From Auanema rhodensis (Eukaryota; Animalia; Nematoda): 64,000 nucleotides of DNA. Of this stretch, positions 1 to 64,000 are shown in pieces. The position numbers were made by a program, and so were the translations under genes. The stretch covers positions 17,112,001-17,176,000 of the forward strand of contig OZ059895.1 in NCBI GenBank assembly GCA_964057225.1. The letters are read 5' to 3'. Positions within the stretch are counted from its first letter, which is position 1. Each line of letters starts with the position of its first letter. The notes below the pieces were generated by a model, which made no database searches, was not told where the DNA came from, and saw only the letters and a list, made by a program, of their open reading frames with translations.

Positions 1-3000
1 AAAGACGGATGCTAACTCTTTCCGGAGCACACGCACGTCTATGTTAAGATTCAATTAATTGGCTTTAGAATACGAATGAAGAAGGCATCTTTACTACTTT
101 GACGCACGAAAAGTTAGTTTTTCCAGAAATATAATATGTGACACTAGGTAGCATTGATATAACACAGTATAACCTAATAAGCAATAAGAGAGCGACGGGA
201 ACAATATTATATGAAGAAAAACGATTGTATATGAGAGAGATATCGAGAGAGAATGGAATAGAGAGTGAAATAAAGAGAAAGAGAGAGATATGTTGAGAGA
301 GAGAGAGAAAGAGAGAGATAGAGAGAGAATATATGACAGAAGAGGTTAAGGAACAAATAAAAAAAATATATGAGGAAAATAGCGTAAAAGGATAGGAGAT
401 ATGAATGCAACCAGCATGTAGTGTGTCTGCTTTTTTTACGTGAAACTCACGTATACGAAATGAAACGTATGCAAATTTCACGAAGTAGCAGAGATAAGTG
501 TTGTAGGCTAAATTGAAAAAAAGAAGAGGAAAACAAGAGTGAAAGAGTAAGATGTTTTGTTGAAAAGAACGAAAGACAAAAATCTAGCGTACATTTCTTA
601 CATAGTGAAGAGATTTGGCATTGTATGAAAGAGCAACAAAAACTTTACCATATTTTGAGGGGAAAAAATCGAATTTGACAGTTCAAAATATGAAGAGTTT
701 TAACTAACGTACATGGTAATTGATGATTTTATAACGAAAAAAAGCACATGTTTACGCGCAAATACAACAAGTTCGTGGTGAGGAAGAAGATGAATAATGA
801 CACTGGAAAAGAATACGGATTGTGGTATAGCAAAACGAAAAAGGAAGTCAAGGACAAACTTTAGTCAAATATTCAATGGTCCAACCTCGTAGAAAATAAA
901 AACGACGGGAGCTACGAATATTCAATTAATATTGATAACGGTTTTTGGCGGTTCTGATATAATTTGTGAACTGGCAAATAAGAGCCGAGCAAAAAGAATA
1001 AAGCTTGTATAATGATCTTTGGGTTTGTGAATTAGTGTGACATGCTAGAAAAATGACTAGAGACATTAGAACATGGGGAGTAAGAGCGAGATAGATAGCT
1101 GGATAGATAAATAGATAGATAGACAGACAGATGAGCCGTGAATCAAAGTTTTCAGATAAGGATGTTAGAAAGTTGTTTTGGTCTCTGCACCGTGTATCAA
1201 CAGGCAGACTTTATTTGGAACAGAAGCTCACATGAGAATCGCTCTCACTCTTTCCCTCTCTATACAAGCCCTGCAGCAGAAGAAAAAAATGATTTATCGA
1301 AAAAAAACGAAAGGACAATCGTATTGATAGAAAGAATGAATAGAGTTTGTGTGGAAAGAATAAAGAGAAACGTAAAAAGGAATAGATTAGGACCACATAT
1401 CTACATAGAAAAACTAGCAGTCTTAACTTGAACGAAGAAGACGCTATACACTATAATGTCTTATTCATATTATTACACTTTGCGTTAGAATTATTAGTCG
1501 CGAGGAAGGAAATATTATCTTTCAAGCAAACTTATTATATCTATAAGCGTAAAGTTCAGCGATTTCATTCAATGAGATGGGAATTAGGAGATAGAATGAT
1601 ACATAATGAGAATAAATGAGAGAGAGAGAGAAAGAGAGAAAGAAAGAGGGAGGGGGTTGATTTTGAAAAAATAAAAAAAACAAGTACGAGCAATGTTGCT
1701 CAGTTGAATAGCTTGAAATTTACTAAACTTCTGAACAATATGAATGAAACTGTGACGTCATATACGTTTGAAAAAAACAGAAAAATGAAGATGTCGTTCA
1801 ATGATGAATGAAAGAACTACTTGGCACATTAGGCTAAGTTGAAAAGCAAAACATATTCAATGTATGTGACAGAATACAACCGAATTTGGTTAGGAAACAT
1901 GAAAAGAGTATTTAATACGAGAAGAAATTTAAAATATAGACAATGTAAATAAAAGAAAGATGAAACGCAACATGAAGTGTGAGATGCATTAGCAGTTTTG
2001 CGTTTCTTAGAATACATCCATCCTATCTCTCTATATCTCTCTTTCTCTCTCTCCCATGAAATTTTTTTTTATTTTGATGTAGAAACCACAGCAAATTTTG
2101 TGGCAATCAACTTTTTAAGCAGAGTATTTAGCTGAAAGGCTCATGACAATGATAAGCAGGTGTGCAAAGCTTTAAGAAAAGCAATGAACACTACCACGAA
2201 AAGGGAAAAGTAATTAAGTTTGAAACAACATCACATAGCCAGCTTCTTCAGTCTACAAGATAATCAAGAGACCAAAGTACATATCCGTATTTAGGAAAAA
2301 CTTAATTTTCTAACTGACTGCCATCAGACGAGTTAGAACACGATGAAGAAATTAACAAAGAGAACAGGAAACACTGGTTGTTATAGATCCATTACCTTTC
2401 CGCAAAACAAGAAGTAAAATAAAGACTTCAATATAATCACTATCTTCAACTAGTCTACTTCTCCTTCACCAGCCTCAAACATGTACCCCTTTTCAATACA
2501 GTTATTCACAATGCTTTTAACCTTAAAAAGGACGTTTGCTTAGGATTTTAACTTACATCATAGATGTTGAACAATAAAATGCGTAATGACCTTGGAACAA
2601 TATAATAATCGGCTGATCAGTTCAAACCCTAATATGTTTCGTATTGATTATTAAAGAAATTCTGAAGTGGTCTCTATGCCTATAGAAATGTTTTTTTAAA
2701 AAAATTAAAAAATGATTTTCAAAGAGAAAAAAAACGACAAGCAAACAAAAAGGAAAAGTATGACAACTTCAGGGCAGAAGAGTGAATGTCAATCGCCATT
2801 TACTTGTTGGCAATGAACCGGTTTATGAGCTCCAGTAGCCAAGTATGATGGTCTATGTTGTTGAATTCAATCAACAATCGGATTATTCGAACGAATGAGA
2901 ACGTTAAAAATTCTAGGTAGAAACGAGTTGTAATGCTAAAACTTTGAAGAAAATATAGAAGAACAGCTGTTAGAAGATGACATAGGCAACACGAAGAAGA

Positions 3001-3428
3001 AGAAGAAGAAGAAGAAGATGGAGAAGAAGACGATGATGATGATGATGTTGTGGGTGTGAACAGAATGAATTCGCTTCTTCAAGTACGCTGAGAAAACTTC
3101 CACCCCAGAAAGTGCGAAATCAATACGTTAGTGCTTGATCATCAAATATAGAAGACATTTCAACTTGGGTGATAACGTATTGATACAGTGATTCAGAAAA
3201 TCGAGCGATATGCAATTAAGTTTCAGGAACTGATCTTTAAGCATTAAACGAAATGTTCTAAAGGAATATAAGCGTTAAAGACATATGCGATCCCTATTTA
3301 GATTAGAAAAGGCTGAGAAGGGAAATCAAATCTTCGCAGTCTTATGCGGAAGAAAGAGAAAATACGTTAGTATGGAGACGCACTATTCTTTAACCGAATT
3401 TAGAAGGTTGGGTCAAAAGAAAACTCAC

Positions 3429-5392
3429 ATAAGAAGCATTGTTCCATCGATTTAAGGGTGTGATCGAAGTTGCTGTTGTATCTTCATATACCGGCGAGCA
3501 AAACGACTGACTTTCATTGGTAATTCTCTTCTCCTCTTCATCTACTTCTGCAGTTATGTATAATGTTTCATTCATGAATACAACCTGAAAAAAAAATAGT
3601 TTAAATATGAAATTTTAAAAAATTATATAATGGGTAGAAAGAACACGTCGTTAGGCGCACCTTCACTGATAACGAAGGGAAGCTTACAAACAAATTTCGT
3701 TTGAATAAACATCGAATAGAAAGACAACTAATCAGAAAATACACTACTTAATCTCAAATCGATAGCGAAAATACACAATTGGAAATATTGGAGCAAGTAT
3801 ATGCGAAAATATCAAAATAGTAGCAAACACTTGGAAAATCATTGTAGCAGAAAATGAGTTAGAGATGATTTATATGCGGTATGCTTGAATCTGCTCAAAG
3901 TAATAGTTGAATAAGTAATTTATTGAGAGAAATAACAATTCTTTTAATGAAAAATATAGAAACATACAATGTATTGATTCATGCTCCTGAAAGAATAATC
4001 CTCATAATGCTTATCATTCCAAATGGATAACAAGGATTTAGTAAATCTTTAAGAGGAAATACGTAATTGCGTACTATTCACAGAATGGCTCAAGCTTTTA
4101 AGTTTTACTACTTTCGAAAGTGACATGCAAGATCAATGATTTGAAATACATCAAAAATCAAGACCACAGGTGCTGCTTCCGATGGCATTTAACTCAATTT
4201 AAAGCTATTCATAAGTACAATATATTTCAAACTAATATTTTGCTCTATGAGCCTAGCTGTATTATGTGAATGTGGAAAAGTAAAAATTGTTTTTTTTTTA
4301 CGAAAAAGAATAATGCTCTGCGTTGCTCATCAATTACTTCGTTATTTAAACTTCGTTTTTTACGAAACTAAGCATATTGGTCTTTCGTATTTCAGTCTAA
4401 AACATTTCATTTGGAATCATTTGCAAGTTTAAGTTAAAATGCTGTTGAGTCAAAGAAAAATGGCATTTAGCATGAATAAACGAAAGAGTTAGCAAAAGAA
4501 TTGAAGAAAAAAATGAAAAGTTTTCCTCATCAAAACATTTCTAAATGGTAACATAATCATCGGATAATTTCTTTAATCTTGTTTAAATAGGATAATATAT
4601 TCATATAAACAGTTGTATGACATATATTGAGAACTCTTATTGTGTTATTAGGCATTTTGAAAGACGGGGCTTCCTTATCAGGCTACGTATTTATGTTTCA
4701 AATTACTTCCCTTTTCTTATATTAAAAAAGAAATATATTTTTAATAGAATATTAGGTTAATACATAAACAGCAAATGAGATTCTTTTTGCTCTGTTTCTA
4801 CGGAAATAAGTACGGTATTGTGTTAATTAATGAGATGTAAGCTGAATAGATTTGAGAAGAAACCTAATTTTTTTTTCGGCCTCTAACCGAAAATGGGCTA
4901 ATTTAGCATAGACAAATATAAAAAATGAGAGAAAATGGGACAAATGAATCTCAGAATGAGCAGCTGAAAATGAAAAAAAAAAGTTTTTATTTCAGGCTTT
5001 AAATGGCCTTACACGACAGACAATGATGGGTAACAGAAAGCATTATATGAGCAAAAAGGGTTTAAAAATATTATTTTTTTGACACATAACATGTATACAT
5101 GAATGTATATTGAATATGATGTCCGAATCAGATAGTTTATCGACTTATGATAATCATTATAATCCAATAAAATATATTTTACACATTTTAAAAATATAAA
5201 TATGTATAAGAATATTCGGGAGTAAGTTGCAATGACCTTGAAAACTTTGTCTAGTTAAGCAGACAGAGACAGTGTTACTTCACTCACTGTGAGAGCAGCA
5301 TTATAACGAAAAAATGGAATGAAACGACACAAATTTAGAAATTGACAAAGTTGAGTTAGGGTGCACATATTATTTATGGTTGACTTTTCCAT
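3429..5392 (-). CDS. Candidate 5' exons of an unidentified minus-strand gene (exons 5392-5288 and 3584-3429); downstream exons not resolved
   Basis: Exon 3584-3429 has a TTTCAG acceptor, a GTGAGT donor and an open 52-codon frame (VVFMNETLYITAEVDEEEKRITNESQSFCSPVYEDTTATSITPLNRWNNASY) with three N-glycosylation sequons, as in receptor ectodomains. An upstream phase-0 GTGAGT donor at 5287 fits a first exon MEKSTINN...YNAALT. Confidence 0.4.
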
Positions 5393-5470
5393 GTTTCGCT
5401 TTAGAGTACGATTGTTACATTCATACATAGTTATATAAGTAAGGAGCAAGAGCAAGAGCAAGAATAGAGG

Positions 5471-5473
<3 letters not shown>

Positions 5474-5546
<73 letters not shown>

Positions 5547-5548
5547 AG
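5474..5548. repeat. (AG)n microsatellite
   Basis: Near-perfect AG dinucleotide run of ~75 bp. Confidence 0.95.
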
Positions 5549-5705
5549 AATGAGAATGAGTAACCAAAGATCCAGTTGGTTTTACCAAAAAAATCGAAAA
5601 AATTGAATGAGAAGTTGTGAAGTAACTAGTGGATAGAACTTGCATGTCACATATAAAAAGCAATTTTACTGGAGATTTTGGGGCAATTTCCACCATGTTC
5701 GTGCT

Positions 5706-5720
5706 CATCAGCATCATCAG

Positions 5721-5753
<33 letters not shown>
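5706..5753. repeat. (CAT)n microsatellite
   Basis: CAT/CAG trinucleotide run; it produces the spurious poly-M and poly-I ORFs. Confidence 0.9.
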
Positions 5754-7661
5754 GAACGTCGTAATCAAAAATATGAATATATGTACATGCATATGTACTA
5801 GAAAAGGAAGAAGGAAGAAGGAGAGGTAAAAGGTAAAAATAAAAAGAGGAAAGTATGCAATTGATTATTCATTTTCCTTTTTTTCCAAAAAAAAAAAAAG
5901 GAAAAAGATTAACAACAAATAGATTATTTCGGTGAATCAAAAGCATATTTTCTACATTTTCTATTCAATAGTTCTTGAGCATAACTAAGTGCTATTGATG
6001 ATTCAATAGACTGAAGAGGATACATTGAATCAGGTATATTTGGTAACAAATATAAGAACTTTTTGTTTTTTTTTGGCTCAAACGTTTGCTCACAAGCTAT
6101 TAGTTGAAGATGTACAAACATAAATATGATTCTTCAGCTGTTTTTTTCCTTTTTTCTATTGATAATTCATAAAAAAATAAAACGATTTGTATAGTGTTTC
6201 ATATACTATATAGATTGATGAACGTCCAGTTTATAATTTTCTATGAAGATTGACATGAGAATGAAATGGAAATTTTGACATTTTTCTTGACTTTCACAGA
6301 CGTTTTTCTTTAGTCTCTTATCGTTCAGAGATGACCTGCCAACAACTTCACAGCTACTTCTAACATTTCCTTAACCGCCTTCGTGTTGTCGTCCGAAAGA
6401 AAGAACCGGTTATGTTCAAATGTGGTGAAACTGCTTGCGCATCTGCCTACTGCCTGTCCTCTGTCTGTTCTTGTCTTCGTCGCCCTACAGCATTCAACAT
6501 ACTCCACCTAGTTTTCGCACCAATTTTCCTTCATTTGTATATATCATGTTATTATGTTTTTTTACAATTTTTTTCAAAAAAAAAATGAAGAAATTTGACG
6601 AAAAGGCATAGTTAAAGATAATTTTCTTTTCTTCATTTCTAGTCAATTATAAATATTTTTTTCTATTGTCCTTCGCATCGCTCTCATCGCTGTCGTCGCC
6701 GGCGTCATCCACGTTATCGTCGTCGTCGTGAACCCAACAAACGCCAATTTACAATGATTTGAACTGATGTCTCTGTCTATTTATGTGTATATATCTGTGA
6801 TATTTGACTGGATCATTGGATAGTGTCAAGAATTTGAAAAATTTCTTCACTTTCATATCTTTCATTTCACTTTTCCGACATATGAAGGCGAGGAGAAAAG
6901 AGGAAGAGGCTGCCTATTCATGATCACCTATGCTGATTTTCATGTCATTTGACTATGTTGTCCTTAATACCAACATGGAACAATCGATTTTCATGTCCTT
7001 CTGTTACATCTTAAATATTATTTAATATATTTATATTATATACATATAATAAACATATAACTATAACTATATATATTTGAACAATTTTTAAATTTTTATT
7101 GGCAATTTTCCAATTATTTGTCTCAAACCTCTCTATTCAATAGCCTACTATCTCTTTATTCGTATTTCTCCATAACCTTCATATAACAACTATAATAGCT
7201 TATGCGTATGTCTCTGTCAAACTGGTTGACTGGTTGCCACGTGAACAAGGATTTTAAACATGCTTTGTGCAGCTTTTATAAACTTTCTGTAATTATGCTT
7301 CAACTTATAAAACTTTTTTTTTCCCGTCTCTTTCACTTCTTTTGTTTGTCTATTTACTCATATTTTTATTTTTATAAACATCATCATTTGTTTCTTTATT
7401 CTATTTTCATAATATTCACAATAACTAGAAAGCCTAGAAATCATATAGTATTCTACTTTATTCTTCTTACTTACTTCTTACTTCTCTTAATCTATATTCA
7501 ATAGCTTATTTCAGATATTATATTATTGGATTTTCATCATTCCGAATACCATCAATACGATTTGCATCAATAATCTAATCTCCCCTCTTTCTTAACTTCT
7601 TTTATTCTCTTTCTATCTCCTCCCTCTTAAGAATTTTTTAGTCTGAATACTACCACGTGAC

Positions 7662-8508
7662 ATGAGCCAACGGTAAATTCATAATGCATTTTAAAATATA
7701 CAAATCTTAAATAATAAAATACAATTTTACATTTTCCATTAGCTAGTACTTCTCTTTATAATGCTGGGGGGCTGTTGGGGGGGGGGCTGTTCAGCTGTTT
7801 TTTTTTATAAAAATACAAAAAAAAACCTTTAATCTGTTATTCAATAATAATCTAAATCACTTGACACATTTTTTTGTTGTAAAATAATTAATTAATCTTT
7901 CAGTCCACCTCCATCACATTTTCTTAATTCTCGTGATACATTCGAGCAATATGAAAATCGAAGTAGACCCGGGTCTGTAGCTGGTAACTATCATCAAGGA
8001 CAAGGATATCCTTCCCGTATGTTTTTCCTTTCTATATCTCTCCAACCGCTTTAACCAACATCATTAACACTCCCCCTCCTTCTTCCACCCTATACTAACA
8101 CACCACCGCGACTCCTTTTTACATCCATCTAACCAGACATCCATCCATCTATCTCATTCAATTCCAATCTATTTCAAATAATAATAAATTTCATTTTTCA
8201 TATAGATCATGCAAGTCAGCTAGCTTGTGAATACCGAGCCAATCCTGGACATTTAGCATGCGAATATCGTGCTCAACCACAAAGCCATGTGACAGCATAT
8301 ATACCTGAATCAAATAAAAAACAATGTTTGTTTTCTTTAATCTTTCCTGTAACATTTGAAACATCAGATTAGCACCTTGTTTCATAATATTTTCCTCATT
8401 ATTACAGTGCCCGTTGGTGTCGTCATAGCTATTGCTATCATCGTTCCAGTCCTTATCATCGTCTCACTCTTCGGAGCCGTCTGGCTACAGGAATTGGGAG
8501 TCTTGTAA
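7662..8508 (+). CDS. Small (114 aa) tail-anchored single-pass membrane protein, 4 exons (7662-7672, 7904-8016, 8206-8325, 8408-8508)
   Basis: All junctions are GT-AG and phase-consistent (345 nt total). Product: MSQRPPPSHFLNSRDTFEQYENRSRPGSVAGNYHQGQGYPSHHASQLACEYRANPGHLACEYRAQPQSHVTAYIPESNKKQLPVGVVIAIAIIVPVLIIVSLFGAVWLQELGVL, with a C-terminal hydrophobic helix. A TTTTTAG acceptor ending at 7641 lies 20 nt before the ATG (possible trans-splice site). Confidence 0.8.
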
Positions 8509-8837
8509 CCTTGTATAGCTTAACCGAATAATCGTTATGCTAACTAGACATTATGTACTAAACTTATCTGACTGAAGGACCGTCTTGCCAATTCATAAGA
8601 TTCATCTTACTCAACTATACATATATTACTTCATGAATAGACAAATAGCTATTACATGAGCCTTGTTTATCAATTCAAAATGTCATATTTCTACTTCCAT
8701 TTCACTCATCCATGTGTTGCATTGTTGTATTATTTCATTTTTTTATAAAATGTTTGTAAAAAATATAATATTTATCTTCAAATCGTCACCAAAAATGCCA
8801 TTATTAAGCTGTTATAAAGCATAATGTCTTCGTGTCA

Positions 8838-8919
8838 TACGTGAACTTTCACGTACTGTCTCAGGCACAAACGTGAACTTTCACGTACTGTCTCAGGCAC
8901 AAACGTGTACTTACACGTA
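8838..8919. repeat. 32-bp tandem repeat (~2.5 copies), each with an ACGTGAACTTTCACGT hairpin
   Basis: Unit ACGTGAACTTTCACGTACTGTCTCAGGCACAA starts at 8839 and 8871, with a partial copy at 8903. Confidence 0.9.
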
Positions 8920-11706
8920 TGCATGTATTACCAACCGGCTGTTTTGCATGCACTTCGACGTATAAATAGAGAAATTAAGCATGTACTTATTATCCGTTGA
9001 AAGCACCTAAAGCATAGGATAAGAGTAGAGTGTGGCTTGTCATGCAGCACCAATATGCTTCATTCATGCTTCTCATTTTTCAAATAAACTGCTCCTCTAA
9101 TACCAGATGAAATAACATGCATGTGATATTATGTAATTCAATTTAAATTATATAAAAATAATTAAAAAAATATATATATAGTATCAAGATACGTCATGAT
9201 TTGAATAACGTAATGAGGATACAAGGCTGACCATGTTCGTTTCCTTTTACACCATTTGTTTTCCCAAAACTTCATTCGACTTTGTTAAAAAATTTCAAAA
9301 CGTCTTTCCCTTTTAAGACATGGAGGGTTTAATGTTCTAGAGACATTGAAAAGCTTTAAGCTTTAAGCTGCATTTGAAAATCTTCTCACGCATAAAGCTG
9401 GACCCACAGATTTGAATCCAACTATGGTCAGTGCCGGAGGCAATATAGAACTTAAAAGAAGTTCTTTTATACTATTTTGTGTAGTTTTCATATTTCAATA
9501 GATATTCATAATTAAAAAGGATTAAACATATGTGTATGTGAAATTTAATGTAAATTCTAATTCATAGTTATGTTATTCGTCTATAGGATCAAACAAGCTG
9601 TTCAAGTTTTTGAATAATTTGAGCAAATTTTATTGTTAACCCCCATTTTCCTGCTCCTGAATTGCTTCAAGAGCTCTATAGGATGATGCTAGTCTATTAC
9701 CACACTACTGATGCTGCATCTGGTGATGAAGCAAACGAAGAAACATCTTTCATTCTCTCAAACCGTCTCCGATCAGAGACACTGAATCTCTATTCGGAAG
9801 GTTCAAATTGAAACTTCAAATTAGATGAGCAATGCAATTTCAAATTGGAAGAATAAGAAGATGATGAAAGTTGGTTGAAACCTGTATCATCTAAGAAATC
9901 TTCCATTCTTTGCTCTGAACTCAATTTCAAGAATACGGTATTTCACTTAACCAAGAAGTAGCTGAGCTCAAGTTGGAAAGAAAAAGAAGAAGAAGAAGAC
10001 GACGACCACAAATTAGATGTAACTTCAGTAGCTATGCATATTTCAATTGGCATTTCTATGGGGTTATATAAAACGTAAATGTATGTTTCAAATCAAGTAT
10101 CTATAGCTTTTGCTGAAATCTTCACTGATTCATGGAGGCTCTAACTGAAATGTTGATAAACTATACGAGATAAAGCTTGAACTAATTTTCCAGTATGATA
10201 TATCAACATGAACGTAATCGTGGCGTCCTGTTTTAAGTGGCTGTAGCTGGATCTCGACTATATATAGGAAGATAAGTAAGTGCTATAGGTTAACTAAAAG
10301 AGAAAGTGAGTGAGAGAGAGAGAGTGAGAGAGAGAGAAAGAGAGAGAGAGAGGGAGAGAGAGAATGAACTGAATAAGGACAGGTTAAGGTTCGTAAAAGT
10401 GGAAAATGGATATACTATTCTATACGAACGCTTTCCCGTTTTCTAAATACACCATGTGTATATGGCTAGACTCTATAATCATGTCATCAACACGCAAGCA
10501 GCCATCACGATGACTTGTCAGTTTTGAGAAGTTATAGGGATGAGATATGAAGCCAAACTTGGTCAAATTTTTGCTGTAGTTCAATATTAAAGTTCAGGTT
10601 CGAAACTGAAGTTTAGAAAATAAGAAGTTTTAATGCGAAGCTGGTAGAGCTTAAGGATGAACGTTTTGATCACGACGTAGAAGGCAAGGCTGATTGCAAT
10701 ATTGAGAAGTATTCAAGTAATTCTTCAAAGAAATTATATAAAATAAGTGAAAAAAGATGAAGAAGAAGACAATTACAATGAAAATCTTCTATAATTCAAT
10801 AGTTTCTAAGAATATAATGGAAAATTGACTGAAAGTTTCAAAGCGTCAGATGCTATGATGATCGGTTACCATAGAATAGAATAGATCTATTAAGCCAATT
10901 TGTACATGGTATTCCCTTGACGATTGTATGAGAGTTCTATACTATGATTCTACCGTAAGATTCATTTTCATTTTAAGAAGATCTTCTTTCATCAATGAAT
11001 TTGCTTTTGATCAAGATTACATTAGTTCGTTTTCGGTTTTATTTGAAATAAAGTTGAAGAATATACTACTATGTATATGCTTTACAACATGAATCTGCCT
11101 GGTTGTTAGTACCTTTTCTCTATTTTACTGAAAATAATTGGGAAAATCATTATTTCTTTTGTGTTTTTGTTTTCTGTGAATTTATCAATGACGTCAAATC
11201 ATAATGAAAGCTTTTAAGCTTCATATTGATTTAAACTTCTCAGAGGGAGTCATAGAGAGAGAGAGAGAGAGAGAGAAAGGAAGGAGAAGGAGATTGCTAA
11301 CCATGAAAAAGAAGGATTCTCAAGAAAGCGTTAGTGAGGTATGACCACCACGTTCAGCCAAATGTAACAACCTTTCAGTATTTCCGCGAAAGAAGCGTAT
11401 TTCCGGAAAACTGCCTAAAGGCAATCTGGCTTTGCAAGTCTTAATTCTATGATTACCATAAAATATTGTCAGATCCTGACATGAGAATAAGTGAACAATC
11501 AACAAACTATTACAGCTAATTAATTGGTCAGAGTTTAAATTTGTAAGAAAATTGCAGAAAATATTTGAAAAATAGGTTCAAACTATTGAAAGCTTTGATG
11601 TTCCAAAAAGGTTCAACACACATATTAGGGAAACGAACGTAAACTTATGTTACTTCTTGATCAGAGTAGGATCTTCAGCTGGTACAGAGCCTTTTTCGAC
11701 CTTTGA

Positions 11707-11708
<2 letters not shown>

Positions 11709-11762
<54 letters not shown>

Positions 11763-11823
11763 TCTCTCTCTCTTTCTCTCTTTCTTTCTCTCTCTCTCTC
11801 TCTTTTAACTCTCTCTCTCTCTC
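11709..11823. repeat. (CT)n microsatellite
   Basis: ~115 bp interrupted CT run; source of the ER-repeat ORFs. Confidence 0.95.
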
Positions 11824-13060
11824 TTGAACCTTCAAGAGTGAATCTCTCCCTCTCTCTTCGATAGCGTCTGCTCTCTTCTTCATGCTGTTCCATTCTTTCT
11901 CTTCAAATGAGATGATGACAGAGGCAGCAGAGAAGAGAGAAAACGAAGACGAAAGGAAAGAAGATGAAGAAGAGGGTATTATCGTTCAATTAGCAGAACC
12001 AAATACATTAGCTGACTCTACTGCCTCAGGGGAGATGAGAAGCAAGAACATAAACGGAACATCAGTCGTTTTGTGAGGAAGGCGACTACGTTGAGGACGA
12101 TGAATATGAAGCACATTAGATCCAAATGGCCCAAAAAGGTGATGGCCGTATATAGAAGAAGTCCGATAGCAAATATTATGATTTCAAGAAGAGGAAGATA
12201 TGCATATGAGAGTAAAAGAGAGAAAGCAGAGGAAACAGATGATGATGATGATGATAATACGGCTGAGGCTAGAGTGAGTACGAAGAGCTTGGATACATGA
12301 TAGACAAGAAGAGGCTGACGACGACGAGAACGTGAACGAATGAGAATGATAGCAACGACGAAAAGGATAATAGAGTGATGACGTCGCAGTAGACGAGTAC
12401 GATGATGTGTTGATGATTTCAGCTTTCAACTAGTCATTCATCTGAAGTTATAACATTGATCACGTTCATTATTGATAATCACAATAGCTTCAACAACGTC
12501 AAGCATGAAGTTGTTGACGATGAGTTAAGGATAAATAAAGCTAAAGCGATTATGTGAAGATTCAACATCATCGTTGCCTTTTTTTTCATTTTCAGCTTGT
12601 TCATTACGTATAGCCTTATGAGATTTGTAGAAGCGAGAATGAGCGGAAGAGGATTGCCATCTAAATCTGCCTAATGGAAACGTCTGATGACCAAAAAAGG
12701 TAATTCCATTGCTCATTATCTATTAAATGATGAGACTATATGTGTTGTTCGAAGAAGGCTGAGATTCAGCTGCTGCTCATGCTGCTATCTTAGCCGTTTT
12801 ATGTTCATTTGGTCATATCATCTATTCGTTCATTTCTCATCCATCCTTTTCCATTCCCCCTTTTTCAAAGTATAATAGAGAGAAGAGCAACATCGGGATA
12901 TGATATTCTAAGTGAAGCTTGGAGAATCATTGGGAGATTCGGAAGTGTAAGCTTTATCCAGAGGAATAGGGTTTTTCACAGAACAAGATAAGATATAATC
13001 AACGAGTCTACGTTAAAGAAAGAGAGAGAAAGTTAGAGAGATATAGAGAGAGAAAGAGAC

Positions 13061-13092
<32 letters not shown>

Positions 13093-13522
13093 CAGGAGGA
13101 AGGGAGGCTATTAGTAAATAATTAAAAAAACTCAGTTTTTTTCGTGAAAAGACTCATTGAGAATTGATAAATCATAATCAAATGATGACGTCCTTTATTC
13201 AACTGTCATTAGCTGGTTGAAGGGGACCAATTGAATCAGTAAAACAATTCGGCCAGCTACAACCAGCTAATGCCAGCAAATTATTGAAGTCAGAAATGGT
13301 TAAAGCAGGAAATATTTGGATTAGAAACAAAAATATATCTATTAGCTATTCAGTATTAACTATGCGTCGATTAGGTGTATGTATACATATGAAATAGGAA
13401 AATATGGCCCCCGTTTTCATATGTTTTCAAGGCAGAAAATCATTGAACTGATGAGAAAATGGACGACGTGAAGGGGGCAACCAATGGAAATGAAAGAGGA
13501 TGGCATAGAGAGGCATAGAGAA

Positions 13523-13526
<4 letters not shown>

Positions 13527-13572
<46 letters not shown>
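13527..13572. repeat. (AG)n microsatellite
   Basis: Near-perfect AG run. Confidence 0.9.
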
Positions 13573-13575
<3 letters not shown>

Positions 13576-15831
13576 GTAGGATGATGACAGACAATATACT
13601 TTTCTGTACATGAAAATGGATCTGATTGAATGAACTGCTATAAACCAGTCATGAAATAGTGAAAACCGATGATTTACCTATCGGAAATCTCAGAATTCAT
13701 TGGAACCAAAAGATAGAGAGATAGATAGAGAGGGTTGAGGGAGAAATAGCAAAACGTGAAAATACAAGATTACCTTATCCATTTGAGCTATAGAGAATAT
13801 CTGAACTTAGGACATTAGAGGGTGTCAAATCGGAAATGCAGTGATGAGATGCTCATATTCCGTTGTAGCTTTGAAGTTGTTCTGAAATAATTAGGAGTAT
13901 GATCTTAGTAAAATACTATGAATAGTTTGAAGAGGCAACTGGACCAAGCTTCCTAGCCATACTCGTCTGGCTGACGGCATTTTCTAAGCAATGGTGGGCG
14001 TGGTTCCTGAGTCTGGGGTCCTTGCTCACTCTGCACGGATGCCTCATCTTCTGACGAACGGGAGGCGGAGTTTGATAGAGGGATAACATCTGCTTCTCTA
14101 AAAGAAAGTAGAAAATGGAAAGAGTGAGAGAGGGAAGGGGGAGAAGATTAAGGAAGGGAATTAAATTGAAGGTAGAGGGTAGAGCAGATAGAGACTTAGG
14201 AAGAGAAAAAGTCTGGTAAGGTGTGATGAAAAGTAGACCCCGTGGATCGAATACCTATTCTCTATTAGATTTTCATTTAATTGCTCTTTGGAGTCATTTT
14301 AAAATTCAAAGTAAATTAGTCGATTTTCATAATACTTTAGAGAATGACCAATAGAGAGAGATATATAGAGAGAGATGGAGGAAGGGAGAGAGAGAGCATG
14401 AGAGGTAATACATGCTGAACGAAGGGACATAGCTGACTCTATAGACTACTCGACAGCTCCTTTCTCTCCTCTTTACCCTGCAAGTCAGTACTTTGAGCCG
14501 AGAGAAGCACTTGAAGAGGTGGCAAAGAGCACCGCTTTACTCTCTCAAACGGAAATGAAACCACAAAGTTTGCTCATGGTTCTTGATTTGAGAACAGACA
14601 GATTCATTGCCTGAGGGAGAATAAGAGCATCATAATAAGCTTGAGCATCTCTCACTTCAAACAGCATTTTCAAGTGGTATGTTAAGCTTTGAAATATAAT
14701 GAACGGTATATAATCTATTTTCAAAGTTATGTGCAAAATTAAAAAATCAATACAAACTTGAAATAAGTTCATAACCAGCTTAATGATTCCAACTTTTTGA
14801 GTTATAAAAAATAGGAAAAGAACAAAAACTTATTGATCTAATGATTTTTGATTTTGAAAAAGTAAATAGAGATTGAAGTACATAGAAGATAGATGAATAG
14901 ATAGATAGAATATCCAATAAGGCTTAACTATCAGTAATACGTACATTTAGCAAATTATGAGAAATTCATTCATAAAGGTTAGATAGATGTAGTATGTTTA
15001 GTTAGTATTTTCATCAAGTTTTTAAAAAGTTTGCTGTGAACACGTAATTATCTCCATGCTTCATGAGCAAAGTTATCAAGTTGGAACTATCAGTTTAAAA
15101 GCTTTAGAATCATGTTCCGCTTATAAACCAATAATTATCATAATTATATTACTGAAAGAAACCAATTTTTTTATATAATAACAAAAAAAGTATAAGTTTT
15201 GAACTGATGATAGAGAGAGAGAGAGAGGGGGGAGGGAGAGGGAAATAATGTTGTTGAAGTGCATCTAGTTTGTTTGTATGTCTTCAATATTTTTTTTATT
15301 TCAAAAGTACTTAAAATAACTTTTCATTTCTAGTTGTTCGAACAAACTGAACTTTTCAGTTCTCAGGTTACAGTCTCTAATCTTATCGCCTCTCAAGTAT
15401 CTCCTGTGTTCCTGTTCTCATTTCGAAACAAATCTTTCGTTTAAATCGTTTTTCTAATTTAAAATGATTCACCATGGAAGCTTAAAGTCTTATAACCAGA
15501 CATAGTAAAGTCTACTTCGATGGACAAGAGTCAACTGATGCTGTTTTTCGTTCTTTGACCTAAAAAAAATACATTTTTTCTTTTATTTTTGCTTATTTCC
15601 GGAAAGTTGCCTCAACTTTGTCACTTTTAAACTTTTTTTTCGTCTTTTGTTCTTTCTTTCTCACTTGCTTATAACAGTCTGCAATGCTCTTTCTAATCCG
15701 TACTGTCAACAGGCATTGTCGTCGACGACAAGGCTCTTGTCGTAGTGGATGCCATACCTCCACCAGCATTTCGACGCCTACATCACCGCAATCATCAGCA
15801 GCATCTTCAGTTATTAGAGAACAGTGCCAGG

Positions 15832-15923
15832 ATGCCATCAACACCAACAACGTCAACGCTGAAAATGAATCAGCCAGTTGCTGTAACGTCATCTTCATAC
15901 ATCAGGCCAAAATATCGACAACA
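15832..15923 (+). CDS. Candidate alternative first coding exon of the SESTD1-like gene
   Basis: Reads MPSTPTTSTLKMNQPVAVTSSSYIRPKYRQ-CA|GTAAGT. The consensus phase-2 donor at 15924 is compatible with the exon-2 acceptor (exon starts 19039), giving ...RQH-MDIHKH. Confidence 0.5.
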
Positions 15924-17740
15924 GTAAGTTAGCTATATCATATAGTTTATTCCGTATTTTTATGATGAAAGTTAACATCCTTGTTGTTTTTGTAATCAGA
16001 AAACAATACAAATCCAAATATCCAATAAATTGTCTCATAAACGGAAATCTAGAGAGATTTGATGCTATCAACTAACCCTCTCCTTCTCTCTCTCCCTCTA
16101 TATATTCCTCCCTCTCATATACTCTCTCCTCTCTTTTCAAACTGGATGTAACTATTGGAGTCAAATGAATGTGAATATATTCTAAATGGCTAATTCTTCA
16201 TGACCTTCACTGATAATTTGTACATAAGATTTGAATGAATGATTTCAATTTATTCGACGAGGAAGGGTGAGGTCTATTAAGATTTTCTAATTTTGTTCTC
16301 TCTCTCTCTCTTTCTCTCTCCCTCTCCCTTTCTCTCTCTATCATTTCTCTTTGAGCCTTTAAAGAAGACAAATCAAAAGAGAATTTTTATAGTTTCTCTT
16401 TCACTTCCTTTCTCTTCATCTCTCTCCCTACTACCTCTCTATCATGCTTGATTTCCATGTTACAAGCTTGTGAGAATGATGGATTATTGACGACTTCAAT
16501 CGTTCATAAAACTGTTGAGTTCAGCCATACGCACATCTACCAGCATGTCTATCAGTCTCTATCACTTCCTTTTCATGTTCCTTCTCTTTATTTCTCTCTC
16601 ATCCAAATTCTCTTGATTACTGTTCTAACTGTACATTCTTCCAATCTCCCATCCTTTCTTATAATTTTCATGATTGTGATGTTTTTCTCTTGAATGCCTA
16701 CACTTCTTCCTTATCCGTAAGTTGCAGAAGCGAACAAGAGAGAGAAAGAGAGAGAGAGAGAGGAACCGAGCGCGAAGAAGAATCCCAATAAGCAACCGTC
16801 GAATCTGTGAGAAAGTATGTGTTGAGAGAAACACTAAACAACAGAGAAACTCTATGAGAGATAACCAAAATTTCTGATAAAGCAATGGAGAAACAGAAGA
16901 AGAAATTGACTGAAAGAGAAAGACTGATCTGCGAGAGACTTGATGATGAGAGATGACCTTGTTTGTACATCGCAACAGGTCCACATCCATTCTCTCGACC
17001 AAATATTCTCAGCCGATGAACCTAATCATAAACATCACATCATATCTATTGATTAAAATAATCTCAAAACTTTAATTACTCTTCTTTCAATTTTTTCCTT
17101 TTTCTGCTTTTTCATTTTATTTTAAATCATTTGTAGGCTTTTTTTCCTGACACTAAAGTTCTATTAAACTGATCGTTATCCGGTTTTGTCATCGCATAAT
17201 AGCATTCTTCTTTCTGTTTCTCCAACTCTCTCTCAGTCTCTCTTTCTCTCTCTTTACCCTCCTTTTCCATTTTCCTCTACTCTCTATATTCAGATATCAA
17301 TCCCATCCTCATGCATGTCTCCTAACTTTATTCTCTTCTTCTCTCTGAATAACAACAGTTTTTGAAGAAAAAGACAAAAAAAAAATTAATTTTCGGCTTA
17401 GCAGCCTTTGTAACTGCGGTGTAATCCATGTCTATAGATCGTCATTCCATTATACTATGTTATTCCTCTTCTCTTCATTATTCAAAAACTTTTCATTTAT
17501 TGACAAATCATTCAAGTTATTCTGACCTAATGAGTCTTGCCTACTGCTAGTACTACTCCAACTACTGTCAACTAACTGTGTATAGAACGCTATTGAGGTG
17601 AAGATGACGCTGAACTTCCCCACTCTCTCTCTGTGTATGTGTGTATGTGTGTGTGTGACCTGAGCTTTTCGAGTACATCATCATCATTAACATTGTTTTT
17701 TATGATTTTGCCTCTTTTTCCTTCCCCTTCTCTCCAACCC

Positions 17741-17743
<3 letters not shown>

Positions 17744-17805
<62 letters not shown>
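17744..17805. repeat. (CT)n microsatellite
   Basis: Near-perfect CT run of ~60 bp. Confidence 0.95.
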
Positions 17806-17808
<3 letters not shown>

Positions 17809-18681
17809 TATGTTACTTTTTACTTTTTTCTACCTCACTTTTTCATTTTCTTTTCAAATGTTGAGAACATTGATTTATAATCAATATTTATTTATGGATG
17901 AAAAGCAATTTTTTCTTTTCAATCACTCATTCTCCTCTACTTTTCCATCATCTCCGCTTTTTTTTTGTAAATTTCGTGTTTCTGATTTCTATTCATAACA
18001 AAGAACTTTTTTCTCTGCTTGCTTAAGCCTTAATTGTGACAAGAAATATGAAAAGAAATAAAGAAAAAAGTCATTTTCTGTGATATATGTCACCGGAAAC
18101 GAGTGCTGATATGGCTTTTCATACAACCCAGCCCCAATACCTAATATGACTGAACCGAACGTTTTGCCAGTTTTGCCAGCATGTGATGACAAAACCGTTT
18201 GCAATACAATGCCAATGACACAACAGGCTTGTTGTCGTCAATCTGCTGGTAGAAGCATTTCCTCTTTCATACATCTGACCATGCATGGCTACCACTCCAT
18301 GCTCTTCCTCTTCCTCGTGCGCACAACACCGTGAGCGAACGGCTGAACGTCATCATCATCAACGACGTCATCAACATCCTATCATCTGTATTTATTGGCT
18401 AGTAGCCAATATCTGAACATGTGCTACTAACAGCACATCATCAATATTTTCAATCTTAACATATTAACACTTCCAGTTTCTGGTTTGCCCTTAGCTGTCG
18501 TTTCAATCGAACCAGTCGACTCAATATAGCTCGAAACTTCAATTGATATAACTGATAACGACACTCTCTATCTTTTGACATTCAATACCCTATAGCATCA
18601 TATCAACATCGTGTTTTTTTCCTTTTTTGTCTTCTTCTTCTTCTTCAACGATAATCAGAAGCCTTCAGCTAAGAAGTAGCA

Positions 18682-21600
18682 ATGAACAAGCCTGAACACA
18701 CATACAAGCGTGTCAGAGCGTAAAGAAATAGCAGAAATTTTGGTTTTTTATGTTTTTTTTTTTCAAATAAATTATATAATTAGAATAATTTTTATTAATT
18801 TACGAAGAAACATCATATACATCATCATCATTAAGCTTTCTCCGTTAAATCTTCCTGTTTTCTTTTTTATTACCATCATCATCATCATCATTTCATTTGA
18901 AACTAGAACTTTCCAAATCATTATGCGTAATTTCTAATTCTAATTAATTTAATTAAAATCATTAACATAACTATATCATATAAACTTCAAATTTTATGAT
19001 CTATATATGAATATTTTTATTTATTTTTCTATTTACAGTATGGATATACACAAACATCGGTCCAAAGTTGCGAAGAATGTAGCTTCCTTACCTGGTAATA
19101 TCCTCTTCTTCCTCTTCTTCTTCTCCTTCTTCTTTTTCATTTTTGATTTTTAATTTTGAAAAATTTCAAAATTCAGGATGCCGCGATCGCATGGGTGGAC
19201 CGGTCATCGTAATTGATCCACCAGTTGATAGCGTTCGTATTTCAACTCGAAGTAATATTCAAATTTCCCGAATTTTTCAAACAATTTCAAATATTTCCAG
19301 GTGCATCAACATCAGATGTTGGAGCTTCATCATTTCCATATGAAGATTTAGTATCGTTATTAGGATATTTTTCGGAAATAGCCGATAAAGAAGCAGCAAA
19401 GAAAGGCTTTGTAATCCTTGTTGATGCTCGCCGAGCTCCCCCTAAAACATTAAAAGTTATTCTTCGAGCTTGTCAGGTAAATAAAACTTGATGAAACATG
19501 ATGAAATATATGTTTAGCAAGCTCTTTATAAGAAAATAAGATTAGCATTAATAGTACAACCGGACAAATTCTTAAATCAGCAAAAGATTAATGTTGATTT
19601 GATACTCGAAGGTTACGACTTTAGGGTTAGTTGTTGTTGGTGGTGTTGGTGTTGTTGTTGTTGTTTACCTTGTTTTCCTTTTCAGACAGTACTTTTATCG
19701 GTTCATAAGCTTTCAAAGTATATTGATGTTTCTCAATTAACAGAACAACTTGGAGGAACTTTTGTTTATGAACCAGAGCAGTGGTCGAATGAACGCGAGG
19801 TTTTCAATTTTTCATATTATTATCAATTTTTTTTGGAATTTTTAGAGAATTGAGGCCGTTCTCTTAAGATTATTCAATAGAAAACAAGATTTTATAACTC
19901 CAAACTATGATTGTCTCCCGTTATCAAATAATGAAGAAGCTTTCAAAGATGCTGAAGCCTTATCTACTGAACTTACCCAGAATAGCCATAACCATGATCA
20001 TCGAGCTGCATCTGAGATTATTAAACAAGCTGTTGAAAGCGTCAAGGTTTTTCTTTTCCGTTTTCTAATGTTTTTACAAATTTTTGAACATTTTTAGTTG
20101 GCTGCTACAAGACCTGAGCGTGAAGCTATTGAGCAAAAAAAGGTAGAAGAAGCTCAAGAAAAAACAAGAATGCTGGAAGAACATGCTGAAGGAGTGAACA
20201 GGTTTAATTTAATTTTTTAAAAACTCTCTGGAATATGGAAGTTTAGATTGCTTGATTGGATTGAAGGAGCTGGTGAACGATGGTTGCTAACTTTGCATGA
20301 AATAGGAGAAAGCAAGGATGAAGCTCGCCAGCTAATGAAAGAACATCAGCAGTTAGCTGCTAAAAGCAAGGTAATATCAACATCATAAAACATAAAATCT
20401 GTGAAAAACGTCTGGAAACAATTGCTCTTTTAATGTAAATGTCCCTGAGGGCATTTTTCAAAATGTGCTGTAATATGCTAGATGTGAGGCAAATAGTAGA
20501 ACAGAGAGAGACAGAGGTGGGGAGGGGTATATGAAGGAGAAGATTGCAAAGCAGGAGAGAAGCCATAGAGGTTTAAAGAGAAATGATTCGAAAGATGGAA
20601 ATCACCTCTATATCACCCATGTTGTGTAGCCTGTTTTCTTACGTTAGCTTAACTAACTTTTCACCTTCATTTCCTCATTATCTATCTCAAATAGTATAAA
20701 GATTCCGAGGAGTTGTAGTTGTTCAATCGTTCTCTCTATCTTCTTTCTTCAAACCTCATCCATCTCTTTTCTGTAATTTCATCGTCTCCAAACGATGTTT
20801 CATTTTAAATTTCAAAGAGAATTTTCATTGTCTTTTACTTGATTTTCTTATAGTCTTTTTTTCTTTTTTGAAAAATTTCTAGAATGTTTGTCAAAAAAAC
20901 ATTCTTTTATGATGGTGGTCGTCTAAAATTACATTTTTTTATCAGAAATTCATCCATAAAACAGTTCAAACTCATTTTTGTTATTAGCAATCCTTCTTGT
21001 GGGGATCTGTCTACTATTCAATTTAATTATTTTTGGAAAAAAATATATATATATTAATATATTCTAGGAATTAATAAATACAAGTGAAGAATTGGCTGAA
21101 TTGGCTAGCCGACTGATGGCTGCTGTTCCAACACATGCCATCACCTTAGAAAAGGTTTGTCTTCCTCATTTCAAACAAATCATTATTATTATTATTATTA
21201 TTATAAATTAATACTTTGCAAATTATAAACTTAACTATGTGTTATGCAGGCTCGTGATCAAGTTCGAGTCATAGCTGAGCAGTTTGCTAATCGTGTAGAT
21301 CGTCAGATGGATATGGCCAGATGCAGCGAAGAATTCCATACACTGACAGCTGATGTAAGGTTTTATCATCGTGAACGACGATACTAAATTTCTTGGCTTA
21401 TCTTCATTCATATACTTCGTCTACAATTTCTTTTTTTCTTCATTTCTTTACGTATGGATTCAATTTCATATGTATATATATACATATACTATATGTTGTA
21501 TATGTTTTTGTGTAATAATCAGCAAATACATTCTTAACATGAGAAATAATTTATAATAAGAGATGATAATTCAATTTAGTTTTAAACAACTTAATATAGT

Positions 21601-23682
21601 AAAATATAATAATTCATAATAAATATATATATAAACTTATATATTTAGTTGACACGAAAGACGGATCTTCTTCTTGAATATCTATGTACTGATCCACGTG
21701 TTACTGACTTAGCTGCAGCTGAAGCTGAGAGAACAGCTATGGAAGAGAAAGTTGCTGTTATGGGTTAGTTCAAATAATATTTTTATTCTTATAATTATAT
21801 TTGTTTATATAATTATTCAATCAAATATTTCACGTACGTCACGTGCATTACACGTGTATAACACGTGAAGCTCATTTAGATATTTCATTTTAGTTATTAA
21901 TGCTTATAGTGTACGGTTGACTTTTTAAAATTTCTCTTCCGTCCTCTTTTTCTCATTATCTTCGTTTGTTGTCTTTTTCTAAAAGTTCTTTCTTTCATCA
22001 TTTATCTTTCACAATGTATGTACATAGACACACTTCTCTTTATTTCTTTTTCATCATCATCATCATCATTTTCTTTCAGATAAAATCTATGAAACAGTAT
22101 GTAATACCGGAGGCTCATTTATTGAAGATCTAGCGTCTTCTGAATTTAGAACAGCGGGACGAAAGGTCAGCAATTTCATTAACTATATGTTATATCTGCA
22201 TGATTAAACCTTATTGTCGGACTATTTTGTTGACAAACGTTCGTCATTACACTCTTTATCTGCATTATATTATCTTAATTTTTGAGAATATCATTTTTAT
22301 ATTGTATGAGGGCTGTACTCAATTAGATGAGAAACTAGAATACAGCATGAGTTACAGGTTGTAAGAGATTATTCTGCTGGAATAGCTCATATCAAAGATC
22401 AATTAGCATCAGCTAGAGAACGTAGACGACGATGCCTCGATTTGGTAGATGTTCGTAGGCTGAAGCTTCAACAATTCGTTCAATTATATACATGTGAGAA
22501 TGATGCAAATCAAGTAAGTTGAAGATGAAATGACATATTTCTTGAATTTTCGTTAGGAAAAACGTTGTTTTTGTTACTTTCAGGCAATTAAATGGCTTGA
22601 AGAACTACATGATACATTATTAAAAGATTATAATCAAGTTGGTTGTGATGAGAATGATCTGCAATGTTTACGTGAAGATCGTCTGAAGTTAGAAGAAACG
22701 GCTAGGGTATAATCAATATAATTTATTAATTTATTTGGTTATGTTCAGAGTACATATGAGTATGGAAAACAACTTTGCCAAGTGGGCATGGTGCTTCGTC
22801 GTTCGTTACGTTTAGATGCACAACCTCAGGTTTCTCATATTCATTCCTGCATGACTGACGCCTTTTTGTCTTTCCAGACAAGCATTACAGAAAAACTTGA
22901 ACAAACTTGGGGAAGATTATGTAGAGCATTGTCAGAGAATGAAGCTAAGCTTAACGTAACCGATGCTTTCAATTCAACTATAGTAGAGGTTTGATCTTGT
23001 AATATGACAATTTAATTATAATTTACTTCTTTAGATTAGAAGACGTATTGAAGAAATTGAAAAAAAAGCTCGTGAAAAGCTTTTACCTGGACGAAGTATT
23101 GAGACAGTGCTTGCAACAGAAAGAAGGCGTCTAAGTGAAGATATTAGAGAACTTACTCATATTAAGGATATGCTATCAACTCAAATCAATGCTAACCATA
23201 AGTATAATATATATATCTCATGATCCTTTCATTCATTTGCTTCCTTTGTAGTTCTACCGTAGAAGCTCGACAACATGCGATTGCTGGAATTCGACGAAAG
23301 GTACGATTCACTTTTCCACCAATATCACCCTCATATACTTCAGGTGGAAAATATTGAAGACAAATATCGACGAATGGAAAGCTTTTTTCTTGAATCTCCA
23401 GTAGATAGTAAGGACGAACCATACATTATGCCTCAGCCGCTAAGTATGGACAAAGATCGTAGTCATCTCGATACGTTATTGCTTGATGTCCAACGACAAC
23501 AGCAACAGCTTCAAGAAACTGCTGACGATGACCATATGGCTATTAGACAGCGTCCAACGAATTTCGCAAATTCACAAATGACTGCTGAACCATATACAGA
23601 ACGTAATCATCATATTCAGATGCGCAATGCTGCTTATGGGATGGGAAGCATTCGGCTAAGTGAAACTGAAAGCTATCTCTAA
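18682..23682 (+). CDS. Sec14/CRAL-TRIO domain plus spectrin-repeat protein (SESTD1-like), ~20 exons
   Basis: The spliced N-terminus MNKPEHTYKRVRAMDIHKHRSKVAKNVASLPGCRDRMGGPVIVID...YEDLVSLLGYF...KGFVILVDARR...LSKYIDVSQLTEQLGGTFVYEPEQW matches the Trio/Kalirin/SESTD1-type Sec14 domain. Spectrin-like repeats follow (LLDWIEGAGERWL...IGESKDEARQLMKEH; YTCENDANQAIKWLEEL). No DH/PH domain occurs before the stop at 23682. Confidence 0.88.
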
Positions 23683-24153
23683 GCTCAGGGATTTTCCAAA
23701 TTATATTTGAAATTTATCGTTTCTTCAACCAAAATCATAATTATTTGTAACATCAGCTCATCTGTTAGTGACCTATATAAGGGATACTATACTATGTGTA
23801 GAACTTATTTTCGAAATTTCCGTTAGTGATAGCTCGGTGTGCCTTTGGGCAATATCTGAAAAACAATTCCTTGTAAATATCCGAATGTGCTCACTTTATA
23901 TGACTCTCATGACACTAATATAGATTGTCAGGATAGAAACTTATTAACCTGATTGATTAATAAAGTTGCAAATCTAACATTTCTCTCCACATTTGAATAA
24001 TAAAAGCCTATTCTTTTCATTTTACTCTTTCAATTTAGCAAGAGCGGTTGTTTCCTTGCAGGCTTATCTCGAACAATAACAACAATATATGTATATATCT
24101 TCGAGAAACATTCATTAAAAAAAGGGTAAAACTATTTTGATTATGAAAGAACA

Positions 24154-25798
24154 TTATATTGCACAAGATATATATATAAAGGTAAAACAGATACTCTCAT
24201 CTAAAACTTGATAAAAGAATATAAAACTAGAGTTATCGAAACACAATATTAATTCTTCCGAGCTCTTGATAGCGAACGGGGTCTTCTGAATATTTTCTGA
24301 AACAAACGTTTGTATCTTCATTTTGAAGCCTTTTGTTACTTTAGCAGCTTTAGTGATAACGTTTCCCTTTTTCTTTTTCTCTCCATCATCTTTGACGCTA
24401 ACTGCATCATCTTGTTGGACGGCGCATTCCCACTTGTCCAATTGATGATTTTCGTTTTCAGAAGACTGATTTTCTTTATCTGAGCTCTAAAAGAACATAT
24501 ACATTATCTTTATAGAAGCCATGCACTTCACTCACAATTTCTGGATCCACACGAACGGGCCCATCAGACACCTAAAGACAAATAAATAAAAATTCATAAT
24601 ATCAAGACTTACATTAAACTTTTGCCCAATTTCGTTGTTGAATATTGAGTCCTCGGTAAGATCTAATTCTTTAAGTTGACTCTTCAAGTTTCATTGAAAG
24701 TTTAAAAAAATAATTTAAAACTTACTTCGTCATTTTTCTCATCCATTTTTTCAAATAACGATACGCTGATAGAGTCAACTTGCTGAAATAAGAATGTCAT
24801 ATACTATACAGACCAAATTAAAAACCTACAATTGGATCATCGTGAGAATCAATAGGAATATCATTGGTTGAAATGTCATTTTCCAGAGTTTCAAAATTTT
24901 CAGCAAGAAATGGCTGATTTTGTATTGTGTCATCAATGTCTTGGTAGCTATTATTATCAGCTGTCAAGTTAGAAAAACAAATATCTGCCGCTTGGGCGAC
25001 CTGTTTTCTCTAAACATTTTGGAATCATTAACCATCTTAAACTCATACAAACCTCAGATGGATGATTAGCCTTGTTAACAATCTTATTCTCATCTAGATC
25101 AATCTGAACTTAAAAGTGCTGAATTATAATAACAAGGTAAGCATACAGTGAAAGCAAGAGACTGTCTCATCGGCTTAGTTGGAGGAACTTCCTCCAATAC
25201 TTCTTTAGGTGGAGTAAAATCTTGATCTTTGGTTATTACATTAAGATCGTGGCCAAATCCATCCTCAGAATTTTCAGGTTGTAGCTAAAAATGAATTCAG
25301 ATCTTTCCCTTGGAAGTATAAAACAATTACCTCTTCAATTGCTTTGGCAAAAGAACTTTTAAGTTTTTCGAATTCTTCGCATTCTTTCTCCACTTCTTCT
25401 CTTTTTCTATTTTCATGTTCACACCTAAATACCAAATAATGAAATATAATTTCAATTAAATCTCAATATCACATTTCTTCTAATTCTTTCAACAGTTTTG
25501 GGAAATCAACAAACGTAAATTCCAATCTTTCAACCTAAAATAAAGACGTATCAGCTGCTTACAGATTAACATCACAAAACTAGCTGTCTCTCGATTTTAG
25601 ATAAAGTTTTAGCTTGTAACACAGTGGAATTTAGATCTTCTGCAGATCTCTAAAACAGAACAAATGCATTAAAAAAAACCAATGTTGAAGAACATTTTTC
25701 TCCATTTTTTCCCATAATTTATTCCATTCCTCCGTGTTTTTTTCCATTTGATCCTTGAAGGAAGCATACAAAGACCGAATTCTGCGACATAGGCTCAT
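24154..25798 (-). CDS. Uncharacterised multi-exon protein with an N-terminal coiled coil and an acidic low-complexity middle
   Basis: Series of short phase-consistent exons separated by ~45-55 nt introns: MSLCRRIRSLYASFKDQMEKNTEEWNKLWEKMEKN / RSAEDLNSTVLQAKTLSKIERQL / VERLEFTFVDFPKLLKELEE / MCEHENRKREEVEKECEEFEKLK... The 3' end is approximate. Confidence 0.75.
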
Positions 25799-26368
25799 TG
25801 CTCTTTAAGTAATTATAACTTATATCATATATCATATAAATAATAAATAAAATATTAAAAACAAGCGGGACAATAAGTTGGATCTCGAGTTTTGATATAA
25901 TTAGCATTACAGCGCACTACAGAATTCATTTTTCAAAAAGTTAATAGCGCACTGTGCACCTATTTGTTATTTTAAGCTATTGATTTTTTGTTTGTTAATA
26001 TTTAATTTTAATATTTCTTCATATACATTCAAATAATATGGGAAAAGTAGTTATCACTTATAATATCAATTGATTTTATTTGTAAAAAGGTCAAAATGCA
26101 ATAATCATTAGCGTTATTCAGAATTATGAAATGTTATTTGAATATTTATATTCTAAATTATACTTAATGTTTATTATTATTTATAAATTATTTGTTTTTG
26201 ATTAAAAATGTAGCTGTTTTAAATACAGTTTTCTCTATAATGTTTTTAATTGAGTAGAGAAAACACAACAGTATAGCTGTACAGTATAACATATTGCTCA
26301 AATTTTATTATAAATCAATAAAGAACAAATTTAAATATTCAGAATATACATATTTCTGAGAATCGAAA
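25799..26368. promoter_or_regulatory. Shared (bidirectional) promoter between head-to-head genes
   Basis: 570 bp between divergent ATGs (25798 and 26369); very AT-rich; AGCGCACT occurs twice (25911, 25946). Confidence 0.55.
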
Positions 26369-27896
26369 ATGGATTGTTTTCAAAAAAATAAAAAAGTATG
26401 GTTAGCGCAACTGAAGACAATTTTACCTAAGGCGCATAAAAGTAAGTTTTGAGTTTGATATGTCATGTTTATTTCTATAAATTAATAATTTATTTAATTT
26501 CAAGTTTTCATTTAGATTGCCACAAGAAAATTGAACATCCATCCTGGTTTCATGATTCCATTCCCTGTTCAGTTGTGAAACACAGTAAACATTACGATAG
26601 AGAGGTCTCTTAAATTCTTAAAAACTTTTTTTAATATTATTATTTCAGAAAGAAGTTAATGAAAATATATTGACTTCGTACATTCGAACACTTCCTGCAA
26701 GATACTACTCTATACTTAATCTTTTTATTTATTATTTTTCAGAAAGATAGCCATAGTGTAAACTCATATGTTGATGCCAGCTTGTTGCCCAAGCTACGTA
26801 GAGCACACTCAATGTACGACATCAATGATAATAGAAATATGTATTTAAATGAAATAGAACCAAATCTGCTAGAAGTATCTGTTTTTTATTTGGAAATGTT
26901 TAGTTATTCATTGTTATTATTCCAGAACTCTCTAGCTACAACTGATTGGCCAGTTGATCCTGAACTTCTTAAACATGCTGATCAGTTTATACACAATGTT
27001 TTGAGTTTATCTTCAGACAAAAAAGCAGCTGAGAGAGTTCTGGTTAGTTTAAAACTCTTATATGTCAATGTAATTTATATTTAGACTGTTGGAAATCACT
27101 ATGTTGAAGTTGGGGTTATTTACGGCCCTGAAAGGTTTTATGTCACGTTTAACAGTTCAAATCATGAGGAATTAAATGATAGCATACATTCATTCAACCA
27201 GTAAGCCTTTGCAACATGTTTTAACATAGGAAATAATTATGTAGTGCTCGTTTCAAATCACCTGAGATTCGTCTAAACGAAGTTAATTTGGCATCAATTC
27301 GTACTTGTCTGCTAGCTTACTGTGAACATGATGAAATACTGAAACGGTTTTCTATTTCAAATTTTATTTTTCTATTTTCTAGTTTTTCTACAGAGTTTAT
27401 TGTCTGAGTACCAGCCATTATGATGAACTAGCCTTATATGACTTCGACACTGGGGAAGTAAGTCTGTCACTGTAGCTTATGCTTTAAAGTTTTTATTCAG
27501 GTTGCCATATTTGAAGACGGTACAGATTTGAGTATAAAGAAACTTCCATCTGAATTATGTACAAGTCTTCCAGTATACACTCCTGCCCGCTTAATAAATC
27601 AAGTAAATAGAACATAATTTCCATTTCTAACCTTATGTTTAAGGTAACACAAGATGATTTTGCACGATATATTAATCATATTAGAAAAACTGGCTTGATA
27701 TATATTGTGGGCTTTAATGGAGCTGAAATCTTGGTTAGTATCTAATTCATAGTCTCTTTTACAACCTGAATTACAGGCAGCAGCAACTACAGATGTTGCC
27801 GTTCCAAATCCTATGCAACGATTCTGTAATTATCTATACTGTGAAGGAGATTGTTATTTACATTTTGAACAACATAAAAATAAAAGAGAAACCTGA
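26369..27896 (+). CDS. Protein with a degenerate extended Tudor-like domain, ~11 exons
   Basis: The spliced product contains VEVGVIYGPERFYV...TCLLAYCEHDEILKRVYCL...LALYDFDTGE...IKKLPSELCTSLP. This follows the extended-Tudor pattern (VxVxxxxxPxxFyv...C.a....w.Ra.v...v.fvDyG...l..LP..f..lP). Short introns; stop TGA at 27894-27896. Confidence 0.75.
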
Positions 27897-28825
27897 AAAT
27901 GATTATAAAACTTAGGTTCAAGCTTTTATATCTTCTTGTTTGGCTAATGAAATTACTATATATCAAATAATTCATGTAATATATGTATAATTGTGTTTCT
28001 ATTCTTTGAAATTAGTTTTTAAAACATCTTAGATTTAATACATTTTTTTAAAATCTGTTTTTTAGTAGTTTTATTTTTAAGAAAAGATAAGAAAAGTGAA
28101 TTCATATGCTTGAAGTAGAATCAAATAAGCAATTAACAAATTGTTGCACAGATCATTCTTCATGTATTTTCTAAAGATTATTTTTTAAAAAAATGTTTTT
28201 AGACCATATTTACAAGCTAAAACATGATGTGTGCTATATGAAAGTTATGTAAAAGGCCCCTACATCCTCTATCAAATCTTAAGACTTCTTTAGAATGTTG
28301 AGATAAGTCACTTTTTTTTGTTTTTTTTTTGAATATTTGTAAACAAATTATTTGCACGATTTTCAGATCTGAAGTAAACATGTCAAAGCATGTCAATGTT
28401 AATTTTCTTTTATAATTTCATTTGAAATTGCTTTCTCTTTCCCTGAAGAAGTTGATCTTGCTCATTGTTGCAAGAGCATATAGCTCATGCTTGACTTACA
28501 AGTCTTATTAGAAACAGTGTCATCTGTTTAAACTTCTTGCCGTTTGAAAGCAATTGAGCATTTCTAACCTTATTATAGAAGAAGAATAATTATCTTAAAA
28601 TTCTTCCAGCAAATAGCTATGTAGGACATATTAAAGCAAAGAAAAAGAAAAAGAAGATATATTATAAACATTTTTATAAATAATTATCATCATAATAATG
28701 AATGGACGACAAAAAAAAACACAGATAAAATAAGTGAACAATGACAAAAAGATATTATAATACAGAAATTGACAAAAGAAAACTTTTTTTTTTCTTTCAA
28801 ATAAACCCAGAAAAGAAAAAAAATA

Positions 28826-31107
28826 CTAATATATACAAAATAATATACTTATAATAAATGATATTGTAGACCATTTTGTTATTGAGTAGCTGATGCTTGA
28901 CTGCCGTAATTCTGAAAAAGAGACAAGGTTAATGAAGCTGTGACTGCAGCTGTGGATACAGCTTTTCAAGTTCTTATATTCTAAGTTTTACAGAAACGAA
29001 AAGTCTCTAAAGGCTACGAAAATCGTTGAATTAAATGCATAATCTGTTTTCAATTTTCACATAGTAAGTTGACATGCAACATGCCTGTATTTGACAAATT
29101 TGGTTGTGGATGTGAATTGGATAGATAGTATACAGCTTGTTGATGTTCACGATGCTGATGTGGTTCGTGGTGCTGGTTATGATGATGCTGATGATGATTC
29201 TGATGATTGTCGCCCATTGTATGCTGCTTGATATGCGAATATGATGGATCTCCGGTTGTCTGAGTTTCACGCGTTGCCAAATCACGATCTGAATCCTCAT
29301 CGTCAACATTCAAATTTCCGGAACCTATAATGTGCTCTGTGCCAGTGCCAGACAGATTCGTGCGCTACGCAATCGTCTACGAGCAGGTTGTTGGCTAACA
29401 GGGAGAGATCAAAGAGAAAGTCAAATTTTCATGGAAAAGTGGAAAGGTAGTAAGTGCTTTTCATGTTTTCGCTATTTTTCAAGCTTGAGCTTCTTCAAAA
29501 AAGGTTGGAAAACGTGAAAAGAGTGCAAAACTGGTAAAGATAAAACACGAAGACCAAATATTTGTATGGAACATACCTTCAGGAATAACGTTTGTATATA
29601 TGTATTCAGGTTGAGCAGCTGAAAATGCGTTATAAGAGTTAAGATTCAAGTTCTTTGCTGTTAGTTACCTTCAAGATTGATGTCAGCAAAGTGAGCGCCA
29701 TTATCATTTTTGGCTGTACATCTGTATGTGCCGTAATCATTTCCGGTTACTTTTCGAATTTCTAAGACATGTACGCTATGATACTGCCCAGAAACAGTTT
29801 GTGACTGAAACAACGTTCATTAGCTTCGTGAGTTATAAGAAGATTGTGTTGCTCTACCGTAGCGTATTCATCAGAATCAAAGATCTGCTTGCCATCTTTT
29901 TCCCAAATAACTTCTGGTCGAGGCCAAGATTCAGCAGTACAGACAAGACGTGCCATAGATCCCGTAGATGCTTTAACGTCAGTTTCCTTTGGGATGACCA
30001 TGGGGGCAACTGAAAACACTCATGTAACTCGTTGTTTGAACATATTTGGATTATTATTGTTCGCTCGAATCTCAAGCATTTCTTTCTCATTTTCTCATCT
30101 CTACTTTGAGAGGAGTTCGTGGACATCTCTATTGGACTTGGCCAGCCACACATTGTTGGCACTCGGAATGAGGACGGCAACAGACGAAGTGTGCTTTCAC
30201 CATCGTCTTCAACAAATTTTTTCCCTCTTCTCTTCAAACATGTTGTTATACCAAACTTTGCTGGCAAGGCAGAGGCTGATGCTATTCATTGGCCCTGAAT
30301 GCTGTGGCTTTCGTCTCTTTTTCGTTTTGCGTCCGTCATGCTAAACTCACAAACAGGCATCGGAATTGAATTTGCGTTCGTTTTGAACATATTCATATGG
30401 ATAATTAGGTTTCTTACGTCCACCCTGGATCTTTGCTGAATGAGCTGGACGCATGTTAGTGTCTGTACTTATTAGGTTCACATGCATGTATTGTGCGAAT
30501 AAGAAAAGGATGGAAGGTTTGCATGAAGTTGTAACTTCTACAGCATTATGCTGCGCAAATTTAACCGAGGATGTCATTTTGAAGCGTCAAATTGGCTCAG
30601 CATATCCTATCATATACTTGACTTTCGCCCAATATTGCTTCTTTTCATGCCGCTCTTCATTTAATTTTTCTATCTCCCTCAAGCCCGCTCTCTCTCTCTC
30701 TCCTCTCTCGTTCTTTCTCTTAATCCAAAGAGAAACAAATGAAATTTGGAAACAATAGAAAACTTATGATGAACTTACATGTAACAAGTAGCTTGATAGT
30801 CCAGGACTCATCTGGAGGAATACCATTACTGGCCACGCAGACATATTCGCTCATATGCTTACGACTAACCTTTGTAAGCTGAAGATTAGGTCCATGGAAG
30901 ACACTAGCTGAAATAAATGAAAATATTAATTTGTTTCTAAACTAATAACACAAACATCCCAAAGCGTGTTCACACCAGTTTTTTCAATTTGCTCTCAAGA
31001 GGCTACGAAGCAGAATTCCCGATGAGTGTACTGTTGTTTTTTGGGTAATGACATGCTACCCTCTTATAACAATACTTTTTTAACCTTATAAGCACTACTT
31101 ACACTAA

Positions 31108-31142
<35 letters not shown>

Positions 31143-34100
31143 TCTCTCTCTCACTCTTTCTCATCTTTTACACTTAGATTATAGTCAATTGCATATTTTG
31201 ATCCAGTCAGTTAGTCAGAAGAGATAGTCTCTTGAGTACATATGATGTTGTCATAATAATTGGCTTTCTGCCAATTTAGAGTGTTCTTTACTTAATTACA
31301 TGAAGTGTGGATGGTTTTCATCTAACATATGGTCAAGATTATCGTTGTCAGAGGTTACATAGACAGACGAGGGTCATCTCTGTCAGGCTGTCGCATACAA
31401 GAAATCCGGTAGATGTTACGTTAGCATGATAGATCATAGATAGAGCTGAGAGAGAGCTAGAGATAGCAGATGAATGAGATAGACAATCCCTCCTCTTATG
31501 CTATCCACTTCTTCAGTCAATCAGTCAGATACATTGCTAGACGGCGTCATGTGGATACAATGTTGGTTTTACCCACGCTTAATCCACTGCTGTCGTGATT
31601 TTTCTCTTCTGCTTATAGTGCAGCCAGATATATCTATGTACTGCTTGGGATTCTCTGAGAGCTAGCTCCAGCTACATACAGCAAGTACTGCTGTTACTGC
31701 AAGAGATTTCCTGAATAATGTGTTGTTGGTTTTGGTCAATGCAGAATAATGTGAGTCCAAGAAAGAAAGAGAGAGAGAGAGAGATACTTAACATTGAGTT
31801 GACGACAGATTGAAAGACGAACAGCCCAGAAATGCTGGCATCTAGTCGGATGACTTGGCCATGACTTGACTTGACCCTGAATGAAAAGAGGCCACTACTA
31901 CACATGAAATCAAGAGCACAATGAACTACGATGATCATGAGTCTAAGCGTTATGAGACTGAATTACAGCATGGGAATGCTTATATGCTGCTTCTGAAGAG
32001 CTAATGATTCGTATCCAAGATGTATATACGATGTAAATGAGAAAATATGTTGTAAATCTTGTAAATAGATGAAGATAATATTATTTAAAAGATTAGCCAA
32101 CCATTGATGTAACTTCTAACAAGCTTATGCCTTGATCTTCTTTCATTTTTTCAAACTGATTATGCTCGTAGCCCCCTTCTACCCTAGTCTGACCACTGTC
32201 TCAATAACTAACCTCCGAATCCAGTTGCACCATTGTAGCGGATTATCTGACGATCTTGTCGTCTCCAGATGACTGTTGGTGCTGGATTACCTTCAGCTTT
32301 ACAACTCAACGTCACATTATGTCCCTCTCGTACTTCAACAGCAGACGGTGTACTGCGCGAAACGCTCGGTGGTACTGAAATAAAAGAAAAATAGATTAAA
32401 GAAGCAACTTGCTGCTAAAAACTTGAAAGATAAAACTTTGTAAAAACATCTTTTTTTTTGATGGTCAGCTTGAAAAGAGAAAGCTGTTTTCTGCTGTATG
32501 TAGTGCGTGAGCAAGCATCAATGCAATGCATTGTCTGATGGTCTAGATGAGTGTCATCGTTGTTGATCACACACCTCAAAGCCTTATTTAGTGTTCGGAT
32601 AACTTGGTGTTGTTAGTGTAGTTCCCTAGTCAACCAACAATGTGTTAAATACTTTCAATACAGTAGTGTATTGTGACATGCTGATAGAGAAAGTGTGAGA
32701 GGCTTATTGCGCGCTGGCTCAGGAGCCACCTAGCTGACAGCCAGATCACAAACAAACTTGTTGCAGCTTTTATTCATTTCAAAAGATTTTTTTTCTTTTT
32801 CACAGCTCGCCGACAACGTTTGCTAGTCAGTTGAATTGAAATAAAGAATTTAACTTTAAAAATATCCAAAAAGTAAATGATATTACTGAGTGAAAGTTCG
32901 TTTTGAGATCAAAAATGAAAAATATGTTTTGAAAATGTTTTTTCAACCAAAAAATATCAGTCGAATTTAAGTTATGACAGTTTGTTTGGCTTTGGCTTGA
33001 TAGATAAGTTCTTTTTCTTCCTTTTGGATGACGTTCACTACTCCCTCCCACCACCCATCTCTCTTTTCCATTTTAACTTAAATATCTCTTTCATATTTTA
33101 TATAGAAGTTGAAGAAAATTGGGATACTGAATCTAAATGCCTAGCCACTCTGCCAAAGAAATGAAGATGATGTTAAACATGCTGGAAAAACATTCAAGTT
33201 GAAAAAGAGAGCCCCCAACCCAAAAGACTTGCTCTCGACTGCTTTCCCCTACCTCAGTCGTCTTACTTTCTTTTTCTATCTATCTTGAACACTCTCTATC
33301 ACAATGTTCTTTGCCTTTTCTACCATTTTAGACCCAAAATATCCGAGGAGCATCTGACGCAACTAACAACTGTGTGCAGATGAGTGGGTGAATGTAGATG
33401 AATCGGACAATATGTTCAAGCATGTATCCATATTAGCCCTATATCAACGACATTGACCGACCTGGATGTATGTTGATTAGGTCAACGAATGTTTTCTTCT
33501 TCTTCTGTCACATCAAGAAGTCATGCTCCCACCTGTTACGGCAATTAATTAGGTGTCAGATGATGCCTGATGCTTGATGATGATGACGGCAATGGCAATT
33601 GAGTGAGAGAAAGATCTAAGAACACAGACAGACATGAATCCATTTATGGCCGATATCTCTTCTGAGAAGAAGAAGATGCCGCCAAAACCATTTCCGTTTA
33701 TTCCTGATCCATCACACATCGTCAACATGACAGACGTTCGAGTTTTCAGCAGGCTTTGAGCTTCAAATGGGATAACTGGACAACATGCTACTGAGCATAT
33801 GAATCAAAGAGAATATAGATTAAGAAAGAATAATTTTTTAATTGCTGTTAAAGCGGGTAATTAATGCTTTAATGGATTCTAATAGGTGGTTTTCTAATAG
33901 CATTGCTGTATCTCAAAGAGACCAGCAGCGACTTCAAGACGGATTTCACAGCCGCCGGCATGCTACACGCTTGATTCGCTTAGCTTTAGCCACATTCGTA
34001 AAGCCTTTATTCATTATGATACAGACGGAAATTGATTTCGACCCCCAAGAACTATTTTATTGGAAAAGGGGAAAAACAGAAAACAGAAAGAAGCAGAGGA

Positions 34101-37100
34101 AAAGAGGGAAAAAGAGAGGAAGAGAGAGAGAGGAGTGAGAGGCCAAACTAGCGGATAAAAAGCGGGGTGGGAAGAGGAATGAAAGGAAGTGGCTCGTTGG
34201 CTGGACGAGTTAATGAATTTGAAAATTGAAAATTTGGGTTTTTTCGGCTTAGATTTATATCCTCTGAGAATCATTAGCATACTGATGAAGTAGAAAGAAT
34301 ACCCTTAGAAAAATCTCTTTTTTCCTTTCCCTTCTTCAGATCTAATGAGACATGATGTCTGACTACAATTCTCTCAGTTACTGCTGGCCATCTGTAGTCA
34401 TTTCGTCAGTCAATATGATAGATACAGGAATATCTTCATATATCTTTTGAAAAGAAAACCGGCAAAAGAAGTTAACGGAAGTGTAAAGGAAGATGCTTCT
34501 GACAGCCATCGCTGACCATCCCTCCACACCCCGAAGATGAGCACAAAGCAGACTGTAGCTTTCTCATTAAGCTTATGCTTTATCCTCTTTCACTATGCAC
34601 TTGGATAGATTATTTCGATGTTGATTAGTAGAGTTTCGTACTTACCTCGTATATCAAGCTCTCCTGTCAACGACATAATTGGATCTGTATTTATTTGGCA
34701 CGAATAGTTCCCACGATCCTTCTCCTGAAAAAAGATCTCAAATTGCATGAGAGAATAAGCTATAGATATTATATGTATATATATATATATTAGATAGAAA
34801 TAGAAAAAATGCGGAAAAATGCTTGAAATAAGGTTGGATGAGTTGAAAAAGATGTTGATGAATATACAAATGAAGTTATGAGTCAACAAAAAGAAAACAG
34901 AAAAAAGAAAAAGGAAAATAAAGATGAGTTACTTCATTTCTCTCCCTCTCTTTGTTTCTCTCTCTCTCTCTCTTTCTATATTACCTGAGCATTCTTGATA
35001 GTTAGTACCCATTCGTTATTCATAGGTCCCATCCGTGGCTTCAGCTCATACTTGTCGCGTTGACGAAATATCTGTAAAAAAACACAAAAACATCTAATTT
35101 TTCTCAGAAAATACATTGTAAACGATGGGAAGATGTATAAGAGGAGACTCTTTTCAATTTTTTTGTCTTTTGCTTCTGTTTTAACATTGACAACTATAGC
35201 AGGAGCAGCAGTAGCACGTGTATCATCATCAACATCATATACAGAGAGATGATAGATGTACATGCCTAGTTGACTACTTTGAATGAGAAGTAAGTAAAGG
35301 GGGGGGGAGTAGAAGGGAAAGCGAGAGTTTGGAAGGTTTATGTATGTAATTGAAATTCAGTTTATGAATCGTTAGATGGAAATATAGAATAAAGTGATTA
35401 TATATTTCAAAGCATATAATACAACTTGAGCTTTATTCTTCAACTTCTTCATCATTCATTAGATTGAAAGGCAACTTTTGTTACAACTTTAATGAGCTCA
35501 TTGAATAGATCATGATTTGCATTCGTTTTTTGTTCATTTTTCCATTCAAATTTCTACTTTCCTCCCTCGCATGGCTTTCAGATTGATGCAATTAAATTGG
35601 ACAATTTGATAGTTTTAATGGGGATGATGGTTTTAGATCTATAAACTCTTATATACTTCTTATAATTAATTGAAAAATAATAAATTAGACGAAATATTTG
35701 GTGAAAAAACATGTTTTTCAAAGGTCAAAATGGCGGCAAAAAAAAACTATAAGATGATGATGTTTGAAGTACTCTATACTACTTACCCTCTCATCAAATG
35801 AGATAAGTCTAGGAGGTTTACCAGCACGTACAAAAGCCACCTAAAACAAATAATAAATCATTTCTCGAAAAGAAATTGAAAAGATATGATTTTTCATACC
35901 ATATGACGTCCTAAGTTATCAACTTTACATGTAAAATCCACATCCTGGCCTAATAAGGCAATTGCATTGCCCATGGAATCCGATGATATAATTGGCGGAG
36001 CTTGTCGTGTACATACTGAAACAAGTGCCTTAAGATCTGATTTATCTATCTCTCTCTATCTTTCTCTATCTTTCTCTTTTTGTTTTTTTGTTTGTTTTTT
36101 CCTCAAACATTTAGAATTGATGATGGAGAGATTGGCTAACTCTTGATTCTGAAAGAGAGAGGAAGGAACGAAAAGAAGCATACGAGTGCGAGAGAAGGGA
36201 TTGCTTTCAGTTTTTTACAACCAAAACCGTTTTCACCTTTTAGACGGTTCCATTTTCTGAACTTATCCCTCTATATCCCTCTTCCTCTTTCCCCATCTCT
36301 CTTACTCCTTCTCTCTCCCTCTCTCTCTCTCTTATTATATCATCTTTTGCGTGAAAAGCATGACTTTTTTCTGCAGTTATAAGTGCGGAAAAAGTGTTTT
36401 TTATTCAAAAAATGGTAATATATGGTCAGAGACCATGTTGCGGACGACAAGCTATTCGCTTTTCCATTTCCGGCACATCTGAGCTCTCATAGGGCTCTAT
36501 GAACCTCGTGTAACAATGACGAAACTCGCCGTATTTGTCAACTCGAAATGAGGAAAAGCAAATCTACGAGAAGTCGAGACTTACCGTTAAACAATTGACA
36601 AAGAATTGTTGGAAACATAAGTATAGAATATTCATTTGACATTATAAAATATTCAAATAACAAGTGATAACAATGATTCTGATGATGATGATGATGATGT
36701 ATGCTATTATGCTTAATAGACTATCAATGATAGACTTTGAGCTTGTTATGCAATAGTGATGATGATGATGTAGTAGTAGTAGTAGTAGTAGTAGTATCAA
36801 ACAAGTAAAAGACTTGGAAAAGCAGTAGCAGCCTTTTTTCAAATATTCTGTCCAAGTTAAAGGCAAGAAGAACAAGAAATAAATAGATTGAAGTGATGCA
36901 ATATGATCAGCTGTTATAGATTATGATACTGCTGGCTTGTACTAGGCTATTGCTTTCAATCTGTGATATGTACAAGACTTGAAATGATGCTGCTAGTGCT
37001 GCTGCTTCTGCTGCTTCTGATGATGATGATGATGATGATGATGTTGAGAATGCGAGATGATCTGGTGACTGGAGTGATTGCAACATCATCAAACATCCCA

Positions 37101-37390
37101 TGAGGATATGATCTCATATGCTTCACAATCATCATCAATTCTTTTTGATTTTAAAATAATTTTATGAAATTCTGACATACGAAGGATGACATTACAAATA
37201 TAAAAGCTTTCAAGCCTATTTTTGAACGATGTTATACAGAAATTAATGAAAATGAATTGAATAAATGAAAAATTTAGATTATATAGTTAAATATTACATA
37301 TAACTAACCTGAAGTAATAGTTAGCAATAATACAAAAATATTTAGAATATTAGGACTACCAAATAGATTATAAGAGAACATCTCTGACAT
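28826..37390 (-). CDS. rig-5: RIG-5, three-Ig-domain neuronal adhesion protein of the DIP/lachesin/IgLON group, predicted GPI-anchored
   Basis: Spliced exons give a signal peptide followed by APPIISSDSMGNAIALLGQDVDFTCKVDNLGRHMVAFVRAGKPPRLISFDERIFRQRDKYELKPR...EWVLTIKNAQEKDRGNYSCQINTDP..., VPPSVSRSTPSAVEVREGHNVTLSCKAEGNPAPTVIWRRQDRQIIRYNGATGFGASVFHGP...KVSRKHMSEYVCVASNGIPPDESW..., MARLVCTAESWPRPEV...TVSGQYHSVHVLEIR. I recognise these from recall as closely matching C. elegans RIG-5. The C-terminal tail is hydrophobic. Confidence 0.92.
31088..31152. repeat. (CT)n microsatellite in a rig-5 intron
   Basis: CT run. Confidence 0.9.
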
Positions 37391-37760
37391 TTCTGGACAC
37401 AAACCACTAAGTCGTCTGTCCCCCAGAGTTTAGGTGCCGAGCAGGAGAGGAAGAGAGAAAAGGGCGGAGCTTACGCCCTACATATTGGTCGTTGACGAAA
37501 GCACTTCAATCTTGAACACTAGTACTCGCATCAAGACTTAATTCATTGAAAAAAAAACTAAATGAGCAATCAAAATGATTTTTCATAATTTTTGTTGAAA
37601 ACAATGGGAATTTCTAAATTTAAAGTTTATTTTAAAAATCTTAAAATAATCAATAAAGAACTGTTAGTAGAGCAAAAAAAATAAAAATTTTTAAAGAATA
37701 CTTTGTAGATCATTGAAAACAAGTAATCTTCGATTTTCTGTTTTTTTTTCGTTCAAAATG

Positions 37761-37785
37761 AGTGAAACTCATACAAAATACGTTT
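37761..37785 (+). promoter_or_regulatory. PSE-like upstream motif of C/D RNA copy 1
   Basis: AGTGAAACTCATACAAAATACGTTT. A related motif, AGTTAAACCCATACAAGGTACGTTT, sits at identical 38-nt spacing upstream of the otherwise diverged copy 2. Confidence 0.65.
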
Positions 37786-37823
37786 TTCTTCCAATATGAA
37801 CAAGAAATAAAAGTTTTGGATTT

Positions 37824-37951
37824 GTCTTCAGTCAGGATAATTCTGATTTGCAAAGCTGTCAATGATGAGGAACAGAGATGATTCCATGTGAGTTAGAGCT
37901 AGCGATACTGCGGGACCGCAACTCCTGTCAGCTTATCATAGCTGAGGCAGC
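37824..37951 (+). ncRNA. Box C/D snoRNA with 5' extension, U8/CeR-2(CeN21)-like, copy 1
   Basis: C box ATGATGA (37862), D box CTGA (37942), terminal stem GCTGTC/GGCAGC and a ~35-nt 5' extension CTTCAGT...TCTGATTTGCAA. Internal GTGAGTTA and GGACCGCAACTCCTG resemble U8/CeR-2 motifs (from recall). Homology between paralogs stops sharply at the 5' end. Confidence 0.75.
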
Positions 37952-38089
37952 AACTTCCTTTAATCGAATAAAAACTTTTCTGGGTTATTAAGTGTTTCAA
38001 AAACAAACGGACCTTACAAGATAGGAAATGGTAATAAGAAATTTGAAGAAATCAGTTTTCTCCGGGAAAAGAGAAATTAATTGAAATGT

Positions 38090-38161
38090 GGGGATATAGC
38101 TCAGTGGTAGAGCGCTCCCTTAGCATGGGAGAGGGCTGGGGTTCAATTCCCCATATCTCCA
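38090..38161 (+). tRNA. tRNA-Ala (AGC)
   Basis: GGGGATATAGCTCAGTGGTAGAGCGCTCCCTTAGCATGGGAGAGGGCTGGGGTTCAATTCCCCATATCTCCA: cloverleaf, AGC anticodon, G3:U70, A and B boxes, downstream TTTT. Confidence 0.97.
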
Positions 38162-38241
38162 GAATTCTTTTGCTTTCCACCCCGATAAAGCTTTAAGTCT
38201 GATTTTCTTATTCTTTGAAACACGTGTGCAAACTTGACGCG

Positions 38242-39180
38242 TGAACTGTATGTTGACTGATTAGCATAATTCACGTGTACTTTCTACTCACGTCACACAC
38301 CTCGTGTTTGCTATTTTTCGAACTCTTATCCACGTGTGTGGTTGCATTTCTTCATTTTGAACATTATTTTTAATAATTTTATTCTTTTTTCAGTTACTTT
38401 CAATTTAAAAAAAATAAAACAAAGTCTTCTCAGCAAGTATGAGTAGGTTCATCAAGAATTTCCTAATTTTTTTTATTTTTATCCCGTTTCACCTCAACTA
38501 GCCAGTTCACAACACTGAAAGTTACAATTTTTCAAAAATTTAGTTGAACTATTGAAATAATCATTACTTCTGTTTAATTTATGATAAAACTTTCTACTAT
38601 TATATGATATTACTTCCTCTTTTCTCTTTCTTTCAAATGTACTACGCTACTTATTTCATCGTTATGATGATTAGAATGATTTATCTTTGATCAAAGAAAG
38701 TTCAAAGTTCTCATAACGGTTAAACGGCAAACGAATACAAAATCATGATATAGAAAGCTCAAATTTGGTTGGAAAATTAAAAAAAAAATTTCACCAGAAA
38801 AGATAAAATAATAAAATTCTTTTGTATAGGTTTATGCACAAGAGCTGTAGTGGAGCTGGTAGACCGTAGCTAGTTCAACTAAATTTTTGAAAAATTGTAA
38901 CTTTCAGTGTTGTGAACTGGCTAGTTGAGGTGAAACGGGATAAAAATAAAAAAAATTAGGAAATTCTTGATGAACCTACTCATACTTGCTGAGAAGACTT
39001 TGTTTTATTTTTTTTAAATTGAAAGTAACTGAAAAAAGAATAAAATTATTAAAAATAATGTTCAAAATGAAGAAATGCAACCACACACGTGGATAAGAGT
39101 TCGAAAAATAACAAACACGAGGTGTGTGACGTGAGTAGAAAGTACACGTGAATTATGCTAATCATTCAAAACACAGTTCA
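38242..39180. repeat. Internal palindrome: ~310-bp arms (38242-38551 / 38871-39180) with a 319-bp spacer
   Basis: Arms are reverse complements with about 4 mismatches; no target-site duplication is evident. Confidence 0.9.
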
Positions 39181-39952
39181 TAAATTACATTGATTTCTTC
39201 AATTTTCTTATTATCAACACCCATCTCTAATAGTTCATTTGCTTTGAAAACACAAAGTAAGCTATAAGTTGGTGAAAGAATAGATTTGTTGAAAAGAAAA
39301 CATGGTAAAGAGACATAGATTCATATATAATTTCAATGAAAAGTTCAAGTTAAAAAGAAAATTACATAGTTTTTCGTGAGACTATGAAAAGGAGGTTGAG
39401 GCTATGAATTGGATAACAATCGCATCTTCTTACATACAAATATATAATAATATTTGAATAATTATTTAGATTCATATAAATGAGTAAATAAAATTAAAAT
39501 AAAGTATTTTTTATTTAATTTTAAAAAAGATTAGTGAATACAATTGAATCAAAGTCATGATGATTATCAGTGGAGCGCGACTTATTAAGTATTGTTTTCT
39601 GTTATAATTTCACTAAAAAGTATAATTAACTGAAATAAACTAAGTATTACAAAACTTGAAAATATGAAATCGACCCTGTAGAACTAGAAAAAGTGACTGA
39701 AATTTGAAAATATCATCATATCAACGAGATATGACACCTTGAACATAGCCCCCTTAGTGAACATGTATTGCCTTCTGGTTTATATGATATAACGACTTTT
39801 TACTTTATCATATAGTTACCTTTTATATATAAATGTGGTCAATAGCCGAAAGGATAAGATGACAGACTGGCACTCAAACAGTCCAAGATCGAGTCCCACA
39901 GGTTGCTGATCAGAACATAAGGTAAGACAGAAGTTATAGAAGCAGTACACCG

Positions 39953-41432
39953 GTACCAGGACACCCGAGGACCAGGACACCCGAGGACCAGGACCAGGAC
40001 ACCCGAGGACCAAGAGCAGGAGGACCAGGACCCCCGAGGACCAAGAGCAGGAGGACCAGGACCCCCGAGGAGCAGGAGGACCAGGACCCCCGAGGACCAG
40101 GAGGACCAGGACCCCCGAGGACCAGGAGGACCAGGACCCCCGAGGACCAGGACCCCCGAGGACCAGGAGCAGGAGGACCAGGTCCAGGACCCCCGAGGAC
40201 CAGGACCCCCGAGGACCAGGAGCAGGAGGACCAGGAGCAGGAGGACCAGGACTAGGACCCCCGAGGACCAGGACCAGGACCTCCGAGGACCAGGACCAGA
40301 ACCCCCGAGGACCAGGACCTCCGAGGACCAGGACCAGAACCCCCGAGGACCAGGAGCAGGAGGACCAGGACCAGGACCCCCGAGGACCAGGAGCAGGAGG
40401 ACCAGGACCAGGACCTCCGAGGACCAGAACCCCCGAGGACCAGGAGGAGCGAGGACCAGGAGCAGGAGGTGACGACGGACCTGAGTACTTTTCAAAGTTC
40501 AAATAAATTTTTTGATGAGGAGAACCTCTGGGGGGGGACCAGTACCCCCGAGGACCATGACCAGTACCCCCGAGGACCATGACCAGTACCCCCGAGGACT
40601 AGTACCCCCGAGGACCAGGACCAGTACCCCCGAGGACCAGGACCAGTACCCCCGAGGACTAGTACCCCCGAGGACCAGGACCAGAACCCCCGAGGACCAG
40701 GACCAGAACCCCCGAGGACCAGTACCCCCGAGGACCAGGACCAGAACCCCGAGGACCAGTACCCCCGAGGACCAGGAGCAGGAGGACCAGGACCAGAACC
40801 CCCGAGGACCAGAACCCCGAGGACCAGTACCCCCGAGGACCAGGAGCAGGAGGACCAGGACCAGAACCCCCGAGGACCAGTACCCCCGAGGACCAGGAGC
40901 AGGAGGACCAGGAGCAGGAGGACCAGGACCAGAACCCCCGAGGACTAGTACCCCCGAGGACCAGGACCAGTACCCCCGAGGACTAGTACCCCCGAGGACC
41001 AGGACCAGAACCCCGAGGACCAGTACCCCCGAGGACCAGGACCAGAACCCCGAGGACCAGTACCCCCGAGGACCAGGAGCAGGAGGACCAGGACCAGAAC
41101 CCGCGAGGACCAGTACCCCCGAGGACCAGGAGCAGGAGGACCAGGACCAGTACCCCCGAGGACCAGGACCAGTACCCCCGAGGACCAGGACCAGAACCCC
41201 CGAGGACCAGTACACCCGAGGACCAGTACCCCCGAGGACCAGGACCAGAACCCCCGAGGACCAGTACACCCGAGGACCAGTACCCCCGAGGACCAGGACC
41301 AGGAGCAGGAGGTGACGGCGGACCTGAGTACTTTTCAATGTTCAAATAAATTTTTTGATGAGGAGAACCTCTGAGAACCAGGGGGACCTCCCATGACACC
41401 TGGAGCAGCTGGAGGTGGCGGAACCGAGGACC
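39953..41432. repeat. GC-rich compound minisatellite (16-nt core GGACCAG(G/T/A)ACCCCCGA plus GGACCA/GGAGCA modules) in two sub-arrays separated by a duplicated AT-rich spacer
   Basis: Sub-arrays at ~39953-40480 and ~40530-41323. The spacer CTGAGTACTTTTCAA(A/T)GTTCAAATAAATTTTTTGATGAGGAGAACCTCTG occurs at ~40480 and ~41324. Confidence 0.93.
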
Positions 41433-41794
41433 TTATTTGTTATTTGTGAACTGGCTAGTTGAGGTGAAACGGGATAAAAATAAAAAAAATTAGGAAATTC
41501 TTGATGAACCTACTCATACTTGCTGAGAAGACTTTGTTTTATTTTTTTTAAATTGAAAGTAACTGAAAAAAGAATAAAATTATTAAAAATAATGTTCAAA
41601 ATGAAGAAATGCAACCACACACGTGGATAAGAGTTCGAAAAATAGCAAACACGAGGTGTGTGACGTGAGTAGAAAGTACACGTGAATTATGCTAATCAGT
41701 CAACATACAGTTCACGCGTCAAGTTTGCACACGTGTTTCAAAGAATAAGAAAATCAGACTTAAAGCTTTATCGGGGTTGAAAGCAAAAGAATTC

Positions 41795-41866
41795 TGGAGA
41801 TATGGGGAATTGAACCCCAGCCCTCTCCCATGCTAAGGGAGCGCTCTACCACTGAGCTATATCCCC
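41795..41866 (-). tRNA. tRNA-Ala (AGC)
   Basis: Identical reverse complement of 38090-38161. Confidence 0.97.
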
Positions 41867-42004
41867 ACATTTCAATTAATTTCTCTTTTCCCGGAGAAAA
41901 CTGATTTCTTCAAATTTCTTATTACCATTTCCTATCTTGTAAGGTCCGTTTGTTTTTGAAACACTTAATAACCCAGAAAAGTTTTTATTCGATTAAAGGA
42001 AGTT

Positions 42005-42132
42005 GCTGCCTCAGCTATGATAAGCTGACAGGAGTTGCGGTCCCGCAGTATCGCTAGCTCTAACTCACATGGAATCATCTCTGTTCCTCATCACTGACAG
42101 CTTTGCAAATCAGAATTATCCTGACTGAAGAC
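42005..42132 (-). ncRNA. Box C/D snoRNA, U8/CeR-2-like, copy 2
   Basis: 128-nt copy; the one difference seen is C box GTGATGA instead of ATGATGA, which still fits RTGATGA. Confidence 0.75.
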
Positions 42133-42170
42133 ATTGATTTGACACCTTTTCAGTTTAGATATTTTATTTG

Positions 42171-42195
42171 AAACGTACCTTGTATGGGTTTAACT
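42171..42195 (-). promoter_or_regulatory. PSE-like upstream motif of C/D RNA copy 2
   Basis: AGTTAAACCCATACAAGGTACGTTT (minus strand), 38 nt upstream of the RNA 5' end. Confidence 0.65.
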
Positions 42196-42237
42196 AAAAA
42201 AATGAAAAACATCAAATCGTCAAAAGTTAAAAAGTTC

Positions 42238-42309
42238 TGGAGATATGGGGAATTGAACCCCAGCCCTCTCCCATGCTAAGGGAGCGCTCTACCACTGAGC
42301 TATATCCCC
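42238..42309 (-). tRNA. tRNA-Ala (AGC)
   Basis: Identical third copy with diverged flanks. Confidence 0.97.
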
Positions 42310-42456
42310 ACATTATTCCAGATTTTCCAGTTTATCTTTCCCCGGAGAAAACTGATTTCTTCAAATTTCTTATTATCATCCGAATATCTCGAATGGTCCG
42401 CTTGTTATGGAAACACTTAATAACCCAGAAAAGTTCTTATTCGATTAAAGGAAGTT

Positions 42457-42584
42457 GCTGCCTCAGCTATGATAAGCTGACAGGAGTTGCGGTCCCGCAG
42501 TATCGCTAGCTCTAACTCACATGGAATCATCTCTGTTCCTCATCATTGACAGCTTTGCAAATCAGAATTATCCTGACTGAAGAC
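42457..42584 (-). ncRNA. Box C/D snoRNA, U8/CeR-2-like, copy 3
   Basis: Identical to copy 1; PSE-like motif at 42623-42647. Confidence 0.75.
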
Positions 42585-44429
42585 AAATCCAAAACTTTTA
42601 TTTCTTGTTCATATTGGAAGAAAAACGTATTTTGTATGAGTTTCACTCATTTTGAACGAAAAAAAAACAGAAAATCGAAGATTACTTGTTTTCAATGATC
42701 TACAAAGTATTCTTTAAAAATTTTTATTTTTTTTGCTCTACTAACAGTTCTTTATTGATTATTTTAAGATTTTTAAAAATAGGTCTATGGTTTTACAAAA
42801 AGTTCACATCTTTGAAAATATTTTAACTAAAATTGTAATTCTAAACTTCACTATTTATCACATTTAGCATTTTTCTGGTCTTACAATGCTTGATCTATTA
42901 ATGAAAAATTATGCTTATTCGGAAGTTAATGACGAGAATGTGAGCCGGACCTCAGCGGTTGGCTAACTCCAAGCGAAGAATAATGAGATGCTTTCGTTAG
43001 AAGTTGTTCTCGAATTCAAGAAGAGATGCACCAAGCCTCTTAGCCGTGAAAATGCCATCTCATGTCGTTTTCATCTGATTCTCCATTGCATATTCTCTTG
43101 TTTTCTATCATTGATCGTTTGAAGAATTTTTCTAGTTAATAGCAATTTAGAGTAGATAGATTTCATTTTCGGACGTATTTAAGAGTTATATGAACATCAA
43201 TTTTTATATTTTTCTTCTGTTTTATACTAATTAATCATTTTTTAATGTAAAAATTTAATAAAATATACGTAATTTTACGTATTCTTTTAGACTTTGAGGT
43301 ACGAACACTGCTCTTTTGGATATTTTGCTGATTATATTTTATGAAGCTTAACCAATGACTGATACATGTTTAACGAATGAACAAAGGCATTAATACATGT
43401 ATATCTACATATACATGTGAACTTAACAAGTTGAATAAGCAGTAGCAACATCACTAGTCGTTTGCTTATTCATGCTACATCAAGATGTATCTAATTGTAA
43501 TCTCAATAGCAACCAATGCTGTTCAAAATGTCTGAAATGCAAGCATTCGTTCAGGTTGACAGGTTTAAGCTTTTCCTTCTGCCTAATTGGGCAGATACCT
43601 ATAACCTATATTAATATATATTTAACTATATATGTATATTTTATATAAGAATTAATATTGATTTTTTGACTTTTTTTAACACAAAAAAACGAAAAAAAAA
43701 AAAGCTCACGTGATTATAGAAACCTGACTCACACATTAAATTTAATTGAAAAATCATGTATGATCGATCATCCTTTTTCTTTTTTTTTTTGCCAAATTTC
43801 GCTCATATCTTTTCATTCTCATTATTTCCTTTTTATTTTCATTTCCGTTTTCTTCCTCTCCTCCCTTCCCCTCTCTTTCACTTTCTCCCTCTCTATTTTT
43901 TATTCTTTCAGTCTTCCCTCTCTTTCTATCTCTTTCTCTCTTAAAGATTTTCATCACATTTCTATAATTTTATTGAAATTTATAGTTTTAAACAAGATTT
44001 TTTCGATTTTCTTTGTAAAAAAAAAATTAAAATTTCACTTTGCATCTCGTACATGCTCATATATGCTCCGCTTCATGCTTCATCTTTCTATGAATTTTTT
44101 TTTTCACTATGCTAATCTATCATAACTAAACTTAATGCTGTGTTGAAAGTGTCACGAGACATTCTCTGCCATCAGAGTATTTTCCATGTCAATGAGGGGG
44201 ATACTGAGCAGCAGCAGAAGAAGATCTACTAAGTATACCCTTATGAACAAAAAATAGTTTTTTTTATCTTATTGGCTTATTAAAAGAATGTTTTTAGGCA
44301 TTTTTCTTCATTAATTTTCTTATAGAATCTTGCTTAATGCCTATTTCTCTTTCTCTATCCTATCCTTCTCTGTATCTCTCTATCTCTTTCATTAATTCTC
44401 TCTCTATATCTATTTTTTCTCTTTCTCTC

Positions 44430-44466
<37 letters not shown>

Positions 44467-45717
44467 CTCTCCTTCTTTTCCTGCCTTCTATTTGTTTCCT
44501 CGTTTTGGCTCAAGTATTGATTTAAAGACATTCTTCATTATCTTCTACTTTCATTCGAATATCATTTAGTTCACTTCATCATCATCATCATCGTCATCAT
44601 GATCAGCTAGCAGTTTTTCAGTCGTTTTCTCAACAAAAATCTTTCTATATACTTATATATTCTATTTTATTATTTAGATTCACTGAAGCATATTAATATT
44701 GAGCAAGAAATCGTTGTTCTTTCATAAAACTTGGCCAAAATTAGAGCTCATTTGGATCCAAATCATGGGCTCTGTTAACTCATCCTCATGCAAACTTTCT
44801 GCTATCAGAGAATTTCAATTAATGAGAGCAAAAAGGGAGAGAGGGAAAGAGTGAGAGGTAGAGTGATAGAGATGAAGAGGCGAAAGGGTGTGAAACAATG
44901 AAGAGAGAAACAGAGAGAGGAGGGGATGGGGTGAAAGAGAGATAATTTCTACATCCATATTTCAAGCTCATTTTCCTCTTATTTCCAGCTTAAAGCCTTT
45001 CTGCACTTTTCCTCTTCTCAACGTTCTCTTTATCCATTTTTCTTCGAAGAAAACGATTAAAATTTTTTCTAACATCTTGATGCCACATCCATCCTGTCTT
45101 CCAGGCCCTGTGTTCCCCAAGTCCAGTCTCGCTCGCCATTCTATCTGAGAGCAAGCACAATGTACCAAAACCCACGACAATTCTCACCAACCAAATATGA
45201 AACATCGTTTGTATTATTTAAAAATATATAATCATCATATCATACATATAAATTTCATCATATTTAGTACATTCATACATATCTTGCTCTCTTATGGCAT
45301 TATCTCTCATATCTTTTTTCTATTAAAAATAAGCTTATATGACATTGGCTAGCTGAGGTTACCCTGGAAACGTATACGTCGAATAGTTTTTCATTTCAAC
45401 TTTCTGCACATATTTTTATCCTTTTTTTCGGCTCAATAAAATCCGGTTGTAGAGATGAATCTTTGTTATTTTCCAAGCTATAAAGTATATATATATATGT
45501 ATATATAGCATAGTATTTAACGCCTTCATTTTCCAAAAATTCTCTTTTTCTTAAAATATTTTTATTTATAATTTTACTCAAAAATATCTGTTTGTTACTT
45601 TCAACTCATTTATTGGCTTAGTGGCTATTCAGTAATATTATGCCGTACTAGGTTGTTCAATGAACAAGCACAACAATCAATATATCATCTGTGATATAAC
45701 TATACCCTCTCTCCTCC

Positions 45718-45719
<2 letters not shown>

Positions 45720-45762
<43 letters not shown>
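45720..45762. repeat. (CT)n microsatellite
   Basis: Near-perfect CT run. Confidence 0.9.
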
Positions 45763-45763
<1 letters not shown>

Positions 45764-46372
45764 ACTTATAATAAGCCCTTTTTTCGTAAAAAATACAAAT
45801 TAAAAAGTTACTTTCCACTTATCCCACCCATTTAGAAATTAACTTACTGTTCCAAAGCTTTATAATTTTTGATGAAAAAAAAAAAGATTTTAAGATGAAA
45901 AACCAAAAGAAATGCTTGATGAAGAAAAGCTCCTCAAAAAAAAAAATTAAAAGAGAAAGAGGGAGGAGGGAAAGATTTAAGCAGAGATTTAGAGATTGAT
46001 GAGGTAAATGAGAGAAAGAGAGAGAGAGATAATAAAGCTTTTTTTTCAACAAAGAACAAAAAATTAAATGAAAGAATTAAAAAAAAAAACTTTTGAACAT
46101 GATATTCATTAATAATTTTTTTTATAAATAATATAAGATCTATACTATAATAAATAATTAATAAAATATTTTAATATTATGTAATTCAAAAAGAAATTGA
46201 TCTTTTTATATATTATATGTGTCATATTGAATAGATTGTCTCCTAACTAGTTTTTTTATCAAAAAAAAATATATAAATTCCATTCCTTTTTTTTGAACAA
46301 AAAAACAATTTTTAGATTGTTAGTTTATTAAAAATAATTTTAGAGACCTGTCTTCCGTTTCAAAAAATTAGG

Positions 46373-46414
<42 letters not shown>

Positions 46415-46698
46415 CTCCCTCTATCAATCTCTCTCTCGTTTTTCTTCTCTTCCTTAATTTCTGCTCTTTCTCAACCTCTCTCTCTCTCTTTCTCCTTCTC
46501 TTGCCTAATCTTTCTCTCTCTTTCTCAATCTCCCCTTACCTTGTTATATCAATCTCATGCTTCTCTTATATTTCTCAATTCCTTTAAAAAAAATATTATC
46601 TTTCTTATAAGAACACATTTTCTCAAACGAATAATTCTGTTATCTGGTTTTTTTTTGTTAAAAAATGAATAAACTTTGCTCTTTGTCCTTATTTACAG

Positions 46699-49600
46699 CT
46701 AATCCGGCTATTTTTAGGTGATCACCTCATACCAATATCTTGCTTTCATTCAGAAGCAAGAAAATCTACTTCGAAGCACATATCTTATAGCATACCAGCT
46801 TCCAACTTGGCGCGATCAGCCTGTTTTCGGAATAAATCTACTGAAGGTACACCTTCACGAAGCTCAACGACGGCTGGAAGTCAGAGAGTGGCTGCTGGTG
46901 CCGATGTCAGAACGAGGTGCGAAGAGAGTGGACTGTCATCAGAAGCAGAAACTGCAGTAGTCACAGATTTAGCAAAACTAGGCAACAGGAGAGCAATTGA
47001 AGTTATTAGGAAACAGGAGACTGACGATGATGTCACTGAATTGATGAAAGACATCAAAGCAGCTGTATGGTCGTTACCGGATTGCGGCATCATATCAACA
47101 AATTTAGGTGATAATGATAATAATTCGAAGAAAGAAGATGAAGATGTAAGCAAATCACTCGAAAACACAGAGAATCTAACGATTCTGGAGCAAAAAATGA
47201 CGGAACGCTTCAAATCAATCGAAAACATGTGCTATGCACCTGCTAATCAATCCGATGAAGATGTGCAACAATCATCATCCAATACCGAAGATGATGAAGC
47301 TAGTGAAGCTCAGGACACTATTGGACCGTTCCCATGTCCCATCTGGAGTCGAAATGATGCCGTCGTCGTCAACAATCGTCGCTTGTTTTCGTCGATCACT
47401 TTCTCCTCCAGACTCCGCCCCCATCGTCAGATAGCAGCAGCGGGACGTACGAACGGCCTGCCGGCTGACAGCCACAACAGCACTAGTAGTAGCTTGTTTT
47501 GCGGTTCGTCGTTACTTTCGTCTTCTCTTCCAACTTCACTTTTCTCTGCGTTTCCTAGCTTTTCGTTGTCAACCATAGTCACATCGTTGTCGATATCGAC
47601 TGTTTCTGGTACTTCGACATCAGTGTCAACTAGTAACAGTCTTTCGTCATCGTTACCTTCGTCAACGTCATCTATATCCACATCTATATCATCGCCGTTG
47701 ACATCATCCGTGTCCCAGACACCAAAAGCATCTTCATCTGATTCTTCTTCTGTTCATTCCATTAACAATCTCTCATCTTCGCCTTCTGAATCCGAAAAGC
47801 TAATTACCGAAAAAACGAATACAGATGCATCGGATACAGAAGTAAAACCTCTTATCGACAATTCTAGGCACTTAAATCGAGCTGAATCACGGCTCGCTCC
47901 TTCTCTTCCAAAGCTTTCACCTCCCACAACGTCTAACGTTGGAATTTCTCAGAATTCCTCAAATTCTTCTTTAATAACTACGTCTAACGTGTCCAAATCC
48001 TCATTCTTAGGAACCAGAAGCATTGTATCAGAATCCTCCACCATGCTCGAATGTGCAACTAACTATCGCGATCGAAAAAAGTCTTTCGGTGAGTTTGTTT
48101 TTCCATTCAATTTTCCGTTCAAACTGTCTATTATATTCATAAACATGTTGCTGTTAGCTACTTGACGGCCAAAAACTATCTAATCATTGAATATCAGCTG
48201 CATTCTATTCCTTAATATGAAGTTTTCAACTTGAAGCATAGGCTTAAAGTTGTTTTTCCATTCAAAAAACAGGTCAAATTCCTTGAAACTCGTGCGTATG
48301 TGTATAACATTAACTGTTCATCGCTTGTTATTCCTACAACTTCAATCGATTGTTACATACTGTACCTACTTGATGTTTAAGCTTTAATTGATTTTTTATC
48401 TATTTTTGGGGTTCAAATATTAAAATCTGCTTACAACCAACTGTCCAACTCATTTATAATCCTGTTATGTTTCATTCTTCATATTGTACTTCACGTGAAA
48501 CATTACGTGAACCTTTCGAAATATCACGTGCCTTCTCTCTCTTTCTCTCTCTCTCTCTCTCCCCCTCTCTCTCTTTCTCAACCATTGTTGCCAAACTGAG
48601 CACCGTGAATGAAAAAAAAAGGAAAAATAGAAACATAATAGTATGTAAAAGAAAGAAAATGAAGACGAGAGTTCCCTTGTCTCATGTCTGGTAGGTGAGA
48701 AGGATGAAGAGACACAGCGGGTACAAGAGAACTAGAGAGATGGAGCAGGAATAGATGAAGGGTTTCCCTCGTGCTATTGCTGCAGAAAGGCTTGATGGCT
48801 CTTGTTTTGACGGTGGGTTTCTAGACTTCTGAAGCTGAAACACAGTGGGCCTTCATGGGCTTGTTTTCAATATATTTCTGCTCAAAGCCAATCGATTCCC
48901 TCTTTTCCTTTTTGCTTTTCCTTTTGGGTCTTTCTCTCTCTCCCTGTCCCTCTCTTCCTCTCTCCTGTTCGCACTCAATTTTCTCTCTATGTTTTCCCTC
49001 TCCACTTGGTTGGAACTATCTTATGTGTTTATCTGTCTGCCCTTTCCTCACCACAGCAATCTCTAATTCTCTTCAAAGATCCTGATGGTGGGTCTGTTTT
49101 CCATGTTCATCGTCGTCGACGTCGTGGTTGTCGTCGATTTCATCGTCGGTGAAGAGAACGAGGACGATGTCGAATACAACTATAATGAAAATTGAAAAAA
49201 TGAGTGTGAAAACGACAGAAAGATAAGAGAATGAGAAGTAGGTGTGGACGATGTTGTAAAGGATAGACGACAAATGGAATGGCGAAGATGTGGAGACACT
49301 TGGAGAACGGGAAAATCTGTTTTTGCTTCATCCTCATCCCATACGTTGAATGTTGAGTTTTGATCGTCTTCTGCTTACTCATACCCCCTTCGTGAGCAAT
49401 TCGTTTTCATTCTATCCATCAGCCCTCTTCTTCTAGCTTCTCATTTAGAGGATTGTAGAAGAAGAAGGAGGAGGGAGGCTGTTAGGCAGTCGTCGTCATT
49501 GTAGTCATCGTCATGGTTCAACAATAACAAATCGTGTAAGGCTATAATAGAAAAATGCGTTTTTCGGGATGTTTTGGGAGGGTGGGTGGTAGTTTGATGA

Positions 49601-52600
49601 ATGAAGTATCTCAAAGACGTCTTCCTACTTATTCCTTCTCTCTCGATGAATCTCTCTATACCTGGCTTTTCTTTTTTCAACATCATTGTCGTCTTCATAA
49701 CATACTTTCTAACACCATATTTGGCTATTAGATGTCAGAGAGCAGACATTCAGCAAAACGTGTAAACATCGTCTGATCTGAAAGAATGATGATGGTGATG
49801 GTGGGGTCGTAGGGAATAAAATGAGATAGAGAGAGACTAGACTCATGTATGTCTATAGCTGGGGTCTCGGACAGTAAATCTGGTTAAGTATCATGAGTGG
49901 CGCAAAAAGAGACAGAGAGTAGGGATGGAGGGTGATGGAAGAGTCTTGCTTCGCACCCTCACCCCCCAATACCACCACCAACAACATTCTAGGCGGCGTT
50001 TATTGAAGATTCAACACTTGTTTTGCGGTCGGTTTTCTCGACCCAATTCTGCCCACTTATTCAGCCGATTATGCTCCATTCTCTCGCACCTAGCTCTTTC
50101 CTGTTTAGATTATGATGATTAACATCATTTTCATGATGAAAGGCGGATGACACCAACATATCATCCAAGTGATAACAACGGTGTGGTCATTGACATTCAG
50201 TTTGACTGCTGTTACTCATACGTCTTCCGTCATTTACTCTCTCCATCTCTCTCGCATTGGGTCGCTTTCTCATCAGAATGATCGTCGTACGAGTTCTTTT
50301 AAAGATGTTACGAGACTCGCCGAAAACACATGAGCAATATCTAGGTTGCGAAATAGATGGGCTAATACAGCTTGATTCTAGTTTTTATGACCAAGTTTGG
50401 TTGTTGACGTTAGTTCATCGTTCAGCTTTCACTGTTTTTCCTCTTATTAGAAAATCGTACCAGTTGCCTACTGACTTCGTAACCTAGTTGATGTGGAAAA
50501 ACCTCTGCTAAAGAGTAGAAAAAGGCGGGCAAGTTGTGCAGAAGGGAGGTAGACGACGGTGACGACGAGAATAGTAAAAAAACGGGGGTTTGGTTATAGA
50601 GAATAGGTTGAGGATAAGAGAATGAACAACAAGACACATAGGCCCGGAGCAATAAACAATTGATTATATAGTATATTTAGTAGATATTATTCGTTAATCT
50701 TATATGTATGAGTGGCATTTTCGGATAATTATTATCATTTGTTGTGTAGAAAGGAGATGAAAACAGCTGTAACGTTGCAAAACAGTAATGTTTTCTCTGA
50801 AATTTCAAACAGAAAACACCTAGCATCATGATCTGCAAACCAGCCAGCCAACCAGCTGAGTACGTATGTGTGTTTTGGTGAATGAAATCGCAAAAATTCA
50901 ATGTCAAACTTAGATCTCTGCTTCAAACTTTGTGTCGCTAATTAGTTTTTGCTTGCCCTCAAGGCATGATTCTATTTTTATTTTTTGTCCTCTATACCCC
51001 GAATTCTTTGTCGTCGAAAAAAAAAGCAAAATGAAGAGAAAACAAACAGATCGATGATGCAGTCAGCCATCTCAAGCCATATATTAACAATTTTTTGGTT
51101 TTTATTCTCATAAACAATATATTTCATAATACTCCTCCTTAAGTCAACTTTTAATATCTTGTTGGTGTGGTGTTCCTGTTTCGATTTATGTTTGAAGACA
51201 TGAGGGCTAGCTAGTCTTCGCGACACCTTCCTATCCTTTAATCTGTTTCCTGTGAAGATTATCATGTATTCTGAAATCTTAATGTGAAAATGACACCGGA
51301 AGTTCAGAGAGTGACTTATGTCTTCTCTTCTCTCTCTCTCTATCGTTTGCTCTAAGGTAGAAGCACATGAACGGCTTTTTTCATATATGACATTGGGCTT
51401 AATGCCATATACGTTTGATGATCATAATTTTCTAAAAAAAGACAATGACCAGTAAACGCTTGTATCCTGGAATGAAATACAACAACAGAGTATTCGTATT
51501 ATGGCTTGGTTTGACAAAGCTCCTTCTTTTCTCTTTTTTTTGGCCACACAAACACAACATCACTGAGTTTTCCAGACAGTTGAAATGAATAGAAAAGAGT
51601 ACGCAGATTGTGAAGAATGCAGAGTTAGAGCGTGACAGAGAACAGGCTGAGGCAGGAGAGAGAGTGGGTCAGTTAGGACTGAAGAATTGGAGAGGCACAG
51701 AGACTTTGGGCGACTGAGGCCCTGCGGACGAACGGACTGGTAGAGCCAGTTGTTTACTGGGAACGACTATTTCTGTTATTTGGGGTGGCCGGGATGGATG
51801 GATGTGTATGTATGTGTGTGTGTGTGTGTAGTTAAAGAGGGGAAGCGAAAAACGACTACGTTTTGTGTATATAGCTAGGACTTGAAGGGAGAAACAGAGA
51901 GAGGGAGAGGGCGAGGGAGAGAGATTGGTTGCAAGAGAAATTAGAGAGAGAGAGAGATACAAAAATAGACGAAGAGGGAAAGAGGGAGAGTATATTAATA
52001 GAAAAATGCGATAAGAGTCATGGAAACAGTCAAAGCAGAAACACGTGTGGAAGGGGACGAACGGGAATCTGGAGAAGTTATATCGTTCAAGGAAGCACGA
52101 AGCTTTCTAGTTGAAGACACGAACATGATCGAATGAATACATTTCTCATCTCAAAGCATATACTACTAGTAAAGCAATTGAAGTAGAAATTGCAAAAAAA
52201 CGGAAAGATTTAGATCATTAGATTTGGGAAACGTCTATTTGATTCATGAATGATAATCTTAAATTGAAAATTGGCAAATAAAATTGAAACCTAGAGTGTA
52301 AAGATGCTTAAAGGGTGATGAAAACATTGTGCTGTTAAAAAGAATAAACGAAGGGAGTTGAGAGAAGGTATAGAGAGAATGAGAGAGAGATAGTAGAGAG
52401 AGAGGGGGGGAGAGAGATAGTTCTAGTGATGAAATAGTTTTGTCTTGCAAGTTTTTTTTATCAAACAAAGTTGTTGCAGATTGTGTGTCATAGGTCTGTG
52501 AGGGTGTCAACGCTAAAAACAACTCGATCAATCAGTAACAATTTTTGGAACATTCGAGGGAGGCTGGGGGGTGAAGTTACAAGCTGTCAATGCCATAGCT

Positions 52601-54436
52601 TGAAGCTGCAATAATTACCGAGCTTAAACTCAAGTCAAACCAGCATTTTCTATGTTTTCAATGATTATTAATCAGTTATAACACTCATATTATTACTTTT
52701 ATGAGATGGAAAAGAGATGAATATGGAGATTATAGATGATGTCTCATCTACACACATTCGTATTCAATGAAGCTCCTTCGTATTTTCACATTTCTTGGGA
52801 TTTGGTGAGAGAAATGAGAAATAGAAAAAAGGGAGAAAATCAACGAGCTGCTCGTTCGTTTTGTTTATTTGTGGCACAAATAACAACAACAACAATAACA
52901 AACAAAATCTTTTCTTGGATTAGTTATAGTATAATAGAAGAAAAATGAATTTTCATCATCTATATATCGATAATATTAGATTAAAATTCATTAATATTGC
53001 ATTTCCTTTCATTGTTTTTCAATTAAAAATTGAATTTTATAGTTGGTGTTATGAAGTGTATGCTTTACGAGAGGCCTCCTATAAACTTATAATGGACATT
53101 GTTTCAACAAACAAAAAATAAAAAAGATAGTATAAGATATGAAAAAGCAATGAGAATTGTCTTCTCATCTTCTCAATCACATTGAAATCACCAGCAATTA
53201 TTGATTGGAAAAAGTTTGAATTTGTTTTGTTTTTCCATAAAGTAAGAACGGAAATAGGCTTTTATCTCAAACTACCTCTCTCACAGTTTATAAGAGATTA
53301 CGAAATTTAATTATTTTTATTTTGTATTCACTTATATGATAAAGATGATACGAATATGCATCGAAGTTTCCAAATTTATCCAAATTATCCAGATAATTTG
53401 TTTTAAATAACTTATGTAGTTGAATAACATAAGTCAATTAAGGAATACCATGACTCATTTTGAATTCGATGATTACTTCTTATTCAAGAGAATGCCGATA
53501 AGCTTTTGCAGCATGTTTGAACGTACATTATGTTTCCTATTTAATGCTCTAACATATGTATTTCAAGTTCAAATCTAATCTTTTCAGAAGTCAATGACGA
53601 CTTTCGTAAACGATCAGGTACTGGCTCATCCAGAGGCGGTGATCGCAAGTGGAGTAATCGTAAAGATGCATCCGGTAAGCTTTTCGTTTTTCTTTTTATG
53701 TTTTTTGTTTGTATTTACATAAAAATATCAGAAATTTGTTTCAATTAATCGAATAATATTGAGAATTTTTAGCACAAATGGAACTTCGCTGCTGTATAAA
53801 TGCAGATGTTTTGCGTAGCAATGTTGATAAACATTGGTTTTTCGAGGATGAGCAGGTGAATTCATCAAGCAATTTTCTTAAAAATGGGTGAAAGCAGTGA
53901 GAGAGAGAGAAAGAGAGAGAGAAAGAGAAGGAGAAAGAGAGAGAGAGAAAGAGAGAGAAATATTTTGAAGATCATTTCTCATAAATAACTTGCCTCCAAT
54001 TCCATTTTTTGTTATATTTTATTCAAAATTTATGTTTATAATGGTATGTTATTGGTTTCTCTGAAAATTTATAGAGAAAAGAATTGAGAATTGTATGAAT
54101 AGTTCGTAGTGAAAAACGAAAAAAAGGGAAAAGAAGGAGAGGATGTAACGATAAATTACTCAAGTATAAATCTATTTATATATATTTTTTATTTTTCTAT
54201 CAACTAATTAACTATTCCAAGAAAAATTCTAATATTTTCATTTTTCTTATTTTAGGTTCGTGTTAATGGATCTGTCTTTTCCAAAAGAGAAAACTATGAC
54301 AATCTGTTGTTACATATACCCGTGAGCAAATTTAATGGGATACATATCAAGGTACTATTTTGATGTTTTTTTTCTTTTTTTTTTGATTTTTAACTTTCAT
54401 TTCTATTATTTTCTTTTTTATGATTTGTGTATGTAT

Positions 54437-54483
<47 letters not shown>

Positions 54484-55669
54484 AGTACATCATGAATACA
54501 TTAGCTTCTATAACGTTCTTTGCTGCTTCAAATAAGTGCACACGTATAATGTATTTTGGTACAAAGGTAATCATGCTAACAGAGAGAAAGAGAGAGAGAG
54601 AGAGAGAGAATGAGGTCATTTTCTTTCCTTTTTCCTATTCCATGATTGCTAATGTTTGGCAGAAGCAGTTACAAGCCAATAGTTGTTTTGAAATATTGTT
54701 GCTTAATCGATTTTTATCCATTTCTTGAATATGTCTAAATACATATACATACATTTCACTCTCTCTCTCTCTCTTTCTTTTGCAATTCTCTCGTTACTTG
54801 TCCTTCATACTATCAGCTGCACTTGATGTTTTTCTCCTTTGCACTTATTTCTGAATGTAGGCGGAGTTTATGTCTGTTACTCCTGCTCTCATCTTTGTCA
54901 CTTTCAATCTCTCTCTCCCTCCCTCTTTCACTCCATTTTCATTCTTTGTGCTTTGCAAACTCTTCATTTCATAGATTATAATAATGAAAGGGATTGTAGG
55001 GATAGGTAAAGAGATTAAATGCAAAAACATGATCGGAGAATGTTGCGAAAAGATGGAAAGTGAGAGCAAAGTATGATATGATTGCATGGATTCAACAGCT
55101 CAGTACATCATGATGACAGAAGCCTATCCAGCATGAACTTGACTGAACCTGTTCATATTGACATCATATTCAAATTTCATTTTAAAAATTGAGGGGTTTC
55201 CATCCTAGAGTATAAGCGAATAAGGGATACAAGATGAATTGGAAGTCATGTAACTTTATGATGAAATGAAAAGGTTCTAGCATTCACGCAAGAAATATTC
55301 AATCTTTGGTTTAATTACCAATTTTTTCTTCATTTTTCTTCTAAAAAATCTTATATTTGAATATTTAACTTTCATTTTGAATGATAACAAGAATAGATTA
55401 TAAGTTTAAATACTTGTAAACATCATTCTATCTCAGCTTTTTTCTCTATACTTCCTATCTCTCTCTCTCACTCTCTATTTTTTCTCTGTTTTTACGAAAA
55501 TTGGAACTTTATATTCATTGAGGGACATAACGAAAAATTTAAGATGATTGTACTTGAAGATGTCTGATACTTTTCTCTTTTTTTCTATTATTGTGTGATT
55601 CTATTTGAATTATCTTTTCTCACTACTTGAATATATTCATATAAATTAACGACAATGTTTTTTGATTAA

Positions 55670-55706
<37 letters not shown>

Positions 55707-57956
55707 TCTCTTCAAGAGTTACATATAGTTCACACCATAAATCATTTTATGATAGATGAATTGAATTTAATTGATTTTAGATGGAAGATGATTGTCCACA
55801 GGGTGGTGATGATGTTCGTCTCTGCTTGTTAAAGACACTTGGTGCTCATAATCAACGAAAAGTTCCATGTATTGCATGCCACAAGGATATAACTGTAATA
55901 TTGCAGCTTAACTATGCCTCTTAAGCATCATTGTTATTATAGGTTTACGACAAATATCCTCTAATTGACGGCACATTCTTCCTATCTCCCGTATTACATC
56001 ATGGCCCACCAATTGAGGTAAGCATGTGTAAGCCGTCAAATCAAGCTTATATATAGATTTTCGGATGCTATTTATATGATATAATAGAGTATAGTATAGT
56101 ATAGGAAGCCAAATAACATCTTTGAAGATGAAAAGAAGAAAATCATAGCTTCTATACTCTTATATTATCTTTCAAATCTTATTTTCATCATAATATATAT
56201 GTTTTCAGGTGATGTACGAGGGACGAAAACAGTATCTTCAACAAATCTGTGTATCATGCCTTTGGTCTGATTGGAAATGTAATAACTGCGGAAGAGGTAG
56301 TTCATTCTTCATCTAATAATTCGTAAAATTACATTAAAAAATTAATTTGTAGACGGATGGTTTAATGGCAAAGCTTTGATACTTGGCACACTCTACTATT
56401 ACGATATCAGTATGTTTTAACTTCTTCACTTCTTCTTTGTTTTTCTTTAATTTTTTTGAGAAAATATGTCATTTGGCTGTTAAAATTATAAGATTACTAT
56501 TACTATTACTATTACTCATCGAAATGCTTATCATTTTTCAGTTTCCGCTGGCAAATGCTGTCCACCAACTTGCACGGTATGTCGAAGTCCACTGCTGATA
56601 CCGGAAAATATCGTGATGCAGATAGTCAATGTGAGATAATTTGGTCCGAAACCTCAAAAATCTCATATCATGTCGAATATCACCTATCTCTATGCCCTCA
56701 TAGCATCGATAGCATCTCTCTTTGCATCCCTTTCCCCCGTGTGTTTCCTATATATTTCCGCTTAAAATTCTAACATTTTCTTCTCTCAGCTCTCTTCTTC
56801 TTCTTTTTTTTCAATTTTTGTATTTTGTGTTTGAATATGTTTTGAGATAATTTGCGAATACTTCACCAGAGACAATCTAAGATGTGAGGTTTTTTTGGAG
56901 GGCAGGATCGAGTATCAGGTTGAAGGTTAGATGCAGCATGAATTTAAACAAATTTTTTTATAAATATTCTTTTTTAAATAGTTGAGAGAGAATAGAGTAA
57001 ACTTGATAAATGGATAAAAGAAATCTCGTTAGTTCCTAAGTAATCGGTGAGATCAAAGCAAATTTCTCATTTGTTCTTTCAAATAAACTGAAAGTTTTAA
57101 TTCATTTTGAGCTAATTCATATCAATTTGATTAATATTATAATCAAAATTGAGTCAAGTAAAGGGGGGCGATGATGTATTAAGAGAGGGGGGGGGAGGGA
57201 AGTTGGGTCAGAGAGAACGGGCAATTTGAAAGTGAGAAAAAGCAAAAATGAAGGAGGTCAGCTGGTCATAAATAACATATAAACAAGAAAACAATCGCCT
57301 CAATCTGTTTTTTGAATTGGTGAACCGGATGCAGTTGTATTGAATTTCAAAGATAACAGAAGTCATCGCCGCGTAACGTTCATCGTTTTTCTGTCTATTT
57401 TTCGTGTCCATTCTATAGTTAACTATACATATATGTATGTATTTATATATTTATTATACAAATACATTACAAAGAATGATTGTAAGGGTACATATATAAG
57501 TAAACAAATAAAATGAACAGAAAAAACTTGAAAAAAAAACGCAAAGTTAGAAAGTTTCGGGGTGATGAAGCGAGGGAATGAGATTGAGGAGAACTTGGAG
57601 AGAAGTATCTTTAATGTTTTTCTGTCATTCATGATGTCTTCAGCTGCTTCAACTTTTACCATTTTTTTCCAATTGTCTTTTCTTTTGTATAGCCTGATGA
57701 TATACAAAGTATGTACATAAGCAGCTGGTTATGCAAGTCTAACTGCCTTATCTATACTAACTATACATATGAACTAACCAATTATTCAAAAAAGCATGTT
57801 GAATTCATTTTTTCTTATTACTGATTATGATATTATAATTTTTTATTTCAGGGTAACTATTCACTCATCAATGAACTTGTTACCTGTTCATCGTGTGGTT
57901 GCAAAGAGATGCACTGCATTCGTGATACTGCTGACGTCACTATTGTTGCTCGATAG
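46699..57956 (+). CDS. HECA: Headcase (HECA/hdc) family protein; large Ser-rich exon 46699-48088 plus 9 small exons (53588-57956); true start codon uncertain
   Basis: Spliced C-terminus: GSVFSKRENYDNLLLHIPVSKFNGIHIKMEDDCPQGGDDVRLCLLKTLGAHNQRKVPCIACHKDITVYDKYPLIDGTFFLSP...ICVSCL...CNNCGRDGWFNGKALILGTLYYYDIISAGKCCPPTCTVC...CSSCG. This carries the headcase-domain signatures (HIKMEDD, YPLxDGTxFLSP, LGTxYxYDI). All junctions are phase-consistent. Confidence 0.9.
54441..54481. repeat. (GA)n microsatellite in a headcase intron
   Basis: Perfect GA run. Confidence 0.9.
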
Positions 57957-60022
57957 CTTCGTCATCTTCAATTCATTGTAATGAACAAGCTCACGTGTAT
58001 GTTCACGTATGTTCACGTCGACTCACACGCATACTCTCACGTGCGTGCGTGTACTTCTCATTTGCATTTATTTAATGGGCTAGACGGTGAGCGGTTGGTT
58101 ATACATTTGCTCTTGTTCATCTACATCTTCGGCATTTTCTCGTTTGCGCACATTTTCATTCTCATTTACACATTATTTCTCCATTCTCAACATTTCCATG
58201 TATAGTAATACCTCCAAACGTATGATCTTCAACATCGTCCTCCTACTATTACACCTCTTCTCTAACTCCCCTTTAATATCTGGTCATTTTGCCTTGAACA
58301 ATCAGTATCTCAAGCATCTTAAAAGCAATTAAGAAGATGTTCTATACACTATACATCCTGTACAGAAAGTTTTAACAAGTTTTCTATTGATTTTCCTCAT
58401 TTTATTATCTAAAATGACAACATATTCATATATTTCTAGTTGCAAATGTTCATTTTAACTAAAAATTTGTCTTAGGAACAACAAGACATTATATGAAATC
58501 ATCATAATTCACTAGAATTCGATTAATAGTTCTCATATGTTCATAAACTCATCCTGTATGATATTCACATTTTTACAGCTTAAAGCTGTTTCAAATGCAT
58601 ATGTATGAGATAGAAATGTAAGAAAATCTAATAATTTGTTTTTCATCAGATGAAGTTGTTTGATGTTGATACTGTGAGATGGAAGAGCATACACGACGTC
58701 TCCGTCTTCCGCATCAGTACTGTCTGTGAGCTAGTTAGATTCTAACTTCAATCACATCATCAGACATGTAACATCTTCATCTATTCATTCTAAAATATAA
58801 AGCTGTATATTCAATCTTAACTCATATATTCCTATTGCTCTTCTATCCCTATCACTCCATATACATATGCAGCCACACACGCATAGTTATCAAACAATTT
58901 TTTTGTTTTTTTTCTTTGTTTGTTTGTTTTATTTCGTGTGTGTGTGTGAAAAGTTCTAGTGACCATTATTTCACAAAGTTTCACTGTATTAAACTAGATT
59001 CTTTGGATTTGTCATAGTTATATCATTCGGATAAGTTAAACGGTTGAGAAAACGTCAAATAACGTTCTGGTAATATATAAAATATAAATATGTATATTAT
59101 ATTAATTATATTATTATAAAATATATAAATATACATATTTGTATGTAAATTTTTTATTTTAAGAAAAAAAAAAGACAAAAAAAAAAGAAAAAGAAATATT
59201 ATTGATTATAGAGTCATTCATAGAGATTATTTACGTGAAACCTTTAGGTAATATCTCGATTTTATTCCAAAATCATGTTAAAACTTTCTGTTATAACACA
59301 TACACATGCATGTACACATCTTTTATTTTTATTTTTGTTTTCATTTTTTTTTAACAAAAAAAAAGAAAAAAAATGTAAATGAAATCAAACAAAGTATGTA
59401 TATACTACTACTGCTATTACTACTATTTTGTGTTAAATTATATGATATAGTTATACATATATGTATATTATATAATACAAATGTTTCTTCTTCTTCTTCT
59501 TTTTCTTCTTCTTCTTTTTCTTCGTTTTGATATGATTTGGTTGTCGTAGATATTTTCAAATGTTTCACATATTTTTCTGGCTTTGAGTCGCTAGTTGATA
59601 CTACCTCATAGGCTTTCTTGTTCCTTTATCTTTTCTTTTTTTATTATTTCAACTCCAACTTAATATTCATACTTTTGTTTTTTATTTTGTAATTCAAATC
59701 TTAGAGTACATTGTTAATATGATAAATCTTTCAAGAGAAATAGTATTGTTTTTGATTTTAATTATATGTATATTCACACATAACTATATGCTCAACCAAC
59801 TATGAGATCAACAAAGATGATCATGAAGTTATAACTATGGTCAATGCAACAACTTGAAAAAAGTTTTAATTATACCTTTTCAAAGTTGGTAATGCTGCAG
59901 ATTATTATTAACTATAAACTTGATCAGGTTGTCAACTTCAACATACTATTAAGTTGTTAAGAAACATCTACTTATCTTAGCGAGGTAAAAACATTTAAGA
60001 AGTCCACATTCTAATGATGTTG

Positions 60023-60272
60023 TCAGGAAACTGTTTCAATAAAGTCATCCATGTTGAAAGTACCAAACAAGATAACTTTGTTTGGTTTACAAAGATTGCA
60101 AATTAAACATTGAAGATAACAATCAGCATAAGCATTGATGAGTAATAGAATTACAATCGGAAGTAGTTTAGAAACTGATTAGAAATAAGCTTAATATGAA
60201 ATAAACTTACAGTTATAATCTGGACAACTCCTCTTTCTGTATGACAATGAGAGGCACACTAACAAATCCATT
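60023..60272 (-). pseudogene. Decayed tandem paralog of the adjacent stanniocalcin-like gene
   Basis: LSLSYRKRSCPDYN|GTAAGT aligns to YLMFYGKRNCNNFN. NAYADCYLQCLICNLCKPNKVILFGTFNMDDFIETVS* aligns to KSHESCYTSCGFCKVCKTNKKAFFKAYSLSDFFSRRALK. The middle exon is missing and there is a premature TGA. Confidence 0.65.
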
Positions 60273-60993
60273 GTTCTCACATAACCCTCAACAACCAAAT
60301 AACTATGAAGGAATGACATCATAAAGCTTACCAAAATTCTGCCAATAACGGTGTTGATGATATGCTTCATTCTCAATTATAGCAATCTCTTAGTTTAAAC
60401 ATAATATTGTATTCGATTCATTATAGTGAACAAATTGAAAATAATTAGTTATTGTTCATAGAAATTATGAAAATCTAAAAGTGCACATGGAATGAATGGG
60501 GGTTTCTATAAAGTTCTAGATTTTTCAAAGCAATTAGCAGGTTAATCAGAATATTAAAATAAAATATTTATATTTTTTTATGTAATAAAATATATTTTTT
60601 ATACAATTTTTGAGTAAAATATTATGCTTATAAGTTTTATAGAAGATAAGTCAGCTTTCCTTTCTTCATTACAAGAAATATGTAATATTTTTCATATTGA
60701 AGACTTAAGTATTAAAATTTTACTTAGATTTTATGAAAGATACTTGAAATAAAAGTATATTTTATCAATCCTAATATATACTATAGTAATTAAATTTGAA
60801 GGGATTACGGTAAGCGTTTGAGATGAGAGGAGAGAGGAGGGTGGAATGGAAAACTAATATGACCTTATGAGAAGGCAAATTTATATAAAAATAATAAAAC
60901 AAAATCAAAATTATATTTTTCATGAGGAAAATCATCATGAAATCAAAAATATTTGGGTAAAGACAGCAGACTGTTACAAGAAAAATGTAAAGC

Positions 60994-61632
60994 TTAGAAG
61001 CAGCCAAAGACACCACATTCAGATGCCATAGCCATCACTTGTTTAAGAGCTCTTCGGCTGAAGAAGTCAGACAAGGAATAGGCTTTGAAAAATGCTTTCT
61101 TGTTCGTCTTACAGACTTTACAGAATCCACAGCTAGTATAGCAACTTTCATGAGACTTGAATGCTGATTCCTCGAGGTTCTCACAACCTATTTTTGATTT
61201 TTTCTAAAATATGATAATGGAATTATGTAAATTGATATTATATACATTAAGCAGTTGATCCAGATAGCGAATCAAACAATTTGATGTACAATCGATGAAT
61301 TTTTGACCAACAGCATCAAATTGTTTCCGGGTTTCTAATTCGATTTAATTTTAAAATGGCATGCAAACATGATAATCCATTAATACCTGGGTTATTGAAG
61401 TTGTTACAATTGCGTTTTCCATAAAACATCAGATAACCCTTTGGTCCGCATTTTGTTTGACTCTCGAATTTATCGTAGCTGTCGCATACCTGAATGATAT
61501 TTCGTAGTTTTTGGATGATTTCAACAGAAAAAAAGGAATATTGGAAGATTATTGAACTTAGACTAATACCTTTGCTGATTCCGCGAAATACAGAATTGAG
61601 AGAATAATGAAAATACTGGAAGTTTTTGTCAT
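60994..61632 (-). CDS. Secreted cysteine-rich stanniocalcin-like protein, 4 exons (~154 aa)
   Basis: Signal peptide MTKTSSIFIILSILYFAESAK, then VCDSYDKFESQTKCGPKGYLMFYGKRNCNNFNNPETRKQFDAVGQKFIDCTSNCLIRYL...GCENLEESAFKSHESCYTSCGFCKVCKTN. The CG..GY...YG...C..F / FD..G..FI / AF.SH..CY...G.C pattern is typical of invertebrate and fungal stanniocalcin-like proteins. Confidence 0.8.
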
Positions 61633-62385
61633 TTTTGATATTTGTTTCGTTGCACGATCATCAATCAATTCTAAAGATAAGTTATTTATGAGCTTATTCT
61701 AAAACATGTGATACTTTTAAAATTTAATTCTTTAGGTATTTTTAAAAATAAAATTATGAAATTTGCTCTTTTATCGTCATAATCATCTAATTAATGAAAA
61801 TAAAAAAATTAAATGGACGTGAACTCTGGTTTATAACACTAACGTAATTTTGCGTATTTATAGCTTTAAAGCTACAACAACAATATTGTTTGTTTAATAA
61901 ACAAATAAACAAAATACAATTAATGTTTTATTATGAGGTGATCTGTTGATTTAGGAAAGACGTTATTTGAATATATGAAAGAATCAGAGAAATACATATA
62001 CATATGTGGAGAGAAAGCTCATTGAGTTTAAAGACAGAGAGCTGGAGACATAGAGAGAGAGAGAGAGTAAGAGAGGCGGGAGATGAGCTACAGAGAGAGA
62101 GAAGGAAATATTGTTGTAGATGCGATCAGCTTGTGTTTATGAGCTTGCAAATCATAATAACACGCCTGTGTCCCTGAGGCTGTTAGGTTCATGTAAGTTA
62201 ATAAATAATAATTTGGAAAAAAAACTTCTTTGTTTTTAAATAAAAAAAGTTATTTAATTATTTGAAAAATGATTTATTTCTTAAAAAATATATTTGTACA
62301 TGTTTGTGAACTGTGAACATTATGCATTAAATATATAAATATAGATACATGTAAAGAAATATAATTTTCTTTTAAATAATAAAAT

Positions 62386-63973
62386 TTAATTTTTTAATTT
62401 ATAAGATACTTTCCATTTATAATTATATTGTCGTCCATTTGTATCAAATACTATACGCATACTATTGGTTTTTGATATAAATGAGCCAATCGGATGTGTT
62501 CGACTGTTATATCTAAAAATTAAAATTTAAAAGTTTCAATATTTAAGTTTTAGATTACTGTAAGTATTCAGTATAACTCGTAGCATCATTATACAGAGTT
62601 AAACGTATAATATGATTCATATCACTTGAATCACCCGTAAATTCAGCAACAGCTTCTATTTGATATTTCGGTGGAGCTGTAAGGACATATGTACAAGTAT
62701 TCATAAGATTTGTTTGATTTGAAAAAATCTGAAATTTTCGTCATTTTAAGTTGTTCCAAATGATCTTAAAGCTTACTTTTCCTGATTCTTTAACACTTAT
62801 ATATATCGGTTCTATACATACATCCTTCGTAACAATCAAACTATTTCTTCCTTTTCTACCTGAAATTTGAAAAACAAAAGGTTCAAACTTCTAAAAAGTT
62901 CAAGAAAACATACCGACACTACATGCATAGTGAAAGCTATCTGAACATCGTGCATATGTCCATTCTCCTGGCATTATATTACCTGTATCACTTAGTGTAT
63001 CTCTGCTTACAACAACACAGTTTCCTAAGTTTGTGTCCACAAAACCTTGAAAATCAAGTTCAATCACTAATTCTGATATTGAAGAGATGTGTTACCAAAA
63101 TTCTCATATGTAATTGGTGAGCCATCTAGCCATGAAAGAGCCTTTTGTTGAAATCCAATGAAAAACGTATGAATTTCCATATTTTTTACAATACTATTAT
63201 ACTATAAAAATATATTATATTCTTTATATTTTAGATATATTGTTACTAACATCTTTAGCTGGAATTGTAGCTAGCTCTACACCCGGACCCAATGAGTTAC
63301 AATGCTTTCGAGCTGATTTGAAGTCAGCTTCACGTGGTGCAGCATAGTAGCATAAGTTCTTATATCCACTAAAGCCTGCTGGACAATGCGTATTATCTTG
63401 AATACCAATATCATTAATATAAACTTGTTCAGTTATTAAGCTAAAAGCCTATACCTGGGCTATATCTCATTACATAGCCGTTGATAGCAGCTTTATTACT
63501 TGAACTATACAGCGTTGCCGTACCATTTAGGGTTGAAACATAGACATATGGCCCAATGCTTATATTCGGATGTCCTATGTATAAGCACAGATTATCAATA
63601 TGGTTAACTCATACACAATTACCTGTAGCAAAATCTGTTAAAAGAGTTTCAGGGATGGGCTGGCCATTATCTACGACGCAATTCATCGCATTGTTATCAG
63701 CACATGTGATTCCTAGCCAAATTTTGCTGTTCATAGGAAATATGTTCCGAAAAAATGTCTAAAGAATTTAAAAATAAGAAATAGAATCGAATATTCCATT
63801 TTTTTTGTATTTTTTTTCATTTTCTTTCATTAAAATTAATGAGAAACTTGAAAACAAATTGAATAATCACATACATGATAGCTTTGATAGTGTTCCCAGT
63901 CAATTAATGAATGAAAACCTTTGGCTTCCATGAGACTTTCATATCTTGTTACTCCACCACCTCTATATATAGC
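62386..63973 (-). CDS. C-type lectin domain + CUB domain protein (clec family), 5' end outside the window
   Basis: Exons encode KIWLGITC (CTLD 1), CPAGFSGYKNLCYY...FKSARKHCNSLG...LATI...FFIGF...WLDGSPITYENF...GNCVVV...GEWTYARCSDSFHYAC (CTLD 2), and TCTYVLTAPPKYQI...SFISKTNSMRIVFDT (CUB). Confidence 0.85.
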
Positions 63974-64000
63974 CTATGCGGACATAAAAATGAGAAAAGA

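Follow-up and report, generated by a model that had tools for sequence, protein, structure and literature searches.

The window, the whole stretch of 64,000 nucleotides of A. rhodense DNA that was analyzed, contains three units of the same order: a 25-nt motif, 38 nt, a 128-nt box C/D RNA, 138–147 nt (~140 nt), and a tRNA-Ala(AGC) gene (Table 1). The initial annotation had placed one unit on the plus strand and two in tandem on the minus strand, and the RNA starts at 37824 (+), 42132 (−), and 42584 (−) confirmed this. The motif lay exactly 38 nt upstream of the RNA in all three units, as annotated. It had no further match in the window at ≤3 mismatches, and shuffled sequences gave an expectation of 0. 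The three tRNA-Ala(AGC) genes were identical to each other. In the tandem pair, the end of the tRNA gene of copy C was 42 nt from the motif of copy B. The units belong to a 5-kb complex that has been rearranged and also includes a minisatellite and a decayed relic. The annotated number of three copies holds for the window but not for the genome: contig depth over the RNA was roughly 11–14 times that of single-copy flanks, indicating that the genome carries about a dozen copies, which is a rough figure.

Table 1. Components of the three units and related segments, in window coordinates
Feature	Position	Strand	Remarks
PSE-like 25-nt motif, copy A	37761..37785	+	−63 to −39; position like that of the CeR-2 PSE (−32 to −69)
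U8/CeR-2-like box C/D RNA, copy A	37824..37951	+	128 nt; Rfam U8 29.6 bits; folds; CeR-2 primer match
RNA-to-tRNA spacer, copy A (B-type)	37952..38089	+	TTTT at 37976 and 38056
tRNA-Ala(AGC), copy A	38090..38161	+	oligo-T at 38168
Left arm of inverted duplication	37630..38512	+	C-type before the crossover (37863–37971), B-type beyond it; borders found in independent DNA runs
Second inverted copy of the downstream flank (38871–39180) with decayed relic of the 3′ half of the spacer (39191–39253, 75%)	38871..39270	−	RNA and tRNA both gone
tRNA-Ala(AGC), copy B	41795..41866	−	
U8/CeR-2-like RNA, copy B	42005..42132	−	box C GUGAUGA; Rfam U8 27.1 bits
PSE-like motif, copy B	42171..42195	−	21/25 identical to the motifs of A and C
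tRNA-Ala(AGC), copy C	42238..42309	−	
U8/CeR-2-like RNA, copy C	42457..42584	−	Rfam U8 29.6 bits
PSE-like motif, copy C	42623..42647	−	

Copy A was identical to copy C over 37630–37971, and its segment 37823–38512 was 99.7% identical to copy B. The plus-strand copy A is a near-identical chimera of the minus-strand copies C and B, crossing over from C to B somewhere in 37863–37971. An assembly artefact was ruled out: an X6 contig ran from the unique left flank into the repeat (30 nt of repeat, 0 differences), and the unique right flank was likewise covered by read contigs. For this analysis, reads were placed only on 37300–38860, and the long GC repeat was kept out. Exchange inside the unit thus does occur. 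Because copy A is a recombinant, it gives no independent evidence of selection; the use of three independent copies as such evidence was rejected, and only the comparison of B with C is informative.

Between copies B and C, the RNA was identical at 124 of 125 positions and the tRNA at 72 of 72, whereas the RNA-to-tRNA spacer was identical at 127 of 139 with 5 gaps (Fisher p = 0.003). The motif was identical at 21 of 25 positions versus 25 of 78 in its flanks. Identity was near random (28–50%) only in the DNA flanking the motif and downstream of the tRNA. The initial annotation had deduced selection on the RNA, the tRNA, and the motif from three copies with diverged spacers. Conservation between B and C supports such selection, but its basis is reduced from three copies to one informative pair. 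The divergence is real between the tandem units; it does not extend to the RNA-to-tRNA spacer, which at 91% identity is conserved far above the other flanks. The lone RNA difference, A or G at 37862, is at the R position of box C and fits the consensus, as had been noted. We propose that the spacers are similar mainly because of exchange between copies anchored in the two identical genes. Their high conservation could also reflect function.

The best Rfam family for all three copies was U8 (RF00096), matched collinearly over model positions 1–135 (E = 0.0011 on 346 nt and 0.2 on the whole window). All scores were below the gathering score of 41, and a scan of the window at the gathering threshold reported tRNAs alone and no U8. 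In copy A, box C (37862–37868) and box D (37942–37945, CUGA) were closed by a terminal stem, whose 6 bp (37855–37860 with 37946–37951) support the annotated length of 128 nt. The 38 nt that precede box C were U8-like and unlike guides, and the 5′ arm (37824–37849) matched the Rfam U8 consensus at 19 of 26 positions. An LSm-like element, GUGAGUUAG at 37888–37896, aligned to the consensus UGAUUA with one extra base, and a GCAAC loop was located at about 37918–37922. In contrast to U8/SNORD118, the RNA had no second 5′ stem-loop (17 model positions) and an imperfect LSm element, reached 29.6 bits versus 41, and carried G before box D where the consensus has U. Pairing of the 5′ arm with the conserved 28S 5′ stretch, represented by the AB28 primer site, was weak: a 6-bp core plus 2 bp formed at −7.6 kcal/mol, and 759 of 5000 shuffles (15%) were as good; the values for CeR-2 were −11.2 and 204 of 5000. 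The folding z-score of the RNA was ~0, an uninformative value in the case of a protein-bound C/D RNA.

The RNA was also similar to CeR-2/CeN21 of C. elegans (cer-2a and cer-2b; PMC2943600) in length (~125–128 nt), in having boxes C and D, in being multicopy, and at the 5′ end, where 13 of 17 positions of the CeR-2 primer matched and the first 9 nt were identical. The comparison covered the two ends of CeR-2, and at the 3′ end the agreement was confined to box D. CeR-2 keeps 6 of 8 positions of the LSm-binding octamer. The two RNAs are also alike in the position of a conserved element, which lies equally far upstream of each. A difference is that CeR-2 has 2–6 copies across Caenorhabditis species (PMC2943600), whereas A. 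rhodense has about a dozen. In addition, each copy in the window is followed by tRNA-Ala, whereas the map of cer-2a names just two protein genes as neighbors. Hokii et al. did not find a CeR-2 homologue outside Caenorhabditis (PMC2943600). The full-length U8 match, the CeR-2 5′ end, and the motif position suggested that the RNA is very probably a U8/CeR-2 orthologue, in agreement with the initial assignment. By its position, the 25-nt motif may be the PSE of this species.

The initial annotation had also proposed that the snoRNA and the tRNA are functionally coupled or co-transcribed. Neither proposal was borne out. A diverged single-copy U8-like paralogue, distinguishable from the unit copies by its alleles at 37861–37892, was present in the X1 and X6 reads, and its X6 contig continued for 924 more letters 3′ of it, where no tRNA joint was listed. 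An X1 contig had the same upstream flank joined directly to tRNA-Ala, without motif or snoRNA, and the window itself has a spacer relic without snoRNA and without tRNA. The uncoupled forms in the reads argue against an obligatory link between the two genes. The TTTT runs of the copy A spacer, also present in copy C, would stop Pol III, making co-transcription by Pol III unlikely. In one RNA run, no RNA contig was found on the snoRNA or across the RNA-to-tRNA spacer. Upstream of the snoRNA there is no tRNA for copies A and C; for copy B there is the tRNA of copy C, but the two are separated by an oligo-T terminator and by the motif of copy B. Speaking against mere neighborhood, the chance of a co-oriented tRNA within 200 nt was only ~1%, even at uniform density.

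Linkage was also looked for elsewhere. Individual exons of the neighboring Ig gene served as queries, and the retrieved flanks of its homologues (Ancylostoma, Ostertagia, and three Logan contigs) contained no U8 or tRNA, which says little on linkage. The homologue search with the neighboring 452-aa ORF was empty. A scan of metagenome contigs with the U8/CeR-2 pattern found 12 sites, and neither a U8 match nor a tRNA accompanied any of them; they were taken as chance because they were mostly one bacterial-looking coding sequence.

We consider that the unit probably consists of two separately transcribed genes, a U8/CeR-2 orthologue and an ordinary tRNA-Ala, that are neighbors amplified together without functional coupling. 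For the U8/CeR-2 orthologue, the PSE-like motif would direct transcription by Pol II. The RNA would carry a TMG cap and, at its kink-turn, the box C/D proteins; it would be required when large-subunit pre-rRNA is cleaved to give 5.8S and 26S/28S, not for methylation guiding. The tRNA-Ala(AGC) would be an ordinary Pol III gene that uses an internal promoter and an oligo-T terminator of its own. The two genes may have adjoined once and then been co-amplified by tandem duplication, unequal crossover, and inverted duplication, with both RNAs and the motif kept by selection. This amplification would be set in a genome that multiplies many small-RNA genes: annotated tRNA genes number 19,554 in A. 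rhodense, where 5S, tRNA, and U2 also occur in arrays. Hitch-hiking linkage among small-RNA families is frequent in animals, and the linked repeats 5S–U1, 5S–U2, 5S–tRNA, and U2–U5 (PMC3464664) likewise hold Pol II and Pol III small-RNA genes in one unit and are homogenized together. A literature search found no report of U8/CeR-2 as a partner in a linked small-RNA repeat unit.

A functional module is a less likely explanation. The RNA would be U8, and the tRNA gene behind it, occupied by TFIIIB/TFIIIC, would be a roadblock that ends Pol II read-through and shields the next tandem PSE, with the pair selected as a unit. In yeast, SNR53 termination depends on the neighboring tG(GCC)E, and TFIIIB blocks Pol II at 132 of 272 tRNA genes (PMC5052057). 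In the units here, too, a Pol II-type snoRNA gene is immediately followed by an intact tRNA gene, in a fitting co-oriented geometry with the short distances given above, and their spacer is conserved. However, the dependence in yeast was shown by depletion and deletion and involves Nrd1-Nab3-Sen1, whereas A. rhodense offers the geometry only, in an amplified pair. The uncoupled paralogue and tRNA in the reads and the neighbors of cer-2a also speak against a roadblock. Animal snRNA-type genes end by Integrator cleavage, so that no roadblock is required for the mature 3′ end. The wider idea that amplified snRNA-type genes are built as Pol II plus Pol III modules, here U8 plus tRNA-Ala, with the Pol III complex ending or insulating Pol II and making tandem amplification workable, is more doubtful still.

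A different identity for the RNA, as a capped box C/D methylation guide or orphan with no more than a resemblance to U8, is improbable. The score under the Rfam cut-off, the weak 28S duplex, and the limited 3′ agreement with CeR-2 would fit such an RNA, but the collinear match to the whole U8 model includes the 5′ arm, box C, the LSm-like element, the GCAAC loop, and box D, and the CeR-2-like first 9 nt and the U8-like extension also oppose it.

We see very little chance that snoRNA and tRNA form one dicistronic precursor split by RNase P. The same strand and the short conserved spacer would suit it, and dicistrons with a tRNA or tRNA-like sequence close to a snoRNA are known in plants, yeasts, and the UM2 loci of C. 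elegans (PMC2527325). In those, the tRNA comes first as the Pol III promoter and the snoRNA is uncapped, whereas here the order is reversed, the snoRNA has its own PSE-like motif, T-runs lie between the genes, and the tRNA is intact with its own internal promoter. The lack of an RNA contig over the spacer is weak evidence, the same run having none on the snoRNA either. A UM2-type dicistron was rejected on the absence of an upstream tRNA promoter layout and on the Pol III terminators in the spacer.

Least probable is that the units are selfish or inert duplicated DNA (SINE-like or pseudogenes) and the diverged paralogue is the working U8 gene; the rearranged complex with its minisatellite and relic, the uncovered snoRNA in the RNA run, and the separate paralogue would allow it, but the RNA and motif are better conserved than the adjoining DNA, the sole RNA change keeps box C, and there is neither a poly(A) tail nor a tRNA-first SINE layout.

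In a 2022 review, U8 was treated as vertebrate-only and CeR-2 was considered a putative candidate. By matching the U8 model as well as the CeR-2 5′ end, the RNA described here adds weight to the view that CeR-2 is U8. It is also a sequence missed by standard Rfam annotation. The Rfam U8 family may already include other invertebrate members, in which case the news is modest. If the link to tRNA-Ala is passive, the unit simply joins the many hitch-hiking units of this genome. The reading as a Pol II plus Pol III module, if true, would mean that roadblock termination has been selected for in an animal. Because its genome contains both coupled and uncoupled copies, A. rhodense would make it possible to test cleanly whether, in an animal, transcription of a Pol II small-RNA gene is terminated by a tRNA gene downstream of it.

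The positions that the initial annotation had given for three units were confirmed by ARAGORN, Rfam, and comparison of repeats and motifs. Each unit contains a 25-nt PSE-like motif, a 128-nt box C/D RNA, a spacer, and a tRNA-Ala(AGC) gene; ARAGORN and Rfam both found three such tRNA genes in the window. The motif preceded the RNA by exactly 38 nt in all three units. No further motif match with three or fewer mismatches was found in the whole window, and none was expected by chance.

Features of the three units and of the gene beside copy A (window coordinates)
Feature	Position	Strand	Remark
128-nt element, copy A	start 37824	+	
128-nt element, copy B	start 42132	-	
128-nt element, copy C	start 42584	-	
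Copy B unit	41.8-42.2 kb		
Copy C unit	42.2-42.6 kb		
Box C	37862-37868		
Box D	37942-37945		
6-bp stem closing boxes C and D	37855-37860 with 37946-37951		
Ig-domain gene, first coding exon (signal-peptide-like)	37309-37422	-	RNA contig; more exons near 29765-35842

The RNA is very probably an orthologue of U8 and of CeR-2, the capped box C/D RNA of C. elegans, as its sequence features had suggested to the first annotators. U8, named ahead of the test, was its top Rfam match at relaxed thresholds and aligned over model positions 1–135, but the score of 29.6 bits was below the gathering score of 41. The E-value was 0.0011 on 346 nt and 0.2–0.7 for all three copies in the whole-window scan, counting 4227 families. 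The 5' arm matched the printed U8 consensus at 19 of 26 positions. An LSm-like element and a GCAAC loop were present in the same order as in U8, and the closing stem defines an RNA length of 128 nt. For CeR-2, the ends were compared; the 5' end, taken from a C. elegans primer (PMC2943600), was identical at 13 of 17 positions, including all of the first nine. The PSE-like element of CeR-2 lies at -32 to -69 (PMC2943600), and the motif here, at -63 to -39, has a matching position. CeR-2 carries a TMG cap, is nucleolar, and its mutant accumulates the large-subunit precursor (PMC2943600). On the weak side, box D was preceded by G, and the duplex formed with the conserved 5' stretch of 28S (the primer AB28 site) was also weak (-7.6 kcal/mol; 15% of shuffles were equally good).

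Copy A is not independent of the other two. It was identical to copy C across 37630 to 37971 and had two base differences from copy B across 37823 to 38512. Therefore, copy A is a C/B recombinant with a crossover between 37863 and 37971. It is real DNA, because a contig from an independent run entered the repeat from the unique left flank for 30 nt with zero differences, and the unique right flank was likewise covered in reads. Eight runs, under two organism labels, covered at least half of the B/C stretch; under a third label, coverage was 47%.

Between copies B and C, the RNA was identical at 124/125 positions, the tRNA at 72/72, and the motif at 21/25. Identity was 14/38 behind the motif, 11/40 before it, and 20/40 behind the tRNA. 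Conservation was higher in the RNA than in the spacer (Fisher p = 0.003) and higher in the motif than in its flanks (p = 6e-6, with motif borders picked post hoc), so selection likely acts on the RNA, tRNA, and motif, as proposed, but the basis is a single pair of copies. The RNA–tRNA spacer showed little divergence (127/139 identical and five gaps). These two tiers of conservation are consistent with recent exchange among the copies, with both identical genes as anchors; the spacer itself may also be constrained.

Reads were compared only with 37300–38860. Contig depth on the RNA, which is not strictly equal to copy number, was ~11–14 times that of the unique flanks, suggesting roughly a dozen copies. 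When a diverged paralogue was excluded, the RNA showed next to no read variants (37862 and another at 37870) and the spacer many. On the tRNA (38095–38147), summed contig depth exceeded that of the unique flanks by a factor in the thousands, consistent with massive amplification of tRNA-Ala. The genome of Auanema rhodense contains 19,554 tRNA genes and tandem arrays of 5S, tRNA, and U2 genes; the preprint does not mention snoRNAs (10.64898/2026.08.27.747507). In a single RNA run, no contigs fell on the snoRNA or the spacer, and only tRNA-Ala of another locus was found.

The reads also contained uncoupled forms. The paralogue of the U8-like RNA lies elsewhere in the genome at single-copy depth (independent runs X1 and X6). 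Over 37831–37927 it had 10 substitutions, all within 37861–37892, and two gaps; box C was intact, and the stretch covered stops short of the 3' end. Its X6 contig had 924 further letters 3' with no tRNA joint listed, which is indirect evidence. An X1 contig ran from the upstream flank (37692) through 29 other letters into tRNA-Ala (38091), lacking motif and snoRNA. A relic at 39191–39253 retained part of the spacer without the RNA or the tRNA gene.

These forms argue against the functional coupling proposed initially. We favor, with reasonable though not strong confidence, a separately transcribed gene pair whose members became neighbors once and were copied together ever after. By analogy with CeR-2 and U8, Pol II, guided by the motif, would produce a capped U8 RNA working in 5.8S/26S maturation, and Pol III would transcribe the tRNA from its internal promoter. 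A serious rival, which we nevertheless consider unlikely, is that the downstream tRNA gene ends Pol II transcription of the snoRNA. Termination of yeast SNR53 depends on TFIIIB at an adjoining tRNA gene (PMC5052057), the geometry of the unit fits, and adjacency by chance would be ~1% even with uniform tRNA density; however, there are uncoupled forms, and small-RNA families in animals commonly become linked by passive means. That selection keeps such Pol II and Pol III genes as modules appears more doubtful still. A dicistron, with snoRNA and tRNA in one transcript, is very improbable because known cases have the tRNA first and Pol III would halt at the TTTT runs (37976 and 38056).

Copy A stands head to head with an Ig-domain gene, whose 5' end is ~340 nt from the motif. 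An RNA contig spliced 37309 to 36015 (GT..AG) at its first coding exon. The gene, searched exon by exon without a joined spliced model, is presumably of the rig-5/lachesin type. Neighboring exons were 60–89% identical to strongylid proteins, which indicates a nematode, probably from clade V. The window also contained exons of a SESTD1-like spectrin-repeat gene (20221–23679, +) and a stanniocalcin-like exon (60997–61203, -; E 1e-4). A further exon (62903–63091, -) weakly matched the N-terminal part of exosome RRP4/CSL4. A Ser-rich open frame of 498 codons (46669–48162, +) had no Pfam match, and no homologue was found for residues 1–200 counted from the first start codon. A strong hairpin (13204–13275, -; z -5.7) is a probable mir-245/mir-133 family gene (mir-133, 47.9 bits, E 8e-8, below gathering; mir-245 weak). 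A GC-rich minisatellite (39940–41440, units of 6–25 nt) at the center of the inverted complex was internally duplicated (39955–40530 versus 40808–41373, 82%); its minus strand can be read as Pro/Gly-rich fragments with frameshifts and stops, and may be the decayed remnant of part of a proline-rich gene.

In the soma, 61% of DNA is eliminated (10.64898/2026.08.27.747507). The window is gene-rich, and the cassette is therefore probably kept there. No CeR-2 homologues were found outside Caenorhabditis (PMC2943600). The RNA would be a new member of the known U8/CeR-2 family and apparently the first CeR-2 relative outside Caenorhabditis in the searched literature, where the amplified U8-then-tRNA unit is an unreported arrangement with clear precedents in kind.
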